Part shown: piece by piece, positions 1 through 64,000 of the stretch
Layout of the letters: each line of letters opens with the position of its first letter
Numbering within the stretch: the stretch's first letter is position 1
Assembly: GCA_964493415.1 (NCBI GenBank)
Contig: CAZBND010000009.1
Location: forward strand, 13,866 to 77,865
Source: an uncultured Planctomycetota bacterium
GTDB taxonomy: Bacteria > Planctomycetota > DG-23 > CAZBND01
DNA length: 64,000 nt
Direction: 5' to 3'
Translations under genes and position numbers: made by a program
The notes under the pieces: generated by a model
Seen by the model: only the letters and a program-made list of their open reading frames with translations
The model's database searches: none
What the model was told of the DNA's origin: nothing

Positions 1-30
1 GAAACCTGAACCTATTGAGGTCTAGCAAGT

Positions 31-495
31 ATGGCAGAGGACACGGCGAGTATCACTGGAAGAGCGGATACCGGGTACCCGGAGTCGGCCGAGGCTTTGG
101 CCGAGGAGAAGCTCTATTACTGGGGAACTGGAAGGCGGAAGACATCTGTAGCCCGCGTCAGGATACGTCACGGCAACGGGGTCATCCTGGTTAATGGCCG
201 CGACGTAGACGAGTATTTCACGAGTGAGAGAGACAAGAACGCCGTCCGTGCCCCGCTGAAGGCGGCCAGGGTCCTTACCAGGTACGACGTCTTCGCCAAT
301 GTCGGAGGGGGGGGCATATCGGGTCAGGCCGGTGCTGTTGTGCTGGGGATAGCGCGCGCTCTCAAGGCCGCCGATAACGGACTTGAGCCCATTCTTCGCG
401 CCGGCGGCTACCTTACCAGAGACGCAAGGGAAGTCGAACGCAAGAAATGCGGCAGGAAAAAGGCCCGCAAGGGACCGCAGTTCTCCAAGCGTTAG
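31..495 (+). CDS. rpsI: 30S ribosomal protein S9
   Basis: Translation carries the [15 protein letters not shown] motif and the basic C-terminal tail ...[12 protein letters not shown] typical of uS9. ATG at 31. Confidence 0.9.
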
Positions 496-517
496 TTCTC
501 CTTTTCCGCCAACCCGA

Positions 518-557
518 ACCGACTGCCCGCCCTAGCGCGGGCAGTCGGTTCTTTGCT
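518..557 (+). terminator. Rho-independent terminator downstream of rpsI
   Basis: Perfect 13-bp inverted repeat ACCGACTGCCCGC / GCGGGCAGTCGGT (518-530 and 537-549) with loop CCTAGC, followed by TTCTTTGCT. A TATAAT hexamer lies at ~555-560, ahead of argC. Confidence 0.6.
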
Positions 558-604
558 ATAATCCCCCCAGGCGTTTTCAGGGCCTCCACTTGTGGAGACA
601 TGCG

Positions 605-1618
605 ATGGTCAAAGTCGGCATACTGGGGGCTACGGCTTACACGAGCCTCGAACTCATAAAGATACTTCTCCGCCATCCTTCGGCTGAAATCTCCTATCTT
701 GGTTCTCGCCGTCCCGAACAGCCACCCATCAGTTCTGTTTTCCCCTCGCTCCTCAAAAGCTGTGACCTCCCGCTCGGTCCTCTCGAGAACGCGGCCGTAC
801 CAGGCGGCACTGATTTCCTCTTCTCTTGCCTCCCGCATGGCGTGGCTATGGAACTACTGCCCCGGTTTCTCAGGAATGAAATCCGCGTCGTCGACCTGAG
901 TGCCGATTACCGGTTCACCTCACCCGAGGAATACTCCCGCTGGTACGGTGTTCAGCACAGGGACCTCGCCAACCTTCCCCACGCGGTCTACGGGCTCCCC
1001 GAACTATACGGGGACCTCGTGCGGAAGGCCAGAATCGTGGGAAATCCCGGCTGCTATCCCACGGGTGCCATAATCCCGCTGGCTCCACTCCTTAAACAGG
1101 GCATATGTCATTGTGACGGGATCGTGGTCGACTCGAAATCCGGCGTCTCGGGTGCCGGACGAACCCTCACGCAAGCGACCCATTTCCCCGAGTGCAACGA
1201 GAGCGTTCACGCCTACAATATCGGTGTTCACCGGCACACCGGGGAACTCTTGACGGTGCTTTCTGATGTCGCATCCGCCCCAGTCGATCCGGTTTTCGTC
1301 CCTCATCTCGTTCCAATGGACCGCGGGATTCTGACCACCGCCTATGTGATATTGAAAAAGGACATGGATGACGAAGGCATCCTCGATGTGCTGCGGCTCT
1401 TCTATGACGGCAGTCCCTTCGTGCGCGTCCGGACGGATGAACCGATTCGCACCAAGGATGTTCTCGGCACCAACTGCTGCGATATTGGCTGCAAGGTGCT
1501 GGGCCGGAAGGCTGTCTTGGTTTCCGCCATTGATAATCTCGTAAAAGGCGCTTCCGGCCAGGCCGTGCAGAATATGAATCTGATGCTGGGTCTGGACGAA
1601 ACCGAAGGTCTGATATGA
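605..1618 (+). CDS. argC: N-acetyl-gamma-glutamyl-phosphate reductase
   Basis: MVKVGILGATAYTSLELIKILLRHP N-terminus (NAD-binding) and the GNPGCYPT active-site cysteine motif. Start moved from ORF-track 590 to the ATG at 605, which has GGAGA upstream. Confidence 0.9.
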   Translation: MVKVGILGATAYTSLELIKILLRHPSAEISYLGSRRPEQPPISSVFPSLLKSCDLPLGPLENAAVPGGTDFLFSCLPHGVAMELLPRFLRNEIRVVDLSADYRFTSPEEYSRWYGVQHRDLANLPHAVYGLPELYGDLVRKARIVGNPGCYPTGAIIPLAPLLKQGICHCDGIVVDSKSGVSGAGRTLTQATHFPECNESVHAYNIGVHRHTGELLTVLSDVASAPVDPVFVPHLVPMDRGILTTAYVILKKDMDDEGILDVLRLFYDGSPFVRVRTDEPIRTKDVLGTNCCDIGCKVLGRKAVLVSAIDNLVKGASGQAVQNMNLMLGLDETEGLI

Positions 1619-2829
1619 TCAAAGAGGTCCACGGATCGGTCACCAGTCCCAGAGGTTTTTCGGCGTCGAGCGTCTTTTGCGGGATCAAGCCGGGCAGCCA
1701 AAAGCCCGATCTTGGTCTTATTCACTCCCAGTCACCTTGCGTCGCTGCTGCGGTATTCACACAGAGCTCCATTGTGTCGGCCCACGTAGTTAGCGGACGC
1801 CGCCAACTGGCGGCAGGAGAACTACAGAGCGTCATCGCCAACAGCGGTAACGCGAACGCCTGCACCGGCGAAAAGGGGCTCGAAGATGTCGCCGTTATTT
1901 CGACCCTTGTCGGCAATCTGCTGCACGTCGCACCGAGTCGCGTGTTCGTTGCCTCCACCGGGGTCATTGGGGTCCCCCTTCCGATGGAGAGGTTTCGAGA
2001 GGGAATCGAAGCTGCGGCATCCTCTCTGGCTCCAGGAGCCCAAGCGGGGCACGCTTTCGCCCGCGCCATCATGACTACCGACACCCGTCCCAAGGAGGTT
2101 GCAGTAGAGGTGCAAGCGGGAAACGTGCGGGGCATAGTCGCCGGGGCTGCCAAGGGGGCCGGGATGATCGCCCCCAACATGGCTACGATGCTTTGTTTTC
2201 TCACGACGGACCTATGCGTGTCTAAGGAGCTGGCAGACGCGGTCCTTCGGGCTGCGGTAAACGAGAGCTTCAACAGGATCACCGTGGACGGCCATCCCAG
2301 CCCTAACGACACGGTCGTGCTTCTGGCCAACGGCCAGGCGGGCAACGCCCGGCTTGCACGGGGGCGCAAGAAGTCCGAGGAGTTCGCCGACGCCGTTCTC
2401 TACGCGTCCAACAGGCTGGCTGAAGAGATCGTTCGAAACGCCGAAGGTGCCACGAAATTCATTGAGGTCCGCGTCACCGGCGCTCGAACAACCCAGCAGG
2501 CCGAGACAATAGCGCGCGCCATCGCCAATTCTCCTCTTGTCAAAGCCGCCGCGAACGGGGAAGACCCCAACTGGGGGAGAATCGTAACTGCGGCGGGCAC
2601 CTCCGGCGTGAAGTTGAACCCGGCGAAATTAGTGCTCCATATCGGTAAGGAGGTCGCCTATCGCCGCGGAACTCCTGCCGATGTTCCGAAAGAGCGCCTT
2701 CGCGAAGAGATGCGAAGTTCCGACCTTTTGTTCTGGCTGGAGGTGGGGCAGGGGAGGGCAAAAGCTTCGGTATGGACTTGCGATCTCTCCTGCGAGTATG
2801 TAAAGATAAACGCGGAGTATACGACATAA
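1615..2829 (+). CDS. argJ: Bifunctional glutamate N-acetyltransferase / amino-acid acetyltransferase (ornithine acetyltransferase)
   Basis: Carries the ATMLCFLTTD autoproteolysis motif and is ~400 aa. Its ATG overlaps the argC stop (ATGA), which implies translational coupling. Confidence 0.9.
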   Translation: MIKEVHGSVTSPRGFSASSVFCGIKPGSQKPDLGLIHSQSPCVAAAVFTQSSIVSAHVVSGRRQLAAGELQSVIANSGNANACTGEKGLEDVAVISTLVGNLLHVAPSRVFVASTGVIGVPLPMERFREGIEAAASSLAPGAQAGHAFARAIMTTDTRPKEVAVEVQAGNVRGIVAGAAKGAGMIAPNMATMLCFLTTDLCVSKELADAVLRAAVNESFNRITVDGHPSPNDTVVLLANGQAGNARLARGRKKSEEFADAVLYASNRLAEEIVRNAEGATKFIEVRVTGARTTQQAETIARAIANSPLVKAAANGEDPNWGRIVTAAGTSGVKLNPAKLVLHIGKEVAYRRGTPADVPKERLREEMRSSDLLFWLEVGQGRAKASVWTCDLSCEYVKINAEYTT

Positions 2830-2865
2830 CTCCCTCTGGCTGGGTTCCGGCCATTACCGGAGACA

Positions 2866-3222
2866 GTGATGACGAGAATCGACGGGCTTGGAGTCACGGG
2901 CGGACAAATCCCGCCCAGCGGGGTGAGGCCCCAACAAACCCAAGCGTTTGCTCTCCCGACAGAAAGAGCCGATGCCGGCAATCCGCCGCTGGACTTCGCC
3001 GAACTCGAGTCCCAGGCGCGGGTCGTCCGCGGCGCGATTATTCAGCAAGAGACCGCGCAGGAATCTCTGGCGGAGCGCGCGAGTGAAATATATCCGTGGC
3101 CGCTGCGGGTCTTCACGCACGCGGCAAATCTGGAAACCGCGACGGCCCGCCAGTCCGGGCAATCAGACCTTGCCCCCTCAGCGTCAGGACCCACGCTTCC
3201 TCGCCTCGACGTGATGGCGTAG
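2866..3222 (+). CDS. Hypothetical low-complexity small protein (weak call)
   Basis: A 118-aa ORF with GGAGA 6 nt upstream of its ATG, in an otherwise gene-free 600-bp gap after argJ. The product is Ala/Gln/Pro-rich and I recognise no family. It could be non-coding. Confidence 0.2.
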   Translation: MMTRIDGLGVTGGQIPPSGVRPQQTQAFALPTERADAGNPPLDFAELESQARVVRGAIIQQETAQESLAERASEIYPWPLRVFTHAANLETATARQSGQSDLAPSASGPTLPRLDVMA

Positions 3223-3504
3223 TGAACTCGTCCCCTGGTTGAGTTCCGGTCGACACACATTCCATCGGGTCACCCAAGAGGATTCCGTTCCTTGCATACC
3301 GCGGCCCGCTCGCCCGGTTCCTCCGCGTCGCCTCCGAGTGCCCATCCAGGCCGCCGGACTTGCAGCGGTATTCCACCGCAGGCTGGGAATGGAAGCCGGC
3401 CATCGCTTCTGTTGAGGTAAGCTAAATCCTTGCCAAAGGGCTCCAATTCGGCCAGAATACTCCAAATCCTGACCTTCAATGCGTCTCCAAGCGGGAAGAC
3501 CCGA

Positions 3505-4500
3505 TTGAAGAAGAGAATACTCCAGTTCGTCCTCGCCTTCGGTGTTGCCGGGCTGCTCCTTTGGCGCGTCGGCCCCGCCCAACTCGCACGGGCCTTGGTT
3601 TCGGCGCAAGTCCTGCCCGTCGCACTCGCATTTCTAATCGTCATTGGGGCGGTTGCGATAAAGGCGTACAGATTTCGGTTGCTCGTCCGCCGCAGGCTCC
3701 CCGTCCGCAGGCTTTTCCGGATAGCTGCTCTTCAGGATGCCCTGAACGCCTTCCTTCCCGCCAGGCTTGGGGAGCTCTCCTATTTGGTTATGCTCAGGAG
3801 AGAAGGCATTCCGGCGGGGGAGGGGATGGCTTCGCTGGCCCTGGCGAGAGTGGGAGACCTTATAGCAGCCAACGTAGTCTTCTATATCGCACTGGCGGTG
3901 CTGGGTGACACCGGGCTTCACCTGGGCGCGATCATTTTGCCTGCTGCCGTCATATTTCTAGGGGCTTTAATCGGCGTAGTGGTGGTAGCTTTCTTCAGAG
4001 ACCGCGTAAACTTGACGGCGGATCGGCTCATGGCTTTTATCCGATTGCCGGAAAGGTTACGCGATGCCGTGCGTCAGAACCTCAGCCACCTGCTTTCCGG
4101 ACTGCGGGCGGGGCGAGATCGCCGTCTTTTCATTGGCGCGTTCTCATGCTCTATTCTGGTCTGGATTGCGGCGGCCCTGGCTCTACATCTGTGGATAATT
4201 GCCCTGGGAGCCAGGCTGTCGTTCTGGAGTTGCGCTCTGGTTCAGACCCTGCTCGCCATTCTATCTCTGCTTCCCATTCACGCCCTGTTGGGCCCTGCCG
4301 TCGTCGAAGCTTCGCTCTTAGGGCTGCTCGTACTGCTGGGGATCGAGGAGAGGCTCGCCATGACGATAGTACTGGCCTCGGTCGTCTATCTCGCCGTCTA
4401 CTACGCGCTCATCCTCCCGATCAGCGTCGCGATCGCGCCCACGGCGCACCTACGCGCTACTGAGGTGCGCCCTCCTTCCAGCGAATGCCCGTCCCGCTGA
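3505..4500 (+). CDS. Flippase-like (lysylphosphatidylglycerol-synthase TM region / UPF0104) integral membrane protein
   Basis: Six to eight predicted TM helices with a basic N-terminus (M)KKRILQFVLAFGVAGLLLW typical of this family. I chose the TTG at 3505 (GGGAAG upstream) over the ORF-track TTG at 3430. Confidence 0.6.
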   Translation: MKKRILQFVLAFGVAGLLLWRVGPAQLARALVSAQVLPVALAFLIVIGAVAIKAYRFRLLVRRRLPVRRLFRIAALQDALNAFLPARLGELSYLVMLRREGIPAGEGMASLALARVGDLIAANVVFYIALAVLGDTGLHLGAIILPAAVIFLGALIGVVVVAFFRDRVNLTADRLMAFIRLPERLRDAVRQNLSHLLSGLRAGRDRRLFIGAFSCSILVWIAAALALHLWIIALGARLSFWSCALVQTLLAILSLLPIHALLGPAVVEASLLGLLVLLGIEERLAMTIVLASVVYLAVYYALILPISVAIAPTAHLRATEVRPPSSECPSR

Positions 4501-4756
4501 TAATGATAACCTTTTCCAACGCCTCCTCGCTGAAGTTCGTCACCGCGTCGAACTTCTCACAAAGACGCGTGAACTCAACCCTCGCCCCCATGACGGGATC
4601 CTCCCTCCCGAGCCCGCCCTTCTGGACCCAGAACCGGAAGTCTTCCACTTCCACCATTTTGTGGATTTCTTCTTCGGGAATTCCTCTTATCGCCGCCTCC
4701 CGAGCTACCCACTCGGAATACGATCGGTTGGAGGCATGATCGTATTTCACCGGCAT
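4457..4756 (-). CDS. Hypothetical acidic 99-aa protein
   Basis: Perfect SD AAGGAGG 7 nt upstream of the ATG (reverse complement of 4757-4780). The composition is balanced and non-repetitive. It is the last gene of the minus-strand ATPase-uspA-ptsN transcription unit, and its 3' end overlaps the converging membrane-protein gene. Confidence 0.55.
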   Translation of the reverse strand: MPVKYDHASNRSYSEWVAREAAIRGIPEEEIHKMVEVEDFRFWVQKGGLGREDPVMGARVEFTRLCEKFDAVTNFSEEALEKVIIISGTGIRWKEGAPQ

Positions 4757-4885
4757 CTCGTACCTCCTTTGGAAACGCTAACCCTCATGTGCCTCGGGCT
4801 TTCCGGGCACAATACCGGCAAGAAGCTCGTCCCGGAACCGCTTTCTTATTTTCGCAAGACCACCCTGACATGCCTGCCATCCCGC

Positions 4886-5383
4886 TCACCTTGCGGAACA
4901 GGCCGCTTTTTCCTCGGCTTCCCTGATGGCCTGAATCACTTCTCCGGGATCGCGTGCCTCCATAAGCCTGTTCCGAAGCTCGGAATGGTGGATTAGAGCC
5001 GACACTGTGGCCATTAGCTGGAGATACTCAGCCCGTCTCTCGTCGGGAGATACGACCAGGAAAAACAGTCGGCAGGGCTTTCCGTCGATAGCGTCGAAAT
5101 CTATCGGATTGCGCGTTACGAGCACTGCAACCGACATTGCGTTCGCTTCCGTGTGGATGTGCGGTACTGCGACCCCCTCGCCGATACCGGTGCTGCCCAG
5201 CTCTTCGCGCTCCCGCACCTTCCTGTATAGATCATCCGCTGCGCACACCGTTCCGCAGCACTCCATGGCGCTGCACATCTGCTTGAGGACGTCTTCCGCT
5301 GATTCCACATCGGCGTCCAGGATGACACGGTCCTCGGAGATATAGTCGGAAAGCTTCATCATTGGCCCTCGAAAAGCAATCAC
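4886..5383 (-). CDS. ptsN: PTS EIIA type-2 (nitrogen-regulatory EIIA-Ntr-like) protein
   Basis: PTS_EIIA_2 fold signature: ...RVILDADVESAEDVL... with the phosphorylatable HIHT/GVAVPH region GIGEGVAVPHIHTE. 165 aa. Confidence 0.8.
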   Translation of the reverse strand: MIAFRGPMMKLSDYISEDRVILDADVESAEDVLKQMCSAMECCGTVCAADDLYRKVREREELGSTGIGEGVAVPHIHTEANAMSVAVLVTRNPIDFDAIDGKPCRLFFLVVSPDERRAEYLQLMATVSALIHHSELRNRLMEARDPGEVIQAIREAEEKAACSAR

Positions 5384-5805
5384 ACGATCAGAATTGGGCG
5401 ATTCAGCTCTCTGAAAGCCCGTCCCACGAATTTACCTACATCCATGGCCGCCCCCCTCGTGCTGCTTATCGGGATAGCCACGATGTCCGCATTGAACTTC
5501 TTTACTGCCTCCATGATCTTGTTCTCGGGAAAGCCCTCCATCTGCTGAAGGACTATCCGCACGCCTTCATCTTTTGCCATCTCTTCAACCAGGTAGAGGT
5601 ACTTCCAACCGGTCTCCTCCAGTTCGACGAGTATCTCGTGCTCGTTTTTCCCCGATGCATGCCGCATCCTTCTTGCAACGCTGACGTCCACCACGTTGAA
5701 GGCGATTATTTGCGAGTTCAGGGCCCTCGCCAAAGGGATGACCAATTCCGCCGCCCTTTTCGACTCCGGCGACCCGCTTACAACGAGTAGAATCCGATTC
5801 GTCAT
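5380..5805 (-). CDS. Universal stress protein (UspA family)
   Basis: ILLVVSGSPESKRAAELVIPLA ... ADIVAIPISSTRGAA ... ILIV, the Usp alpha/beta fold with its ATP-binding tail. Its start overlaps the ptsN start region by 4 nt. Confidence 0.8.
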   Translation of the reverse strand: MTNRILLVVSGSPESKRAAELVIPLARALNSQIIAFNVVDVSVARRMRHASGKNEHEILVELEETGWKYLYLVEEMAKDEGVRIVLQQMEGFPENKIMEAVKKFNADIVAIPISSTRGAAMDVGKFVGRAFRELNRPILIV

Positions 5806-6443
5806 CTCGTCCCTCCCGTCCCGCTCTGCCCAAGCTTCGCCTTCACCCTCTTCTGCCGGAAGAAAGCCTCCCGTTCGTTTTCTTCTAAGACATCCCTTAT
5901 GAACCTTATCGTCTCTTCGTAATCGGGAATGAACACGCTCTCCAAGGCGTTCACTTGGCGCTGGGTCTTTTTTATCTCCGAACTGAGCCGCCTAACGGAC
6001 ATTGCCGTCTGCACATATTCTACCATGTATTCGGGCGACTGTGAAAGTGATTCATAACTCTCGTCCAGATCGGCGTTTCCGTCCCAGGTGCCGGGGCGTT
6101 CCTGCTCCTGGGTTCCTTCCAGGGACACAGTCGGGAGCCTTACTCCCATCACGCTATGCTCCATCTGGATCACCCCGATTTCGTTCACTTCGGACGGGAG
6201 GGCGGCGGACTTCCTTTCCTCACCCATCCTCACCACGGCCCTTCTGAGAAGCTCCAGGGCGGGTATTAGCTTCTCGTTCATCCGTCGGACGGCTTGGGAG
6301 TAGTCGCTCACGACGCGGTACAGCTCGTTTATCAGCACCTCGCGCTTGTGATCCAGAAGCTCATACCCCTCATGGGCGAGGGCCAGCTCTTCCTGGAGCG
6401 TCAGCAAGTTCCCCTTTGTAGGTGCTACCGCTTGTCTCGCCAT
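5802..6443 (-). CDS. atpD: A/V-type ATP synthase subunit D
   Basis: MARQAVAPTKGNLLTLQEELALAHEGYELLDHKREVL is the canonical V-ATPase D N-terminus. ~210 aa, coiled-coil. Confidence 0.9.
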   Translation of the reverse strand: MARQAVAPTKGNLLTLQEELALAHEGYELLDHKREVLINELYRVVSDYSQAVRRMNEKLIPALELLRRAVVRMGEERKSAALPSEVNEIGVIQMEHSVMGVRLPTVSLEGTQEQERPGTWDGNADLDESYESLSQSPEYMVEYVQTAMSVRRLSSEIKKTQRQVNALESVFIPDYEETIRFIRDVLEENEREAFFRQKRVKAKLGQSGTGGTR

Positions 6444-6444
6444 G

Positions 6445-7833
6445 CTACATCACGCTCGTCCCATAGTGTTCTTCTATTTCCTCGTCAGTGACTCTATGCA
6501 ATTCGGCCGCCGGCAGATTCGACAGTACCTGCCATCCCAGGTCCAGCGTCTGTGCTATGGGTCTGTTCTCCTCCCGCCCCTGTCCCACGAACTGCTGCTC
6601 GAACACCCTTCCTGCCTCCAGGTACTGCTTGTCCAGCTCCGATAGCTCCTCTTCCCCTATTATCGACGCCAAGGCTCTGATCCGCTTTACTTCGGCGTAG
6701 GTTGCATACAATTGGCTCTGTAGGTTAGGGTGATCCCCTCTCGTCCTTCCCTCTCCTATCCCGTCCTTCATAAGTCTGGACAGGGACAGGGATATGTCAA
6801 TGGGCGGGTATGCTCCATGTCGGAACAGCTCATGCGAGAGCACAATCTGTCCCTCGGTTATGTATGCCGTCAGGTCCGGTATCGGATGGGTTATGTCCAT
6901 GCTGGGCATTGACAGCATGGGAATCTGAGTTATTGACCCGCTCTTCCCGCGAATCCTGCCAGTCCTTTCGTACAAAGAAGCCAAGTCCGTGTACATGTAC
7001 CCCGGGTAGCCTTTCCTGCTTGGCACCTCTTCTCTTGCCGACGCGACCTCGCGCAGCGACTCGCAGTAGTTCGTCATGTCGGTCATCACTACGAGAACAT
7101 GCATGTTTTCTTCGAACGCCAAGAACTCCGCCAGCGTCAGCGCACAGCGCGGCGTGATGAGCCTCTCCTCTGCCGGGTCATTTGCGAGATTCAAGAACAT
7201 GGTGACGTGAGACATCACACCGGCATTCTCCAGTGCGTCTGCAAAGAACCTCGCGTCGTCGTGCTTGATCCCCATACCGGCGAATATGACCGCAAACCCC
7301 TCGGTTTCCTGGATCGTGGACTGCATTACAATCTGCGCCGCAAGCTCATTGTGAGGCAGCCCGCTACCCGAAAAAACGGGCAGCTTCTGCCCCCTGACGA
7401 GCGTGTTGGTCCCGTCTATCGCGCTTATTCCGGTCTGGATGTAATCCCTCGGGTAGGCCCTTCTGGCCGGATTTATCGGAGCCCCATTGACGTCATATGC
7501 CTCTTTTCCCGACGCCGCCGGCCCGCCGTCTCGCGGCCTTCCGGCTCCGTCGAATATCCTTCCAAGCATCTCCACCGAGACCGGCATCCGCATAGGCTCG
7601 CCGGCAAATCTGACCCGGGTTTCTCCCGTGCTCAGCCCCTCCGTCCCTTCGAAGACGTTTATGACCGCCCTGCTGCCATCGACTTCCAAAACTCGCCCCG
7701 TCCTGGCCTGCCCCGTCCGGCTTCGTATTTCGGCGAGCTCTCCGTAGCCTGCCCCTTCCACTCCCTCGATGGCGATCACCGGGCCGGTGATCCGTTGTAC
7801 CCCCAGATACTCCTTCGCACATTGGGCGCTCAT
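6445..7833 (-). CDS. atpB: A/V-type ATP synthase subunit B (regulatory)
   Basis: YxxITGPVIAIEGVEGAGYGELAEI, degenerate P-loop, 462 aa. Immediately follows subunit A. Confidence 0.92.
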   Translation of the reverse strand: MSAQCAKEYLGVQRITGPVIAIEGVEGAGYGELAEIRSRTGQARTGRVLEVDGSRAVINVFEGTEGLSTGETRVRFAGEPMRMPVSVEMLGRIFDGAGRPRDGGPAASGKEAYDVNGAPINPARRAYPRDYIQTGISAIDGTNTLVRGQKLPVFSGSGLPHNELAAQIVMQSTIQETEGFAVIFAGMGIKHDDARFFADALENAGVMSHVTMFLNLANDPAEERLITPRCALTLAEFLAFEENMHVLVVMTDMTNYCESLREVASAREEVPSRKGYPGYMYTDLASLYERTGRIRGKSGSITQIPMLSMPSMDITHPIPDLTAYITEGQIVLSHELFRHGAYPPIDISLSLSRLMKDGIGEGRTRGDHPNLQSQLYATYAEVKRIRALASIIGEEELSELDKQYLEAGRVFEQQFVGQGREENRPIAQTLDLGWQVLSNLPAAELHRVTDEEIEEHYGTSVM

Positions 7834-9611
7834 GTTGTCACCCCGTGTCTCTCGGCGAGTTCATCCAGTTCCTCGTCCACCTGTTCGGCTATCGCCGTAA
7901 GCGCGTCGAGGCCATCGTTCGGCACGGTGCTCTTCATCCGCACGAGCGCCTTGACGCACTCGAGGTCCAGTATTGTAAGCGCGGGAGCCCCAGCCTCGAG
8001 AATCTGTCGGGCTCGCTCATAGAAATGTAGTATCAGCTCCATCATTCGGAGCTGTTTTTCCGCCGTGCAGAAAGAGTCAACAGGGTCGAAAGCGCTCTGC
8101 TGCAGAAACCCGTCTCTTATCAGTCTGCCCGCTTCCAGCAACAGGCGCTGTGAGTCAGGCAGCGCGTCGGCTCCCACAAGTTTCACTATTCGTTCCAGCC
8201 TGCTCTCCGCCTGCAGGATTGACATGGCGCTAGAACGCAACTCGTCCCACCGTTGTAGCCCTCTTTCGGCCCACCACGAACCTATCTCCTTCGCGTAGCC
8301 GCTATAACTCAGCAGCCAATTCACCGACGGGAAGTGGCGCTGTCCCGCCAGTTCCTTGTCCAGGGCCCACAGAGTCCGGGCAAACCTCTGCGTATGCTGC
8401 GTGACGGGTTCCGAGAAGTCTCCTCCCTGAGGGGATACCGCCCCAACCACTGTCACCGACCCTTCCCTTCCGCCTGTGACCTCCACTCTTCCAGCTCTCT
8501 CATAGAACGCTCCCAGTCGCGACGCAAGATACGCCGGGTATCCCTCCTCCGCCGGCATCTCTTCCATCCTTCCCGAGATTTCGCGGAGCGCTTCGGCCCA
8601 ACGGCTCGTTGAGTCGGCCATTACCGCCACGTTATACCCCATGTCTCGGTAATACTCCGCGATTGTCATGCCGGTGTAGATGCTGGCCTCCCGCGCCATT
8701 ACCGGCATGTTGGACGTGTTGGCAATCAGGACGGTTCGCTCTGTCAGGGCTTTTCCCGTTCGCGGGTCGTTCAAAGACGGGAACTCTTCCAAGATCAACG
8801 TCATCTCGTTGCCCCGTTCCCCACAGCCGATGTATACGATGATGTCCGCGTCCGACCACTTGGCCAATTGGTGTTGAACCACGGTCTTACCGGTGCCGAA
8901 TCCCCCGGGGACAACCGCCGCCCCCCCTCTGGCCACGGGGAAAAGAAAATCGAGGACTCTCTGGCCCGTTATCAGCGGCTGGTGCGGCGCAAGTCTTTGA
9001 GCGACCGGCCGGGGCCTGCGAATGGGCCACCGGTGGTACATTTGGAGCTCCCTCACGCCTTCCCCGTCGCCAATCCTTGCTATCGTCTCCTCGACCGTGT
9101 AGTCCCCTTCAGGCGCAAGCTCAACCAGTTCTCCACCGACTCCTGGCGGAAGCATTACGCGGTGAGTGATGACTTCGCTTTCCTTCACCTCCCCGACTAT
9201 GGTCGTCGGCTCGACCTTGTCTCCCACATGCGCCACCGGGACGAAATGCCACTTCTTCTCTCGATTAAGCGATGGCGGCTCGACCCCCCTCCCTATGAAG
9301 TCCCCGCCGGCCTGCGCGAGCGCCTCCAGCGGACGCTGGATTCCGTCGAAGGTCGTGCCTATAAGACCCGGGCCTAACTCCACGGACAGCGGCCTTGCCA
9401 GACTGTTAACTTGCATCCCCGGCCTGAGGCTGGTCGTTTCTTCGTAGACTTGGATGGTTGCAACGTCGCCGCTGACGCCTATGATCTCCCCGATCAGCTT
9501 TATGTCGCCCACTTCGGACTGGTCCCCGATAGCGGCTCGCGACATGCCTCTTGCACGGACCAGCGGCCCGTTCACAGAAATCAATTCGCCGACAAGTACT
9601 TCCTCAGCCAT
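7830..9611 (-). CDS. atpA: A/V-type ATP synthase subunit A (catalytic)
   Basis: Walker A GGFGTGKT and [10 protein letters not shown], 593 aa, with the non-homologous insert region typical of A subunits. Confidence 0.92.
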
Positions 9612-10245
9612 CTTTCTCTTCGAATACCTTTCTCTCTACCTCGCTGCGTATCTCGTCTTTCCGTCTGCCGAGTATCTCTTCGAATGTGTTGTAGTAGGAC
9701 ACGCGACCGTTCTGGGTGCCTACCACGACGCCGCCGGAGCAGTCTATCGGCTCGGGGGATACCTCCACCGAGGTCTTCTCGCCCAGTTCGCGGGTTAGGG
9801 CTTCTTCGAGCTTGGCAAGCCGCGCCGATTCTCCGAACAGCCTCGAATCCTCCTTGTTCAGAGACAACCTTGCGCGTCGTGTCCCCAGCTCCCTGACCCC
9901 CTCGAGGATAAGATTCACCAGGAGCCTCTCGTACGCCTCGTCCCGGGAGATACCTGCAAGCTTCGATATCGCCGCGTCTGCCGCCTCGCTCAATATCTTC
10001 TCTCGAAATAAGAGTTTCCTGTTGCGAGCTTCCATCTTGGTTCTCGCGACGGCCCTTTCCACTTCATGCTTCAGCACCAGTCCGAGGTCCTCCTGTAGCC
10101 GCCTCTCCATCTCCTCGACCTTCGCCTTTGCCGCCGCTATGTGCCGCTCGGCCACACGCCTGGCCCGCTCCAGTTGCTGCTGCGACTGGCGCACCGCTTC
10201 AGCGTGAATCTGCTCCGGGATTGAACCAAGTTCCTCCTGCGGCAT
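9604..10245 (-). CDS. atpE: A/V-type ATP synthase subunit E
   Basis: ~210 aa with a long N-terminal charged coiled coil (AKAKVEEMERRLQE...) and a globular C-terminus. Its position between F and A matches A/V-ATPase operons. Confidence 0.75.
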   Translation of the reverse strand: MPQEELGSIPEQIHAEAVRQSQQQLERARRVAERHIAAAKAKVEEMERRLQEDLGLVLKHEVERAVARTKMEARNRKLLFREKILSEAADAAISKLAGISRDEAYERLLVNLILEGVRELGTRRARLSLNKEDSRLFGESARLAKLEEALTRELGEKTSVEVSPEPIDCSGGVVVGTQNGRVSYYNTFEEILGRRKDEIRSEVERKVFEEKDG

Positions 10246-10246
10246 C

Positions 10247-10546
10247 TCAGAGCCTCATCCCAAGTACTCTTTCCAATATCTCGCGCTCGGATTCCACTTC
10301 CAGCGGTCCTCCTGTGAGATCGGGAATCTCCACGATGCAAAGTTCACGGTTCTCGGTCAATAAGCGTTCGATATGCGTCCGGATTTTCTCGTAAATGCTT
10401 CGGCCGACGAGCACCATCGATTCCTCGATGACATATTCCTCGAGCGCGGCGCGTGCCGCCTCCTCATCTTCCACGGCACGCCCGGTTATGCCGGCCAGCC
10501 TCAATGCCGAGACAAGCGTCTCGTCGCCGATGCAGCGAATCCTCAT
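10247..10546 (-). CDS. atpF: A/V-type ATP synthase subunit F
   Basis: 99 aa, MRIRCIGDETLVSALRLAGI..., with a Rossmann-like V-ATPase F signature. Confidence 0.8.
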   Translation of the reverse strand: MRIRCIGDETLVSALRLAGITGRAVEDEEAARAALEEYVIEESMVLVGRSIYEKIRTHIERLLTENRELCIVEIPDLTGGPLEVESEREILERVLGMRL

Positions 10547-10933
10547 CTATATTTTCCCAAGCATTATGATCGCCACTATCAGCCCGTAAATGGCAATACC
10601 TTCCGCCAGACCCACGAAAATGATCGACCGGCCCATTAGCTCTGGCCTCTCGGCCACTGCCCCCATGGCCGCCGCGCCGACCGCCGCAACGGCAATCCCC
10701 GCAGCGATGCACGAGAGCCCTACCGCCACTGCCGCAGCAATGAATGCGTAGCCTGCATGCCCCGTGCCCTGAGAAACAGCCTCTGTCGCTCCTCCGCCTT
10801 GTTGCGCACGGGCGGGGCTAGGTGAGGCCAGGATTACCACGCCGATCACCAGCAGCACCAGAGCTACCCCACCCAAAAACGCGTTGCTCCTCAGACCCCA
10901 CTTACGGATGTCTTCCATTCCATTCCTCCTCAT
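10547..10933 (-). CDS. atpK: A/V-type ATP synthase proteolipid subunit K (c)
   Basis: Hairpin proteolipid with the Gly/Ala-rich helix GIAVAAVGAAAMGAV and the conserved carboxylate in GLAEGIAIYGLIVAII. It has an extra N-terminal hydrophobic segment. Confidence 0.85.
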   Translation of the reverse strand: MRRNGMEDIRKWGLRSNAFLGGVALVLLVIGVVILASPSPARAQQGGGATEAVSQGTGHAGYAFIAAAVAVGLSCIAAGIAVAAVGAAAMGAVAERPELMGRSIIFVGLAEGIAIYGLIVAIIMLGKI

Positions 10934-10945
10934 TCTCTTGCACGT

Positions 10946-12901
10946 CTATCTCGGAAGGCAGAGCGGCTCGTATCTTCTGCCTTGATCCAGAAAGAACTTC
11001 GAGAAGAACTCGTAAAACTCCAGCCTCATGCACTGTATGAAAACGATGAGCCCCTCCAGACCGATCACAAGAATGTTCCCAAGCACGATGTTCGTCTCCC
11101 TAACGCCGACAACTCCTCCCAACGCGTCGGCCGTGATGTATACTGCCGGAAGCAGCGACGCATGACCCAATCCGAACGCTGCCGCCCGCACGAAAGAAAC
11201 CGTGTTTGTCAGAAGCCCGATCATCGTCTCCATCGGTTTGAAGACAAACTCCAATATGCCTTCGGGTTCATCTTCCTTTCTCTTTGCGAATCGGGTCGCA
11301 AGGGCGTTGCCGACGACCATCCCCAAGATCGGCAGAACCAGAAGCAAAGCCGCCATCGTCATCCCGAACGGGGCTTTGCCGGACGTGACCACGGCCCAGG
11401 CGATTGGCAGTGCCGAATAGTAGAAGACCAAGCTCAGCAGCCCCCATTGTCCGAAAAGCATCTCCTGCCAAGCCCTCCTCTTGGCGGCCTGCACGATGTT
11501 CAACACCAGGCCCAACGTTACGCACACGATACCCACAATGACCCCGACCCTTATTAGGCTGCCTGGGTCGTCCAGCGGCCTGATCCACAACGCTGGGACA
11601 AGCTCCTCCATTCCGAACACGCTTCCGTACAACACCCCAAAGGCCGTTCCCGACAGCCCGCACCAGAGTAGAATCCCAGCCGCGCTCGCCATTTGCTCGG
11701 ACTTCCTCCCCGCCTTTAGTAACCCCAATCCCGCCATCGCCAGCACTAGTCCATGGCCCACATCGCCGAACATCATTCCGAAAAGCGGCGTGAAGGTCAA
11801 CATCAGGAAGAGCGTTGGGTCCAGACCATCGTACTTGGGCCATCCGTACAGATTCACGAGGTTCTGGAAAGGCCTCATCCACGCGGGGTGGCTCAGCTTA
11901 GTCGGCACCTCCACTTCCACCTGCTGTTGCGACAAAACCTTCTCGGCTGCCGCGTACTCCACCTCGACTCCGCGCGAATTCCCGCCGCAAAGCTCTCGCT
12001 TCAATGCTTCCGCTTCCCCCAGCGGCACCCAGCCCGTGATATAGTAGGAGTAGTCCGTCTGGAGGAAGTTCGCCATCGAGGAAAGAACGCTTCGGTTGGC
12101 CAGAAGCGTTCTTCTCCACAGCGAGACATCGTCCCGGAGGTCGTCCCTCAGCTTAGCCAGTTCCTCCTTCAGCGAGGAAAGGTGTTCCCGTCTTTGCCAC
12201 AGGTCCACCTCGATTTCCTCCACCGCGTTGGTAGCTCTCATGTACTTCGGAGGGATTCGGAGCCTGGAGAAGTGCGACCCGCGAAGCGCTCCCTCCACGG
12301 CTTCGGCGTGTTTCGCCGTCGTGACAACGTTTACGAGCACGTTTCCTGCAACCTGCCTTGATATTTCGAGCTGGTGTGGGACTGATTCGAGGCTTCGCTG
12401 AAGCGTGGTCACGTTTGCCGTGGGCACAGTTCCCACGTCGAAATGTATGAAGGCGTGTTGGGTTGACAGCCCCCCTCTGATTCCCAGTTCGCCCAGGGAC
12501 TGGATCTGGGTCGACAGAAGCTCCAAATTGTTTATCGCTAACTCCTCGTTGTCGATTTCCGCTATCGACGAATCGATTCTATCGCTCAGCTCGCCCACGC
12601 GCCTCCTTGCCTCTTCCACGATGTTCTCGGGATCGAGATGCGGACAACTGTTGAGCGTGCTTCGCGAAACCCACGGAATCCCAAGCCGCCGCGCCAGTTC
12701 CTCCAGTTGGCCGAGCAGGCCGTCGATTTCCTCCACCCGATGTCCCGGGTCTGCGGCCCGCACGCCGGGCAACTTGCGGGCGAAGCAGTCTGCTCGCTCC
12801 AGATGCAGAACACCTTCGCTCATAAGCGTTGTGGTGACCCGCGGCAATTCACTTCTCAGCATGTATATCTGCGCCAATGCCATCTTCACGGGTCTGAACA
12901 C
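10946..12901 (-). CDS. atpI: A/V-type ATP synthase subunit I (a; stator membrane subunit)
   Basis: 651 aa with an N-terminal soluble coiled-coil half and a C-terminal polytopic half. It carries the conserved Arg-containing helix region ...FGLGHASLL... near the C-terminus. Confidence 0.85.
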   Translation of the reverse strand: MFRPVKMALAQIYMLRSELPRVTTTLMSEGVLHLERADCFARKLPGVRAADPGHRVEEIDGLLGQLEELARRLGIPWVSRSTLNSCPHLDPENIVEEARRRVGELSDRIDSSIAEIDNEELAINNLELLSTQIQSLGELGIRGGLSTQHAFIHFDVGTVPTANVTTLQRSLESVPHQLEISRQVAGNVLVNVVTTAKHAEAVEGALRGSHFSRLRIPPKYMRATNAVEEIEVDLWQRREHLSSLKEELAKLRDDLRDDVSLWRRTLLANRSVLSSMANFLQTDYSYYITGWVPLGEAEALKRELCGGNSRGVEVEYAAAEKVLSQQQVEVEVPTKLSHPAWMRPFQNLVNLYGWPKYDGLDPTLFLMLTFTPLFGMMFGDVGHGLVLAMAGLGLLKAGRKSEQMASAAGILLWCGLSGTAFGVLYGSVFGMEELVPALWIRPLDDPGSLIRVGVIVGIVCVTLGLVLNIVQAAKRRAWQEMLFGQWGLLSLVFYYSALPIAWAVVTSGKAPFGMTMAALLLVLPILGMVVGNALATRFAKRKEDEPEGILEFVFKPMETMIGLLTNTVSFVRAAAFGLGHASLLPAVYITADALGGVVGVRETNIVLGNILVIGLEGLIVFIQCMRLEFYEFFSKFFLDQGRRYEPLCLPR

Positions 12902-12904
12902 CGG

Positions 12905-13939
12905 CTATTCTCCCGTGGCAATCGAGAGCAGGGGGCGGACCTCGTTCTCTGCCATTGCCAGCCGCTTCGCCGCGAGCACGGTCACGGCGTCTTCAATCAA
13001 CACTTCCTGGCGGATCAGGTATTTGACAAACGTCAGCAGGGCGAACGGAGAGCCAGGCCGCCGTACTCCTGCCGCCCGCAACGCATGTTTCCTGACTGCA
13101 ACCTCAAGATCATTCAGAGGCATCCGGCTCCCTCCAATGCTCGCCAATGTCTCCGACAGCCTTCCCTTCGGCAGCAAATCCACACATTCCCCAGGCGATT
13201 CCCCCTGCATTACCCGCCAGAATTGTGTTTCGCCGAATTCGTTGGTCGAAAACGCAACATAATGGAACACTTCCTGCGGCTCCATCCCGTAACCGAAGCG
13301 CAGCCGAAGCGCTTTCACAAAGTCCCTCAAACCCCATATGTCGTCAAAGAGGCCCGAGCGGACGCGTCTTCCTTCCCATCCCAAACTGTCCAATTCCTTC
13401 GCCAGCGCTCGTTCGTAACCAACTTCAATCGCAAGATCGAACGGAAGCAAACTCTCGCCTCCTGACAAGGCCGGGAGGGCTCTCCGAAGAACACCTTCCA
13501 GCCGCGTCCCGGATATGGCTCTCAACAGCGAGTCAAGTGTTCTGGCGTCCTCGAGCTTCCGCTCCTTCATCAAGACCGGCGGCCTGCTACGGGTTTCGGT
13601 ACTTGGTCCTTGCCGCGTCCGAATCTGTCTCACCTTGAACTTCAGCTTCCTGATGTCGGACTTCGCCACAGAGAACTCAAGGAATCTTCCTGAATGCCCA
13701 CGCATGAAGCGAGCGAGCTCTTTCCCCTGTTTCTCCCACTCACCCCATAACCAACTATCCACCTCGCCCGGCACGTCTGACGGGGGCTCGCTTCCCAGAG
13801 CCCGTGAGAGAGCCTCCACGCAATCCCCGAAGCTACCGGCTCCTAGCATCGTCTCCACCACGCTCTCCCGGAGCGAACGCGCCCTGAGCGCCCCAAGAAC
13901 AGGATATGCAGCAGAGTATGAGTACAGCCCCAGAGACAT
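12905..13939 (-). CDS. atpC: A/V-type ATP synthase subunit C (d)
   Basis: All-helical ~345 aa with MSLGLYSYSAAYPVLGALRAR at the N-terminus. Start set at the internal ATG (13939), which abuts the upstream gene's stop. Confidence 0.8.
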   Translation of the reverse strand: MSLGLYSYSAAYPVLGALRARSLRESVVETMLGAGSFGDCVEALSRALGSEPPSDVPGEVDSWLWGEWEKQGKELARFMRGHSGRFLEFSVAKSDIRKLKFKVRQIRTRQGPSTETRSRPPVLMKERKLEDARTLDSLLRAISGTRLEGVLRRALPALSGGESLLPFDLAIEVGYERALAKELDSLGWEGRRVRSGLFDDIWGLRDFVKALRLRFGYGMEPQEVFHYVAFSTNEFGETQFWRVMQGESPGECVDLLPKGRLSETLASIGGSRMPLNDLEVAVRKHALRAAGVRRPGSPFALLTFVKYLIRQEVLIEDAVTVLAAKRLAMAENEVRPLLSIATGE

Positions 13940-13941
13940 AG

Positions 13942-14256
13942 CTATCCACCGAGAAGCCTGCTCACCAGCTCTTCCGCCAGCCCCTCGCGCTCCTCCTCGA
14001 ACTTCTTCCTCCATCTAGCCAGGGCATCCTCGGTCTCGCGAAATATCTTCTTGCGGCTCTCCTCTGCGATGGCCCTCGCCTTATCGATCGCGTCTTTCCT
14101 TTCCCGCTCCATTCGCTTTCGCGCTTCTTCCTCTATCTTCTTTGCTTCTTCTTCTCCCGCGCTCTTCACCTTGTCGGCCTCTTCCTTCGCCCGCTGGATG
14201 ATCTTCTCCGCCTCCAGTTCGCTCCGTATGATTGCCTTTAGCTTGTCAGAACTCAC
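13942..14256 (-). CDS. A/V-type ATP synthase subunit G/H (peripheral stalk)
   Basis: 104-aa, highly charged single coiled coil (EEEAKKIEEEARKRMERERKD). It is the first gene of the operon and has a GTG start with AAGGAA upstream. Confidence 0.6.
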   Translation of the reverse strand: MSSDKLKAIIRSELEAEKIIQRAKEEADKVKSAGEEEAKKIEEEARKRMERERKDAIDKARAIAEESRKKIFRETEDALARWRKKFEEEREGLAEELVSRLLGG

Positions 14257-14566
14257 TTGTTCCGTTCCTTTCGGATCTCCAATATCGCAAACACGATCAG
14301 GGCCGCAAGCCCTGCCACCCTCAAGGCAACATAGATCATTCCTACCAGGGTACCGGTATCCATATGTCGGCCTGACTTGGCCCCTTGCTCGGACGGGGTG
14401 AGGCTACTTCTCCCTTTCTACTTCCGTCCATGATCCTTTGCAAGCAAATTTTGACGGCTCCCTCGGAGCCCCGCTTCGGGCCTCTTCCTCCCGCCTTGAC
14501 ACCCCACCGGAGTCCCCATAAAATTCCCGTCGGTTCATCCGCACCACGAATTCATAGGAGACGACA

Positions 14567-15694
14567 ATGTCGGAACTCGATCGCTATGGGGGCTGGACGG
14601 GCCTCACCTCTTCCGCAACCGGCTTCTTTCGCCTGGAGAAAATTGACGGGCGCTGGTGGTTCGTTGACCCCGACGGCAACGCCTTCATCATGCTCGGGGT
14701 CAACCATATCACCCACACTGCACTCAAGTACCCCGACAACATCCACATATGGAAAGAGCGCTACGGCGGCAGCATGGAGCGATGGATACGCGAGGGCGTA
14801 GCCAAAGACCTTCGGGATTGGGGGTTCAACACCATCGCCTGGGTGCAGGAACTAGCCTCGAAAGACTTCCGCCACTCCCCCGAGTGGCACTACTGGGAGT
14901 ACAAGTGGGCGGGGATGCCTTACATCTACCACATCGACTTCGCCCACATCGAATACTGGTACCGCTACGCAGTCTACCCTGACGTCTTCTCGGAGGAGTT
15001 CGAAGAATGGTGCGACTACCTTGCCCGGGAAGTCTGCGTTGATATGGCCGAGGAGCCCCTGCTGATCGGCTACACTTTCTGTCCTATGCCCGGCTGGACC
15101 CACAACGAGCACGTGCGCTGTTGGGCGGATGACCTGGACCTGGAAACGGAAGAGGGCCGCAACGCGCTCAAACGCATCGCAGAGCGCTACTATCAGGTAA
15201 TTCATGACTCGATTCGCCGGTACGACAGGAATCACCTCCTCCTGAGCGATTCGTATCGCGGGGCAAGCGGAATCCCCGACTTCATCCTCGAAGCCATGAT
15301 GCCCACGATGGACCTCGTATCCACTAACTGGAACTCCCGATTCGACCCCATGAAGGACAGCATTGACTACTGGCACGAGTTCACAGGCAAGCCGATCCTA
15401 TTGGCTGATTCGGGCTTCCTGGCCCCGACCGAGATTCTCAAAGTCGGTCCCGCCGCCGCGAATTATGTTAAGGACCAGAGGGCCCGCGGCGACGCGTACA
15501 TCGACTTCGGCACAAAGGCCTTTTCCACCCCGCACGTAGTAGGGTGGGGTTGGTGCGCTTACCTCGAAAACCGTGCGCGATGCTCCGGCGTCAAAAACTA
15601 CATGGACGAACCCTACCAGGACCTGGTACATGCCATGAGGGAGTTCAACTCCCGAGTCTATGACGTGGCCTCCCAAGCTCGCCGCGCCCGATAA
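14567..15694 (+). CDS. TIM-barrel glycoside-hydrolase-like protein (clan GH-A-like; family uncertain), paralog 1
   Basis: 375 aa. An N-terminal RWWFVDPDGNAFIMLGVNH block is followed by alternating Trp-rich strands. I see no signal peptide. AGGAGA SD. ~55-60% identical to the gene at 16380. Confidence 0.5.
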   Translation: MSELDRYGGWTGLTSSATGFFRLEKIDGRWWFVDPDGNAFIMLGVNHITHTALKYPDNIHIWKERYGGSMERWIREGVAKDLRDWGFNTIAWVQELASKDFRHSPEWHYWEYKWAGMPYIYHIDFAHIEYWYRYAVYPDVFSEEFEEWCDYLAREVCVDMAEEPLLIGYTFCPMPGWTHNEHVRCWADDLDLETEEGRNALKRIAERYYQVIHDSIRRYDRNHLLLSDSYRGASGIPDFILEAMMPTMDLVSTNWNSRFDPMKDSIDYWHEFTGKPILLADSGFLAPTEILKVGPAAANYVKDQRARGDAYIDFGTKAFSTPHVVGWGWCAYLENRARCSGVKNYMDEPYQDLVHAMREFNSRVYDVASQARRAR

Positions 15695-15718
15695 CTTGTC
15701 ACCGAAAGGAGTGTTCCG

Positions 15719-16360
15719 GTGGAAGTGTTCGACCTGTCTGCGCCTCTTGACGAGCGAACCCCCATCTTTCCGGGCGATCCTCCTTACTTTGCCCAGCGCT
15801 TCCTTGATCGGGAAAAGGACGGGGTTAACGAACTCAAGCTCTCCATCGGGACCCACACTGGCACGCACGTCGACGTGCCGCTTCACCACATCTCTGGCGG
15901 GCAAGATGTTTCCGAATTTCCTCTTGGAAGGTTTGTCGGCAGCGCTCTGGTTGTATGTGTTGACAAGGGCCCCGGCGAAGAGATTCTACCTGAGGACCTG
16001 CCGCCCAAGGGGGTTCAGCCGGGGGAGATCCTCATCGTTTCCACCGGCTGGGAGGACCGCCTCTACAAGGACGACTACTTCACCGCATTTCCCGTCTTCT
16101 CCCCTGGTGTCGCCGACTTCCTGGCCGAAAACCGCATCAAGGCCCTTGCGACGGATACGCCATCGGTGGATCCTCTCGGTGGTAAGGGCGAGTTCCATCG
16201 TCTCGTTCTGGCGCGCGGCGTAGGCATCGTCGAGGCGCTGGTCAACCTGCGATCCCTCCGTGGAGAACGCGTATTCTTCTGCGCCGTCCCGCTCAAGATC
16301 AAGTCCGGCGATGGTAGCCCGGTCCGAGCCATTGCCGTCAAGAATATGCCCACACTCTGA
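15719..16360 (+). CDS. Cyclase-family protein / putative kynurenine (aryl)formamidase
   Basis: HTGTHVDVPLHH metal-binding motif of the cyclase/arylformamidase family, 213 aa. GTG start with AAAGGAG upstream. Confidence 0.8.
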   Translation: MEVFDLSAPLDERTPIFPGDPPYFAQRFLDREKDGVNELKLSIGTHTGTHVDVPLHHISGGQDVSEFPLGRFVGSALVVCVDKGPGEEILPEDLPPKGVQPGEILIVSTGWEDRLYKDDYFTAFPVFSPGVADFLAENRIKALATDTPSVDPLGGKGEFHRLVLARGVGIVEALVNLRSLRGERVFFCAVPLKIKSGDGSPVRAIAVKNMPTL

Positions 16361-16379
16361 GCCGCTAGGAGGACCCCTC

Positions 16380-17501
16380 ATGACGGAACTGGATCGCTTT
16401 GGAGGATACAAGCCGGTCAGATCGAAAGCCACCGGCTTCTTTCGCGTCGAGAAGATCGGCGGCCGTTGGTGGTTTATTACGCCCGAAGGCCACGCTTTCA
16501 TCTCCATGGGCGTGAATCACATGACGTCCACAGCGTTGAAATACCCCGACAACGTCCACATATGGAAAGAACGCCACGGTGGCAGCCAAGAGAAATGGAT
16601 ACGCGACGGCGTCGTCAAAGACCTGCGCTCCTGGGGATTCAACACCATCGGATGGACTCAGGAAATTGCCGCCAAGACCATGGCCCACACGCCTTCATGG
16701 TCCCCCCAGGAATACAAGTGGGCCGAGATGCCTTACTGCCATCTCCTGCCGTTCGCCGACATCGCCATGTATGACCGCAATCCGGCCTTCCCCGATGTCT
16801 TCGGTTCCTATTTCGAGGAATATTGCGACTACCTCGCACGCGAGTACTGCGTAGACATGGCCGACGACCCGTACCTAATCGGGTACTTCTACAGCGACAT
16901 GCCTGCATGGATCGATGGCCGTCACGGCAAGTACTGGGCCCAGGGACTCGACCTCGAAACTCCCGATGGAGAAGCTGCGCTGGGCGAAATCGCAGAGAGA
17001 TACTACAAGGTCATTCATGATGCCGTCCGCCGCTACGATCCCAATCACCTGCTCATGGGAGACCGATATGACGGCGACGGCGGCGTCGCGGACATTGTGC
17101 TCAAAAAGGCTGCCCCCACCATCGACGTGCTCTCGGTTCAGTACTACACACGCTTCGAGCTCATGGAGGCCGACCTCGACAGGTGGTACGATATGCTAGG
17201 CAAGCCCATCTTTCTCGCCGACTCCGCCTTTCATGCGCCCACCGAGCTTCTCAAGGTCGGCCCGGGTTCGAAGGTGTACGTCCCCAACCAGGCCGAAAGG
17301 GGAAAGGCCTACCAGGACTTCGCAACGCGGGCATACTCCAAGCCTCAGATAGTCGGCTGGCATTGGTGTGCGTACATCGAAAACCGTACCAGGAAGTCCG
17401 GGCTCAAAAACTACAGGGACGAACCCTACACGGAATGCGTCAGCCGTATGAAGGAATTCAACGAAAGGGTCTACGAGGTCGCCGCTGCCGCCTCTTCCTG
17501 A
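16380..17501 (+). CDS. TIM-barrel glycoside-hydrolase-like protein, paralog 2
   Basis: Collinear with 14567..15694 along its whole length (MTELDRFGGYKPVRSKATGFFRVEKIGGRWWFITPEGHAFISMGVNHM...). Start reset from ORF-track 16260 to the ATG at 16380, which has AGGAGG upstream. Confidence 0.5.
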   Translation: MTELDRFGGYKPVRSKATGFFRVEKIGGRWWFITPEGHAFISMGVNHMTSTALKYPDNVHIWKERHGGSQEKWIRDGVVKDLRSWGFNTIGWTQEIAAKTMAHTPSWSPQEYKWAEMPYCHLLPFADIAMYDRNPAFPDVFGSYFEEYCDYLAREYCVDMADDPYLIGYFYSDMPAWIDGRHGKYWAQGLDLETPDGEAALGEIAERYYKVIHDAVRRYDPNHLLMGDRYDGDGGVADIVLKKAAPTIDVLSVQYYTRFELMEADLDRWYDMLGKPIFLADSAFHAPTELLKVGPGSKVYVPNQAERGKAYQDFATRAYSKPQIVGWHWCAYIENRTRKSGLKNYRDEPYTECVSRMKEFNERVYEVAAAASS

Positions 17502-17559
17502 GGACGCCAGGCGTTGATTGCACACTTTTGATTGCTGACAAAGCTCCGCTCTGCGGGTC

Positions 17560-19797
17560 CTACTCGGTCAGGAAATCAAGCCAGTGCTTCCCCAGGTGAG
17601 CTCCATCCCTAAACTCGAAACTCTTGCTCCCGTTGTGGACTGCCCCTTCTCCCTCCGGCGTCTGGACATTCAGCGGCCTCGCACCGCAGTGGGTGACAGT
17701 GCATCTTAGGCGATCCCTGAAGCGCGTGTAACTCACCCCCACCTCGTGCGCGCCGATCCTGATGTCTCCCAACTCCGCGTGGTCCCACCCGGGCGGGAAC
17801 AGCGGATCCAATATCATCGTGTCCTTTGCCGCATACCCCTGAATGCCGAGCAAGCGCCTGATCACGATATCCGCCCCCAGTCCTCCCCACCCGTAATTGA
17901 ACGTGTTGGTGGAGTGTTTTCTGAAGGGCCCCCCTTCGATCGGATGGTAATTCTCTGCTGCCGAAGGGCCGAACTTCGCGAAGCTCTCGATGGTCTTCAG
18001 GGCGATCTCTCTGGCCACATCGTGATACCCGTACCTCACCAGGCCCTCGATCATCACCCAGTTTATCTGGGGCCACATCCTGCCGTTCCAGTAGCTTTGG
18101 TATTCGTCCTCCACGTTGAACAGCTCATGGTCCATGCTCAACGACGGAATGGGGTAGGGCGACCAGAACTCCTCAGGGTTGGTCAGCCGTGCGACCATTC
18201 TGCGAGTGTGCTCCCTCTCCGGAATGGCCGCCAGCATAGGAATCATCCCCCCGGGCGTCTTCACCTTGTGGGGAGTGTGGTCGGCCTCGTATCGATCGAT
18301 GTACAGCCCCACTTCCTCATCCCAAAGGGTCTGAATCGCCTCGAACGTCTTCTTGGCCTTATCCCTGAATTCCTGCGCGGTCTGCTTGTCTCCCAGCAAC
18401 TCCGCGAACTTGGCGAGCGCCAGCCTGCTTAAGTAGAAGTACGTGTTGAAGTCCGGGGACTGCATCGTCTTGCCTTCGTTGGTCATAGGGCTTGTCGGAT
18501 ATTTCAGTATCCTGTTCGGCAGAAAGCGGTATGAATTGTCCCAGCCGCTCTCGCCCTGATGGACGAGATTTATCAGGTTCTCGCTCTTGGGGTCTCGGTT
18601 TTCTTCAAGCCACTTGTCGAACTTCCGAAGCGGCTCGTAGACGGCCCTTACGAAATCCATGTCGCCGTCTTTCAGATATATGTCCCAGACCACCCAGGGG
18701 ATCACGTTCGGATCCACGAGCTTCCCGAAGACGAAAGAGTTGATGTCCAAAGTAAACGGAAGCTGGTCGTCTTCAGGGATGTACTTTTTCCCCTCCAGGC
18801 CCTTCTCCTTGAGCTGCGCGCGGACTTCTTCGGCCACCTCCTGCCATAGCAGCAGGTTCTTGATGCCCGACTTGGGAAGCGGCATGTCATTCAGCCACTT
18901 CTCGTACATCGAGTGAAATCCCGTATCCCAATACCACTGGGGCAGCAAACGGTACTTCCCCAAAGATGAGAAGGGCCGCCGAAAGAATCCTCGCCCAAAA
19001 TCGTACAGGTTGGCAAATGGCACGAAGTAAGAGTGATAGAACTGCCTCTCAAAAAGATTGTCGCCGCATGTGAAGGTGGGTACCGCCTTGTCGAAGTACT
19101 CCTCCCACTCCGCCTTTCGACGGGCAAACGCCTGTTCGGGATCCCTTGCCACCTCCCTGAACTTGTGCAGGGCATCCTCGTAGCTGTCGGCGGATGCGGA
19201 AATCACGTAGACTTTCGTTCGCTCCTCATGCTCAACCTCTATAGCGTAACCCTCGAACTCAACCCGTGTCTTCAGACGAAACGCGGGCGGCCGCGCCTCC
19301 TCTCTATTCACATCTTGCCCTTTGCCTAAGCCTATTACCCGGCAAGTGTGATTGCTTCGTTCATCTATGTGGAGGAGGCCGCTTTCGAATTTCATCTCGT
19401 GCGTCCCGCGGGCGTTTCCTTTCAACACGACATCGAATGACAGTGGGCTCCGCTGTGCGGAATGTTTGTTGCAGTAGCAGAACGTCAACTCGCTCACGAA
19501 CACGTCATTCCAGATCGTCTTTCGCTCGATGATGTCCAGCTCACGCCCCGCCACATGCCAGCTCTTTATCCTGTCCGGACGCCAACTAAGGTACAGGAGC
19601 CGATGGGAAAAAGGGCTCCCGTCCGCGCGTGCAAGCTCGATCACAAGGTCGTCGAACGCCAGCGTCAGATCTCCCCCGATGTTCTCTCCGTTCCAGTAGT
19701 TCAGCGCTCCGCCCCCCAGGTCAAAGCTGTAGGAAGTCAGCCGGTTGCCGGAGATGTCGGCTCGGTCGCCCCTTTCCAGCAATTGCAGTACGTCCAT
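17560..19797 (-). CDS. Glycoside hydrolase, (alpha/alpha)6-barrel, GH63/GH37-like (mannosyl-oligosaccharide glucosidase / glucosylglycerate-hydrolase-like)
   Basis: ~745 aa with an N-terminal beta-sandwich and a C-terminal (alpha/alpha)6 region bearing Trp/acidic-rich motifs (WDTGFH, GESGWDNSYRF, NYGWGG). Start set at the ATG (19797), which has GGAGA upstream. The family call is by resemblance only. Confidence 0.5.
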   Translation of the reverse strand: MDVLQLLERGDRADISGNRLTSYSFDLGGGALNYWNGENIGGDLTLAFDDLVIELARADGSPFSHRLLYLSWRPDRIKSWHVAGRELDIIERKTIWNDVFVSELTFCYCNKHSAQRSPLSFDVVLKGNARGTHEMKFESGLLHIDERSNHTCRVIGLGKGQDVNREEARPPAFRLKTRVEFEGYAIEVEHEERTKVYVISASADSYEDALHKFREVARDPEQAFARRKAEWEEYFDKAVPTFTCGDNLFERQFYHSYFVPFANLYDFGRGFFRRPFSSLGKYRLLPQWYWDTGFHSMYEKWLNDMPLPKSGIKNLLLWQEVAEEVRAQLKEKGLEGKKYIPEDDQLPFTLDINSFVFGKLVDPNVIPWVVWDIYLKDGDMDFVRAVYEPLRKFDKWLEENRDPKSENLINLVHQGESGWDNSYRFLPNRILKYPTSPMTNEGKTMQSPDFNTYFYLSRLALAKFAELLGDKQTAQEFRDKAKKTFEAIQTLWDEEVGLYIDRYEADHTPHKVKTPGGMIPMLAAIPEREHTRRMVARLTNPEEFWSPYPIPSLSMDHELFNVEDEYQSYWNGRMWPQINWVMIEGLVRYGYHDVAREIALKTIESFAKFGPSAAENYHPIEGGPFRKHSTNTFNYGWGGLGADIVIRRLLGIQGYAAKDTMILDPLFPPGWDHAELGDIRIGAHEVGVSYTRFRDRLRCTVTHCGARPLNVQTPEGEGAVHNGSKSFEFRDGAHLGKHWLDFLTE

Positions 19798-19935
19798 CCT
19801 TTTCTCCTTCGTGCATCGGAAATGTGAGGCTCTCTCCGCGCGAGGAAGCATTGTAAACGCCTACGCCCGAAGATTCAAATCCTGGCGATTGCATCAGGCA
19901 GCGCGACGAGACCCGGCCCTCGCTGTTTCTTTCCC

Positions 19936-21021
19936 TCAGGCGTCCCCTCCGGCCCTGCTGAACCCGGCCAGACGCCGAAGTGCTGTGTCTTTCTCCGTTC
20001 GCTCGATGCGGGAGTGGTTGATGCTGTTCCGGAGAATGTCGACGGAGCGATCGTACGTCTCTCGGTCCACGGGGTACGGTATACCGTCCTTCCCTCCGTG
20101 CGCGAAGCTGAAGCGCGCCGGGTCGCGGAAGCTCACGGGAGCCCCGTGCACCAGCTCCGCGATAAGCGCCAGCGCCCTCAACGTTTTCAACCCCACTCCC
20201 CGCAGCCCAAGCAGCGTCTGGAAATCTTCCGCCGACCGCTCATAGGTCTTCGTGAGAGTCTTGTGCAGTCGATCCGGGTTGATGTCGCGGACCATGATCT
20301 GATGCCGACGCGGGAGCTCCAGGTGTTGCAGCCTCTTGAGTTCCGCCACCAACTTGTCAGGCTTTTCGTTGGAGAGCTCTGTCGACACTTCCCTCGCCTT
20401 CGCCGATTCCCGAGCCACAAGGTTCAACGCTTCCCCCTTCATGTCGCAGCAGACGGCTTTGTGCGGCTCGCACACGAAGCTTTCAAGGTCGTCGATCAGC
20501 CAGTGGTACCTTCGCGCCATTCGGGAGGACTCGTTCATTCCCTGCTGCACCACCGCCCAGCTACCTTTCTGGGTGAAGAGGAAGCAGTGGTGGTAGATGG
20601 AGTAGCCGTCCTGGACCGCGGCGCTGTCGACCTTTGCCGACATCCGACTTGCAAAGACCAGCGGCTCCGGATCGAGCGACAACTTATCACAGTGCCTTGA
20701 GGTCTCTTCAGGCGTCTTACGCGACGCTCCTCCTTTGCCTCCGGCTACGTAGAGCCCCAGCCCCTCGCCGACTCCCTTGAGCCCTTCCTTGAGCGCCGCG
20801 CAGGTTGTCGTCGTCACCCCGCTCGAATGCCAGTCGAACCCCAACACGCATCCAAACGCTTGGAACCAAAAAGGATCGGCAATCCGCCGGAGCACCTCTT
20901 CGGGGCCCAGGTCGGACACCATGAAAACCACGATCTCCCGCGCAAGCTTCTTCATCCGGTTGAACAACCAACGCGGCGCGGCTCCATAATGCAACGGAAG
21001 ATTCGCGGTTCCCGTCTTCAT
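19936..21021 (-). CDS. DUF763-like conserved hypothetical protein
   Basis: 361-aa soluble protein. I recall the FQAFGCVLGFDWHSSGVTTT / LRGVGLKTLRALALIAE (HhH-like) blocks as DUF763, a family of unknown function. Family assignment is from memory. Confidence 0.45.
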   Translation of the reverse strand: MKTGTANLPLHYGAAPRWLFNRMKKLAREIVVFMVSDLGPEEVLRRIADPFWFQAFGCVLGFDWHSSGVTTTTCAALKEGLKGVGEGLGLYVAGGKGGASRKTPEETSRHCDKLSLDPEPLVFASRMSAKVDSAAVQDGYSIYHHCFLFTQKGSWAVVQQGMNESSRMARRYHWLIDDLESFVCEPHKAVCCDMKGEALNLVARESAKAREVSTELSNEKPDKLVAELKRLQHLELPRRHQIMVRDINPDRLHKTLTKTYERSAEDFQTLLGLRGVGLKTLRALALIAELVHGAPVSFRDPARFSFAHGGKDGIPYPVDRETYDRSVDILRNSINHSRIERTEKDTALRRLAGFSRAGGDA

Positions 21022-22016
21022 TCGTCTGGTCCCGTCCCGGTGCTCGCGCCCTTGACGTCGTAGCCTAGCTCTTCATACATGCCGTCGTAGTAGTGGATGT
21101 ATGTGGGCTTCCGCATCTCCTCCCTGTATCGCTCCAGGACTTCTTCGTTGACTTCAATTCGCGCGTCGCCCCAGTTGCTCCACCGTTCGTAATTGGCCCA
21201 GTCCCAGTTTATGTAGCAGAATCCCTTGATCTCGTTCCTGCTCCTTACCAGTTCGAAGTACGGCTCGAACCAAAGTCTCCGGCTCTTCTCCCCATCGAGC
21301 ACGCCGATGTTCCTGGGCGTGGACTCGCATATCATCACCGGCTTCTTGTGTTCGATCGCCGCATCGAGAAACCGGAGCGTCGGTCTTGAGATGATTTCTC
21401 TTGGCATGAATATGTCGATCCCCCACCAGTCCACGTACTCGTCGCCGGGATACCATCGCATGAAGTACTGGTTGCCGCCGCTGGCGTAGCACCAGATGAA
21501 TGCGACATTGTCGGCCTTCTCCTCTTTGAAGAGGCGGTGAATTCTCTTGAACGCCTCAACGTACACGTCGGGATCGTAGCCGTTCCAGTTGCCGTTGAAT
21601 TCGTACCCAGGGCGCAAGAAGACCGGCCTGTTCGTGTCTCGCAGGGCCCTGGCCATCCTCCGCAGGCCGCTGTCAAACTCGCCTTTCACCAGTCGGTCCT
21701 GCGCCCGGCCGTGCGGACCCTCGCCCGCGAATGACAGGCCGATCTGTGGAATCAAGAGTGGGTAGTTATCGAAGTATCGGTCAAGTTGCTTTTGGACTGA
21801 ATCCAGTTTATGGGCTCCGAAATAGATCATGAACACCGCCGGTTGCGTGCCCGGAAGGGCGTCCCAATAGCGCCTGAACGCGTCGGGGCTCTGCCCGGCC
21901 CCATGCAGCACTCGGCTGTCCGGGGGCTCGAACTTCGCCCCGAAATACCCTAGCGCGGATGATGTCGCGGCACAAATCGCAGCCATCCCGAAAACGGCAA
22001 CCAGCTTCGTCCTCAC
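21018..22016 (-). CDS. Secreted glycoside hydrolase, GH26-like (beta-mannanase-like)
   Basis: (V)RTKLVAVFGMAAICAATSSALG is a signal peptide. The downstream TIM-barrel blocks (FMIYFG, WCYASGGN, WWGIDIF, ICESTP) resemble GH26. Start taken at the GTG 22016; the ORF-track TTG at 22073 gives an implausible N-terminus. Confidence 0.45.
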   Translation of the reverse strand: MRTKLVAVFGMAAICAATSSALGYFGAKFEPPDSRVLHGAGQSPDAFRRYWDALPGTQPAVFMIYFGAHKLDSVQKQLDRYFDNYPLLIPQIGLSFAGEGPHGRAQDRLVKGEFDSGLRRMARALRDTNRPVFLRPGYEFNGNWNGYDPDVYVEAFKRIHRLFKEEKADNVAFIWCYASGGNQYFMRWYPGDEYVDWWGIDIFMPREIISRPTLRFLDAAIEHKKPVMICESTPRNIGVLDGEKSRRLWFEPYFELVRSRNEIKGFCYINWDWANYERWSNWGDARIEVNEEVLERYREEMRKPTYIHYYDGMYEELGYDVKGASTGTGPDE

Positions 22017-22050
22017 AGTCAACGCCGGCGCTCCTCCTATGAACCGGTTG

Positions 22051-23013
22051 TTACTCGGGAGTGCACTGCACAAGGACCTTCAAACCCTCCTTCTTGACCG
22101 CCGCCAGCTCGAACGCGTCGTTTATCTCCTCCAGCGGGAACACGTGCGTGATCAGCTTGTCGCCATGCAGTTGATTCCGCCGGATCATCTCCAGCGTTCG
22201 CTCTTTTATCTCACGTGAATAATCCCTGCACTTCAATCCGCGAATCTCGAGCTGCTTGTGGAAGATGTCCTCCACCTCGAAGTTGTCGATCGTCTCGACG
22301 GCCCTCGCGTAGATCCCTATCCGCCCGAATCGCCTTGTGACCTTGAACAATGACCGGATCGGCTCCGCCCGCGCCGTCGTGTCGAATGACAGAGTCGGCC
22401 CTTCGGGAATGAGCCGCTTGACACCTTCCGCTATCGGCTCCTCCGACACGTCGATCGTTCCCGTGGCTCCCAGCTCTCTAGCCGCACCCAGCCGCCACTT
22501 CACTATGTCTCCGCACACGATGGACTCGCAGCCCTTCTCTCTCAAGTGTTCGACAATCATCAGTCCGAAAGGCCCGGCGCCAAGAACCAGCACCTCGTCC
22601 TTAGGAGAAGCCCGCATAATCTCTACCGCTGACAGAGTCTCAAGTCCTGCCATGGCGAGAGCCGCGTGCTTGGGTGCTATCCCTCCTGGAACCTTCACCA
22701 AACCGTCCGAGGGGATTGCGCGGTACTCGTAGTAGCCGCCTGCCAGAACAAGGTCTCCCTTTTTGAACCCTCCGGCTTCCGCTCCGACCTTCTCAACGCG
22801 CCCCACGGCTTCGTGTCCGAACGGGCCTACGGGGTAGTTGACCTCGTGTCTGTAATGCGGATACCCCGTGGAAATCCCCAGGTAGCCGGGCAACTCCGAA
22901 CCGCAGACGGCGTTATAAAGCACCCGCACCAGCACCTCGTCAGCCTTCGGCTCCGGGGATGGCACTTCCTTCAACTCCACCTTCTTGGGCCTCGTAATGA
23001 ACGCAGCACGCAT
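22051..23013 (-). CDS. Zn-dependent medium-chain alcohol/polyol dehydrogenase
   Basis: GroES-like N-terminus with a CGSE Zn-ligand region, a GAGPFGLM Rossmann motif, 320 aa. GGAGGG SD. Confidence 0.8.
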   Translation of the reverse strand: MRAAFITRPKKVELKEVPSPEPKADEVLVRVLYNAVCGSELPGYLGISTGYPHYRHEVNYPVGPFGHEAVGRVEKVGAEAGGFKKGDLVLAGGYYEYRAIPSDGLVKVPGGIAPKHAALAMAGLETLSAVEIMRASPKDEVLVLGAGPFGLMIVEHLREKGCESIVCGDIVKWRLGAARELGATGTIDVSEEPIAEGVKRLIPEGPTLSFDTTARAEPIRSLFKVTRRFGRIGIYARAVETIDNFEVEDIFHKQLEIRGLKCRDYSREIKERTLEMIRRNQLHGDKLITHVFPLEEINDAFELAAVKKEGLKVLVQCTPE

Positions 23014-23152
23014 CGACTTCCCTCCATTCTTGGCAGCTTCATCGTGTTTGCGAGGATGGGATTATATGCGTTCTCGGCCCCGGAAGATAGTGCGCTCACA
23101 CGGCCGCGAGAACCCCCTGAACACGCAATTCTTATGTTGAAATAAATAATAG

Positions 23153-23181
23153 TTGACACATAGCCCAGCCTGAACTAGAAT
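23153..23181 (+). promoter_or_regulatory. sigma70-like promoter upstream of the DUF2089 module
   Basis: TTGACA (23153-58), 17-nt spacer, TAGAAT (23176-81), in a local AT-rich island. AGGAGG SD at 23210-15 precedes the ATG at 23222. Confidence 0.45.
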
Positions 23182-23221
23182 CGCGCAGCAGCAGGAAGAA
23201 AGCTTAAGTAGGAGGTAAGAT

Positions 23222-23575
23222 ATGGCAATATTAGTGTCCTGCCCCCGCTGCGCGAAGTCCCTCAAGCCGGTGCGGCTGGCCTGCGCAGCCTGCGGCACAA
23301 CGGTCGAGGGCGATTTTGAGCTGCCGGAGTTGGCTACGCTGCCTCGGGAGCATCAGGAGTTCATAAAGGTGTTCCTTTTGGCCAGAGGGAACATCACGGA
23401 GGTGGAAAGGCTCTTGGGTGTGTCATATCCGACTGTCCGAAACCGTCTCGATGCGGTCCTGCAGGCACTTGGCGCGCCGGCAAAGGCTCCGACCGGTGCG
23501 GCCGCGGCAATTCTTGCGAAGCTCGAAGCGGGTGAAGTATCGGTCGATGAGGCGTTGAAGCTTCTGAAGAAGTAG
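23222..23575 (+). CDS. DUF2089-type Zn-ribbon + HTH regulatory protein
   Basis: N-terminal CPRCAKSL...CAACG zinc ribbon followed by ...EHQEFIKVFLLARGNITEVERLLGVSYPTVRNRLD, an HTH. This architecture is characteristic of DUF2089. Confidence 0.7.
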   Translation: MAILVSCPRCAKSLKPVRLACAACGTTVEGDFELPELATLPREHQEFIKVFLLARGNITEVERLLGVSYPTVRNRLDAVLQALGAPAKAPTGAAAAILAKLEAGEVSVDEALKLLKK

Positions 23576-23587
23576 GAGGGTAAGAAG

Positions 23588-24187
23588 ATGTCCGACGAGC
23601 AAATGAGGATCCTTGACATGCTGCGGGAGGGGAAAATAGGCCCCGAGGAAGCTGAGAATCTCCTGAAGGCAATTTCGTCGGGGACCGGGAAGAAGGAGCG
23701 CGATTCGCAGTCTGTGTTCGAACGGGTTACGAAAAAGCTGGGAGGGATGAAGGTTTTCCCGGGGGCCGCTAGATTTGACGAGGAGGCGAATGTGCACGGG
23801 CCCCTGACGATCGGGGGTGGAGCGAAATTTGAGAAAGACGTAGGCGTCAAGGGGCCTCTCAGCATAGGCGGGGGGACCACGTTCCAGGGAAACGTAGATC
23901 ACTCAGGGGCGTTTAATTGCGGTGGCAGTGTCAAGTTCGAGGGAGAAGCCAAGGTCCGCGCAGACGGCATGAACGTCGGGGGCTCTCTCAAGTTCGCCGA
24001 CAGAGCAGAAGTCTCCGTCAGTGACAAGATCAGGGTCAAAGGGGACCTCATTCTGGAGTCTGGAGCGCAGCTTTCGGTAACGGGCGACATCGTGGTGGAC
24101 GGTCAGGTGGTCGACAAAGGCAGTGTGTCTGGAACGAAAGTCCGGACTGCCGAGAAGTCCGAGGCCGCGAAAGAAGAGGAAGACTAG
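23588..24187 (+). CDS. SHOCT-like N-motif + beta-helix (bactofilin/toastrack-like) protein
   Basis: The N-terminus MSDEQMRILDMLREGKIGPEEAENLLKAI is followed by ~7 repeats of an ~18-aa G-x-L-x-I-G-G-G-x-x-F-x-G-x-V unit, predicting a right-handed beta-helix. The TIR is near-identical to the upstream gene's (AAGTAGGAGGgTAAGAagATG). Confidence 0.6.
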   Translation: MSDEQMRILDMLREGKIGPEEAENLLKAISSGTGKKERDSQSVFERVTKKLGGMKVFPGAARFDEEANVHGPLTIGGGAKFEKDVGVKGPLSIGGGTTFQGNVDHSGAFNCGGSVKFEGEAKVRADGMNVGGSLKFADRAEVSVSDKIRVKGDLILESGAQLSVTGDIVVDGQVVDKGSVSGTKVRTAEKSEAAKEEED

Positions 24188-24189
24188 AA

Positions 24190-24717
24190 ATGGACGATCT
24201 GCCGGAGAGGGAAGTCCGGAAGTTGCTCGACGAAGGCAAAGTCACATCAGAGGAAGCAAAGCGGCTTGTGAGCGCGATCAGGCAAAGTATGCCGGACGAA
24301 GACCGGGGCGTAGGATTGGCTCAATGCGGCGGGCCCGGCGGGAGCGCTCATTCCGCGTTGCCTGACACGTGGCGTCCGGTCACTCCGACGAGGATCGCCG
24401 CCAAGGGCGCTGGGCTCCTCGTCGCCGGCGGGTTCATCGGAGCCGGGCTTGCCGTCGGATTCATGGGATTGGCCCTCTTGGGACTCGGGATCCTGCTGTT
24501 GGGCCTCGCGGCTGGTATCATCTTGTTTCCGTTCGCCATGCTCGGCCGCGCAGCGGCAAACAAGCTCAGACCGAAAGGCTCTACTCCGGGATCGGAGAGC
24601 GAAACTCGGCGGCTGAGAGAACTTCGCGCAATTCCGCGCAGACTGCCCAGAAGAAGGAGGCCTGTCGATGGCTCGCGAGGAGGAAATGGAAATTCTGAAG
24701 ATGCTGGAAGAAGGTAA
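24190..24717 (+). CDS. SHOCT-like N-motif + membrane-anchor protein
   Basis: N-terminus LPEREVRKLLDEGKVTSEEAKRLVSAI, then 2-3 Gly-rich TM helices (GAGLLVAGGFIGAGLAVGFMGLALLGLGILLLGLAAGIILFPFAML). Confidence 0.55.
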   Translation: MDDLPEREVRKLLDEGKVTSEEAKRLVSAIRQSMPDEDRGVGLAQCGGPGGSAHSALPDTWRPVTPTRIAAKGAGLLVAGGFIGAGLAVGFMGLALLGLGILLLGLAAGIILFPFAMLGRAAANKLRPKGSTPGSESETRRLRELRAIPRRLPRRRRPVDGSRGGNGNSEDAGRR

Positions 24718-25069
24718 GATCAACGCTGGAGAAGCGGCGAAGCTGCTCGAGGCCGTCGGTGGCGGCGCGGTAGGAACAAACGCTCGCGACGAGCAACCCC
24801 AAGCCTCCGAGCGCGCGCGCTGGTTTCGCCTCCGCGTGACCGAGGCGGGTGACGCGAAGGTGAACGTCCGCATCCCGCTGTTCTTCACGAGGTGGATGGG
24901 CAACAGCGTCACCCGGTTCATTCCGCCAAAGGCGAAGGAAAAGATGCGGGAGGCCGGCGTGGAGCCCGAAACCATCAGCGAAACTCTTGCCGAGCTTGGA
25001 AAGGCGGGGAAGTGCCGGCTGGTTGACATCCACGACGACGACGATCACGTTGAGGCGTGGCTCGAGTAG
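24668..25069 (+). CDS. SHOCT-like N-motif small soluble protein
   Basis: N-terminus EEMEILKMLEEGKINAGEAAKLLEAV. AAGGAGG SD 7 nt upstream of the ATG. The start lies inside the 3' end of the preceding gene (a 50-nt out-of-frame overlap). The C-terminus is acidic (DIHDDDDHVEAWLE). Confidence 0.55.
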   Translation: MAREEEMEILKMLEEGKINAGEAAKLLEAVGGGAVGTNARDEQPQASERARWFRLRVTEAGDAKVNVRIPLFFTRWMGNSVTRFIPPKAKEKMREAGVEPETISETLAELGKAGKCRLVDIHDDDDHVEAWLE

Positions 25070-25185
25070 CCTAGAATGCCGCCGGTCCTTTGTTCAAGAA
25101 AACCGGTGGCAAGTGTAGTGGATGGCGAGTATAAGACCGGGTTAGGCATTCTGCCCCGGGCAGGTGACGCACAAGGAGCCGCGTC

Positions 25186-26550
25186 ATGCGAGAGAGAATG
25201 GAAAACGCTTTGCGGAAGAGCGACGCCGAATACGCCGAAATCCGCCTTGAGGAAGTGACATCCTCCTGGGTCGCTTTCCGAGGGGACGAACTCGATAGCG
25301 TGGGTTCCTGCCGCAACGTCGGAGGGATAGCGAGAGCCTTGGTTCGCGGCGGCTGGGGGTACGCAACCTTCAACGACCTGAACGACTTGGAGACCAGGGT
25401 TGCAGAGGCCTGCGAATCGGCCCGCATCGTGGGAAAGGAAGCCAGCAGTTTCGCTGAAGTCGAACCTGTCGTTGACGCGACCAAAGCCGTGCTCAAGAAG
25501 GACTTCCGCGCCGTATCTCTTTCTCAGAAGAAGTCCGTGGTCGAGGACTACAACCGTATCGTCCTTCGCAAACACGATAGGATACAGACTTCGGATGTCG
25601 GGTACAGTGACAGCTTCAGGAAGGTCTGGTACGCCAACACGGAAGGAACGTACATCGAGGACGAGCGGCCTGACGTGACGGTCAGGATATCCGCAACCGC
25701 CCGAGACGGTGACAACGTGCAGAGGGGCTTTGAGAGCGCCGCCGGGGCCTCGGGATTCCAGGTCGCCGAAGGCCTGCACGAGAAAGCGGAGAACGCGGCA
25801 GGTCGAGCAGTCGAGCTCCTTTCAGCTCCTTCCGTCAAGGGCGGCAAATACACCGTCATCGTTAACCCCCGCCTGGCGGGCGTCTTCGCTCACGAGGCGT
25901 TCGGCCATCTCAGCGAAGCTGACTTCGTGCACGAGAATGACCGCATGAAAGACCTCATGACTCTGGGCAAGAAGTTCGGTCCCGATTTACTTGACATCAT
26001 CGACGACGGAAGCCTGCCCGGCCGGCGAGGTACCCATAAGTACGACGATGAAGGCGTCAAGACCCGCGAGAATTACCTGATAAAGGACGGGGTGCTTGTC
26101 GGGCGGCTCCATTCACGAGAGACCGCCGCAAAGATGGGGGAGCGGCCTACAGGGAATGCCAGAGCCGTTAGCTACCCGTTCCAGCCCGTGGTCAGGATGA
26201 CCAATACTTACGTCGACAAAGGTGAGTCCCGGTTCGACGACATGATAGCCGACGTGAAGCTCGGCCTGTACGCAGTGGACATGGTAGGCGGGCAAACGAG
26301 CGTGGAGATGTTCACCTTCTCCGCCGCCTATGGCTACATGATCAGGAATGGAGCCGTTGCCGAGCTTGTGCGTGATGTCGTTTTGACCGGTAACGTTTTC
26401 GAGACGCTGCACAACATAGACATGCTCGGCGACGAGGTCGAGTGGCCGTCCGCAGGTGGCGGCTGCGGGAAGGGCGCTCAAAGTCCGCTCCCTGTGGGGT
26501 TCGGCGGCCCATACGTCCGCATTCGCAACGTGGTGGTGGGTGGAAGGTGA
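25186..26550 (+). CDS. tldD: TldD family metalloprotease
   Basis: 454 aa with an HEAFGH Zn-binding motif and a GGxxxG-rich C-terminus typical of TldD. Confidence 0.9.
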   Translation: MRERMENALRKSDAEYAEIRLEEVTSSWVAFRGDELDSVGSCRNVGGIARALVRGGWGYATFNDLNDLETRVAEACESARIVGKEASSFAEVEPVVDATKAVLKKDFRAVSLSQKKSVVEDYNRIVLRKHDRIQTSDVGYSDSFRKVWYANTEGTYIEDERPDVTVRISATARDGDNVQRGFESAAGASGFQVAEGLHEKAENAAGRAVELLSAPSVKGGKYTVIVNPRLAGVFAHEAFGHLSEADFVHENDRMKDLMTLGKKFGPDLLDIIDDGSLPGRRGTHKYDDEGVKTRENYLIKDGVLVGRLHSRETAAKMGERPTGNARAVSYPFQPVVRMTNTYVDKGESRFDDMIADVKLGLYAVDMVGGQTSVEMFTFSAAYGYMIRNGAVAELVRDVVLTGNVFETLHNIDMLGDEVEWPSAGGGCGKGAQSPLPVGFGGPYVRIRNVVVGGR

Positions 26551-27833
26551 TGATAGCAGGCAAGCTGGTCGAGAAGGCGATGGCCAGAGCTGAAGGAGCC
26601 CAGGCCTCTTTCGTCAGGACCGAGTCCAGCAACATAGCATTCGAAAACGACAAGCTCAAGTCGGCGCGCTCTTCTCAAACCACCCATCTCGCCGTGAGGG
26701 TTGTACTGGACGGAAAGATTGGTTCCTGCAGCACGACTGATTCGAACGACATCGACGGAGTGGTAGCCGGGGCGGTCGAAGCGGCGGAGTTCGGCAGCCC
26801 GGCACACTTCCAGTTCCCCGGCCCTCGGGAAGCTCAGAACGTGGAAGTATATGACGACGCCGTCCCCCCTGTTACTAGGGAGGAGATGGTAGTCGTGTGC
26901 CAAGAGATGCTTGAATTGATCAAAGGTTTCAACTCAGAGATATTAGTCAGCGCAAGCGCGGGCAAATCTCGTTCGCAAGTCGAGTTCGCCAATTCCGCGG
27001 GCGTCGGGTTCACGACCGAGACCACTTCCTTCGGGGGTGGTGTTTCGGGCGTCTGGGTACGGGGCACGGATATATTGTGGGCCGGTCATGGCCACAGTTC
27101 GAAGAAGCGTGAGCTGGACCACCTCGCCCTCTCTCGAAAGGCGGTCGATCTATTCCGGATGGCCCAGAATATCGCCCCTGTCCAGTCCGGTGAGATGCCG
27201 GTGGTATTCTCTCCGGAAGGGATGCACGTGCTCCTCCTGTCGCTTCGAATGGGGGTTAACGGCAAGAACGTTGTGTTGGGCGCGTCCCCGTTGAGAGGAA
27301 AGCTGGGCCAACAAATTGCGGATGCCAAGTTTTCCGTCACGGACAACCCGCTAATCGAGTATGCCGCTGCCAGCAGCAAGTACGACGCCGAAGGGGTTCC
27401 GCGACAGGTCACGCCGATAATCCGAAACGGCGTGTTGGAAAATTTCCTTTATGACCTGGACGCTGCCGGCCGGGCATCCGCGCAGACCACGGGACACGGC
27501 ATCGGCTGTTCCCCCACAAATCTTGTCATCGGTGAAGGGGACACCCCCTACAAGCAGATGATAAAGGATACAAAAGAAGGCTTGCTGGTCCACAGCGTGA
27601 TGGGACTGGGGCAGGGCAACCCCATCAGCGGCGAGTTCTCCGTCAACGTCCAGCTCGGATACAAGATACATGACGGCGAGATAACAGGCCGAGTCAAGGA
27701 TGTAATGCTTGCGGGGAACACCTACGACGCTCTAAGAAACGTGGAGGCCGTCGGCGACAAGGCGGAATGGGTGGGAGGAGCGCTCCTGGCTCCGCCGATA
27801 AAGATCGGCGCTCTGAGCGTCGTATCCGATTAG
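26550..27833 (+). CDS. pmbA: PmbA/TldE family protein (TldD partner)
   Basis: Collinear with the PmbA family (MIAGKLVEKAMARAEGAQASFVRTESSNIAFEND...). Its ATG overlaps the tldD stop (TGATGA). Start set at 26550 rather than the ORF-track 26442. Confidence 0.85.
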   Translation: MIAGKLVEKAMARAEGAQASFVRTESSNIAFENDKLKSARSSQTTHLAVRVVLDGKIGSCSTTDSNDIDGVVAGAVEAAEFGSPAHFQFPGPREAQNVEVYDDAVPPVTREEMVVVCQEMLELIKGFNSEILVSASAGKSRSQVEFANSAGVGFTTETTSFGGGVSGVWVRGTDILWAGHGHSSKKRELDHLALSRKAVDLFRMAQNIAPVQSGEMPVVFSPEGMHVLLLSLRMGVNGKNVVLGASPLRGKLGQQIADAKFSVTDNPLIEYAAASSKYDAEGVPRQVTPIIRNGVLENFLYDLDAAGRASAQTTGHGIGCSPTNLVIGEGDTPYKQMIKDTKEGLLVHSVMGLGQGNPISGEFSVNVQLGYKIHDGEITGRVKDVMLAGNTYDALRNVEAVGDKAEWVGGALLAPPIKIGALSVVSD

Positions 27834-27870
27834 GTCTCGCAAATTCCTCCCGTAACGCCGGCCCTCTTGC

Positions 27871-29613
27871 CTACTTCCCTGCCTCCGCAGGCAACTCCGC
27901 CGCAAGCATGCCCCTCAAACGCGCATACGCCCTGATGGCTTCCACAATCAGCCACAATTCCAGCGCGAGTATCACCCCCGAAACGGCGCTCAGGAACCAG
28001 TTGTCCTTCGCGATGAATCCCGTGAGATTCCCGATCATCGCCCAACCCGTGAACGCGATCACAAAGAGCATCGGCACCAGTGTGTAGACAATCGGCTTTC
28101 CCCGTTTGGCAAGGTAGAGCGTGACCGTGACGAGTGCAAGTCCGGCAAGAAGCTGATTAGTCGTGCCGAAAAGGGGCCACAGCCGCAGCCCGCCCTTGCC
28201 TCCCTGCTGAGAGAACGCCAGAGCCGCCGCGCTGACAACGGCGACGAAAGTGGCGGGATGCGTGCGCCCGATGAAGGGCACGTTGTGAGCCTGTGCAAGC
28301 TCCGAGACCACGTATCTCTGGATCCTCGTCGCCGTGTCCAACGTCGTCCCTGCAAAGCTCACCAGCACTACTGCGACAATGGTTGCAGCCAGGTCCCTCG
28401 GGATACCCAAAGCGGCAATCAGATTCGCCGCCCCTTCCACGAAGGCTCCGACCTTCGCGCCCAGCCCTTCCGCCGCACCCCAACTTGCGTACTGCGCAGA
28501 CCACGCCGCCGTCCCAGTCAATACTTCCCCTCCATGCTTCAGCCCCAGTCCCACGCCCGCAGCCACGGCCACCAGCGCTACTGTGGCAAGGGCACCCTCC
28601 AGGAGCATCGATCCGTAGCCTATGGATTTGGCGTCGGCTTCGCAGGCGAGTTGTTTGGAAGTGGTACCGGAGGCGACCAGACTGTGGAATCCCGAAATAG
28701 CCCCGCACGCGACCACCACGAAGAGGAAAGGAATCATGCTCGGCGCACCCACGGGGTTTGCATTCAACGCGGGGGCGACGATAGCCGGTCTCGCCACCAC
28801 CAGCCCGACAAAGATCACCGCGAGTCCGATGTACAGCTCGTGCGAGTTTATGTAGTCGCGCGGCTGCAGTAGCCTGTGAACCGGCAGCGTGGACGCAACG
28901 TAAGCGTATACGAATAGAACCCCTATCCAGAAAACCAGAGGTGAAACCGAGTAGCCGCCGAATCGAAACACTGGGTCGCTCAACTCCACCGGAAATCGCG
29001 TCCCCACGTATATGCTCGCGTACATCAGAATCACCGCTACTACCGACCAAAGGATCGCGTTTCCTTTTTGCCTGTAAAGCATGTGCCCCAGCCACAGCGC
29101 CAGCGGAATCTCGAACCATATGGGGAAAATGGAAGCCGGGTACATGTTGAACAGCGCCGCGATGACCATCACGAAAACCGCCAGCACCACCCACACCAAG
29201 AAGAAGATGATCAGCAGGAAGAGGGTTCTCGCCGTCGAGCATATCACCCCTTGCGACACGTCTCCTATAGAACGGCCTCTGCACCTTGTCGACACCACCA
29301 GCGACCCCAGGTCGTGAACGGCTCCGATGAATATCGACCCGAACACGATCCATAGCAATGCCGGCAGCCATCCCCAGATCACCGCAATCGCGGGGCCCAG
29401 TATCGGAGCCGCCCCCGCGATTGACGTGAAGTGGTGCCCGAACAGAATATGCCGCTTTGTCGGAACGTAATCGCGCCCGTCAGACAACTCCTCTGACGGA
29501 CACTTACATAACTCCCCCAGGTTGAATATCCTTTTCGAGATGAACGTTCCGTACAAGGCGTAGGCGAGTATGAACGCAACAAACGCGGACGCCGCAATCA
29601 GTACGCTTCCCAA
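27871..29613 (-). CDS. cstA: Carbon starvation protein A (CstA family transporter)
   Basis: 580 aa and polytopic, with the HHFTSIAGAAPILGP signature near the N-terminus. Confidence 0.9.
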   Translation of the reverse strand: MGSVLIAASAFVAFILAYALYGTFISKRIFNLGELCKCPSEELSDGRDYVPTKRHILFGHHFTSIAGAAPILGPAIAVIWGWLPALLWIVFGSIFIGAVHDLGSLVVSTRCRGRSIGDVSQGVICSTARTLFLLIIFFLVWVVLAVFVMVIAALFNMYPASIFPIWFEIPLALWLGHMLYRQKGNAILWSVVAVILMYASIYVGTRFPVELSDPVFRFGGYSVSPLVFWIGVLFVYAYVASTLPVHRLLQPRDYINSHELYIGLAVIFVGLVVARPAIVAPALNANPVGAPSMIPFLFVVVACGAISGFHSLVASGTTSKQLACEADAKSIGYGSMLLEGALATVALVAVAAGVGLGLKHGGEVLTGTAAWSAQYASWGAAEGLGAKVGAFVEGAANLIAALGIPRDLAATIVAVVLVSFAGTTLDTATRIQRYVVSELAQAHNVPFIGRTHPATFVAVVSAAALAFSQQGGKGGLRLWPLFGTTNQLLAGLALVTVTLYLAKRGKPIVYTLVPMLFVIAFTGWAMIGNLTGFIAKDNWFLSAVSGVILALELWLIVEAIRAYARLRGMLAAELPAEAGK

Positions 29614-29750
29614 TTTCGACCTCCTTGCTGCCGTTATCGGCGGATTCTATATCAGATGTCGCTATGCCTGCAAGGCCGAACCGCGTCCCATTCCGATTGA
29701 CACTGCTGCGCGTCACGAATAGAATTCAGGCTGCGTCGTCTGGAGGCGCC

Positions 29751-31220
29751 ATGCCTATACGTATCTACAACACGCTTTCGAGGGGAAAAGAGGCATTTGT
29801 CCCCGTGGTCCCGGGGAAAGTCGGCATCTACGTGTGCGGCGTGACTCAGTACGACTCAGCACATATTGGTCACGGCCGAGTTGTGGTGGTCTACAGCGCC
29901 GTGGTCGGCTACCTCCGGAGACGAGGCTACGACGTCACCTACGTCTGCAACCACACCGATGTTGACGACAAGATAATCAACCGCGCGCGAGACGAAGGCA
30001 AGGATCCCATGGACGTCGCCGAGTTCTACATCGCCGAGTACGAGCAAGATGTGGATGCGCTCAAGGTGCTCAAACCCGACGTCGAGCCGCGCGCCACCGA
30101 ACACATCCCCGAAATCGTCGCTCTTGTGAATACCTTGATCGATAAAGGCTACGCCTACGAAGCCGATGGGGATGTGTTCTTCGACGTCCAGAAGTTCGAC
30201 GGGTACGGTAAGCTTTCCGGACAGAACCTTGCGGAGTTGGAAGCCGGCGGGCGGGTCGAACCAAGCCCCAAGAAGCGCAATCCCCTGGACTTCGGCTTGT
30301 GGAAGGCCTCCAAGCAGGGAGAGCCGGCCTGGGACAGCCCCTGGGGCCCGGGGAGGCCCGGCTGGCACATCGAGTGTTCCGCAATGTCCATGAAGTATCT
30401 CGGCAGCACTTTTGATATCCACGCCGGCGGGCCGGAGCTCATATTCCCTCATCACGAGAACGAGGTGGCCCAGAGCGAGTGCGCCACCGGAAAGCCGTTC
30501 GCCAAGTACTGGATGCACCACGGTACGCTCGATTTCGCGGGCGACAAGATGTCCAAGTCCATAGGCAACGTCATCACCATCCGCGACTTCCTCGCGCAAC
30601 ATCCCCCCGAGGTCCTAAAATTCATTTATCTTCGTAACCATTACCGCAGCCCCATAAAATTTTCTGATCAAACCGTCCGCGAGGCCGAAACGGCCCTGGA
30701 GAGGCTGTACTCAACATTGGCGGAGGCCATGGAAATTGCCGACGAAGCCCAACCTAGACTTCCCGGTCGGCACTCGGCGCCGGTGGTTCCCGCTGTCCAC
30801 AAGCTGCCGGAGTTATTTGATGAAGCCATGGATGACGATTTGAACACGGCGCAGGGTATCGCGCACATATTCGACCTCTTGCGGAGCCTCAACCAATATA
30901 TCGCCGAAGTGAGGGACAATCCGACCAAAGGCGATCGGGGGGTCCTTGCTGCGGCAGTGGGAGCCATACGAGGCGTCGGCGGATCGATCAGCCTCTTCCA
31001 GGAAGATCCTCAGCAATTCCTCATGGAACTGGCGGAGAAACGGGGCCGGGGACTTCGCATCCGCGAGGAAGACATCGTGCGCCTAATCGCTGAACGCGCC
31101 GACGCCCGCGACAATAAAGACTACCGTCGCGCCGACGAAATCCGAAGCTATCTTCTTGGCCAGGGTGTCGTATTAGAAGACAGGGCCGGGGGAACAACAT
31201 GGCGGCTGGTATCGGAATGA
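29751..31220 (+). CDS. cysS: Cysteine--tRNA ligase
   Basis: YVCGVTQYDSAHIGHGR (HIGH), KMSKS, and Zn ligands (CS...C...H). Start set at the ATG 29751 (GGAGG upstream) instead of the ORF-track 29625. Confidence 0.92.
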   Translation: MPIRIYNTLSRGKEAFVPVVPGKVGIYVCGVTQYDSAHIGHGRVVVVYSAVVGYLRRRGYDVTYVCNHTDVDDKIINRARDEGKDPMDVAEFYIAEYEQDVDALKVLKPDVEPRATEHIPEIVALVNTLIDKGYAYEADGDVFFDVQKFDGYGKLSGQNLAELEAGGRVEPSPKKRNPLDFGLWKASKQGEPAWDSPWGPGRPGWHIECSAMSMKYLGSTFDIHAGGPELIFPHHENEVAQSECATGKPFAKYWMHHGTLDFAGDKMSKSIGNVITIRDFLAQHPPEVLKFIYLRNHYRSPIKFSDQTVREAETALERLYSTLAEAMEIADEAQPRLPGRHSAPVVPAVHKLPELFDEAMDDDLNTAQGIAHIFDLLRSLNQYIAEVRDNPTKGDRGVLAAAVGAIRGVGGSISLFQEDPQQFLMELAEKRGRGLRIREEDIVRLIAERADARDNKDYRRADEIRSYLLGQGVVLEDRAGGTTWRLVSE

Positions 31221-32605
31221 GGGCGCTCAGCGCCCCTCCCGACCCTTTGCTCGTCCTTCAAAGTCGGGCCTTCCCCCAGACTGTGGACCAGAAGATTCAT
31301 TCGGCCGGTTTGTCTGCCCGGTACTTTGGCTCCAGACGCAGGTTGTTTCGCGCCGTCTCGCAGCAGCCGTGCCCACTTGTCCTTTCGCATTGGAACTCGG
31401 CCCAAAGGGACTCCTTTTGTTTGCTGCAGGGTATCCAGGGCGTCGAACCCGCCGCGTTAACAGTGCTGCTTGCTCCTGCCATCGATAACGCTCGGCTCGG
31501 CCAGGCGTATTCCGCCGGCGCAACTGCCTGCGTGGACGATTATCGCAAGCTCACTCGCGCGCTCAGCAGCGCGCGTGGCCTTCGCGACCGGTTGATCACT
31601 TACGACGTGACGCTCCAGCGTTTTCGCGCCTTCCACAAGAGCCTCTCCAGGCTGTCTTTGGATTTGCCGCCTTCTTCCGACATCCTGTCCAACATCCTGG
31701 GGCAAGTCCGAGTTGTCATGGCGTATGACCGCGCCGCCGTGGTGCTCAGGAAAGGCGAGCGATTTGTGCTGATCGCCGCCGCGGGCATTCCGGGGCTGGG
31801 GGAACAGCTCCGCGAGACGGAGTTTCCTCCGGATGTTGTTCCCTTGCTCGCGAGGCTCATTGCGGCCGGCGAGCCCCGCCTTGTTGCCGGTCCCGCCCCC
31901 ATTTTCGATCACTCGTTCGGCTGCGCCCTCATTGCCCCCATGCTCCTCCCGCCCCACGTGGAAGGAGCTTTGTTGCTGATGAGCCGCCGCCCGGATGAAT
32001 ACACCAATGCCGATATGAGGCAGGCAGGCTTACTTTCGGATCGCTTCGCTTTGGCATTGAGCAACTTGTGCTACTACGAGGAATTGTCGAAAGAAGCCCG
32101 AAGGCTCACCTCCCTGCTGGAGACCAGCGCAGAGCTCTCTCAGGCCCAGAGCGTGGAGGCGATGCTGGAGCTTGCCGTTACCGAAGCCGCTCGTCTCACC
32201 TCGAGCAAGATATGTACCGTAAGGCTCGTCGAGGGGGATTTTCTCACCGAAGGGGTCGCCCACGGCTACCTGCATCCCCTGTCCCGACTGCACCGCATTC
32301 GGATCGACGATAGGCTGTCCTCGATCGTCCACGACTTGCACCCCCTCATTATCAGCGATCTGATGGAAGACCCCGGGCTTCCTCCCTCCAGAAGGGAACG
32401 CTCGGTCCGCGAGGGGGTGCGTGCGTTCTTGGGCGTTCCAATGGTGCACCGGGGGAGGGGAATAGGGGTGTTTAGTCTGTACAAATCCGGACCGCACCAC
32501 TGGTCGGAAGATGAAATCACCCTGGCTGGAGCCCTTGCCGCGCGAACCGCGGATGAGATCAATAGCTTGAGGTCGTACCGTCGCCTCGCTCACCCATCTG
32601 CCTGA
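31199..32605 (+). CDS. Tandem GAF-domain protein (no output domain)
   Basis: Two ~150-aa GAF-like blocks (…VVMAYDRAAVVL…LIAAAG… and …ARLTSSKICTVRLVEG…GVPMVHRGRGIGVFSLY…). Its ATG overlaps the 3' end of cysS by 22 nt. Confidence 0.6.
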   Translation: MAAGIGMRALSAPPDPLLVLQSRAFPQTVDQKIHSAGLSARYFGSRRRLFRAVSQQPCPLVLSHWNSAQRDSFCLLQGIQGVEPAALTVLLAPAIDNARLGQAYSAGATACVDDYRKLTRALSSARGLRDRLITYDVTLQRFRAFHKSLSRLSLDLPPSSDILSNILGQVRVVMAYDRAAVVLRKGERFVLIAAAGIPGLGEQLRETEFPPDVVPLLARLIAAGEPRLVAGPAPIFDHSFGCALIAPMLLPPHVEGALLLMSRRPDEYTNADMRQAGLLSDRFALALSNLCYYEELSKEARRLTSLLETSAELSQAQSVEAMLELAVTEAARLTSSKICTVRLVEGDFLTEGVAHGYLHPLSRLHRIRIDDRLSSIVHDLHPLIISDLMEDPGLPPSRRERSVREGVRAFLGVPMVHRGRGIGVFSLYKSGPHHWSEDEITLAGALAARTADEINSLRSYRRLAHPSA

Positions 32606-32665
32606 AAGCCACCCACCCCCATCGTCCTACGTTGCGTACTTCCTTCGCACTGTGTATCGGGCGGG

Positions 32666-33166
32666 CTATTTGATCAGAGAGAATTTCTCTCTCGGAGAGT
32701 TGCAGATGGGGCACTTACCGGGGGGGTCGCCGATTACCGTATTGCCGCACACCTGGCACACGTAGATAGGTGCTGCGTCCAAGTCCTTTCCGCCTTTCAC
32801 GGCCTGGGACGCTTGCTTGTAGAGCGAATGGTGGATTCTCTCGACCGCCAGAGCGTTGCTGAAGGATATCGCAGCGCCGCGATTCCCCTCGCTCTCGGCT
32901 TCAGCCAGGAATTTCGGATACATTTCCTGGAATTCGAACCCTTCGCCCTCCATGGCGGCCAGGAGGTTCTTGGCGGTGTCTTTCACGCCCTCCATAACCT
33001 TGAAATGAGCATGCGCATGAACCGTCTCGGCATCCGCCGCCGCCCGAAAAAGCTTTGCTACCTGTGGCAATCCATCCGCATCCGCTCGCTTCGCAAAAGC
33101 CAGATACTTCCGGTTCGCCTGGCTTTCCCCGGCAAATGCTTCCTCCAGGTTTTCACTTGTTGCCAT
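32666..33166 (-). CDS. rbr: Rubrerythrin
   Basis: N-terminal ferritin-like di-iron four-helix bundle (EGESQANRKYLAFA...ETVHAHAHF) plus a C-terminal rubredoxin-like CQVCG...CPIC. Start set at the ATG 33166 (MATSENL), not the ORF-track 33259. Confidence 0.85.
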   Translation of the reverse strand: MATSENLEEAFAGESQANRKYLAFAKRADADGLPQVAKLFRAAADAETVHAHAHFKVMEGVKDTAKNLLAAMEGEGFEFQEMYPKFLAEAESEGNRGAAISFSNALAVERIHHSLYKQASQAVKGGKDLDAAPIYVCQVCGNTVIGDPPGKCPICNSPREKFSLIK

Positions 33167-33289
33167 CGTCACATACCCCCCGCTTGTAAGGACTTTCTCT
33201 TTGCCGGGGAGCCCCGTGCTCCCCTTCTCTCGCCTCTCTAAACGCTCGTCGCGCCGCACTCACCCAGGACGGCAACCCGGGCGTTCAGT

Positions 33290-33532
33290 TCACTCGGCTA
33301 TACCCACCTCTTGAGCTATGTCCACGAGTTCTCGTCGGCTCAACTCCTCCAGAGCCTTGCCGCGCTCCTTGAGCTTCTCGTTGAACTTCAGCGACTTTTC
33401 CTGCATGTGCTCGTGGGTCTCCTGGGACCCGCCGAAAAGCAGGAAATTCTCCCCGCGCGTGAACCGCTTGTGCCCGTCCTTGCAGTCCAGCCCCAGCCCG
33501 AGAATCCACGCCTTCTCTCGTTTTGTGGACAT
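33290..33532 (-). CDS. Small hypothetical protein with C-terminal Rho_N/SAP-like helix-extended-helix motif
   Basis: An 80-aa ORF, MSTKREKAWILGLGLD...GKALEELSRRELVDIAQEVGI. It is the only non-antisense part of the 397-aa ORF-track ORF 33290..34483, whose remainder is antisense to ogg. ATG at 33532. Confidence 0.4.
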   Translation of the reverse strand: MSTKREKAWILGLGLDCKDGHKRFTRGENFLLFGGSQETHEHMQEKSLKFNEKLKERGKALEELSRRELVDIAQEVGIAE

Positions 33533-33556
33533 GCCGCACGTCCCCGCGAGCTTTGC

Positions 33557-33586
33557 TTGACTAGTTCTTAACCATGCTGTTATTAT
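33557..33586 (+). promoter_or_regulatory. sigma70-like promoter for ogg
   Basis: TTGACT (33557-62), 17 nt, TTATTA/TATTAT (33580-86). It sits in the divergent gap between the small minus-strand ORF and ogg. Confidence 0.4.
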
Positions 33587-33634
33587 CCCATCGGGTCTTA
33601 CCCACGTCAACTTTAGAAAGACGAGCGCCTCCAC

Positions 33635-34513
33635 GTGCCAAGGCTCACTGTCAGGGACTTCGACCTCAGGAGCACCGTCGAATGCGGTCAGCTCTTCACC
33701 TACGCTCGCTTGGGCGAGTGGTATTACATCACGGGGCAACAAAAACTGTTTGCGATCAGGCAGAGGGAAAGGGAGGTCGAATATCGAGGGGTGGACGAAG
33801 GTTTCATTCGCCGGTTCTTTAGACTCGATGATGACTTGGTCGATATAAGGCGATCGCTGAAGAAGGACCCGATAGTCGCCCGCGCTTTTTCCGAGTCCAT
33901 GGGACTCAGGCTGGTCCGGCTGGAACTGTGGGAAGCGATCGTGGGCTTCATCTGTTCCCAGGCGTGCAACATCCCGCGGATAAGGACAGTCCTCAAGGCG
34001 ATAGCCGAAGCATGGGGTGGGAGAGTCGAGCTCGACGGATTCGTGATGTATCTCCTTCCTCGCCCCCAGGCCCTCCCGGGCGAAGCCAAGCTGCGGGAAG
34101 CCGGTGCCGGATTCCGCGCGCGCTACCTCAAACAGGCAGCGGAGCGCGTCGATGATGCGCTGTTGGACCGTTTGCGGCGCATGGACTACCATTCGGCCCG
34201 TCGTACGTTGCTTTCCATTCCCGGCGTCGGCCCGAAAATCGCCGATTGTGTGTGTCTCTTTTCGCTCGGATTTCTCGCGGCTTTCCCCATAGACACGTGG
34301 ATTCGCAAGATGATGCGAGATTTCTATTTCCACGGCTCGAACGCGACAGACCAGCGGATCAGAGACTTCGGCCAAGCCCACTTCGGGGAATACGCCGGTT
34401 ACGCACAGCAGTACCTTTACGCCTTCTACAGGAGGTGCCCGCTGGAGCGATGGAACGCCGCAGCCGCAGATGGTAGAATGCACTTCCCTTCAGGCCGGAA
34501 CGCCGAAAGGTAA
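33635..34513 (+). CDS. ogg: 8-oxoguanine DNA glycosylase / AP lyase (Ogg family, HhH-GPD)
   Basis: HhH-GPD motif LLSIPGVGPKIADCVCLFSLGF with the catalytic Lys/Asp region, 292 aa, GTG start. Confidence 0.8.
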   Translation: MPRLTVRDFDLRSTVECGQLFTYARLGEWYYITGQQKLFAIRQREREVEYRGVDEGFIRRFFRLDDDLVDIRRSLKKDPIVARAFSESMGLRLVRLELWEAIVGFICSQACNIPRIRTVLKAIAEAWGGRVELDGFVMYLLPRPQALPGEAKLREAGAGFRARYLKQAAERVDDALLDRLRRMDYHSARRTLLSIPGVGPKIADCVCLFSLGFLAAFPIDTWIRKMMRDFYFHGSNATDQRIRDFGQAHFGEYAGYAQQYLYAFYRRCPLERWNAAAADGRMHFPSGRNAER

Positions 34514-34516
34514 GCA

Positions 34517-37500
34517 ATGGGGTCGGAACGATTCGTCCATCTTCATGTTCACAGCCACTACAGCCTCCTCGATGGCGCTGCCCTCCTTGAAGACCTCGTT
34601 GATCGCACCCGCGAACTGGGAATGACCGCTCTCGCAGTGACCGACCACGGCAACATGTTCGGAGCCGTCGAGTTCTACAAGAAGGCCTCGCGAGCAGGCA
34701 TAAAGCCGATCATTGGGTACGAAGCCTACGTCGCCCCCGGCAGCCGATTTAACCGGGACTCGCAGGGGATGAAGGACAGCTCTCGCCACATCACTCTCCT
34801 CGTCCAAAACGAGACTGGATACAAGAACCTGATAAAGCTTGCTTCCCTCGCCTTCATCGAAGGTTTCTACTATAGGCCGCGGATCGACAAGGAGCTGCTC
34901 GCCGCTCATTCCGAAGGGCTCATCTGTCTAAGCGGTTGCCTTCAGTCAGAGCTGTGTAACCTCCTCGTGCGGGACGAATTCGACCAAGCCCTCAAAGTGG
35001 CGGAATGGTTTAGGGACGTTTTCGGTCCCGATCGCTACTACTTGGAGATTCAGGACTCCGGCCTGGAAGAGCAAGCCACCTGCAACCCGCTCCTGGCTGA
35101 GATTGCCAAGAAGCTGAGTCTCAAGCTGGCGGCCACCAACGACATCCACTACCTGAATCGCGACGACCACGAGGCCCACGACATCCTCCTGTGCATAAAC
35201 ACCGGGCGCTTCGAGTCCGACGAGGACCGTCTAAGGTTCCCGAACAACGAGTTCTACTTCAAATCCCCCGAGCAAATGAGAGAAGCTTTCGCGGATTTCC
35301 CTGACGCGGTCACCAACACGGCTGACATCGCCGACATGTGTGAGTTCAGCATTGATTTCAAGCAGCGCCACTATCCGACATTCGACCCGCCTGCCGGGAA
35401 GACCAACGAAGCCTATCTCCGCGAAATGTGTGAAGCCGGCCTACGGCTCCGCTACTCCAACATCAACGACGACATAAGGGCCCGACTCGACAGGGAACTC
35501 GACGTCATCTGCGGCAAGGGTTATGCCGACTACTTCCTCATAGTGTGGGACTTCGTCCACTTCGCCAGGCAAAAGGATATCCCCGTCGGCCCGGGAAGGG
35601 GCTCAGCCGTCGGAAGCCTCGCGTCCTTCTGCTTGGGCATCACCGATGTCGACCCCATCCGATACAACCTGCTGTTCGAACGATTCATGGACCTCGAGCG
35701 AATGGAACGGCCTGACTTCGACATAGACTTCTGCGAACTCAGACGGGCCGAAGTGATCAATTACGTCCGAGAGAAGTACGGCGCTGACTGTGTGGCCCCC
35801 ATCATCACGTTCGGCACGATGGCGGCCAGGGGCGTGATACGTGACGTCGGCAGGGCCATGCAGGTGCCCCTGGCCGAGGTCGACAAGCTGGCGAAAAAGG
35901 TGCCCTCCACACTAGGGATCACGCTTGACGAGGCCCTGCAGCAGGAGCCGGAGTTGCGGCAGACGTACGAAACCGAGCCGTGGGCCAAGCGCCTGTTCGA
36001 TATAGCCGGAAAGCTCGAAGGCCGATGCCGTCACGCTTCCAAGCATCCAGCCGGAATCATCATCGCCGACAAGCCCCTCATCGAATACATACCTCTCTAC
36101 AAGAGCGACGGGGACATCACCACCCAGTATGCGTGGGAAATCTGTGACGAGCTCGGAATGCTCAAGGCCGACTTCCTCAGCTTGCGGACGCTTACCATCA
36201 TGGACACCGCCATAAAGCTCATAGCGGAGAACCGCGGCGTGAACGTGAACCTCGCCGAACTCCCCCTCGATGACAAGAAGGTCTACGAGATGCTGGGTCG
36301 CGGCGAAACGAAAGGAATATTCCAGCTCGAGTCCGGGGGGTTCCGTGACATGCTCGTCCGCGTGATGCCCGAACGAATCGAAGACCTGATTCCGCTGGTT
36401 AGCCTCTACCGCCCGGGACCCTTGGGAAGCGGACTCACCGAGGAGTTTATACGCCGCGCACACGGCAGAGCCGAAGTGGCCTACGACCACCCTCTGCTTG
36501 AGCCTATCCTCGAAGAAACGCACGGCATCATGATCTACCAAGAGCAGATCATGCAAATACTCAACACCCTTGGCGGCATACCTCTGGCAAGAGCCTACAA
36601 GGTCATACAGGCAATAGGCAAAAAGCAGGCGGATGTGATAGAGCAAAGCCGCGAACAATTCATCGAAGGGGCCCGCGCGAATCACGTTCCCGAGAAAAAG
36701 GCGGTCGAGATATTTGACCGGATCAGCTATTTCGCCAGCTACGGATTCAACAAGTCCCACTCCGCCGCTTACGCTCACGTCACCTATCAAACCGCGTACC
36801 TCAAGACCCGCTTCCCGCATGAGTTCATGGCAGCCTTGTTGACTTGCGAGATGGGTAGCTCGGACAAGGTCGTCGAGTACGTCGAGGAATGCAAGCGCCT
36901 TGACATCAAGGTGCTTCCGCCTTCAGTGAGTGAAAGCAGCGCGGGCTTCAGTGTTGTCGGTGACTGCATACGCTTTGGTCTGGGAGCGATAAAAAACGTT
37001 GGGTTGAAGGCCATCGACTCCATCGTTGACGCCCGCACAAGACAAGGCCCTTTCCGTTCAATCTTCGACCTTTGTGAACGCATCGACCTGCGTCTCGTCA
37101 ACAAGAACGTGCTGGAAGCTCTCATAAAGGCCGGCGCGCTTGATTGCCTCAATGCCAGGAGAGCGCAGCTTTGGGCCGTGGTGGATCACGCTCTGCAGTT
37201 CGGGGTCGAAGCGCATCGCGACCGGCAACGGGGACAGCGCACGCTGGCAGATTTCTTCCAGCAGTCCGCTTCCCCCGGCGAGGCCGAGACGCTTCCCAAC
37301 CTCCCCGAATGGCCTGAGCCGCAACTCCTTACCAACGAGAAGCAAGCCCTTGGCTTCTACATCAGCTCGCACCCGCTCGCTAAGTACGAGGAGCTATTCA
37401 GCCGATTGTCTACTGCCGCCATATCCGGGCTCTCCACACTCGCTGACGGGCAGTCGGTCGCCCTGGGCTGCATGATTGCCGATTACAGGAGGCGCATCAC

Positions 37501-37972
37501 CAGGAACGGCCCCACCCCTGGCCGCCCAATGGCGCACCTTACTCTCGAGGACCTTAGCGGGACGTGCGAGGGCGTCCTGTTCCCGGAAAGCTACTCCAAG
37601 TTCGGCCACCTGGTGGAGAAGGACCGCGTGGTCCTCGTGAAAGGAACGCTCGACCTGCAAAGGGAGCCTCCTAACATCCGAATCAACGAGATGGCAGCCG
37701 TCGAAAAGGCCGCAAAGCGGCTCGCGGATGATCTTACAGTCGAAGTAGCTGCACCTCACGCAGACGACCGCTTCCTGTACTCCCTTCGGGATGTCATCGA
37801 CAGACACCGAGGGCGCTGCGGGGTCTGTCTTCTTGTACACGACCTGTCCGGGCGCGATCGGTTAATTCGGCTCAGCGGGGCGCTATCGGTCGACCCGAGT
37901 GACGAACTCATCAGGGAAATCCGGAGCCTGGCTCCCGGTGTCAGCGTAAGCTTCGGTCGCGCTTCCGGGTAG
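34517..37972 (+). CDS. dnaE: DNA polymerase III alpha subunit
   Basis: N-terminal PHP domain (HLHVHSHYSLLDGA), palm/fingers, an OB fold; 1151 aa. Confidence 0.95.
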   Translation: MGSERFVHLHVHSHYSLLDGAALLEDLVDRTRELGMTALAVTDHGNMFGAVEFYKKASRAGIKPIIGYEAYVAPGSRFNRDSQGMKDSSRHITLLVQNETGYKNLIKLASLAFIEGFYYRPRIDKELLAAHSEGLICLSGCLQSELCNLLVRDEFDQALKVAEWFRDVFGPDRYYLEIQDSGLEEQATCNPLLAEIAKKLSLKLAATNDIHYLNRDDHEAHDILLCINTGRFESDEDRLRFPNNEFYFKSPEQMREAFADFPDAVTNTADIADMCEFSIDFKQRHYPTFDPPAGKTNEAYLREMCEAGLRLRYSNINDDIRARLDRELDVICGKGYADYFLIVWDFVHFARQKDIPVGPGRGSAVGSLASFCLGITDVDPIRYNLLFERFMDLERMERPDFDIDFCELRRAEVINYVREKYGADCVAPIITFGTMAARGVIRDVGRAMQVPLAEVDKLAKKVPSTLGITLDEALQQEPELRQTYETEPWAKRLFDIAGKLEGRCRHASKHPAGIIIADKPLIEYIPLYKSDGDITTQYAWEICDELGMLKADFLSLRTLTIMDTAIKLIAENRGVNVNLAELPLDDKKVYEMLGRGETKGIFQLESGGFRDMLVRVMPERIEDLIPLVSLYRPGPLGSGLTEEFIRRAHGRAEVAYDHPLLEPILEETHGIMIYQEQIMQILNTLGGIPLARAYKVIQAIGKKQADVIEQSREQFIEGARANHVPEKKAVEIFDRISYFASYGFNKSHSAAYAHVTYQTAYLKTRFPHEFMAALLTCEMGSSDKVVEYVEECKRLDIKVLPPSVSESSAGFSVVGDCIRFGLGAIKNVGLKAIDSIVDARTRQGPFRSIFDLCERIDLRLVNKNVLEALIKAGALDCLNARRAQLWAVVDHALQFGVEAHRDRQRGQRTLADFFQQSASPGEAETLPNLPEWPEPQLLTNEKQALGFYISSHPLAKYEELFSRLSTAAISGLSTLADGQSVALGCMIADYRRRITRNGPTPGRPMAHLTLEDLSGTCEGVLFPESYSKFGHLVEKDRVVLVKGTLDLQREPPNIRINEMAAVEKAAKRLADDLTVEVAAPHADDRFLYSLRDVIDRHRGRCGVCLLVHDLSGRDRLIRLSGALSVDPSDELIREIRSLAPGVSVSFGRASG

Positions 37973-38086
37973 GCCATTGCGCTTGACACGCGACCTGCTC
38001 AACGGTATCGTACATTGGGCGCTTCAGGAGGTCTCCTGGGCGCTGATATGAGCCAAGGTCTTTGCTCCGCGACAGCGGGAGCCGGT

Positions 38087-38533
38087 ATGGCGCTCTTCAA
38101 GAAAAAGCCCAAGCAGCAAAAGCGCAAGATACTCATTGCCGAGGACAGCGACTTCCAGAGGGGTATACTGAAGGCCATTGTGGAGTCCGAGCCCGCTTTT
38201 AACGTCGTGGAGGCCCGCGACGGAGAGGAAGCCTGGAAGATCATCGAAAAACAGAAACTGGACCTGGTCCTTCTCGATGTGATGATGCCCAAGATCAACG
38301 GCTTGGACATCTGCTTCCGGATGAAGAACGACACTCGCTTCATGGGTATCCCGGTTATGATCGTGACGGCGTCCTCGAAAGACACCGGGAAAAGCGACGA
38401 ATACTGGCGGGATCGCTCACGCGCCGACGATTTCATAACCAAACCCTTCAAGTCCGTTGACATAATTCGGCGCATCAACAAACTCATCGAGCAATACAAG
38501 GCTGGAGCCGTGTCCAAGAGGTACAGGCTCTAA
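38087..38533 (+). CDS. cheY: CheY-like single-domain response regulator
   Basis: KILIAEDSDFQRGILKAIV...DLVLLDVMMPKINGLD...IVTAS…K matches the REC fold with its D-D-K residues. GGGAG SD. Start set at 38087 rather than the ORF-track 38015. Confidence 0.8.
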   Translation: MALFKKKPKQQKRKILIAEDSDFQRGILKAIVESEPAFNVVEARDGEEAWKIIEKQKLDLVLLDVMMPKINGLDICFRMKNDTRFMGIPVMIVTASSKDTGKSDEYWRDRSRADDFITKPFKSVDIIRRINKLIEQYKAGAVSKRYRL

Positions 38534-38551
38534 GGTTCAGCGGGCTTCCGA

Positions 38552-39331
38552 TTGAGGTGCATCGGCATCATCAATCAGAAAGGGGGGGTAGGCAAAACAA
38601 CCATCGCTGTCAATCTGAGTGCCGGATTGGCGACGTGCGGCCGAGAAGTATTGTTGATTGACCTTGACCCGCAGGCTAACTCGACTACGGCTCTGGGCTT
38701 CGAGGCGGATTTCAGTCGGCCAAGCGTTTATGACGTAATGGTCGATCGCGACAAGTCGCTCTCTTCGGTAATATCGGCGACCCATGTGCGGGGACTTCGG
38801 TTGGCCCCCTCAGACCTCAATCTTGCCTCCGTCGAGATTGCCCTCGCAAACTACCCGGGCAGGGAGGCGGTTCTTCGACGAAAGCTTGCTGGTGGTCTTT
38901 CCGGGTTCGACTATTGCATAATCGATTGTCCTCCTTCTCTGGGCCTCCTTACTGTCAACAGCCTGACTGCCGCCGATGAGGTGATAATTCCGATTCAGAT
39001 GGGATACTTCGCCCTCGAAGGGGTCAGGCAGTTGTTGCGGATAATCGACTTGGTAAAGGAGAACCTTGAGCACAGAGCACTACGAATCTGCGGCGTGGTT
39101 TGCAACTTTTTCGACGCGCGCTCTCGCCTTAGCAAAGAGGTCCTAAGCAAGGTACGCGAGCGCTTCGGCCCGCTTGTCTTCGATGCCGTCATTCGCAGGA
39201 GTGTCGCCCTTGATGAAGCAGCCAGCCACCACCAAACGATCTACGAGTACGCGCCTCGCTCTCGGGCGGCGAGGTCGTTTAGGGACTTGGTTCTGGAGGT
39301 AATAGGCAGTGAGTCCGGCCCTCGGGGATGA
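38552..39331 (+). CDS. ParA/MinD-family ATPase embedded in chemosensory operon (ParC/PpfA-like)
   Basis: Deviant Walker A NQKGGVGKTT, 259 aa, TTG start 18 nt after the CheY stop. It sits directly upstream of the cheW genes. Confidence 0.8.
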   Translation: MRCIGIINQKGGVGKTTIAVNLSAGLATCGREVLLIDLDPQANSTTALGFEADFSRPSVYDVMVDRDKSLSSVISATHVRGLRLAPSDLNLASVEIALANYPGREAVLRRKLAGGLSGFDYCIIDCPPSLGLLTVNSLTAADEVIIPIQMGYFALEGVRQLLRIIDLVKENLEHRALRICGVVCNFFDARSRLSKEVLSKVRERFGPLVFDAVIRRSVALDEAASHHQTIYEYAPRSRAARSFRDLVLEVIGSESGPRG

Positions 39332-40493
39332 CCCGCTTAAAGACAGCCTATTCAAAAAGACCGAGCTGCCGGTCTCCAAGTCCGAAATGGAGACCGCGGT
39401 CGCGCGCTTTGCCAACGCCTCCTCCGCGCCGTCGCCCGCATCGCAGCGTACTCGCTACATACTGGGCTTTAAGCTGGGCGACAGGGTCTTCGGGGCCGAG
39501 ATATCCCAGGTGGATACAGTCGTGAGAATGGTTTTCATTTCTCCCGTTCCTATGGCACCACAGTTCGTGGATGGCATCGTTAACGTCCGTGGCAACGTCG
39601 TGCCGGTCATTTCCCTGGCCAGACTCTTCGGGCTCCAGCATGGCAGGCCTCTCCTTGCTCGTCGGGTACTCGTGGGACGCTCAGGAGAGGAGCAAATCGC
39701 AATCGTGGTTGATTCGGTTTCTGAAATAATGGACATAGACCAAGCAGAGGTCACGCCCCCCTCGCCCTCGATGCCGATGGCAAGCGTGTGCGCCGGCGTC
39801 GCCAAATTGAGGCAGGCCGAGGGGGAGCTCATGATGATCTTAGACTTCGGAAAACTCCTCTCACTTGAACAGAAGGCTCTTCTGGAGGGCAAACTAGATC
39901 TCGAAGAGGTCTCGGCGGAACTAAGAGAAGAACAGCCGACGGGAGTTGCCGAGACCGAGCATGATGCAACAACTAACGTCCTTCGCAGGCGGGCCGAGTT
40001 GCTTAGTCTGCCGGTCGTCGATATCGAAAGGCAAACGCGCCGGATACTCACTTTCTCCATAGGTATGGAAGTCTACGGCTTGGACATAGCGACGGTCTGC
40101 CGGATACTCCGGACACGGGAGGTGACCCAGCTACCTTGTGCTCCAAACTACGTCCAAGGTGTGGTAAACTTCGACGGCGAAATTACTCCTGTCGTCGACC
40201 TCAAGGGCATGCTCGGCTTGGCGAAGGCGACGACGCAGCCGAGCGGCGGCAGGCTGGTCGTCGTTGAACACAAAGGCACGCTGGCCGCGTTCGCGGCCGA
40301 CGAGGTGTTCGACGTGCTGGAGATCGATCTCGAAAAAATCGAGGCGCCCTTGTCGACCATAGAGAAGCTAAGGGCTGACTTCATCGATGGAGAAGTACAG
40401 GTCGGGGAGAAACTGGTGATAATCCTGAACTGGCGAAACATAATGCTGTCCTGGGAGATGGGCAAGACGGCGGACGTCGGCGCCCGGACCTAG
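39309..40493 (+). CDS. cheW: Tandem CheW-domain coupling protein
   Basis: Two complete CheW modules ([23 protein letters not shown]… and [22 protein letters not shown]…). GTG start overlapping the parA-like 3' end. Confidence 0.8.
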
Positions 40494-40539
40494 CCGGGCG
40501 CCGCCACAGGTCGTCCCTCTAGGAGGAGGAACCCGAGCG

Positions 40540-42597
40540 ATGTTCAGATCCATCCGCGCGAAAGTGATGTTTGCCACGGCGGTCAACCTCGTGCTTCTCT
40601 TCGCAGTATTGTTGCTGATAGCTATGAATAGGGTCCGAGCAGCGGAGGCGGAGCGGAGGGAACACACCGAGATGGAGATTCAACATCTCCAGGGTGAAAG
40701 GAAGGAACTGGGCAAGTCGGTCACCTCCTCCGTGGCGAAGCAGGTGGCTGACGTATTGGCGCAAGGCTGGGACGTCGCCCGCGTGAATGAAATCCATGAT
40801 GACGAGAGCAGCAAGTTCCCCGCCATAAAGGAGATCGTGATTCGCGCAGCCGATAAGGCTACCGTCCCCACTTCCCCGGACGTGTCGAACGAACTGCTCG
40901 CCCAGGCAGCGCCACGCTCGGGCTCTCCCGACACCACCTACTGGAGGGATGACCTCCAAGACCCCGAAGTCTACGGCTACGTGCTGGAACCCATCACGAC
41001 CGAGCAAGGCGAGGTCAAAGGCCACGTTATCGCTTTCTTGAAGAGGCCGGGCGCGGCTCGGGACCTGGAAGAAGGCGTAATGGACGCCGGCACGATACTG
41101 GTGTACTTCTTGACCGGCTTCGCAGCAGTCGCCATCATAAGCATAATCTTTACGGAGCTGTTCCTCAGCCAAGGCCTCCTTAAACCGGTCCGTCTTCTGA
41201 CCGAGGCCGTAGGAAGAATTGTCAGGACTGGAAGTGTTTCAGAGACCATAGACGTCCGATCCAGTGACGAGATAGGCCGCCTCGGCAAGATGGCCGCCCA
41301 GATGCAGACAAACCTCAGCAGAATCGCAGACCATGCACATGCTATGGCCGAGGGCGACCTGAGCCAGGACATCCAAGTCCACGGGGATATGGCCGACGCA
41401 TTGCGCGAGATTCAGTCAAACCTCCTTACCATCACGGAGCAAGCCAGGGTCTACGCGCAAGGCGAGACGCCTGGAAAGCTCACAGTGAAAGGAGACCTGG
41501 GCAATGCATTTCGGGATATGGCGGCGCATGTTGATCAGATTCGCGAGCATGTCCAGGCAATCTCGCGAGGGGATATATACCACGAACTGAGGACTTCAGG
41601 TCAGCTTGCAGAAGATTTCCGCGAGATGACGCAGAATCTCAGAAAGATCGCAGAGGAAGCCAAAATCATCACTGCGGGTGACCTCACGCGGGCAGTCGAT
41701 GCCAAGGGAGAGCTTCCTGACGCCTTTAACGAGATGGTCAGGAGCCTGGCCTCACTCGTCAGCCAGATCCGCGACAGCGTTGGGCGCTTCGGCGCTCTGC
41801 TTGATGAGATCGTTCAGTCGGCAGAGCAGCAGGCAACCTACGCCACCCAACAGATCACCTCGCTGCTTGCGACTTCCTCCACGTCCGAGCAAATCGCCGC
41901 CACGTCTCGCCAGATCGCGAACAACGCGTCCGCCGTGGCTGCCATCGCGACAAGAACTCTCGACACGGCTCACGAAGGCAGAGAAGGAATGGACGAGGCG
42001 ATTCGGGCCATGGAGGACATCCGGGCGGGCACCGAAGAAGCCTCCAGCAGGATTCTCGCCGTCGAGCAGCGCGTCCAGGGAATCGGAGACGTCGTGGGCC
42101 TCATCAATGACATCACCGACCAGACGAATCTTCTTGCGTTGAATGCCGGCATAGAGGCCGCTCGGGCCGGCGAGGCCGGAAAAGGTTTCGGCGTTGTTGC
42201 GCAAGAGATCCGCCGCCTGGCCGAAAGCGTCATGGTACGTACCAAAGAGATAACCGACATCATTGACGAGATCCGAAGCTCCACCAGCGCCGCGGTGATG
42301 TCCAGCCAGGAAGAGAGAAAAAAGGTCGAGACCGGAATGCAGATTGCCACCAAGGCAGCGGACTCCCTGGAAGAAATCGTCGAAATGGCCGAGAAAACCG
42401 CAGAAGCGGCGAAGCAGATAAGTGTGTCAACACAGCAGCAGCAAAGCGCATCTGAACAGCTTTCCGCCACTCTTAAGGAAATTACCGAGGTCACCCAGCA
42501 GTCAACCGTAGGCTCCAAGAACACCATGACCTCCGCCGAGAAGCTTCGTCAGCTTGCCGGCGAATTACAGAGAGGCATCGGGCAGTTCCGAATATAA
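40540..42597 (+). CDS. mcp: Methyl-accepting chemotaxis protein with poly-HAMP array
   Basis: TM1 and a ~160-aa periplasmic segment, then TM2, five consecutive HAMP-like repeats (GDLS..I.V.GD..DAL...), and a C-terminal MCP signalling domain ([33 protein letters not shown]). AGGAGGAGG SD. Confidence 0.9.
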
Positions 42598-42621
42598 AGC
42601 TTCAGAAAAGCAGGAACGATC

Positions 42622-45372
42622 ATGACCGATATAGACCTTTCCGGCTTCATGGGCCGATTTAGAGACGAAGCAAAAGAGCTTCTGCAGAAGCTCACTGATG
42701 GCCTTCTCGCCCTCGAAAGGGACCCAAACGACAAGGAAGTCGTCGCGGAGATCACGCGGGCTGCCCACACGTTGAAGGGAAACGCGGGATTCCTCGAACT
42801 CACCGAGATAAACAAGATCGCGCACGCTATGGAAGATGTCTTGGCCGCCATTCGCGATGGCGAGGCCGAAATAACGCCGGAATTGTTCGACCTGCTTCTC
42901 TCCGCGCGCGATGAGATTGACAATCTCGTCCAGGCGACAGCCTCTCAAGAAACGGTTTCGGTTGATGCCGAAGGCATAGCCCAGCAATTGAGAGAGGCCG
43001 CTACGAAAAAGGAGGCGCCTTCTCCGCCGCACGGCGGCGAGCCTGCCGACGAGGCTGAAGAGGGCGAGGGGACGCAGAAAAAAAAACGTGCCACGGTAAC
43101 CCATAAAGGCAGACACAAGGCGGGGCCTGACAAACGCACTCTCCAGCACTTTCGCTCGGTCTGTTCCCGCATCACGCAACGACTCCGTGGCTCCCTCGCC
43201 GCGCTGGCGAAACCCTCGGATTTAGCCAAGATGGCTCAGGATGCTCACCGGCTATGCGACGCAGCGGCTTTGCTCGAGATCGACGAAGCCGTTCAACTCT
43301 CCGACGCTTTGGCCGCTGTGCTGGAAGCCTCCGAAGCAAGGGCGGCACTACCAACCCAAGAAGGGGTCGCCCTCATAGCTGAGTCAATAGACGCGCTTGA
43401 CGCGGCAAGTTCCCCCGAAGACCTTGCGAAACTGCCCCCGCTGGCCGAAAAGCTTTCTGCCTTGCCCGCTTCCGGCCCTTCGGCCGCCGCTTCTCCAGCC
43501 CAACGCCCGTCTTCAAAGCCGCCCGGAGGCGGTCACGCCTTACCTGAACGCACCGACAAGCAGCAAAGGATGGCTCGCGAAGAAACTCCAGACACCGTTC
43601 GTGTAAGCACCTCGCGCGTCGACACGCTGGTTAACCTCACCGGCGAGATAATCATCAACCAGCGGAAGGCAGAGGAGGAATCGGTCGAATTCAAAGAGAT
43701 TCTCGCATTATCCCGGCAAGAACGAAGACAGTGGGCATCTTTGCGTAGCAAGATGCTCGAACTGGCGCGCGTGGAGCCTGCGCTTGTTCCTTCACAGGGG
43801 AGGACTGCTCAGGCGGGAGAAGAGGAGTCGCTTGAGGAGCTCCTCGAAAGCCTCGAACTTGTAAGGACCGAGTTGAGCGACAGGTTGGCGAAATTCTCGG
43901 CCAGGTTCGAGGAGGTCGTCGGCAACCTCGGCGTCACTTCTACCAGGCTTCAGGAAGATGCCACCAGGATGAGGATGCTGCGTCTCGGCGTGTTGTTCGA
44001 CGTAATCCCCCGCGCCGTACGAGACATGGCGCGCCAATTCGGTAAGAAGATCGAGTGCAAGATCTCCGGCCAAGAAACCCTCCTGGATAAGAAAATGTTG
44101 GAGGGTCTGCGCGGTCCGCTCGTCCACATCATCAGAAACTCCGTAGATCACGGGATCGAGTACCCCCAAGAGCGCATTGAGGCGGGCAAGCCCGAGACCG
44201 GCCTAATTGAGATGACCGCCCAGCAGGAAGGTGACCGCGTAACTGTTCAGATTCGCGACGACGGCGCTGGTATCGACCCCGAAAAGGTCATTCGGAAAGC
44301 TCTCGAGCAGGGGATCGTTGACTCGGTTGAAGCCCAGACCATGTCCCCTGAGGCCGCCCTGTACCTGGTGTTTGAGCCCGGATTCACCACGCGGGCAGTC
44401 GCAAGCGATGTCTCGGGGCGCGGCGTCGGTATGGATGTTGTGCGCAAGGATATCGAGGACCTCAAGGGTGAAGTGACTCTGGCCTCCGAGGCGGGCGCGG
44501 GAACCACCGTATCCATAAGACTGCCGCTCACGCTTGCAGTCATACCTACTCTCTTGGTTGAGTGCACCGGACAGAAGTATGCGCTGCCTTCGTCATCCGT
44601 GAAAAAAGTCATCGAGATCAGCCCCAGTGAAATCCATTCGGTCGAGGGACGCGAGGCGATCGTCTGCGATGGCAGGACCGTTCCCCTTGTTTCAATGAAA
44701 GACGTGTTACGTCTGCAAGGCGAGTCCGCTGCACCCGCCCGGGGCAAACTCGATGTCGTAATAGTGTCCCATGCCCAGGACGAAATCGGGTTCCTTGTCG
44801 ATACTATCGCAGGAGAGCAGCGTCTGGTCGTAAAAAACCTCGCGGGCAACTTGGGTCACATAGACAACGTTGCCGGCGGGGCCAGCCTCGGGACAGGAGA
44901 GGTGGTCATAATACTTCACCTTCCCGATCTGATTGCTTCGGCCAAAGCCTCCGCTCCCAGGAGACTTGTGGAGGAGCTGACAAAGCGGCTCGCGCCGGTT
45001 GAAAGGCGCGGCAGAATCCTCGTCGTCGAAGACTCGCTCACCACCCGCGAGTTGCAGCGGAGCATCCTCGAGGCAGCGGGATATCAGGTCGAAGTCGCCG
45101 TGGACGGACTTGACGGCCTGCGCAAGGTCAGCGACGCCAATTACGATTTGGTGATCACGGACGTCGCCATGCCCAGGATGGACGGCTTCGAAATGGTCCA
45201 GCGCATAAAGCGCGATCCTAGAAGGAAGGCCGTACCCGTGATCATCGTCACTTCACGTGCCACAGAAGCTGATAAGAAGCGCGGCATGGCCGTCGGCGCA
45301 GACCAATTCATCGTGAAGAGCCAATTCGATCAGTCCACCTTCCTCGAAATGGTATCCCAATTTGTTGGATGA
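42622..45372 (+). CDS. cheA: Hybrid histidine kinase CheA with C-terminal receiver (FrzE-like); tandem Hpt
   Basis: Hpt-1 (AAHTLKGNAGFLEL), an Ala/Pro/Glu-rich linker containing a second Hpt-like block (DAHRLCDAAALLEID), a dimerisation domain, an HATPase domain (G-boxes), a CheW-like domain and a REC domain (ILVVEDS…DLVITDVAMPRMDG). 916 aa. Confidence 0.9.
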   Translation: MTDIDLSGFMGRFRDEAKELLQKLTDGLLALERDPNDKEVVAEITRAAHTLKGNAGFLELTEINKIAHAMEDVLAAIRDGEAEITPELFDLLLSARDEIDNLVQATASQETVSVDAEGIAQQLREAATKKEAPSPPHGGEPADEAEEGEGTQKKKRATVTHKGRHKAGPDKRTLQHFRSVCSRITQRLRGSLAALAKPSDLAKMAQDAHRLCDAAALLEIDEAVQLSDALAAVLEASEARAALPTQEGVALIAESIDALDAASSPEDLAKLPPLAEKLSALPASGPSAAASPAQRPSSKPPGGGHALPERTDKQQRMAREETPDTVRVSTSRVDTLVNLTGEIIINQRKAEEESVEFKEILALSRQERRQWASLRSKMLELARVEPALVPSQGRTAQAGEEESLEELLESLELVRTELSDRLAKFSARFEEVVGNLGVTSTRLQEDATRMRMLRLGVLFDVIPRAVRDMARQFGKKIECKISGQETLLDKKMLEGLRGPLVHIIRNSVDHGIEYPQERIEAGKPETGLIEMTAQQEGDRVTVQIRDDGAGIDPEKVIRKALEQGIVDSVEAQTMSPEAALYLVFEPGFTTRAVASDVSGRGVGMDVVRKDIEDLKGEVTLASEAGAGTTVSIRLPLTLAVIPTLLVECTGQKYALPSSSVKKVIEISPSEIHSVEGREAIVCDGRTVPLVSMKDVLRLQGESAAPARGKLDVVIVSHAQDEIGFLVDTIAGEQRLVVKNLAGNLGHIDNVAGGASLGTGEVVIILHLPDLIASAKASAPRRLVEELTKRLAPVERRGRILVVEDSLTTRELQRSILEAAGYQVEVAVDGLDGLRKVSDANYDLVITDVAMPRMDGFEMVQRIKRDPRRKAVPVIIVTSRATEADKKRGMAVGADQFIVKSQFDQSTFLEMVSQFVG

Positions 45373-45378
45373 GCTGCA

Positions 45379-46419
45379 ATGATTCGCGTTCTGGTCGTTG
45401 ATGATTCCGCCACGGCAAGGGAGCTTTTGAAAAAAGTCCTCGAGAGCGACCCGGAAATCGAGGTCGTCGCTAGCGCCTCCAACGGGCGAGAGGCAATAGA
45501 GTTGGTCCGTCGGGTCAAACCCGACATCGTCACGATGGACCTCCTGATGCCCGTCATGAACGGGTTCGAGGCAACCGAGCACCTGATGGCCTTCGATCCT
45601 CTTCCCATACTGGTAGTGACGGGCTGCCCGGTCGGAAGGGAAGCCGACCTCGCGTTCAAGGCTCTCGAGCTTGGCGCATTGGAAGTAAATGAGAAACCGG
45701 AGAGCTCGTCTTTGCAGAAACCCACCCGGCGCTCGATGGCTCTGATAAGAAACGTCAGAACGCTCTCAAAAGTCCAGGTGATAACCCACCTTCGAGGCAG
45801 GCGTGGTGCGGCGGACAGGCACGCTCACCCTCCCGAAGCAAAGGGAGAAAGGAGGCTTGTGGTCATAGCCTCCTCCACCGGCGGACCGCCCGTGCTGGAG
45901 AAGATCTTCTCCTCCTTGCCGCCCGAGTTCCCCGCTCCCATAGTCGTTGTTCAGCACATCGCTGACGGTTTCACGGGAAGGCTCGTGGAATGGCTCGGGA
46001 AGTCCTCGCCTCTTCCCGTCCGCGAAGCCGGTCACAGACAGCCTTTGAATGGCGGTACCATAAGCCTCATCCCGGACGGGCATCATGGTACAATAACCAG
46101 TAATGGAGCCATCTCCCTTAACACCGACCCCCCTGTTGACGGCGTGCGGCCGTCGGGCGACCTGCTCTTCAAGTCGGCCGCCAGGGCCCGCGGCCAAGAT
46201 GTCGTCGCAGTCGTCCTCACCGGAATGGGACACGACGGCGCGGAGGGGGCGAGAGTGGTGAGGGCGTTCGGAGGTACCGTAATCGTCCAGAACAAAGAGA
46301 CTTGTGCGATCTTCGGAATGCCCAGAGCGGTCATTCAGGAAGGGCTTGCTGACGCCGTAGTACCGGATGTTGATATTTCCGCCGAGCTGGTCAAAGCCAT
46401 ATCGAGAGCCGAACGGTGA
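45379..46419 (+). CDS. cheB: Chemotaxis response regulator protein-glutamate methylesterase
   Basis: REC domain (RVLVVDDSATAREL...) plus the CheB methylesterase catalytic domain (VVIASSTGGPPVLEKI, HDGAEGA). Confidence 0.9.
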   Translation: MIRVLVVDDSATARELLKKVLESDPEIEVVASASNGREAIELVRRVKPDIVTMDLLMPVMNGFEATEHLMAFDPLPILVVTGCPVGREADLAFKALELGALEVNEKPESSSLQKPTRRSMALIRNVRTLSKVQVITHLRGRRGAADRHAHPPEAKGERRLVVIASSTGGPPVLEKIFSSLPPEFPAPIVVVQHIADGFTGRLVEWLGKSSPLPVREAGHRQPLNGGTISLIPDGHHGTITSNGAISLNTDPPVDGVRPSGDLLFKSAARARGQDVVAVVLTGMGHDGAEGARVVRAFGGTVIVQNKETCAIFGMPRAVIQEGLADAVVPDVDISAELVKAISRAER

Positions 46420-46539
46420 AATCTCTCCGCCCCGTCGCAATGGGGCCGATTCCCGTTGTTCGTGTGTTGGCGCTTGTTCGGTAGGGTCATCAGGGCCGTC
46501 GCCCGGTCGGATGCTCATCGTTAGGAGGCAACTTCACAG

Positions 46540-48042
46540 ATGGCTTTTCACCCAAGAGCACAACTGGGACTTTCCAGAGCTGAGCTTGAGCCTTTCGAAA
46601 CATTCGTCTTCAACCGAACCGGATTCCGATTCGACAGGCAACGTCGGATAGCTCTTGACGTTGCGATCCTCTCAAGAATGTCCGCTTTGAGGATTGCAAC
46701 ATCACGGGAGTACTACAACTTCCTTCGCTTCCATGAAAAGCGACACGAGGAATTTCAGGAGCTGCTTGGTCTTGTAACCGTCAGCGAAACGTCTTTTTTC
46801 CGAAACCAGCCTCACTTTGACGCCCTCCACCGGCGCATATTGCCCGAGCTTTTTGAGAGAAATCAGGCCGGCACCAAGGCGGTTCGGATCTGGAGTGCCG
46901 GCTGCTCCACCGGCGAAGAGCCTTACTCCATCGCTATAGCTTGCCTCGAGGCGCTGCCGGCGCTTCAAGCTTGGAACACCGAGATTCTCGGAACCGACAT
47001 CGTCAGACGCGTTCTTACCGTTGCCGAGAAAGGCGTTTACTCCTCTCACTCGCTTCGCCAGATGTCTCCCGCCGTTATGGATGCTTACTTCAGTAAGACC
47101 GACCAGGGCCAATATGAACTCTCCCCGCGCGTGAGGAAAATGGTCAAATTCCTTCAGGCGGATGTGACGCGCGAACCGAGAACAGGCGTCGTCGGCGACG
47201 GTTGGGACATAATCTTTTGCCGCAACGTCCTCATATACTTCACTGACGAAGTCTTCCATTCAATAGTCCGGCACTTCCACCAGATTCTCAATCCGGGGGG
47301 ATACCTGTTCCTTGGCCATGCGGAGATGTTGTCCGGGATGGTTGAGAACGAATTTCTCTTGCGGGAGATGGAGTCGACATTTGTGTATCAGAAGCCGCCG
47401 GCTGAACAGCCTGGAAGGACCTTGCGAGTAGCTCATCCTCCCCGCAAACACCCAAGCCCGCCCCGCCCGGCTCCCCGGACGGCCGAATCCAAACAGCCTG
47501 AAATCAAGCCCACACATTCGCCTGTCTTGGCGAGAGCTCACCAGCACTATGCCTCAAAACGCTACGACAGGGCTCTGGAAGAAGTTCTCCAAGTGCTTCA
47601 ACGAGACCCCACCAACATCGATGCTCTCTTCCTCGTCGGCAAGATTCACGCCGACATGGGACACGGCGAGGAGGCCGCCGAGAAACTCCACCAGTTGACT
47701 GTGCTCTCGCCTCTCCATGCCGAGGCCTACTACCATCTCGGGATCGTCTACGTACGTCAGGGGAAGTCCGAGGCTGCGATCGATGCGTTCAAGAGAGCTA
47801 TTTACTCGGACAGCGAATTCGGGTTGGCCCACATGCACCTCGGCAACGTCTACCGCCAGAAAGGACGCCCCAGGGAGGCGTTGCGCAGCTACAGGAATGC
47901 CATTGCTGCCTTGACCAAGACTCCCGAAGATAGGCTGATGCGCATCTCTGACGGTTTCTCGAAGGATGTCCTTATCGGCACGTGCAGGGCCTACATGGAT
48001 GATTGTCGCGAGAACCTCAGCTCCATCGAGTACTTAGGGTGA
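46540..48042 (+). CDS. cheR: Chemotaxis protein methyltransferase CheR fused to TPR repeats (FrzF-like)
   Basis: CheR N-terminus and SAM-binding domain (IWSAGCSTGEEPYSIAI, IFCRNVLIYF), then C-terminal TPR repeats (AEAYYHLGIVYVRQGKSEAAIDAFKRAI...). TAGGAGG SD. Confidence 0.85.
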   Translation: MAFHPRAQLGLSRAELEPFETFVFNRTGFRFDRQRRIALDVAILSRMSALRIATSREYYNFLRFHEKRHEEFQELLGLVTVSETSFFRNQPHFDALHRRILPELFERNQAGTKAVRIWSAGCSTGEEPYSIAIACLEALPALQAWNTEILGTDIVRRVLTVAEKGVYSSHSLRQMSPAVMDAYFSKTDQGQYELSPRVRKMVKFLQADVTREPRTGVVGDGWDIIFCRNVLIYFTDEVFHSIVRHFHQILNPGGYLFLGHAEMLSGMVENEFLLREMESTFVYQKPPAEQPGRTLRVAHPPRKHPSPPRPAPRTAESKQPEIKPTHSPVLARAHQHYASKRYDRALEEVLQVLQRDPTNIDALFLVGKIHADMGHGEEAAEKLHQLTVLSPLHAEAYYHLGIVYVRQGKSEAAIDAFKRAIYSDSEFGLAHMHLGNVYRQKGRPREALRSYRNAIAALTKTPEDRLMRISDGFSKDVLIGTCRAYMDDCRENLSSIEYLG

Positions 48043-48045
48043 TCC

Positions 48046-48783
48046 ATGTGTGCGACCTTTCGTCTCGACGCGCAAGTTGCCCTCGTAACCGGAGGGGGGA
48101 GGGGAATCGGAAAAGCAATTGCCCTTGCCTTAGCAGCCGAGGGGGTCAGCGTCGCCGTTGCCTCAAGGACCTTGTCTGAATTGCAGGAGGTAGCGGCGCT
48201 GGCCGAGCAACTCGGGGCGAAGGCCCTCCCGATTCAGGCTGATGTCACGAAGGCGGACGAAGTAGACCGCATGATCGCGCGCACGGAATCCAGCCTGGGC
48301 CCGCTCGACCTTCTTGTCAACAATGCCGGCCGACTTCCTCTCGCGACCATACTCGAAACATCGGAGGAGGACTGGGATAAGACCACCGCAGTTAACCTCA
48401 AGGCCGCCTTCCTCTGCTCCAAAGCGGCTCTGGCCCGAATGGCCGAACGCAGGCGCGGGCGAATCATCATCATTTCGTCTCTCGCCGGCAAGAAGCCTTA
48501 TCCTGGACAGAGCGCCTACTGCGCCTCGAAGCACGGATTGGAGGGATTTGCCAAAGTGCTTGCGATCGAGGCAAAGGAATACAACGTCAGGGTGCAAGTG
48601 GTCTCGCCGGGAGGCGTGAACACCAAGCTCACCAGAGACGCCCGGAAAGACGTCGACGTCTCTGAATGGATGCGCCCCGACGAGGTCGCACGAGCCGTTA
48701 TCTACCTTTGCTCTCAGGAAGGCACCGCCGTAAGTGATGAAATAGTCCTGAGGCGCTGGGAGTCCGCTCCCTGGACTCACTAG
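48046..48783 (+). CDS. SDR-family oxidoreductase (FabG-like)
   Basis: TGGGRGIGKAIA Rossmann motif and S...YxxxK catalytic triad (YCASK); 245 aa. Confidence 0.8.
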   Translation: MCATFRLDAQVALVTGGGRGIGKAIALALAAEGVSVAVASRTLSELQEVAALAEQLGAKALPIQADVTKADEVDRMIARTESSLGPLDLLVNNAGRLPLATILETSEEDWDKTTAVNLKAAFLCSKAALARMAERRRGRIIIISSLAGKKPYPGQSAYCASKHGLEGFAKVLAIEAKEYNVRVQVVSPGGVNTKLTRDARKDVDVSEWMRPDEVARAVIYLCSQEGTAVSDEIVLRRWESAPWTH

Positions 48784-48785
48784 AT

Positions 48786-49910
48786 TCAGACGGCCCTGCC
48801 GCCTTCTCCGCTCTCGAAAAGGATTCCCTTGAATCTCATCTCCAGTGCGTCAGCGTTCGGCGACACCTCGAGGGCCACCTCCCGGTCGACGTATCCGTCC
48901 TTTACCAGCTCAAAGAGTGACGTGTTGAAGTCAAGCATCCCCTCGGTCCTCCCCGCCTTGATACAGTCGCCTAGCTCCACCTCTCTCCCGTCTCCGATCG
49001 CCTTTTTCACCGGCGGATTCACGAGCATCACCTCTACGGCAGGCACTCTCGAAAACTCTTCCCTTATGCAAGGCAACAATCTCTGGCACACAACCGCCCT
49101 AAGGTGGAACTGAAGCGCATGCCTGACCTGTTGGTGCTCGGTGGAAGGGAACATATCCAGAATTCTGCCAATGGTCTGGGCCGCGGTGGAACTATGAAGG
49201 GTACTCAGCACTAGGTGCCCCGTCTCTGCCGCGGCCAGCCCGAACTGAAGCGTCTCAGAATCTCGCATTTCTCCAACCAGGAGCACATCCGGGTCCTGCC
49301 TCACGGCGTATTTTATGGCCTCGTGGAAGGAAGTGACGTCGATTCCCACCTCTCGCTGGTTGATGTAGGCTTTCTTGTTGGCGTAAAGGTACTCTATCGG
49401 ATCTTCTATAGTAAGTATGTGACACCGGCGACTGAGGTTGATGTGTTCGACCATAGCCGCGAGCGTCGTCGATTTCCCGCTTCCGGTCGTGCCCGAAACT
49501 ATCACGAGCCCATGCTCGAGCGATGCGATCTCCTTGAGGATCGGCGGGAGATGCAGTTCCTCGAACGTCGGTATCGCCGTATTCACGCGGCGCGCGGCCA
49601 AAGCCAAGCTTCCTCGTTGCCGGAAAGCGTTCAACCGGAATCTTCCTTCGCCCTTGATGCCGTAAGCCAGGTCCACGCTGCCCGTCGCTTCCAACTGTGC
49701 CGATTGTTGTTCAGTCAGGATGCTGCGGACGTAGTTCTCCAGTTCGCCTCGGCTCAGCGGCGGAGCCTTCAACTCTCTGAGCTTCCCCGCCAACCGTACC
49801 CTTGGTGCCGATTGCACCTGGAGATGCAGGTCGGAAGCGCCGTGCTTCGGAAGCGACTTCAGGAGCTGTTCCATCTTCTCGCGATAGAAGGCTCTCTCTT
49901 CTCCCATCAC
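48786..49910 (-). CDS. pilT: Type IV pilus retraction ATPase PilT (twitching motility / DNA-uptake motor)
   Basis: Walker A GTTGSGKSTT, Asp box, His box, and a PilT-type N-terminus (ASDLHLQVQSAPRVRLAG). Confidence 0.85.
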   Translation of the reverse strand: MMGEERAFYREKMEQLLKSLPKHGASDLHLQVQSAPRVRLAGKLRELKAPPLSRGELENYVRSILTEQQSAQLEATGSVDLAYGIKGEGRFRLNAFRQRGSLALAARRVNTAIPTFEELHLPPILKEIASLEHGLVIVSGTTGSGKSTTLAAMVEHINLSRRCHILTIEDPIEYLYANKKAYINQREVGIDVTSFHEAIKYAVRQDPDVLLVGEMRDSETLQFGLAAAETGHLVLSTLHSSTAAQTIGRILDMFPSTEHQQVRHALQFHLRAVVCQRLLPCIREEFSRVPAVEVMLVNPPVKKAIGDGREVELGDCIKAGRTEGMLDFNTSLFELVKDGYVDREVALEVSPNADALEMRFKGILFESGEGGRAV

Positions 49911-49957
49911 CTTCCCCTGGCCCGCTATCGGCCTTCAAACTGACGCCCGTCTGTACG

Positions 49958-50137
49958 CTACACCGTCTTGCGTGTAGACCTTACAGCGAGGATGTCCAAT
50001 TGCTCGGCGATTATCGCGAAGCTGCACTTCCTGACCATCGACTCCTCGCTGCTCCTCAGCAACATGCAGTCTTCACGGCAGGATTCTTGAATGAAGGGAC
50101 AGAACTTTTCGCTCTCACGAGATGTATTTTCAGCCAT
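49958..50137 (-). CDS. Small Cys-rich hypothetical protein (59 aa)
   Basis: GAGGAG SD 9 nt upstream of the ATG at 50137. Four Cys (CPF...C..DC......C). Lies between dprA and pilT on the same strand. The ORF track extends it to a TTG at 50161. Confidence 0.35.
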   Translation of the reverse strand: MAENTSRESEKFCPFIQESCREDCMLLRSSEESMVRKCSFAIIAEQLDILAVRSTRKTV

Positions 50138-50239
50138 CTTAGTCCGCTCCTCATGCTTCAACGCGTACTCTGGATTACCGCCGAATAGTAGATCGTCGCT
50201 TATTGCCGGTCAAATCAAATGGAACCCTCTCCGTCGTCC

Positions 50240-51208
50240 CTATCCCTGTCGTATGTTGGCTCTCCCGTCTCCGCACGCGTTTTCTATCATTCTATCAACG
50301 TCCGCAAAGCAAGCTATCTCGCTCGCCCCGCTTTCCAGTAGCTGCAGGTTTCCCTCGCTCTTCTTTCCCGTCCTCTTGCGGCCTAATGCGAATACGGGCT
50401 TCCCAAGTGACCGGGCAACCCTAGCAGTATATACTGCGCCGCCGTCCCGCACGCTCTCCACCACGAAGACGGCGCGAGCCATTGCGGCGACAAGTGAGTT
50501 CCGCCGCATCGCGGCCCCGACCTTCCACTCCTGAAATGGGGGGAAGGGTGACAACAGCGCTCCCGAGTCCGAGATTGTCTCGGGTTCTCGGAACTCTCGC
50601 GTGGGAGGCACCTTTCCCAGCCCCGTGGCCGGAAAGGCCACCGTTCTCCCTCCTGCCGAAATGGCCCCGAAATGCGCTGCCGAGTCGACTCCTCTGGCAA
50701 AGCCGCTGATTACTGTGCATCCTCTCCGTGCTGCTCGCCTTGCCGATTCGAGGGCAGCATGTCGCCCTTCTTCCGTAGGATGCGTAGCCCCAACCATCGC
50801 CAGGCCCCATTGGTCTTCCTCGTTGAGCTCGCCCCGCACGAAAAGAAGTGGGGGAGGGTGCTCCAGCGCCTTGAGTGCCTGCGGGTAATTGGCGTCGCCG
50901 TCAGACACTACTCCTATGCCGGTCTTCCCGAGTTCGACCAGCATCGTCCGCCAGCGGGGGAGCTCTTCCCGAAGCCTCAGAACGGCATCGGCGGTCTTCG
51001 CCCCTATTCGGGGCAGGCTCAGGAGCGGTCTTCTTCGCGCATTGCGGATCGCCTCTCGGCACGTCCCATATGCGTTGCGAATTTCCTCGAACAATGCGGG
51101 CCCCACCCCGTCAGTGCATGCCAGCGCGACCCGGCACACAAGTTCGGCGTCCGTTGGTTCTACGTCAGATTCCGAAACCATGCCAAATCCCGGTCTGCGT
51201 GTCTTCAC
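50240..51208 (-). CDS. dprA: DNA-processing protein A (DprA/Smf)
   Basis: Rossmann-like DprA core (VISGFARGVDSAAH…GGRTVAFPATGL) with an N-terminal SAM-like region; 322 aa. Confidence 0.85.
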   Translation of the reverse strand: MKTRRPGFGMVSESDVEPTDAELVCRVALACTDGVGPALFEEIRNAYGTCREAIRNARRRPLLSLPRIGAKTADAVLRLREELPRWRTMLVELGKTGIGVVSDGDANYPQALKALEHPPPLLFVRGELNEEDQWGLAMVGATHPTEEGRHAALESARRAARRGCTVISGFARGVDSAAHFGAISAGGRTVAFPATGLGKVPPTREFREPETISDSGALLSPFPPFQEWKVGAAMRRNSLVAAMARAVFVVESVRDGGAVYTARVARSLGKPVFALGRKRTGKKSEGNLQLLESGASEIACFADVDRMIENACGDGRANIRQG

Positions 51209-51362
51209 CGCCGTCCGATGTTGCGGAAGCGGTTACCGGTGACTATCACCCTCACCGCACCTCGACAGAGAGCATGCGCTTGCGATTTGCCGCCTCGCAG
51301 GATAGACTGCGTCACCTCTCCGGTGGCCTCCAACCGGCAACTGCTGCGCCTTTCCCGGAGGT

Positions 51363-52271
51363 TCAACCGGGCCTACTGCCCAAAAGCTCTTTGCCCACCA
51401 GCCTTCGGTATGCCTCCAGGTACTTGTCGCTCGTCTTGCGGATAACCTCATCAGGGAGGTGCGGTGCAGAGGGGGTCTTGTCCCAATTCAGCGACTCCAG
51501 ATAATCCCGCACGAACTGCTTGTCGAACGAAGGCTGCGCCCCGCCCGGCTTGTACCCGTCCGCAGGCCAGAACCTGGATGAATCCGGCGTCAGGAGCTCA
51601 TCCACGAGCGTAAGCTCCCCGTCTACGAACCCCCATTCCATCTTCGTATCACAGACGATGATCCCTCGCCTGCTCGCGTACTCTCGTGCGCGTTCGTACA
51701 CCGCCAGGGTCCTTTTCCGTATCTCCTCCATCACGTCACGCCCGGCCATCGCCGCGGCTTCGTCGAAGCTTATGTTGACGTCATGCCCCTTCTCCGCCTT
51801 GGTGGCCGGAGTGAATATCGGCTCAGGCAGCCTCGCCGCCTCTTCGAGCCCTTCGGGCAACTCGCACCCGCAAACCGCCCCTTTCTCCTCATACTCGCGC
51901 CAGCCGCTCCCCGCGAGATATCCCCGCACGACGCACTCGACCGGCACAACTTCCGCCTTCTTCGTCATCATCGTTCGCGAGTCGAGGACCTCCTGGTGGG
52001 CCAGCGCTTCTTCTCCCATTTCCTCAACTCGCGTAGTGATCAGGTGATTGGGGGCCAGATCAGCCGTGAAGTTGAACCAGAATTCGGACAGCAGCGTGAG
52101 CACCTTCCCCTTCATGGGAATGCCGTCGGGAAGAACCACGTCGAAAGCGCTTATGCGGTCGGTAGCCACGATGAAAAGTCGCTCTCCCAGTTCGTAAATG
52201 TCCCGCACCTTTCCCCGCCTTTGCTCCCCCAGGCCTTGCAGATTCGTCTCCAGCACCACTTCTGCGTTCAT
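51363..52271 (-). CDS. purC: Phosphoribosylaminoimidazole-succinocarboxamide synthase
   Basis: GKVRDIYELGERLFIVATDRISAFDVVLP..., the SAICAR synthetase signature. Start ATG at 52271 overlaps the hisH stop (ATGA). Confidence 0.9.
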   Translation of the reverse strand: MNAEVVLETNLQGLGEQRRGKVRDIYELGERLFIVATDRISAFDVVLPDGIPMKGKVLTLLSEFWFNFTADLAPNHLITTRVEEMGEEALAHQEVLDSRTMMTKKAEVVPVECVVRGYLAGSGWREYEEKGAVCGCELPEGLEEAARLPEPIFTPATKAEKGHDVNISFDEAAAMAGRDVMEEIRKRTLAVYERAREYASRRGIIVCDTKMEWGFVDGELTLVDELLTPDSSRFWPADGYKPGGAQPSFDKQFVRDYLESLNWDKTPSAPHLPDEVIRKTSDKYLEAYRRLVGKELLGSRPG

Positions 52272-52876
52272 CAGAGCCTCCCAAAATTCTCCAGCATCCT
52301 GAGCCCCCACTTCTGACTCTTTTCCGGATGGAACTGTGTGGCGTAAACGTTGTCGCGCCAAAGTGAGGAAGCAAAACGCACGCCGTAGTCCGTCTCAGCC
52401 GCGACGATGCTGTCGTCTTCCGGCTCCGCGTAGTATGAGTGGTCGAAGTACACGTAAGCGCCCTGCGGAAGTCCCTCGAACAAAGGGCAGATGTCTCTAA
52501 ACTCTATCTGATTCCATCCGATGTGCGGCACTTTCAGCTCTTTGCCCTCCAGCAGCCTGACGACGCCGGGGAATACCCCAAGCCCGGGCGTCTCCCCACC
52601 CTCGTAACTCACTTCCAACAACAGCTGCATGCCCAAGCAGATCCCGAGAAACGGCGTACCCTTGCCAATTGCATCGAGAATCGGTGCCACAAGACCTTTC
52701 GAAACAAGTTCGTCCATAGCATGGGCGCACGCGCCCACACCCGGCAGGACCAGTTTATCCGCCGTCTCAACATCTTTGGGATCGCTGCTGACCCTCGCGC
52801 TCAGGCCCACATGTTCCAGTGCCTTGTGAACGCTCCGAAGATTCCCCATCCCGTAATCAACGACTACGATACTCAC
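52271..52876 (-). CDS. hisH: Imidazole glycerol phosphate synthase, glutamine amidotransferase subunit
   Basis: MSIVVVDYGMGNLRSVHKALE..., a class-I GATase with Cys (GICLGMQLL), His and Glu residues. GTG start. Confidence 0.9.
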   Translation of the reverse strand: MSIVVVDYGMGNLRSVHKALEHVGLSARVSSDPKDVETADKLVLPGVGACAHAMDELVSKGLVAPILDAIGKGTPFLGICLGMQLLLEVSYEGGETPGLGVFPGVVRLLEGKELKVPHIGWNQIEFRDICPLFEGLPQGAYVYFDHSYYAEPEDDSIVAAETDYGVRFASSLWRDNVYATQFHPEKSQKWGLRMLENFGRL

Positions 52877-52895
52877 TGCTCGTCCTCGTTCTGGA

Positions 52896-53597
52896 CTACT
52901 CGGCGGCCTCCTCCGGAGACGGCATGATCACGATTTCCACCCGGCGATTCTGGCTCTTCCCCTCTTCGGTCTTGTTGTCGGCCACCGGCCTGAACTTGCT
53001 GTAGCCGCTGACAAAGAACTGCTCCTCGGGAAGCTTCTTTTCTTCGACAAGATAGTGAAGCACCGCCAGTGCCCGCGCGGTCGATAGCTCCCAGTTCGTC
53101 GGGAACAGTTTCTTGGTCTCCGGCCTTTTTATGGGCACGTTGTCAGTATGACCCTCTATCCCGACCGCGTTCCCTGCGAAATCCGTCCTAAGAACGTCGC
53201 TTATCTTGTCCAGCGTCGCCTTTGCGTCCGCCTTGATCGTCGCCTTCCCCGTATCGAAGAACACCTTCGAGAGCAGCGTCATCACCAGACGACCTTCTTT
53301 GATGCTGACGCCGACCTGCGTGCCCCTCAACTGTTCCTCCAATTTCGACTTGGTCCTCTCGAGCTCGCCTTCGCGCTGTGCCATCTTGCTCATTTGGCTC
53401 TGCAGTTCCTGGTTCTTTGCTTGCATCGCCGCGAGCTGCCGCTCCACCTCGTAATTCTCCGCCTTTAGCTCCTGAAGCAAGCTCTCATACTGCCGATTCT
53501 TGGCCCGCAGTTGCCCACGCGTCTCGCAACCCGCGGCCAACACAGCAGTCAACACCAAAGCCAAGCCCAATAGGTACACTCGCGCATGAAACCGCAT
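52896..53597 (-). CDS. OmpA/MotB-domain lipoprotein with coiled-coil spacer
   Basis: Lipobox LAAGC after MRFHARVYLLGLALVLTAV, a ~100-aa coiled coil, and an OmpA_C domain (GHTDNVPI...NRRVEIVI). AGGAGAGG SD. Confidence 0.8.
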   Translation of the reverse strand: MRFHARVYLLGLALVLTAVLAAGCETRGQLRAKNRQYESLLQELKAENYEVERQLAAMQAKNQELQSQMSKMAQREGELERTKSKLEEQLRGTQVGVSIKEGRLVMTLLSKVFFDTGKATIKADAKATLDKISDVLRTDFAGNAVGIEGHTDNVPIKRPETKKLFPTNWELSTARALAVLHYLVEEKKLPEEQFFVSGYSKFRPVADNKTEEGKSQNRRVEIVIMPSPEEAAE

Positions 53598-53639
53598 TTC
53601 CACACCTCTCCTTTCTTGCACCCGCTCTACTAGGTCCGA

Positions 53640-54473
53640 CTACATTCCGCCTGCATAAACCGCCGCCAGAAAAGCCCAAATCTCGTCGCCGTAAAAGGTA
53701 ACCGCTACCGCCGCAGCGGAAAGGAACGGCCCGAACGGAATCACTCTCTGCCTTCTTCTTAACAGCAGCGCAATGCCGAATGCCGCCGCGATTATCGCTC
53801 CGAGGAAGAACGTCATTATGGCTCCCTGCCACCCCAGAAATCCACCAACCATTCCCATCAGCTTAACGTCGCCTCCTCCCATTGCCTCCTCCTGCAGAAC
53901 AAGCTTGCCCAGGAAGCCGACGATGTAGAGCATCCCTGCGCCCACCGCGATTCCTATCACGCAAGCGATCAGCGAATCGAGCCTTTCCTTCCCCGGCCCA
54001 GATCCCAGCAAAGAGAACTCCTCGTGAAGCCCGGGAACAACGACGCTCATCACGGGAGCCAGCGCCATTCCTCCGAGCGTGATCCTGTCGGGGATTATCT
54101 GGAGCTCTATATCGGTGAACGTCGAGACCACCAGCCCGGCAACGAGAAACAGATATGCCCCCACGAGGCCATATGAATACCCTTCCAAAGCCCTGAGCTT
54201 GTAGGCCGCAAATGCGAACAATGCGCCCGTCACGCTCTCGACAAGCACGTATCTCGCGGATATGCCCGCTTTGCACCTCCTGCACCTCCCCCCCAGCGCC
54301 AGGAAGCTGAATATCGGTATGTTGTCGTACCATTCTATCGGTGTTCCGCACAACGGGCAGTGCGACCCAGGCTTCACGATTGACAGCCCCCTCGGGAGCC
54401 TGTAGATGCACACGTTCATAAAGCTGCCGACACAAGTTCCTAGAGCGAAGAATAGGAGGGTCTCCCACCACAT
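53640..54473 (-). CDS. pilD: Prepilin peptidase (A24 family)
   Basis: N-terminal tetra-Cys region (CxxC...CxxC: HCPLCGTPI... RCRRCKA) and polytopic peptidase A24 core with catalytic Asp residues; 277 aa. Confidence 0.85.
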   Translation of the reverse strand: MWWETLLFFALGTCVGSFMNVCIYRLPRGLSIVKPGSHCPLCGTPIEWYDNIPIFSFLALGGRCRRCKAGISARYVLVESVTGALFAFAAYKLRALEGYSYGLVGAYLFLVAGLVVSTFTDIELQIIPDRITLGGMALAPVMSVVVPGLHEEFSLLGSGPGKERLDSLIACVIGIAVGAGMLYIVGFLGKLVLQEEAMGGGDVKLMGMVGGFLGWQGAIMTFFLGAIIAAAFGIALLLRRRQRVIPFGPFLSAAAVAVTFYGDEIWAFLAAVYAGGM

Positions 54474-54544
54474 AACTCTACATCCTTACGGTTCATCAGC
54501 GCTATTTTACGGAGACGATGGGGGATTTCAATTCCAATTCGGCA

Positions 54545-56047
54545 TCAGAACGCCAGCGCATCCTTCACCGCGCAGCTTCGGCACCCCTCATCGCCGAAGG
54601 CGCAGAAGTCTCGATACAACTGATGGAGCCCCTGCTGTCGCCGAGCGTTCGCCACGACCTCCCTCTCCTCTTCCGTTCCGAAGACCAGTCTCGAGACTCG
54701 CCGGGTGATCCTGTCAGGCGCTAGCCTGCCGACCGTGCGGAAAAGCGAATGCGTCGACCTCTCCAGCGACACATTGCCCGTGTTCCGCGAATGGAGCAGG
54801 AAAAGCGGTACGATTGCATTGATGAAAATCGTCCTGAACCGCTGCTGACCCACCAGCCGTTGCGGCTTCCCAAGTCTCTCGCCTCTGGCCGACAGCCTGT
54901 AGCTCCAGTAAGCATCCTCCAAAGAGGTGAACATCGATTCCAATTGTTTCAGCGCTTTTCTAAGTGACGCAAGGGATTCTTCCCCGCCACCCAAGGCCCT
55001 TATTCTTCTTAAGAAATTGCTCAAGAGCCCCTTGTTCATATTCGCCGCCAGGAATTGGCTGGCGGCGGCCATTCTACGAAGGGGGGAATTCGTCGGCCGT
55101 CCCCCAACGAAGTGCCACTCGTATTCCGTCATAGCACGTTGGCCGAAATCCCCGTGCAGTTTCTCCCATCTGGACTTAAGCTCATCGAAGTATTCGTCGT
55201 CTCCCGCCCCCAGCAGGCCGCCCACACCCAGGAACAGGGCCATAAGGTTCGGCCCCACGTCCTTTGCCTGCTCGCGCCCTGTAAGCTGTTTCAGTTCATT
55301 GAACGGAAGCCTTCTGGCAAGCACCAGGAATTGAACCTTGTTGCGTGAATATCCCAGCGACTCCATGATCAATTCATATGCTGCCTGGTCTATTCCTCCG
55401 GCAGCAAATGCCCTATGAAGCCTGCCGGCCTTTGCCAGCATCCTCTCATCGCCGGCAGTGTCGAGAACCCTCTCGATTCGTTCCCAGGAATCCCATCGCT
55501 TTTTCATGTAGAAACGGCACAGAGGATCCTTCGGAAGCGCTCCGTCCGGCTGCATCTCGGAATCTACGACCTCGGACAACACCGAAAGCTCAAGGTCGAG
55601 CAACTTTTCAAACACAAGCTGCGGTATTTGCTCTCCATCCGATCTCTTCACGTACGGCGTCGCAAGATCGTTTTCCACCACCGCGTGAAGGATCACCTTT
55701 CTGTAAGCCGGGTCGGAATCATGGCCGTGACGCACCCAATCGGACGAATTCAGATGGATTTCCACGTCGCCGTGAACGGGTTCGCCCGAAAGCTCCACCA
55801 CCGCCCCCTTGAAATCAGGCCCTTCCAAGGAATTCCAATCCCCCGGGGACACCACGCTTATCTGCCGCCCGTCTTCAGTGAACGCATCCTGCTTCCTGAA
55901 ATAGCCGCCGCGCCATATCGACTGAACCACCTTCTCCGGCACGCCGTCGGCCCTTCGGCGGCTTGCCTCGGCAACCGTTCCCGTCAAACACAGGAGCTTG
56001 CGATAGTCCCCTGAGAATAGCTTGCCGCCCCCTGGCGATAGCCCCAT
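54545..56047 (-). CDS. DUF2851-family protein (function unknown)
   Basis: The N-terminal EKVVQSIWRGGYF block resembles the E.LLQ.IWQ signature I recall for DUF2851. 500 aa, soluble. Family assignment is from memory. Confidence 0.45.
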   Translation of the reverse strand: MGLSPGGGKLFSGDYRKLLCLTGTVAEASRRRADGVPEKVVQSIWRGGYFRKQDAFTEDGRQISVVSPGDWNSLEGPDFKGAVVELSGEPVHGDVEIHLNSSDWVRHGHDSDPAYRKVILHAVVENDLATPYVKRSDGEQIPQLVFEKLLDLELSVLSEVVDSEMQPDGALPKDPLCRFYMKKRWDSWERIERVLDTAGDERMLAKAGRLHRAFAAGGIDQAAYELIMESLGYSRNKVQFLVLARRLPFNELKQLTGREQAKDVGPNLMALFLGVGGLLGAGDDEYFDELKSRWEKLHGDFGQRAMTEYEWHFVGGRPTNSPLRRMAAASQFLAANMNKGLLSNFLRRIRALGGGEESLASLRKALKQLESMFTSLEDAYWSYRLSARGERLGKPQRLVGQQRFRTIFINAIVPLFLLHSRNTGNVSLERSTHSLFRTVGRLAPDRITRRVSRLVFGTEEEREVVANARRQQGLHQLYRDFCAFGDEGCRSCAVKDALAF

Positions 56048-56057
56048 GTAAGCACCT

Positions 56058-58088
56058 TCAACTTCTTCCCGGCCTGTTCAACGCCGCAATCCTCTTCGCC
56101 ACTTCTTCGATGGGTAGCTCGTCCGTCTCCACTTTCAAATCTGCTGCCGCTTCGTAGGTCTTCATCCTTGCCGCCATCACCTCTTCGATCTCGGCCAAAG
56201 CGTCCGCCCCCAAGAGTGGCGGCCTGAGTTCACTCGTCTTTCCGTCGTCTACCATACGCCTGCGTACGGTGTCAGGGCGGGCGCTTAGCAAGGCGACCTT
56301 ACCTGCTCTCTTCATCGCATCAACGTTTGCCTCTCGCAGAACCGCTCCGCCTCCCGTTGCCACCACTTGGCCGTCCCCATCGCACAGTCTTCCCAGCACC
56401 GCCGTCTCCATGTCCCTGAAGTACTCTTCGCCTTTGCGTGCGAACAGTTCGCTTGCGGTCATGCCCGACTCCGCCTCGATCATCTCATCCATGTCCACGA
56501 ACCCGTAGCCGAGCAACTCGGCCGCTCTGCTTCCCGCGACGCTCTTGCCAGTGCACCTGTAACCGGTCAAAAAGATGTTCCCTTTCTTTGCCTTCCCGAA
56601 GATGCGCCCTTCGGCGGCTTTCTGCATCACTTCCCGCGGTGCCCTCTTTCCGGTCCATATCTCGAATTGCCTCACCGCCTGCCGCACAAACATTTCCATC
56701 CCCCCCAGGGTGAAACAACCCCGCGCTTTGGCCTCTCGCATCAACCGCGTTTCAGCCGGATTATACACCGCATCGAAAACCAGCATTCCAGACCTCAGAA
56801 CAGATGAAGGCACTGGAGACTCGTCCACTCGCGGATGCATTCCCACCGGCGTCGCGTTGATGAGCAACTGCGGTCTCAATCCAACGGCCTCATCAAGCGT
56901 GCCCCATTCCGATCCTGTCTCTTCCGCGAGCTTCACCGCCCTCTCCAAGTCCAGGGTCCGGTTGAGAATACGCACCTTCGCGCCCTTGTGCTTCAGCCCG
57001 AACACGATAGCCCTTGCGGCCCCGCCGGCACCCAGCACCACCACGTCCATTCCACGGAGGCCCTCGCTGCTGCCAAGCTCGCGCCTCGCCGCTTCCTCCA
57101 ATGGCGCGATGGCCGCCTCCCAATCGGTGTTGGTGCCCAAAAGCTTGCCGCCCTTCCCAAAAACCGTGTTCACCGCGCCGATTCTCCTTGCCATATCGTC
57201 CACAGACGAAAGCTCGCGGATTATCCCCTCCTTATGAGGCACCGTCACGCTGTAGCCCTTGATGTCCAGCTTCTTGAACGTCCTCAGGAACTCCTTGATG
57301 TCCTCAACCTCAAACGGGACGTAAACGGCATCAGTTCCTGTCGCGTCAAAAGCCGCGTTGTGAACCGCCGGGCTTGCGCTGTGCGCCACGGGGTTTCCAA
57401 TGAGACCGAATATCCGGCTGTGCCGCCCGGTCTTTCCCGCGCGGTAAATCTCCCGCAACTCTCCGGCGGTGGGCTGACCGGGCGCCGACTCCCTCCCCGC
57501 TTCCAGACAGCCGAAGGTGAACACCGACCCGAACTTCTCCGCGAGGATTCTGCTCACCAGGCCCAGCCTTCCCATGCAGAACGCCACTGTGGGAACCTCC
57601 GAGTCATGCAAAAGCTCAAGAACCCGGACATTGTCCGTAATGCTCTGCGCGGTAGTTACCAGCTTGACGATATCTGCTCCCGCAGACTTCAACCGGGTCA
57701 GGATGGGCTCAAGCTCCACGGGCGTCCCGCTGAAATCATGGCGGGAAACGATTACTTTGGCGCTTCTCCTCCTGAAACCTTGGGCGGCGGTTAGCTCGAT
57801 GTCAACGTAGTCCGCCCCCAGGCGATCTGATTTTTCCAGGAGGCCAATCCGTTCTTCTTCCGAGCCCTGGAAGTGCCCGCCTTCGGTGGCCGGACGGCAG
57901 GTCGCTACCAGCGGGAGAGCAGGGCGGTGTGCGAATATCCTTTCCAGTGACGGATTTCGGACGTAATCCAACCGGACCTCGATTGCATCCGCGAGTGCGG
58001 CGGCGCGGTGCATATCCAGTATCACGGACTCGGTGGTTGGCGCGGTGATGGGGACGCAAAGCATACGATTCTCTCCTGAAGCGGGCAC
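56058..58088 (-). CDS. aroDEK: Trifunctional shikimate-pathway fusion: 3-dehydroquinate dehydratase (type I) - shikimate dehydrogenase - shikimate kinase
   Basis: An N-terminal type-I DHQase TIM barrel (MLCVPITAPTTES..., Schiff-base Lys region). A central AroE (FGLIGNPVAHSASPAVHNAAF; GAGGAARA Rossmann). A C-terminal shikimate kinase P-loop (IFLTGYRCTGKS). 676 aa. Confidence 0.8.
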   Translation of the reverse strand: MPASGENRMLCVPITAPTTESVILDMHRAAALADAIEVRLDYVRNPSLERIFAHRPALPLVATCRPATEGGHFQGSEEERIGLLEKSDRLGADYVDIELTAAQGFRRRSAKVIVSRHDFSGTPVELEPILTRLKSAGADIVKLVTTAQSITDNVRVLELLHDSEVPTVAFCMGRLGLVSRILAEKFGSVFTFGCLEAGRESAPGQPTAGELREIYRAGKTGRHSRIFGLIGNPVAHSASPAVHNAAFDATGTDAVYVPFEVEDIKEFLRTFKKLDIKGYSVTVPHKEGIIRELSSVDDMARRIGAVNTVFGKGGKLLGTNTDWEAAIAPLEEAARRELGSSEGLRGMDVVVLGAGGAARAIVFGLKHKGAKVRILNRTLDLERAVKLAEETGSEWGTLDEAVGLRPQLLINATPVGMHPRVDESPVPSSVLRSGMLVFDAVYNPAETRLMREAKARGCFTLGGMEMFVRQAVRQFEIWTGKRAPREVMQKAAEGRIFGKAKKGNIFLTGYRCTGKSVAGSRAAELLGYGFVDMDEMIEAESGMTASELFARKGEEYFRDMETAVLGRLCDGDGQVVATGGGAVLREANVDAMKRAGKVALLSARPDTVRRRMVDDGKTSELRPPLLGADALAEIEEVMAARMKTYEAAADLKVETDELPIEEVAKRIAALNRPGRS

Positions 58089-58159
58089 TCAGGGATTATA
58101 TTTGGGCCTCGGCCGGACCGCAACCCCGCCGGCCCCTGCCGGCCGAAGGGACTTCGGGC

Positions 58160-58188
58160 TTGACCTTCACCTATGCCGCTGATAATAT
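58160..58188 (+). promoter_or_regulatory. sigma70-like promoter upstream of corrinoid-protein gene
   Basis: TTGACC (58160-65), 17 nt, TAATAT (58183-88). AGGAGG SD at 58222-27, ATG at 58232. Three GCCGGCC-type palindromes lie immediately upstream (58111-58144). Confidence 0.4.
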
Positions 58189-58231
58189 TTGAGGTTTGAG
58201 GATGGACGACAGCATTTCTTCAGGAGGAAAC

Positions 58232-58864
58232 ATGGCGGATCTTCAAGCGATAGCGGACAACCTTATCAATGGAAAAGCTCAGGAGGTCAAAGACCTCGTT
58301 AAGCAAGCGTTGGATGGGGGAACTGGGCCGGGCGAAGTGTTGAACCAGGGACTAATCGCAGGAATGAACGTCGTGGGCAGGAAGTTCAAAGCCAACGAGT
58401 TCTATGTGCCCGAGGTCCTCATCGCCGCCCGCGCGATGAAGTTCGGCATGGAGGTCCTCCAGCCCGCGCTGGAGGCCGGCGGGATCAAGCCTATTGCCAA
58501 GGTCGCCATAGGCACGGTCAAGGGCGACCTCCACGACATAGGCAAGAACCTCGTTGCTATGATGCTTCGAGGCGGAGGGTTCGAGGTGGTCGACCTTCTG
58601 ATCGATGCTGAGGCCGAAGCGTTCGTCAACGCCGCCAGAGAGGGGTGCCAGTTGATCTGCATGTCGGCTCTCCTCACCACCACGATGCCTCAGATGGCCG
58701 AGGTCATAAAGGCGCTGAAGGCGGCGGATATCGACGGCGTAAAGACGATGGTCGGCGGCGCGCCCGTCACACAGGAGTACGCTGACGAGATCGGCGCCGA
58801 TGGCTATGCGCCTGACGCAGCGTCGGCCGTTGAGAGGGCCCGCGAGCTTCTCGGCGTAGCCTGA
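58232..58864 (+). CDS. Cobalamin-binding corrinoid protein (MtbC/MttC-like; B12-binding_2 + B12-binding domains)
   Basis: An N-terminal helical B12-cap, then a Rossmann-like domain with the DxHxxG lower-ligand motif (GDLHDIGKN) and SALLTTTMP. ~210 aa. Confidence 0.8.
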   Translation: MADLQAIADNLINGKAQEVKDLVKQALDGGTGPGEVLNQGLIAGMNVVGRKFKANEFYVPEVLIAARAMKFGMEVLQPALEAGGIKPIAKVAIGTVKGDLHDIGKNLVAMMLRGGGFEVVDLLIDAEAEAFVNAAREGCQLICMSALLTTTMPQMAEVIKALKAADIDGVKTMVGGAPVTQEYADEIGADGYAPDAASAVERARELLGVA

Positions 58865-58878
58865 AAAGGAGTACAGGC

Positions 58879-59841
58879 ATGCAGCTCCCGGACATCAAGG
58901 AGAAGTGGACGAGCCAGGTCAACGAGCTGGTCCTCGGTGCTACCAAGGACGAGGGCGGCACTCGGACCAGCACCGTCACAATTGGCGGAGCCAAGACCCT
59001 TCCCTTTATCGCCTTTGAAGGCGATCCCGGCAACAAGATCGTCGTAGCCATGGACGTTCTCGACATTCCTCCAACCTACTGGCCTGAAGTCCTGCAGGAG
59101 CCCTACCGAGACGTATACGAGGACCCCGGCGCTTGGGCCAAGAAATGCGTCGACGATTTCGGTGCCGATATGATCTGCGTCAGGCTCGAGGGCATTCACC
59201 CGGATCAGGGAGACTACGGCGCTGACCACGCCGTGAAGGCCGTACGTGCGGTTGCCCAATCCGTGGGGGTCCCGCTAATCATATGGGGCTGTGGGGACGA
59301 CGAGAAGGACAATCAGGTTTTTCCCAAAGTCAGCGAGGCGCTGAGGGGAGAGAAAGCTCTCCTCGGCCCCGTCACGCAAGACAATTACAAGACCATCACC
59401 GCGGTCTGCCTCGCCGACGGACATGCGCTGATTTCACTTGCCCCCATCGACATCAACATTGCCAAGCAGGTCAATATCTTGGTTTCCGATATGGACTTCC
59501 CGCTCTCGCGAATTGTGATGTTCCAGGCCACCGGAGCGCTGGGATATGGGATAGAGTACGCCTATTCCATTCAGGAGCGGGAACGCCTGGCCGCCTTGAC
59601 CGGAGACAAGATGATGGCCATGCCCGTCATCTGTGACGTAGGTTATGAGACCTGGCGCGCCAAAGAGGCTAAGACCCCCGACGATGAAGCCCCGCAGTGG
59701 GGTCCCGCGTCCTATCGCGGCCCGATGTGGGAGGCCGCCACGGCCATAACTCTGCTTCAGTCCGGGGCTGACATACTGAGAATGCGTCACCCCAAGGCCG
59801 TCTCTGTAGTCAAGAAACTTATCGAAGAGCTTTACGCCTGA
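58879..59841 (+). CDS. CdhD/AcsD-like TIM-barrel protein (corrinoid/Fe-S protein small-subunit family) - tentative
   Basis: 320 aa. Blocks VLGATKDEGGTRT, VPLIIWGCGDDEKD, NYKTITAVCLADGH, PIDINIAKQVNIL, MPVICDVGYETWRAKEA and LLQSGADILRMRHP match what I recall of the CODH/ACS delta (AcsD/CdhD) family. The call is from memory, not a search. The gene lies 15 nt downstream of a corrinoid protein. Confidence 0.45.
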   Translation: MQLPDIKEKWTSQVNELVLGATKDEGGTRTSTVTIGGAKTLPFIAFEGDPGNKIVVAMDVLDIPPTYWPEVLQEPYRDVYEDPGAWAKKCVDDFGADMICVRLEGIHPDQGDYGADHAVKAVRAVAQSVGVPLIIWGCGDDEKDNQVFPKVSEALRGEKALLGPVTQDNYKTITAVCLADGHALISLAPIDINIAKQVNILVSDMDFPLSRIVMFQATGALGYGIEYAYSIQERERLAALTGDKMMAMPVICDVGYETWRAKEAKTPDDEAPQWGPASYRGPMWEAATAITLLQSGADILRMRHPKAVSVVKKLIEELYA

Positions 59842-60115
59842 CCGGAGCAACAACCACTTCCACCTTCGGTCTCTCTTTCCCTGTCATGCTTGGCGACTGC
59901 CGCGTGCCTGCTTCCCCAAGGGGTGCCGCGCGTAGACGAAGGTCGGGCTGCCCCTTGCAGCTCTTGACCCCGACAGGCTTTCCCGGGCGAGCATTCTCTG
60001 TAATCCCGGGCCGTTGGAACGAGCTTCATCGAGGCTCTCAGCCTACCCGGCCGAGAAAAGAAGTCGCGCCGCATGGCCTTATCCTGCCAGAGCCGTGGTT
60101 TTTCTGCGTACGGCG

Positions 60116-60160
60116 TTGACGCTTATCTGTCCTGCGCGTATACTGAGATTGAGTCTCAAT
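60116..60160 (+). promoter_or_regulatory. Promoter plus palindromic operator upstream of fur
   Basis: TTGACG (60116-21), 17 nt, TATACT (60139-44), followed 3 nt later by the perfect 6-1-6 inverted repeat ATTGAG-T-CTCAAT (60148-60). The start codon of fur is at 60175. Confidence 0.45.
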
Positions 60161-60174
60161 TGCGCGGGATCCCG

Positions 60175-60621
60175 ATGAATCACCGGATATTCAGCGAATA
60201 TCTCCGACGAAAAGGTCTCCGAGCCACCCATCAGCGAGTGGAGATCTTTAGGCACGTTGCCTCCCGAAAGGGGCACTTTACACCCGAAGGACTGCACAGA
60301 GAATTGACCGACCGCGGCGTCCGCGTGTCGCGCGCCACAGTCTATCGAACACTCACGCATCTCCTTAACGCCAGGCTGCTTCGCGAAGCAGTCAACGTTG
60401 ACGGCGAGGTCAGATTCGAGCCCGCCCGCCGACAAGGTCACCACGATCATCTGGTCTGCCTTTCCTGCGGGAAGGTGATCGAGTTCGCCAGTCCCGGAAT
60501 CGAGTCCCTCCAACGAAAGGTATGCTCCCGCCACCACTTCGACCCGATTGAACACACGCTGCAAATCGTCGGGTACTGCAGCGAATGTCGGGAGTCGCGC
60601 AAGCGCGGAGCGAAACGATGA
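60175..60621 (+). CDS. fur: Fur-family metalloregulator
   Basis: Winged-helix N-terminus (HQRVEIFRHVAS...) and a C-terminal metal site (HHDHLVCLSCGKV...CSECR). 148 aa. Start set at the ATG 60175, not the ORF-track 60073. Confidence 0.85.
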   Translation: MNHRIFSEYLRRKGLRATHQRVEIFRHVASRKGHFTPEGLHRELTDRGVRVSRATVYRTLTHLLNARLLREAVNVDGEVRFEPARRQGHHDHLVCLSCGKVIEFASPGIESLQRKVCSRHHFDPIEHTLQIVGYCSECRESRKRGAKR

Positions 60622-62903
60622 TCTTCTGTCATGGCAGGTCAAAAGAGAAAGCGACGGCTGCGGGAATGCCGGTGATCGCCCTCGTCGGCAATCCCAACGT
60701 CGGCAAGAGCGCGGTCTTCCGGATACTCACGGGACGATACGCGGTCGTATCCAATTACCCCGGAACCACCGTGGAGCTTTCCATAGGCAACATCAGTATT
60801 CACGGCACCCGGTACGAGGTGATAGACACTCCCGGAGCCAACAGTCTGACACCAAGCTCCGAAGACGAACGCGTTGCGCGCGACATCCTGTTCGACAGGG
60901 ATGGCGTCACGGTCGTCCAGGTCGCCGACGCGAAGAATCTTGACCGCGCTCTCATGCTCACCGTCGAGCTGGGCGAGCTGGGTGTCCCGACGGTGTTGTT
61001 GCTCAACATGTGGGATGAGCTTTCCTCACGCCTCATCTCCGTCGACGTCGCCGGACTCCAACGGATTCTCGGCATACCTGTCATAAGAACCGTCGCTACG
61101 CAGGGCATGGGATTCCATTATGTCAGGGAGGCGATCCCCCACGCCGAGGTCCCCTCTGTCGAGGTGGATTACGGCGGGGCGGTGTTGGAGGCGTCCGCCG
61201 GAGTGAGAGAGCACCTCTCCTTCTTAGATGCCAAATCCAAAGGCGCTTCGCTCATGCTTCTGGCCGGAGACGAGCCGCTTCTCAAGAAGTTGTTTACCGG
61301 CCTCGGGTCAGAGTCGGTGTCCGACATCGAAGACACGGTTCAGACACTTCAAGAGAAGCTGCCTGTGCCCGCGGGGTATTTCCTCAGGCAGCGCCGGGCA
61401 CTGGCGGTAAGACGGATGTGCGCCGAGGTGATGAGGAGAACGGAAGAGGAGCAGCCGAGGACCGCCTATTCCCGCGCCATTCCTTTCGGGTTGCTCGCGG
61501 TCGCGCTTTTCTTCGTGGGCTACAAGTTCACCGACCTCCTCCTCGTTCTCGTTCAGGCCGTGACCAGACTGGAAGTTGCGGCCCTTTGGCCCAGATGGGC
61601 CGGGGGCATTGCCATCCTTTTGGCCGCTGCCATCGCCTGGCACAGACGGCCTATTCGGGGGAGGGGCACGCCCGGGGAGGCCTTCAGCAGACTGGCTCTT
61701 TCTCCCGTATCTGCGATCCCGATCATCGTCGTGGTTCTCTGGCTCATATATGTGATCGTTGGGCAGTTTGGCGCCGGCACGGTGGTGGATTTTGTAGAGG
61801 GAAAGGTCTTCGGTCTCCCTTCAATTCCTTCAGGCGGGTTTGATGTTGCCGTTCCGATTCCTTTCAAAGCTGATCGCATCGAGCTGCTACACGTTCCTTT
61901 TGACGGCATCAATTACTACCTTTCCAACGCCATGCTAAGAGTGCTGCAACCCGACAGCTTCGTCTACAGGCTTCTTATGGACGAGGACGCCGGCCTCATA
62001 AGCGTGGGACTCCGATATTCTGTCGCCATCGTTTTCCCCATTGTCTTCTTCTTCTTCCTCGCGTTCGCCGTCATGGAGGATAGCGGCTATCTCCCCAGGC
62101 TGTCGGTCCTGATGGACCGCATCTTCCGCGCCATGGGGATGAACGGCAAGGCCGTGCTCCCCATGGTTCTGGGGCTGGGCTGCGACACAATGGCCACTCT
62201 CAGCACGCGCATCCTTGACACCCGCAAGGAACGTATAATCGCAACCCTCCTCCTTGCTCTCGCCATTCCGTGTTCCGCGCAGCTCGGTATCATCGCCGGA
62301 ATCCTCTCGCAGGTGTCCCCCAAGGCGATTGCCCTTTACATCCTCGCGATATCGTCTCAGCTCTTTCTTGTTGGTTTCCTGGCTTCCAGGGTCATACCGG
62401 GGGAGACGTCCGACTTCCTCATAGAGCTTCCCCCCATTCGCTTTCCCCGCTTGGGCAATGTCCTTCTTAAAACCCTATTCCGCGTGCGTTGGTTTCTGCT
62501 CGAAGCCGTCCCCCTTTTCTTGATCGGAACGGCCGCACTCTTCTTCTCTACCGAAATCGGTCTCCTCGGCCTGGCCGAACGAATAATGAGTCCTGTTGTG
62601 GTTGGCGTTCTCGGCCTCCCGGCCGAAACTGCAAAGGGCTTTCTCTTGGGGTTCCTCAGGCGTGACTACGGCGCGGTCGCGATATTCGATATGTTTCGCT
62701 TGCGCTCCGTTGGCGCTTCTCAGGCCCTGGTGGCTCTTGTCGTCATCACCCTTTTTGTCCCTTGCCTGGCAAACCTACTCGTGATAATTAAAGAGCAGGG
62801 CCTTCGCAGGGCGTTCTTCATAGTCGGCTTCATAATACCCTACGCTTTCGCGATCGGAGCCGTTGTCAGGTTCGTCTCGCGCGCCATCGGAATAACGGGT
62901 TGA
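60618..62903 (+). CDS. feoB: Ferrous iron transporter B
   Basis: N-terminal G-domain (IALVGNPNVGKSAVF; DTPG), GDI-like region and polytopic permease core; ~760 aa. The ATG at 60618 overlaps the fur stop (ATGA). An alternative ATG lies at 60666. Confidence 0.9.
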   Translation: MIFCHGRSKEKATAAGMPVIALVGNPNVGKSAVFRILTGRYAVVSNYPGTTVELSIGNISIHGTRYEVIDTPGANSLTPSSEDERVARDILFDRDGVTVVQVADAKNLDRALMLTVELGELGVPTVLLLNMWDELSSRLISVDVAGLQRILGIPVIRTVATQGMGFHYVREAIPHAEVPSVEVDYGGAVLEASAGVREHLSFLDAKSKGASLMLLAGDEPLLKKLFTGLGSESVSDIEDTVQTLQEKLPVPAGYFLRQRRALAVRRMCAEVMRRTEEEQPRTAYSRAIPFGLLAVALFFVGYKFTDLLLVLVQAVTRLEVAALWPRWAGGIAILLAAAIAWHRRPIRGRGTPGEAFSRLALSPVSAIPIIVVVLWLIYVIVGQFGAGTVVDFVEGKVFGLPSIPSGGFDVAVPIPFKADRIELLHVPFDGINYYLSNAMLRVLQPDSFVYRLLMDEDAGLISVGLRYSVAIVFPIVFFFFLAFAVMEDSGYLPRLSVLMDRIFRAMGMNGKAVLPMVLGLGCDTMATLSTRILDTRKERIIATLLLALAIPCSAQLGIIAGILSQVSPKAIALYILAISSQLFLVGFLASRVIPGETSDFLIELPPIRFPRLGNVLLKTLFRVRWFLLEAVPLFLIGTAALFFSTEIGLLGLAERIMSPVVVGVLGLPAETAKGFLLGFLRRDYGAVAIFDMFRLRSVGASQALVALVVITLFVPCLANLLVIIKEQGLRRAFFIVGFIIPYAFAIGAVVRFVSRAIGITG

Positions 62904-62915
62904 AAGGAAATCGCC

Positions 62916-63638
62916 ATGCCTGAGCAGCCCATTGAAGAAGTGCTTGAGCATATGTGGACGGTTGCCGAGCAGGGGAGGGAGGTCGCGACCGAAGACGTCG
63001 GTTCGGTCCTCGCTCCCGGCCCGCTCGAACAGACGCTCAGGCAGATGATAGGGGGCGGGCTTGTTGAAAAGGACGGCCATCGCCTCACCTTGACCCGGAC
63101 AGGGAAGGAGCTTGCAGAGCAAGTCGTTAGGAGGCACCGCTTAGCCGAAAGGCTCCTCACCGATGTCCTCGATGTCGGCATGGCCGAGTCAGAGTCTTCC
63201 GCGTGCCGGTTTGAGCACTGTCTCAGCGCCGAGGTGGCCGACAGTATTTGTACGCTCTTGGGGCACCCGAGGACTTGCCCTCACGGGAAACCAATTCCCC
63301 CAGGACCCTGCTGTCTGGCTCGTGACACAGCCCCGTCTCCGGTTGTTGTCCCCCTCAGCGATCTTCAGGTCGGTCAGCAGGCCAGAGTGGCATACATCTT
63401 GAGTCATCGCAATCACAGGCTCGACAGACTCACCTCTCTGGGCCTCCTCCCCGGGGCAATGGTTCGTCTCGAGCAACGCAGCCCCTCATTCGTCATCTCT
63501 GTGGGGGAATCCGACTTGGCTTTGGCAAGCAGCATCGCTCACGAAATTTACGTTCGTCCATTTGGTCGTCCTTTAGGTTCGAGGGGACAAGCGGGACCAC
63601 GCAGACGATTTCTTCGAAGGAGGGGAAGATGGACGTAG
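62916..63638 (+). CDS. DtxR/IdeR-family metal-dependent repressor with C-terminal FeoA (SH3-like) domain
   Basis: Winged HTH (LRQMIGGGLVEKDGHRLTLT), dimerisation/metal site (RRHRLAERLLTDVL...CRFEHC...CPHGKPIP), then a FeoA-like domain (LSDLQVGQQARVAYI...LTSLGLLPGAMVRLEQRSP..FVISVG). Confidence 0.75.
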   Translation: MPEQPIEEVLEHMWTVAEQGREVATEDVGSVLAPGPLEQTLRQMIGGGLVEKDGHRLTLTRTGKELAEQVVRRHRLAERLLTDVLDVGMAESESSACRFEHCLSAEVADSICTLLGHPRTCPHGKPIPPGPCCLARDTAPSPVVVPLSDLQVGQQARVAYILSHRNHRLDRLTSLGLLPGAMVRLEQRSPSFVISVGESDLALASSIAHEIYVRPFGRPLGSRGQAGPRRRFLRRRGRWT

Positions 63639-64000
63639 GGTTCGGCATCGTCGGATGCGGCATGATCGCTCCTTTTGCGGCCAAGGCTGTCAGCGAAATT
63701 GGCGGGGCGAGGCTGGCCGCAGTTTTCTCACGCAACGAGTCCAGGGCAACTAGCGTCGCAGAACCCTACGGCGCCGAAGTCTCTACCGACTATGACTCGT
63801 TTCTCGACAGGAAAGACCTGAATGTGGTCTACATCTCCACGCCCAGCGGCACTCACGCCGACTACGCCATCCCCGCGGCCAAAGCCGGGAAGCACGTGAT
63901 CGTCGAGAAGCCCATTGAGATAACGCTTGCTCGCGCCCGCGAGCTGGCCCAGGTTTGCGACGAAGCCGGGGTGAAGCTCGGGGTGATCTCTCAATCGCGG
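63629..64000 (+). CDS. Gfo/Idh/MocA-family NAD(P)-dependent oxidoreductase (5' partial, runs off window)
   Basis: MDVGFGIVGCGMIAPFAAKAV...VVYISTPSGTHADYAIPAAKAGKHVIVEKP, a Rossmann N-terminus of GFO_IDH_MocA. GGAGGGG SD 4 nt upstream of the ATG. No stop before the window end. Confidence 0.7.
   Translation, partial: MDVGFGIVGCGMIAPFAAKAVSEIGGARLAAVFSRNESRATSVAEPYGAEVSTDYDSFLDRKDLNVVYISTPSGTHADYAIPAAKAGKHVIVEKPIEITLARARELAQVCDEAGVKLGVISQSR

Follow-up and report, generated by a model that had tools for sequence, protein, structure and literature searches.

A Soj-type ParA ATPase paired with a tandem-CheW adaptor in a non-flagellar-style chemosensory operon of Planctomycetota

In Rhodobacter (Cereibacter) sphaeroides, the PpfA/TlpT system has a cytoplasmic array as its cargo, and it is the soluble receptor TlpT that carries the activating N terminus. 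In the ParC/ParP systems of Vibrio, Pseudomonas and Aeromonas, which belong to F6 chemotaxis clusters, the che operon contains a gene for a ParA-family ATPase immediately followed by one for a CheW-domain protein, and the receptor arrays are membrane-bound. In ParP, a Pro-rich linker joins an N-terminal domain that binds ParC to a CheW-like domain (PMC5706961). Partners of ParA and MinD bind via a charged, disordered N terminus (PMC10241942). The Myxococcus Frz, Pseudomonas Wsp and Rhodospirillum centenum Che3 systems share a CheA-REC hybrid, CheR-TPR, CheB, a 40H receptor and more than one CheW domain (PMC2577667, PMC3447774, PMC3945109).

We analyzed a 64-kb stretch of DNA from an uncultured Planctomycetota bacterium, hereafter the window, which has the same order of ATPase and CheW-domain genes as the ParC/ParP operons and likewise encodes a membrane-bound receptor. 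Its che system is of the CheA-REC/CheR-TPR type and was found in Planctomycetota and Elusimicrobia, whereas the host system of ParC/ParP is F6 of Gammaproteobacteria.

Organization of the che gene cluster

Pfam and NCBIfam scans identified seven co-directional genes on the plus strand at 38087-48042, encoding CheY, a ParA-type ATPase, a tandem-CheW protein (CheW2), a methyl-accepting chemotaxis protein (MCP), CheA-REC, CheB and CheR-TPR. The first-pass annotation had listed the same genes, and its boundaries coincide with the start codon of CheY and the stop codon of CheR-TPR. The cluster and its synteny were found again in related metagenome contigs.

A sigma-70-like promoter (TTGACA-17 nt-TATCGT, plus strand, 37983..38011), predicted by consensus match only, falls within the 114 nt that separate dnaE from cheY. 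It matches the consensus at 10 of 12 positions and scored highest in the region. No plus-strand terminator-like site was detected in any intergenic gap of the cluster; the sole such site (43769-43783) lies within cheA. The promoter, the terminator-free gaps and the overlapping or close gene spacing indicate that the che region is a single operon. A short-chain dehydrogenase (SDR) gene (48046..48783, plus strand; adh_short 215 bits) starts 4 nt past cheR-TPR and is probably co-transcribed with the che genes, although its membership in the system is not demonstrable. It is syntenic in L002, L003 and L015 and lies away from the che genes in L006 and L022.

The first gene (38087..38533, plus strand) encodes a CheY-like single-domain response regulator of 148 aa (Response_reg 85 bits) with the acidic pocket, phospho-acceptor Asp, Thr and Lys, and a basic N-terminal extension, MALFKKKPKQQKRK. 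A REC gene precedes parA in five examined loci (the window, L015, L011, L012 and L017) and follows cheA in L022. CheB (45379..46419, plus strand) has an N-terminal REC domain (Pfam CheB_methylest and Response_reg) and exceeded the NF001965 cut-off (325 bits vs 293). The last gene (46540..48042, plus strand) encodes a CheR methyltransferase (Pfam CheR 189 bits), in which several TPR families match C-terminal residues 320-470.

The MCP (40540..42597, plus strand; 685 aa; Pfam HAMP and MCPsignal) is a transmembrane receptor consisting of TM1, a periplasmic domain of approximately 140 aa, TM2, HAMP and HAMP-like repeats, and a signalling hairpin. The TM segments are within the hydrophobic stretches 5-36 and 180-215. 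Based on the tip residue E545 and a C-arm of 140 aa, corresponding to 20 heptads, the receptor belongs to class 40H. It lacks a C-terminal pentapeptide and contains candidate methylation motifs at 450, 632 and 639. All MCPs of the family have two TM helices, and in the five whose C terminus is complete, the C-arm measures 140-143 aa.

The ParA-type ATPase and its putative tandem-CheW partner

The ATPase gene (38552..39331, plus strand) starts with TTG and encodes a ParA/Soj-type protein of 259 aa with a deviant Walker A motif (AAA_31/CbiA). The protein matched Soj structures (8ray, 5.7e-55; 1wcv, 7.7e-48) and keeps KGGVGKT, the Walker B Asp and an Arg equivalent to Soj R189. Its sequence is that of an intact Soj-type ParA: no ATP-binding motif is missing, and the Arg for nucleoid binding is present. 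The closest sequence relative is chromosomal ParA/Soj of ParABS (45-52% identity), which shares the deviant Walker A motif, the Walker B motif and the DNA-binding Arg. The ATPase was 49% identical to a canonical chromosomal ParA whose gene adjoins parB near dnaA, and 33% identical to Aeromonas ParC. Because of this difference, the ATPase is, as judged by identity, not a ParC orthologue. The mean identities of the che-linked ParA clade were similar (45% to canonical ParA and 32% to ParC).

The che-linked proteins were separated from 86 canonical ParA/Soj sequences by a neighbor-joining (NJ) bipartition with a bootstrap of only 39/50 (78%). The clade is marked by G151, F186, D221, A224, H227 and T229, which replace canonical residues (E151G, M186F, S221D, P224A, G227H and P229T). 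These positions are 63-100% conserved in the canonical consensus, with E151, M186 and G227 at 95-100%, and several of the substitutions fall in the C-terminal segment 214-235.

The identity to chromosomal ParA/Soj and the retained catalytic and DNA-binding residues would also suit an ordinary chromosome-partition ParA, or a regulator unrelated to the array, that is in the operon by chance. We regard this as very improbable, as neither the window nor any of the related loci contains parB, a genuine parAB pair looks different, and the clade departs from canonical ParA at positions that are 95-100% conserved there. Moreover, parA is immediately followed by a tandem-CheW gene (approximately 390 aa) in all of the lineages examined (at least eight), which comprise Planctomycetota and Elusimicrobia metagenome-assembled genomes (MAGs), i.e., two phyla. 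In place of the ParB of ParABS, the putative partner here is a CheW scaffold.

The loci with the ParA-CheW2 pair were the window clade (L003/L015 and L009/L011), L006, L016, L022 (Planctomycetota MAG GCA_027625095.1), L007/L012 (Elusimicrobia UBA5214) and L017. In the window, the last 23 nt of parA also form the start of cheW2, and overlaps of 4-47 nt were found in five lineages. In L012 and L017, parA and cheW2 are separated by 86-223 nt, and four to five unrelated genes lie between cheW2 and mcp. The MCP signalling domains of these loci were 42-48% identical to that of the window, and a CheA-REC gene was present in all complete loci; the sequences of L016 and L011 stop before cheA.

CheW2 (39309..40493, plus strand; 394 aa) contains two CheW domains, at residues 51-186 (profile positions 2-136 of 138) and 246-378 (2-133 of 138) in Pfam, and the AF2 model shows two CheW folds with a pLDDT of approximately 80. 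The first 18 residues (39309..39362, plus strand) form a putative ParA-binding, ATPase-stimulating peptide, designated as the tag, with the consensus LGxDPL[KR]xSLF[KR][KR]T. Among 12 sequences, the tag was the most conserved segment of CheW2, with a mean majority fraction of 0.78, compared to 0.60 and 0.59 for the CheW folds and 0.43 for the linker. The columns L5, G6, P9, L10, S13, L14, F15 and T18 were invariant across eight lineages; one additional family member has Thr at S13. Residues 1-46 had a pLDDT below 50, indicating that the tag is disordered in the model. CheW2 is thus organized as the tag, a variable, often Pro/Ala-rich disordered tether and two complete CheW domains, a layout that, by analogy, is shared by ParP and, more generally, by the partner proteins of ParA.

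Like ParP, CheW2 combines an N-terminal ATPase-binding region (putative here), a flexible Pro-rich tether and an array-binding domain (PMC5706961). The two proteins differ in sequence. CheW2 has two genuine CheW domains by comparison with Aeromonas CheW (E 8e-23 and 4e-16) and did not match the ParP AIF domain (E 0.22), and its tag (LGxDPLKxSLFKKT) does not resemble the N terminus of ParP, AMDDYFHSLLLDD. The tag resembles the ParB N terminus, GLGRGLGSLIPHT, in an LG...L...L[FI] pattern and basic residues. However, the spacing differs from LGRGLxxL by one residue per gap, so we treat this likeness as a lead and not as evidence of homology.

Class of the chemosensory system

CheA-REC (42622..45372, plus strand; 916 aa; Pfam domains) consists of Hpt1 (His49), a degenerate Hpt2 (His209, HRLCD), an extended dimerisation domain, HATPase, P5/CheW and REC. 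Hpt2 scored E 0.003 and aligned with the intact second Hpt of L022. No P2 domain was found in CheA, and the LID/EFExLLD repeats, in which it differs from the CheA of ParC/ParP systems, were also absent. CheZ, CheC, CheX, CheD and CheV were not found in the 64-kb window. The first-pass annotation had noted that the window contains no flagellar genes, and this held when the che/pil region and 30 other large ORFs were scanned; the latter are housekeeping genes such as those for V-type ATPase and shikimate enzymes, argJ, cysS, dnaE and feoB.

These results bear on whether the operon is a flagellar F-class system, in which the ParA/CheW pair would place the array near a polar flagellum, as ParC/ParP do in F6. 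Flagellar systems with ParC/ParP are known (PMC5706961; Aeromonas locus L026), and the window has a single-domain CheY and the full CheB/CheR adaptation set. A tblastn search of PLSDB with the CheA P3-P5 core also gave the highest scores for F6 CheAs (257-265 bits), followed by a genuine WspE (219) and ChpA (186), but the F6 matches cover only 74-77% of the core and their higher scores may reflect the conserved P4/P5 domains. A CheA with REC and two Hpt domains and without P2, together with CheR-TPR, is characteristic of ACF/Tfp systems (PMC10782961, PMC3447774), and CheR-TPR genes are found mostly in ACF clusters (PMC3447774). With the missing accessory Che proteins and flagellar genes, this makes a flagellar system unlikely. 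The pathway is complete and methylation-adapting, with a non-flagellar-style (ACF/Tfp-like) architecture. This class assignment relies solely on architecture, because the CheA scores slightly favour F6 and the core clustered with no labelled relative in the NJ tree.

The locus had been described as mirroring the Frz system and as linked to type IV pili. Gene order and content are indeed alike, as W-W-MCP-CheA/REC-CheB-CheR(TPR) is colinear with frzA-B-CD-E-G-F, and FrzCD, like WspA, is a 40H receptor (PMC3945109). The genes named downstream were found within 6.5 kb on the minus strand: a PilT/PilU-family ATPase (48786-49910; TIGR01420 415 bits vs cut-off 319), dprA (50240-51208) and an A24 prepilin peptidase (53640-54473). 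The operon could be an orthologue or close analogue of Myxococcus Frz setting the reversal frequency of type IV pilus motility, with the tandem CheW as a FrzA-FrzB fusion. We consider this quite unlikely. The same features, including CheA-REC, CheR-TPR, the 40H receptor and the W-MCP-A-B-R order, also fit Wsp and Che3 (PMC2577667, PMC3447774), and the CheA core lies at roughly the same distance from each of the three. Unlike the cytoplasmic FrzCD, the MCP has two TM helices and a periplasmic domain in addition to its HAMP repeats. A single REC serves as the output in place of the dual-REC FrzZ, and both CheW domains cover the entire profile, unlike FrzB, which is missing the part that binds CheA (PMC6952110). 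FrzB and FrzZ are restricted to Cystobacterineae (PMC4546325). The pilus link is also weak. pilT is on the opposite strand beyond the SDR gene and is missing at that position in L002 (CheA 61% identical), and in L006, L007, L017 and L022 the inspected 8-10 kb surrounding the module contained no pilus genes.

Frz, Wsp and Che3 share with the window system the lack of CheZ, CheC, CheD and CheV. Wsp has a GGDEF output, which is not present here; a genuine Wsp cluster is in L028. The window system also differs from all three in its ParA gene, which Frz, Wsp and Che3 systems are not known to have.

A candidate module for array positioning

The first-pass annotation had proposed that the ATPase positions chemoreceptor arrays. 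The conserved parA-cheW2 pairing and the tagged, disordered tether, as in ParP, support and extend this proposal, but the ATPase does not belong with ParC. With moderate confidence, we favour a module in which a Soj-derived ParA and a tagged tandem CheW position a 40H membrane array, encoded in a non-flagellar-style operon.

The model has five steps. The first two follow from the sequences: the ATPase is an intact Soj-type ParA of a distinct clade, its gene always beside the tandem-CheW gene and in no locus seen beside parB, and CheW2 has the conserved N-terminal motif on the disordered tether ahead of its two CheW domains. By analogy with ParB, ParP, McdB and MinE, the motif would bind the ATP-bound ParA dimer and stimulate its ATPase. 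The CheW domains would insert into the receptor/CheA lattice, making the whole membrane array the cargo of ParA; the position or number of arrays, or their inheritance by the daughter cell, would be set with reference to the nucleoid or a pole. Phosphorylated CheY and/or the CheA REC domain would act on a target that is not evident in the window.

HubP is the polar anchor for ParC. A purely nucleoid-based, PpfA-style mechanism is less obvious here because all receptors of the family are membrane proteins, in contrast to the cytoplasmic array of PpfA/TlpT. The candidate activating N terminus is also on the tandem CheW and not on a receptor.

The ParA ATPase and the tagged double-CheW adaptor probably act together to set where in the cell the receptor array lies. 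The module appears to do the job of ParC/ParP and, judging from its sequence affinities, to have been recruited independently, from the chromosomal ParA lineage.

Gene content and surroundings of the chemosensory operon

ORF listing and Pfam/NCBIfam scans identified seven genes, all in the same direction, that fill 38087-48042 exactly, and every gene in the inventory of the first-pass annotation was found. The genes lie on the + strand and encode, in order, a single-domain CheY-like receiver (148 aa, 38087-38533, Pfam), a ParA/Soj-type ATPase with a TTG start (259 aa, 38552-39331), a two-CheW-domain protein designated CheW2 (394 aa, 39309-40493), an MCP (685 aa, 40540-42597), CheA (916 aa, 42622-45372), CheB (45379-46419), and CheR with C-terminal TPR repeats (46540-48042); CheW2, MCP, CheB, and CheR-TPR were assigned using Pfam/NCBIfam. 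CheA comprises Hpt, dimerisation, HATPase, CheW, and REC domains, without P2. The pathway is complete and adaptation-competent.

A good match to a sigma-70-like promoter (37983-38011) is located in the gap 3' of dnaE. Gaps within the operon are at most 120 nt, and parA and cheW2 overlap by 23 nt. No terminator-like site was found between the operon genes on the + strand, the sole + strand site being inside cheA. A short-chain dehydrogenase (SDR) gene (48046-48783, +) begins 4 nt downstream of cheR-TPR and may share the operon transcript; its position is kept in three related contigs, and it is not beside the che genes in the more distant loci L006 and L022. An ENA metagenome contig (ERZ27256778:k141_1315769) matched the window with 100% identical CheA and equal gene order. 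Synteny was kept in relatives with CheA identities of 77% and 61%, the latter being an NCBI MAG described as "uncultured Planctomycetota bacterium".

The other 30 large window ORFs scanned are housekeeping genes, and no flagellar genes were detected among them, which bears out, for the large ORFs, the earlier statement that the window lacks such genes. An OmpA-domain protein encoded next to the prepilin peptidase gene (52896-53621, − strand) gave matches to the MotB, MotD, and MotS models. These matches (126 bits; cut-offs 264-301) were rejected as evidence of a flagellum because they are below the cut-offs and no motA is nearby, and the protein is probably a peptidoglycan-binding anchor. Flagellar output of the pathway is considered unlikely. 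Elsewhere in the window, a V/A-type ATPase operon (subunits D, B, A, E, I, and C; 5802-14014, − strand) and rubrerythrin and CdhD-like genes are consistent with an anaerobic lifestyle of the host.

Pathway class and comparison with the Frz system

The MCP has two transmembrane (TM) helices, a periplasmic domain of ~140 aa that has no Pfam match, a HAMP domain, and subsequent HAMP-like repeats. A weak Pfam match to PilJ-N in the HAMP region (E 9e-4) was below the cut-off and was rejected. The C-terminal arm of the signalling hairpin is exactly 140 residues, corresponding to 20 heptads, and the MCP was thus assigned to class 40H, the class of FrzCD and WspA (PMC3945109). The window MCP has no C-terminal pentapeptide. 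Receptors linked to the module in other lineages all have two TM helices, and their arms are 140-143 residues where the C terminus is complete.

CheA contains a second Hpt-like domain (residues ~173-261, 43138-43404; E 0.003), which is degenerate (HRLCD), keeping the His and losing the K and G of the HxLKG motif. In the alignment, the orthologous domain of L022, a Planctomycetota MAG locus, is intact (AAHTLKGS). Among multi-Hpt kinases, 93% belong to the ACF or Tfp class, and duplicated CheW domains are found in F5 kinases (PMC10782961). ACF clusters are the predominant home of CheR-TPR genes (PMC3447774), and Planctomycetota ACF CheAs with the same domain order exist, such as that of Gemmata with 977 aa (PMC10782961 supplement). 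The window operon resembles ACF systems in its CheA-REC without P2, a kinase type that is often multi-Hpt, its CheR-TPR, and the lack of auxiliary phosphatases (PMC10782961, PMC3447774). The multidomain response regulator of ACF systems is absent here, the sole output regulator being the single-domain CheY, although single-domain regulators also occur in some ACF systems (PMC3447774). As the CheA and CheR architecture agrees with the published surveys, the pathway is of the ACF/Tfp type by architecture.

A neighbor-joining (NJ) tree of CheA was constructed with 102 database matches labelled by their source annotation (WspE, ChpA, PixL, or CheA). The clade of the window locus and its nearest relatives (window clade) stood alone and grouped with no labelled class, its distance to all other sequences being at least 1.08. 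A tblastn search of PLSDB with the CheA core provided reference loci for Aeromonas F6, true Ralstonia Wsp, Acinetobacter ChpA, and E. coli F7; the scores of F6 kinases (257-265 bits), genuine WspE (219 bits), and ChpA (186 bits) do not discriminate between classes.

The first-pass annotation proposed that the cluster mirrors the Frz system and controls type IV pili. The gene order is indeed colinear with frzA-B-CD-E-G-F, and CheA with a C-terminal receiver (as in FrzE) and CheR with TPR (as in FrzF) are common to both, although these two features are also shared with Wsp and Che3-type clusters. The diagnostic features of Frz lie in FrzCD, FrzB, and FrzZ (PMC6952110, PMC4546325). FrzB is a divergent second CheW without the CheA-P5-binding region (PMC6952110), whereas both CheW2 domains are full length, covering positions 2-136 and 2-133 of the 138 positions of Pfam CheW; a FrzA-FrzB fusion was rejected on this basis. 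FrzZ is a dual-receiver output protein, whereas the only free receiver of the cluster is the 148-aa CheY, and no FrzZ-like protein was found among the large window ORFs scanned. FrzCD is cytoplasmic and lacks TM helices; the window MCP is likewise 40H, but has two TM helices, a periplasmic domain, and HAMP repeats. Colinearity, CheA-REC, and CheR-TPR stand from the Frz comparison, and the cytoplasmic receptor, truncated FrzB, and FrzZ do not.

The minus strand carries genes for a PilT/PilU-family ATPase (above the NCBIfam cut-off), dprA, purine genes, the OmpA-like gene, and the prepilin peptidase gene. The pilus neighbours are thus on the strand opposite to the operon, interleaved with the purine and OmpA genes, and unconserved. 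pilT is missing from this position in the related locus L002, and inspection of 8-10 kb around the module in more distant lineages revealed no pilus genes. The link to pili drawn from these neighbours is weak, and Frz-type control of type IV pili is quite improbable despite the shared gene order.

The Soj-type ATPase and its tagged CheW partner

Metagenome gene callers predicted a ParA-like protein of 226 aa that starts 3' of Walker A (6030-6710 in L001; 343-1023 in L029). We chose the TTG at 38552 as the start codon because a later start would delete the KGGVGKT P-loop. This start restores MRCIGIINQKGGVGKTT (38552-38650), and the protein aligns with Soj structures from residue 2.

Protein searches with the ATPase returned three tiers: close orthologues (71-80% identical), a group at 52-61% identity, and thousands of ParA/Soj proteins annotated as "chromosome partitioning" (~45-52%). 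All four members of the 52-61% group that were looked up are encoded in a che cluster, directly upstream of a tandem-CheW gene of 370-425 aa, whereas a 49%-identical match adjoins parB near dnaA and yidC. An alignment of 17 che-linked and 86 canonical ParA sequences separated the two sets with an NJ bootstrap of 39/50. The che-linked clade differs from canonical ParA at E151, which is replaced by G (E in 99%), M186 by F (95%), and G227 by H (100%), and also by P229 to T and S221 to D; these substitutions affect sites at which canonical ParA is strongly conserved. The clade keeps the Walker motifs and the arginine corresponding to Soj R189. Judging from its sequence, the window ATPase is an intact Soj-type ATPase of a dedicated clade.

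The ATPase may alternatively be a housekeeping ParA, since the deviant Walker A, Walker B, and non-specific DNA-binding arginine of ParABS systems are all present. However, the canonical parAB locus L024 has parB, and such loci are typically near the origin, whereas the che-linked parA has no parB neighbour, and no ParB domain was found in the window or the related loci. A housekeeping role is highly improbable.

The adjacency of parA and cheW2 is conserved in at least eight lineages, and the module is present in MAGs GCA_964622675.1, GCA_027625095.1, and GCA_002412545.1 as well as in the assembly of the window. The order is ParA, CheW2, MCP, and CheA-REC in L006 and in L022 (GCA_027625095.1), the latter with an additional REC gene. 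L016, obtained from the metagenome scan, has the same pair. In L007/L012 (Elusimicrobia UBA5214) and L017, REC, ParA, and CheW2 are followed by four to five inserted genes and then MCP and CheA-REC; CheB is also present in L012. ParA and tandem CheW form an obligate genomic partnership.

The insertion between cheW2 and mcp-cheA in L007 (10079-14666), also present in L012, contains genes for a multiheme cytochrome, a PorV-like protein, a porin-like protein, and a 228-aa unknown protein, and L017 carries a similar insertion. The UBA5214 insertion hints that the chemosensory module is connected with extracellular electron transfer or with functions of the outer membrane.

The first 18 residues of CheW2, the proposed ParA-binding tag, follow the consensus M-x-x-[AP]-L-G-x-[DN]-P-L-[KR]-x-[ST]-L-F-[KR]-[KR]-T. 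The tag is strongly conserved though CheW2 is otherwise only 29-38% identical across lineages; eight columns are invariant in eight aligned lineages. It is the most conserved stretch of the protein (mean majority fraction 0.78, versus 0.60 and 0.59 for the CheW folds and 0.43 for the linker). Linker length is variable, and in several lineages the linker is rich in Pro and Ala. The AF2 model shows both CheW folds with confidence (pLDDT ~80) and residues 1-46 as disordered; its pTM of 0.44 makes the relative orientation of the two CheW domains uncertain.

In an exhaustive HMMER search covering 1.84 billion representatives, only ~13 clusters carried the tag, so the tag-bearing family is rare; the other high-scoring matches were mostly unrelated proteins with three to five CheW domains. 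Scans with degenerate patterns yielded two species from genome contigs and nine loci from metagenomes, and these under-count the family because at least one real member, L022 (LGNDPL), was missed. The HMMER search is the better estimate of family size.

At residues 287-290 (40167-40178), the second CheW domain has NF[DE]G in the window clade. Other lineages, the first CheW domain, and Aeromonas CheW have N[LV]RG at this site, the arginine of which presumably corresponds to R62 of E. coli CheW. The loss of this arginine from the second domain suggests that the two CheW domains have functionally diverged in the window clade.

CheY carries a basic N-terminal extension, MALFKKKPKQQKRK (residues 1-14, 38087-38128), in which LFKK echoes SLFKKT of the CheW2 tag. 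This echo may be due to chance or represent a lineage-specific second tag. The extension is conserved in the window-clade loci L015 and L011 and absent from the CheYs of L012 and L017; as it is conserved only within the window clade, it was rejected as a second ParA tag.

Proposed array positioning by ParA and CheW2

The descriptions of ParC, ParP, and PpfA used here are based on PMC5706961, PMC10241942, PMC11407121, and a P. putida preprint (10.1101/2025.10.27.684771). In ParP, a ParC-binding domain at the N terminus is connected through a long proline-rich linker to a C-terminal CheW-like domain, which enters the array (PMC5706961). A charged, disordered N terminus is a general route by which ParA/MinD partners engage the ATPase (PMC10241942). 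As in ParC/ParP, a ParA-family ATPase gene in the window che operon precedes the gene of a CheW-domain partner that has an N-terminal region and a flexible linker.

We compared the module with an Aeromonas caviae chromosome, mislabelled in PLSDB, that carries cheY-cheZ-cheA-cheB-motC-motD-parC-parP-cheW, an order we take to be that of the classical F6 polar-flagellar cluster; parC and parP were assigned from gene order and domain composition. Identity of the window ATPase was 33% to Aeromonas ParC (146 bits) and 49% to the parB-linked ParA (228 bits). Mean identity of ParC was 32% to the che-linked clade and 35% to canonical ParA, and that of the che-linked clade to canonical ParA was 45%. Against Aeromonas CheW, the CheW2 domains gave E 8e-23 and 4e-16, and the ParP AIF domain was not matched (E 0.22); the tag also differs from the N terminus of ParP, AMDDYFHSLLLDD. 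EFExLLD repeats of CheA are tied to ParP binding (10.1101/2025.10.27.684771), and no EF[ED]xxLL[DE] motif (LID/EFExLLD region) was found in the window CheA. Given the ATPase identities, the AIF mismatch, the different N terminus, and CheA without EFExLLD, the likeness to ParC/ParP is functional and architectural and not one of orthology.

PpfA/TlpT differs in that its cargo is a cytoplasmic receptor cluster and the N terminus of the receptor activates the ATPase, whereas the MCPs linked to the module all have two TM helices and N termini that are TM segments. No ParA gene was found in the che cluster L027 of a Phaeobacter plasmid. The N terminus of ParB in L024, GLGRGLGSLIPHT, resembles the tag, with the spacing off by one residue per gap.

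Array positioning by the ATPase, as proposed in the first-pass annotation, is supported by the conserved CheW2 pairing and the tag, although the ATPase is not a ParC orthologue. We consider it fairly likely that ParA and the tagged CheW2 constitute an array-positioning module. Many bacterial cargos are positioned by ParA/MinD ATPases, and the principle is not new. From the observed gene content and conservation, we infer everything beyond them as follows. The tag would bind and activate the ATP-bound ParA dimer, and the CheW2 domains would be embedded in the receptor/kinase lattice. With the tag engaging ParA while the CheW domains sit in the lattice, the membrane array would be positioned or partitioned relative to the nucleoid or pole.

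To our knowledge, the array-positioning systems studied are only ParC/ParP and PpfA/TlpT, both of Proteobacteria. Our tentative reading is that the module may be a second ParA-based solution to chemoreceptor array positioning that evolved independently and occurs only in a few uncultured lineages of Planctomycetota and Elusimicrobia. In this reading, a chemosensory operon would have taken up a paralogue of the chromosomal ParA, its tandem CheW scaffold would have gained a ParB-like activating peptide at the N terminus, and the membrane array would be partitioned relative to the nucleoid in a plasmid-like manner.

If true, the combination of an ATPase and a tagged array component would have a further origin in another ParA lineage, within a non-flagellar type of pathway and in phyla whose cell biology is unusual. 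What allows several ParA systems to operate side by side in one cell without crosstalk is an open question in the field, and the short tag and the clade-specific ATPase residues provide a concrete surface pair for testing partner specificity. The tag of ~18 residues and its cognate ATPase would then be a compact system for studying how ParA systems gain cargo.

Follow-up and report, generated by a model that had tools for sequence, protein, structure and literature searches.

The gene acsD, which encodes the small (delta) subunit of the corrinoid iron-sulfur protein (CFeSP), was found in a 64-kb stretch of planctomycetal DNA, hereafter the window, directly behind a gene for a small vitamin B12-binding methyl carrier. 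The acs cluster, to which acsD usually belongs, is among the most rigidly syntenic operons of anaerobes, and both proteins of the pair appear to be ordinary representatives of known families and are strongly conserved. We put at roughly one half the probability that a canonical AcsD has been relocated to an operon that it shares with a folate-linked methyl carrier, AcsC and AcsB being encoded elsewhere. The relocation would be that of one family-level lineage of anaerobic Planctomycetota.

Genomic context of the pair

Both genes lie on the plus strand. A 210-aa corrinoid (B12-binding) methyl carrier of the MtaC/MtbC/MtgC type (PF02607, PF02310) is encoded at 58232-58864, and the 320-aa TIM-barrel protein AcsD (PF03599, NF003376, 4DJD_D) at 58879-59841. 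The list of open reading frames had put the start of the corrinoid gene at TTG 58196; homologues and the ribosome-binding site AGGAGG (58222-58227), which lies 4 nt 5' of the start codon and is invariant in the relatives L093 and L004, place it at ATG 58232. The 14-nt intergenic spacer (58865-58878), read from the sequence, carries the ribosome-binding site of acsD, AAAGGAG (58865-58871). In L093 and L004 the spacer measures 16 and 18 nt, respectively, with AGGAG in each, and the two genes are probably co-transcribed. A Pfam domain search of the window agreed with the flanks named in the preliminary description, which had been made from the letters alone: aroD-aroE-aroK on the minus strand, with their ATG at 58064 divergent from the pair, and fur-feoB-dtxR/feoA on the plus strand.

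The small corrinoid protein

The first gene product had been called a B12-binding protein with a DxHxxG motif, and its domain matches support this call, with a helical cap (PF02607, 77 bits, residues 5-76) followed by a Rossmann domain (PF02310, 91 bits, residues 90-200). The residues D99-L-H101-D-I-G104, S145-A-L147 and G175-G176 have canonical spacing, and from this DxHxxG...SxL...GG motif the protein is predicted to be of the His-on, base-off type. Its closest solved relative is 1Y80, a cobalamin-binding protein of Moorella (E 5e-59). It is 60-70% identical to widespread stand-alone MtaC/MtbC-type orthologues, from which the clade differs by few specific changes (V126A, K130A, I174V and D201E). 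The NCBIfam cut-offs were all missed (MtgC_2, 187.6 against 370; TIGR02370, 176.7 against 215.3; MtbC, 168.7 against 350), and the stand-alone orthologues L091 and L122 also fell short (184.8 and 197.4). Judged by its sequences, the family is related to the characterised substrate-specific groups, yet distinct from them.

An origin of the small protein as a detached B12 domain of AcsC was considered and rejected, since tblastn of the Kuenenia and L176 AcsC sequences against the window gave no hits (E 1e-3 and 0.01). The suggestion that the pair might represent a split corrinoid couple thus fails: the protein is without AcsC similarity and its nearest relatives are stand-alone MtaC-type proteins.

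The neighbourhoods of its orthologues were compared in 76 metagenomic relatives, namely those of L097-L175 for which the ORF call was usable. RACo-like activases are neighbours of the corrinoid gene in 12 loci, URO-D-family (MtaA-like) genes lie near it in nine (12 ORFs), and a 5-FTHF cyclo-ligase with FTCD_C occurs near it in five. A MeTr-like gene is present in two loci, L122 (NF005719, 352.8 bits) and L159 (a homologue at the tblastn level), where the slot directly downstream of the corrinoid gene is taken by this MeTr-like pterin-binding TIM barrel. Such company, comprising RACo-type activases, MtaA-like URO-D proteins, methyl-THF:corrinoid methyltransferase and folate-interconversion genes, points to a folate-linked carrier role. 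No cognate methyltransferase or activase was found by tblastn beside the corrinoid gene in the window or in the flanks of its lineage.

Identity and integrity of AcsD

The second gene product had been assigned tentatively to the AcsD/CdhD family. The HMM search placed it there rather than in an unrelated TIM-barrel family, with 122.6 bits for PF03599 (CdhD; cut-off 24.8, residues 27-263) and 408.7 bits for NF003376 (cut-off 280, residues 1-319); the comparison AcsDs from Kuenenia, L176 and L013 scored 414.1, 401.5 and 373 for the latter model. The cut-off of TIGR00381 was reached (253.6 against 252.9). That of NF040759 was missed (266 against 430), as it also was by AcsDs from complete clusters (Kuenenia 290.6, L176 267.6, L013 248.6). 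The protein is 57% identical to the small subunit of the Moorella CFeSP (4DJD_D, E 1.2e-109 over residues 6-318), matches 2H9A_B with an E value of 1.6e-98, and is 67% identical to the AcsD of Kuenenia, which is itself encoded in a full acs cluster. In the tree it falls inside the Planctomycetota AcsD clade without a long branch.

Of the alignment columns with at least 98% conservation among 80 other AcsDs, the window clade retains all 46, and of those with at least 90% conservation it retains 95 of 102, which is in the same range as clades with complete clusters; only two of these 102 columns carry fixed differences. AcsD/CdhD is reported to be a main docking surface for AcsC/CdhE and acetyl-CoA synthase (PMC13370988). 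The constraints on the protein appear unchanged, which suggests unchanged partners, and the retention of the near-invariant positions, together with scores like those of complete-cluster AcsDs, argues that this AcsD probably still does its canonical job. The novel methyl-transfer couple that was raised in the preliminary description does not follow from a protein with all near-invariant positions in place and ordinary scores.

Two other fates of the gene were examined. A decaying remnant is ruled out by dN/dS, invariant-column retention and HMM scores. Accelerated evolution or neofunctionalisation has left no signal in AcsD, and the substitutions in the corrinoid protein are minor.

Distribution and persistence of the pair

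The AcsD-anchored comparison covered 80 species genomes, those whose AcsDs are closest, with the window lineage among them. In 79 of them acsD adjoins other acs genes, most commonly in a full cooS-acsB-acsC-RACo-cooC-acsD-acsE cluster, and the pairing of acsD with a small corrinoid gene is found only in the window's own lineage (1 of 80). When the comparison was anchored on the corrinoid protein, the pairing again appeared in one of 80 metagenome loci, which belongs to the same lineage, and the arrangement is therefore as atypical as it had been taken to be. Of the 79 other genomes only L074 has the corrinoid gene within 10 kb of acsD, and there it is on the opposite strand.

Relatives of the window carry the pair between the same flanks, with identities for the corrinoid protein and AcsD of 92.3 and 90.3% (L096), 88.0 and 88.1% (L093-L095), and 80.0 and 80.3% (L004-L007). 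The arrangement has been retained across genus- or family-level divergence during which feoB, dtxR-feoA and the acsD-fur spacer changed, and it is kept where feoB has shrunk to an 86-aa stub. Both genes are under strong purifying selection (dN/dS 0.05-0.09 for the corrinoid gene and 0.05-0.08 for acsD, with dS saturated). Between the window and L004 both are 80% identical, compared to 60-69% for purC, aroDEK, feoB, DUF2851 and dprA.

Insertions and fragments were observed in other acs clusters (L018, L025, L051, L177). The detached fragment at L051, RACo-cooC'-acsD-fhs, comes from a MAG that also has a main cluster (L053), and is a precedent for broken acs clusters.

Search for the remaining acs genes

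The window was searched by tblastn with CooS, AcsB, AcsC, RACo, CooC and AcsE from Kuenenia and L176, and no acs gene besides acsD was found in the 64 kb, in line with the earlier remark that no other acs or methyltransferase gene is adjacent. AcsC, AcsB, CooS, AcsE and RACo were likewise not found by tblastn in the flanks (±10 kb) of L004, L093 and L096. The preliminary description had allowed for a complete cluster elsewhere with an AcsD of its own; only one AcsD locus was recovered from GCA_964622675.1, the one representative genome of the lineage, and thus no second AcsD was seen there.

A canonical acs cluster from the same metagenome as L093 (L177) has an AcsD among the closest to that of the window and was considered as the missing cluster of the lineage. 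It was rejected as belonging to the same organism because of its GC content (65% against 57%), a tetranucleotide correlation of r 0.53, and its own AcsD. The AcsC of L177 was used to seed a wider hunt, in which hits were sorted against known loci and by amino-acid composition. The four lineages that were followed (L178/L179, L180, L181 and L182) were all foreign canonical clusters with their own AcsD, and about 13 hits were left without assignment. A search of the literature returned nothing relevant on an orphan acsD or on AcsD paired with a corrinoid protein.

Possible roles of the pair

In the reading we favor, acsD would have been excised from its usual cooS-acsB-acsC-RACo-cooC-acsD-acsE cluster with its protein left unmodified. 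The small protein would serve as B12 carrier in a methyltransferase system for methyl exchange with tetrahydrofolate, and AcsD would remain the small subunit of CFeSP, partnered by an AcsC encoded elsewhere in the genome. AcsC-AcsD would take methyl groups from methyl-THF and hand them to acetyl-CoA synthase, and two B12-dependent methyl carriers belonging to one C1 route would be co-expressed from the operon. We infer both that AcsC and AcsB are present elsewhere in the genome and that the two carriers are functionally linked. Several observations weigh against relocation. The window and the flanks of three relatives yielded none of AcsC, AcsB, CooS, AcsE or RACo for this lineage. The order of the acs genes is otherwise very rigid (79 of 79 other loci), so that a relocation of acsD by itself, with the other genes still functional, would be unusual. 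Its position 14 nt behind another corrinoid gene requires either coincidence or a functional reason, and the near-identical conservation of the two genes is the pattern expected of direct physical partners.

Direct partnership is a possible explanation, although a clearly less probable one. AcsC would have been lost, and AcsD would be the TIM-barrel partner of the small corrinoid protein in a minimal, Fe-S-less, His-on analogue of CFeSP. The Rossmann domain of the small protein would replace the C-terminal B12 domain of AcsC, and the whole carbonyl branch may have been lost as well. AcsD would cap or dock the corrinoid and could present it to acetyl-CoA synthase or to a methyltransferase; alternatively, AcsD could be a methyltransferase barrel of the pterin type in its own right. 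A tight operon (14-18 nt, with a ribosome-binding site for acsD) that is kept over saturated dS while its neighbours decay is consistent with such a couple, as are the shared level of conservation, above that of the neighbouring genes, and the fact that AcsC was not found for the lineage in the window, the flanks or the L177-seeded search. Weak PF03599 matches are also obtained for the acsE genes of canonical clusters (Pfam Pterin_bind), and since L122 and L159 have the MeTr-like barrel in the slot of acsD, AcsD here stands where those loci have a related barrel. In archaea, moreover, pterin methyl transfer is carried out by CdhD/E itself, with no separate MeTr (PMC13370988). However, the loss of the large TIM-TIM interface with AcsC should have relaxed or reshaped AcsD, and no burst of change is seen in it (none of 46 near-invariant positions altered, two fixed differences in 102, no long branch). 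The corrinoid protein, for its part, keeps its own cap domain with minor clade-specific changes, and no activase is nearby. A lineage without AcsC, in which AcsD and the MtaC-type protein form a two-component carrier feeding acetyl-CoA synthase or a methyl transfer outside the Wood-Ljungdahl pathway, seems to us slightly less probable again.

It is unlikely that the adjacency has no function, with gene order scrambled and acsD having landed behind a constitutively expressed corrinoid gene of a separate pathway. Both proteins do resemble their unpaired orthologues, the position of the corrinoid gene varies in relatives (after a TPR gene and before dnaA in L091, before a pseudouridine synthase gene in L092), and interrupted or fragmented acs clusters occur elsewhere, as noted above. 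Yet two B12-dependent methyl carriers would hardly come to lie 14 nt apart by accident when L074 alone among the 79 other genomes has them within 10 kb, and chance does not readily account for an arrangement that outlasted the changes around it.

Promoters and upstream region

The preliminary description had proposed a TTGACC-17-TAATAT promoter for the pair, and a promoter scan recovered it at 58160-58188 on the plus strand. This sigma-70-type element has a -35 box TTGACC (58160-65), a 17-nt spacer and an extended -10 box TGaTAATAT (58180-88), with 9 of 12 matches plus the TG extension, and is probably functional; both hexamers are kept in L093 and L004 (88 and 80% protein identity, respectively), whereas the surrounding spacer is not. 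On the minus strand, 58095-58123 probably holds the promoter of aroD-aroE-aroK, with a -10 box TATAAT (58100 to 58095) and a -35 box TTGCGG (58123 to 58118) separated by 17 nt. The corresponding plus-strand blocks, ATTATA and CCGCAA, are among the few that are invariant in the spacer when the window, L093 and L004 are aligned, and the scan missed this promoter because its -35 box matches at only three of six positions. The 5' UTR of the pair is about 40 nt long and unstructured, its fold being no better than that of shuffled sequences. No cobalamin riboswitch or other RNA element was matched by Rfam in the window, and no tRNA was found there.

Between the divergent promoters lies a G+C-rich stretch (58111-58144) that we judge to be non-functional. 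Of the three GCCGGCC copies first described, two are exact (58128-34 and 58138-44) and the third (58111-16) is only GGCCGG. The repeats are located upstream of the -35 box and therefore outside the transcript leader; the "palindrome-rich leader" is spurious. The window contains 20 GCCGGCC sites, where 22.2 would be expected, and a gap of at most 10 nt between two of 20 randomly placed sites has a P of about 0.06. Control of the pair by these palindromes, as an attenuator or a repeated regulator-binding site, is suggested by two exact heptamers 10 nt apart, with a similar hexamer 17 nt further upstream, in a region of 75% G+C between divergent promoters, but is very improbable for a motif at chance frequency that is not transcribed from the conserved promoter, is absent from the aligned spacers of L093 and L004, where the promoter elements are nonetheless kept, and lies in a region (58100-58160) whose RNA fold is no more stable than that of shuffled sequence (z = +0.48).

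Comparison with known systems and significance

The window AcsD aligns along its full length with the small subunit of the AcsC-AcsD complex (CFeSP/CoFeSP) of Moorella thermoacetica and Carboxydothermus hydrogenoformans (4DJD, 2H9A, 4C1N). Unlike in that system, acsC is not adjacent, and the neighbour is a 210-aa His-on-type carrier with its own cap, without a TIM barrel and without a [4Fe-4S] domain; CFeSP holds its corrinoid base-off and His-off. The protein belongs to the same clade as the AcsDs of the Planctomycetota cluster found in Kuenenia stuttgartiensis and its relatives, cooS-acsB-(clp)-acsC-RACo-cooC-acsD-acsE, but its gene stands apart from every other member of that cluster. The corrinoid protein has the same two-domain architecture and DxHxxG...SxL...GG motif as 1Y80 (Moorella), MttC (7XCN), MtmC (3EZX), the Desulfitobacterium O-demethylase protein 4JGI and MtaC (2I2X), and the association of its orthologues with RACo-type activases and URO-D/MeTr-like methyltransferases recalls O-demethylase and methylotrophic systems. 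In contrast to corrinoid genes that accompany a cognate methyltransferase, that of the window lineage has neither a methyltransferase nor an activase nearby, and is followed by acsD instead.

Dehalococcoides mccartyi, in an account attributed to Zhuang et al. 2014, reportedly keeps AcsB and AcsCD while CODH and AcsE are absent, and so retains acs parts for C1 supply outside a complete pathway. It keeps AcsC and AcsD together, whereas the window shows acsD only, beside a different corrinoid protein. To our knowledge, AcsD has so far been described only as a partner of AcsC.

If the remaining acs genes lie elsewhere in these genomes, the pair is a modest case of operon plasticity, and a hint that a conserved, uncharacterised corrinoid carrier of the Planctomycetota shares the methyl route of CFeSP. 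If they are absent, AcsD would have taken on a further existence beside another class of B12 protein, the reading of partial Wood-Ljungdahl gene sets in metagenome-assembled genomes would change, and the pair would offer a natural minimal system for the handling of a protein-bound corrinoid by a TIM barrel. Should the two proteins prove to be direct partners, they would constitute a previously undescribed corrinoid methyl carrier of two components, an analogue of CFeSP without its Fe-S domain.

Identity of the two genes

Both proteins of the pair, which lies on the plus strand between the divergent aroD-aroE-aroK gene and fur-feoB-dtxR/feoA (from ~60175), are ordinary members of known families. 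The first gene (58232-58864) encodes a 210-aa corrinoid protein. Homologues and gene callers place its start at ATG 58232, after an AGGAGG at 58222-58227, and the TTG at 58196 given by an ORF lister is not favored. The protein combines the B12-binding cap (PF02607) and Rossmann (PF02310) domains of Pfam and carries the cobalamin motif D99xH101xxG104, S145xL147 and G175G176. The second gene, acsD (58879-59841, plus strand), begins 14 nt past the first and is preceded by AAAGGAG. Its 320-aa product is assigned to CdhD/AcsD by Pfam (122.6 bits) and aligns end to end with NCBIfam NF003376, 'acetyl-CoA decarbonylase/synthase complex subunit delta' (408.7 bits, cut-off 280). Residues 6-318 align with the crystal structure of the Moorella corrinoid iron-sulfur protein (CFeSP) small subunit (4DJD_D, E 1e-109), and the Carboxydothermus small subunit (2H9A_B) aligns as well. 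The gene calls and family assignments of the preliminary description were thus both right.

The corrinoid protein belongs, as an orthologue at 60-70% identity, to a large family with members in Planctomycetota, 'Brocadiia' and Armatimonadota, and only a small number of conservative substitutions specific to its clade set it apart from stand-alone members. Among solved structures its closest relative is the cobalamin-binding protein 1Y80 of Moorella thermoacetica (E 5e-59), followed by methylamine corrinoid proteins and a Desulfitobacterium O-demethylase corrinoid protein, and all substrate-specific NCBIfam models score below cut-off. The orthologue is a lone gene after a TPR protein gene in two long contigs. 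Among 76 metagenomic relatives whose neighbors were surveyed, a RACo-type [2Fe-2S]/ASKHA activase lies nearby in 12 loci (immediately upstream in 10), URO-D-family proteins of the MtaA type account for 12 ORFs in nine loci, and 5-formyl-THF cyclo-ligase with an FTCD_C cyclodeaminase occurs in five; a formyltransferase is another recurrent neighbor. In one metagenomic locus, L122, a methyl-tetrahydrofolate:corrinoid methyltransferase follows immediately downstream (NF005719, 352.8 bits), and L159 has a tblastn-level homologue of it. These recurrent neighbors indicate that the family is the B12 carrier of a methyltransferase system linked to tetrahydrofolate C1 metabolism. No activase, URO-D, methyltransferase or folate partner gene was found in the window or the flanks of its lineage.

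The folate cluster headed by the orthologue (L122 9992-13001; also L133, L136, L142 and L159) runs corrinoid protein, MeTr-like methyltransferase (L122 and L159), 5-formyl-THF cyclo-ligase and FTCD_C cyclodeaminase; we know of no description of it as a module.

Promoters and palindromes in the upstream spacer

A palindrome-rich leader with three GCCGGCC copies had been proposed for the pair. Two copies are exact (58128-34 and 58138-44) and the third is only a GGCCGG hexamer. The window holds 20 copies of the heptamer, where shuffled sequence predicts 22, the chance that two of 20 random sites fall within 10 nt is ~0.06, and the palindrome stretch is 75% G+C. The region 58100-58160 is predicted to fold no more stably than shuffled versions of it (z = +0.48), and the palindromes are missing from the orthologous spacers of two lineage relatives, L093 (88% protein identity) and L004 (80%). 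Four short blocks are invariant across the spacers of the window and these two relatives. One comprises a -35 TTGAC and an extended -10 TGnTAnTAT; this promoter (58160-58188), already noted in the preliminary description, is also recovered by a promoter scan. Another is the AGGAGG ribosome-binding site of the corrinoid gene. On the minus strand, TATAAT (58100 to 58095) and TTGCGG (58123 to 58118) stand 17 nt apart and, 30 nt upstream of the aroD-aroE-aroK ATG at 58064, form a probable divergent promoter of that gene in the same spacer as the corrinoid operon promoter. The palindromes lie in the interval that separates the divergent promoters, on the upstream side of the -35 box, so they belong to no leader. 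We treat them as G+C-rich filler. The actual 5' UTR of the pair is ~40 nt and unstructured, and no Rfam family, cobalamin riboswitches included, matches it.

Other features of the locus

The aroD-aroE-aroK fusion (56058-58064, minus strand; 668 aa) joins type I dehydroquinase, shikimate dehydrogenase and shikimate kinase and is kept throughout the lineage. In the relative L094 (7840-9835) it is called as two ORFs with SKI separate, which a frameshift or an assembly error may explain. Downstream of acsD, fur is closely preceded by a TTGACG-17-TATACT promoter whose -10 box is overlapped by the palindrome TGAGATTGAGTCTCA (60144-60158; site 60139-60158). Three relatives (L096, L093 and L004) have this palindrome unchanged, in an acsD-fur spacer of ~330 nt that otherwise cannot be aligned. 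The palindrome may be a Fur-type autoregulatory operator, although its sequence is dissimilar to the classical E. coli Fur box.

The window also encodes a V/A-type ATPase operon (subunits D, B, A, E, I and C; 5802-14014, minus strand), a complete chemotaxis cluster (ParA-like, CheW, MCP, CheA-CheY, CheB and CheR-TPR; 38552-48783, plus strand) and glycoside hydrolases. Together with PFOR and rubrerythrin in relatives' flanks, this gene content points to a motile fermentative anaerobe. Four ORFs of 260-413 aa with high GC3 (14567-15694, 16260-17501, 24247-25029 and 33290-34483) have no Pfam match at E 1e-5.

Distribution and conservation of the pair

The arrangement is rare and selectively maintained. 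The closest AcsD relatives were scanned with one genome per species (GTDB), and every neighborhood of the 80 loci was typed by tblastn. In all 79 other loci acsD adjoins other acs genes, mostly in a complete collinear cluster, in Planctomycetota, Spirochaetota, Omnitrophota, Armatimonadota and others; the arrangement of the window recurs only in L007, whose record is that of L004 (GCA_964622675.1, 80% identical, from an uncultured Planctomycetota MAG). The Kuenenia AcsD, 67% identical, lies in cooS-acsB-clp-acsC-RACo-cooC-acsD-acsE, and two metagenomic AcsDs (L176 and L177, 69-70%) are likewise in canonical clusters. In the converse scan of metagenome contigs with the corrinoid protein, acsD follows the corrinoid gene in only one of 80 loci, L096 (92%, same lineage). 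In both scans the pairing is confined to this lineage, and its description as an orphan holds over the 64-kb window and the sequence flanking the pair in three relatives. Loci of the lineage that carry the pair together with its flanks are L087-L090 (identical), L096, L093-L095 (88%) and L004-L007 (80%). In L093-L095 feoB is cut to an 86-aa N-terminal stub (L093 12440-12700) and dtxR-feoA is absent; fur and the pair are intact.

For both genes dN/dS is 0.05-0.09 in all three pairwise comparisons (dS 1.3-2.2). Between the window and L004 both proteins are 80% identical, against 60-69% for housekeeping neighbors (purC, hisH-like, pilD, aroDEK, feoB, DUF2851 and dprA); these values rule out a decaying remnant for either gene. 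AcsD is nested among its Planctomycetota counterparts, its branch is of ordinary length, and its HMM scores match those of the Kuenenia, L176 and L013 AcsDs. Of the columns conserved to 98% or more in other AcsDs its clade keeps 46/46, and of those conserved to 90% or more it keeps 95/102, a retention not below that of clades whose acs clusters are complete. Judged by its sequence, AcsD has no sign of new function.

A separate observation concerns L177, where a 453-aa DUF8575 protein (7306-8667) lies between RACo and acsD, the usual place of cooC, in a canonical cluster.

Possible role of the pair

CFeSP is an AcsC-AcsD heterodimer in which AcsC contributes the [4Fe-4S] domain, a TIM barrel and the corrinoid-binding domain (PMC13370988). 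Bacteria depend on a distinct AcsE to transfer methyl groups from H4F, a step that the archaeal protein performs unaided, and in the methyl-transfer state the small subunit is a main contact of acetyl-CoA synthase (PMC13370988). No conserved position is lost in the AcsD of the window, which also changes at a lower rate than housekeeping genes, and with this constraint retained the most economical reading is that it would still pair with AcsC and dock on acetyl-CoA synthase. We infer, at a probability of about one half, a canonical acsD that may have moved into an operon with another corrinoid methyl carrier that serves the same C1 route, acsB and a presumed acsC being encoded elsewhere in the genome.

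Detached acs fragments do occur. L051 (7440-12833) holds RACo, a truncated cooC (147 aa), a second acsD and fhs (formate-THF ligase), and L053, from the same MAG (Sedimentisphaerales Zod_Metabat.1213), holds cooS-acsB-acsC-cooC-acsD-acsE without RACo; the explanation is a cluster that was split or duplicated, or else a mixed bin.

It is rather unlikely that AcsD and the small corrinoid protein instead form a direct couple, as the preliminary description had suggested. This reading draws on the tight operon, the near-identical conservation of corrinoid protein and AcsD (80.0/80.3, 88.0/88.1 and 92.3/90.3%) and the persistence of the pair while neighbor genes decay. A MeTr-like TIM barrel also fills the position behind the orthologous corrinoid gene in L122 and L159, and canonical acsE members of the MeTr-like family match PF03599 (CdhD) weakly. 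A split AcsC fails, since the corrinoid protein has no detectable similarity to AcsC and so is not a detached domain of it. That the two genes adjoin purely by accident is improbable.

An AcsC of the window's lineage was sought. The L177 AcsC served as query because the window AcsD is the best match in the set to that locus's AcsD, and the 120 matches were sorted by comparison with every known locus and by amino-acid composition. The four lineages looked up (L178/L179, L180, L181 and L182) yielded no AcsC of the window's lineage, and ~13 of the 120 matches were left unplaced. All four have canonical clusters with their own AcsD and come from organisms that differ in G+C (61.5-67.7%, against 57-59%). 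L180, L181 and L182 are also clearly distinct in tetranucleotide signature; L178 and L179 are near the window's (r 0.79-0.83). L178 has an AcsD-like gene fragment of its own downstream of cooC, and L179 stops short of that position. If the genomes of the lineage were to lack both AcsC and AcsB, the importance of the finding would be much greater.
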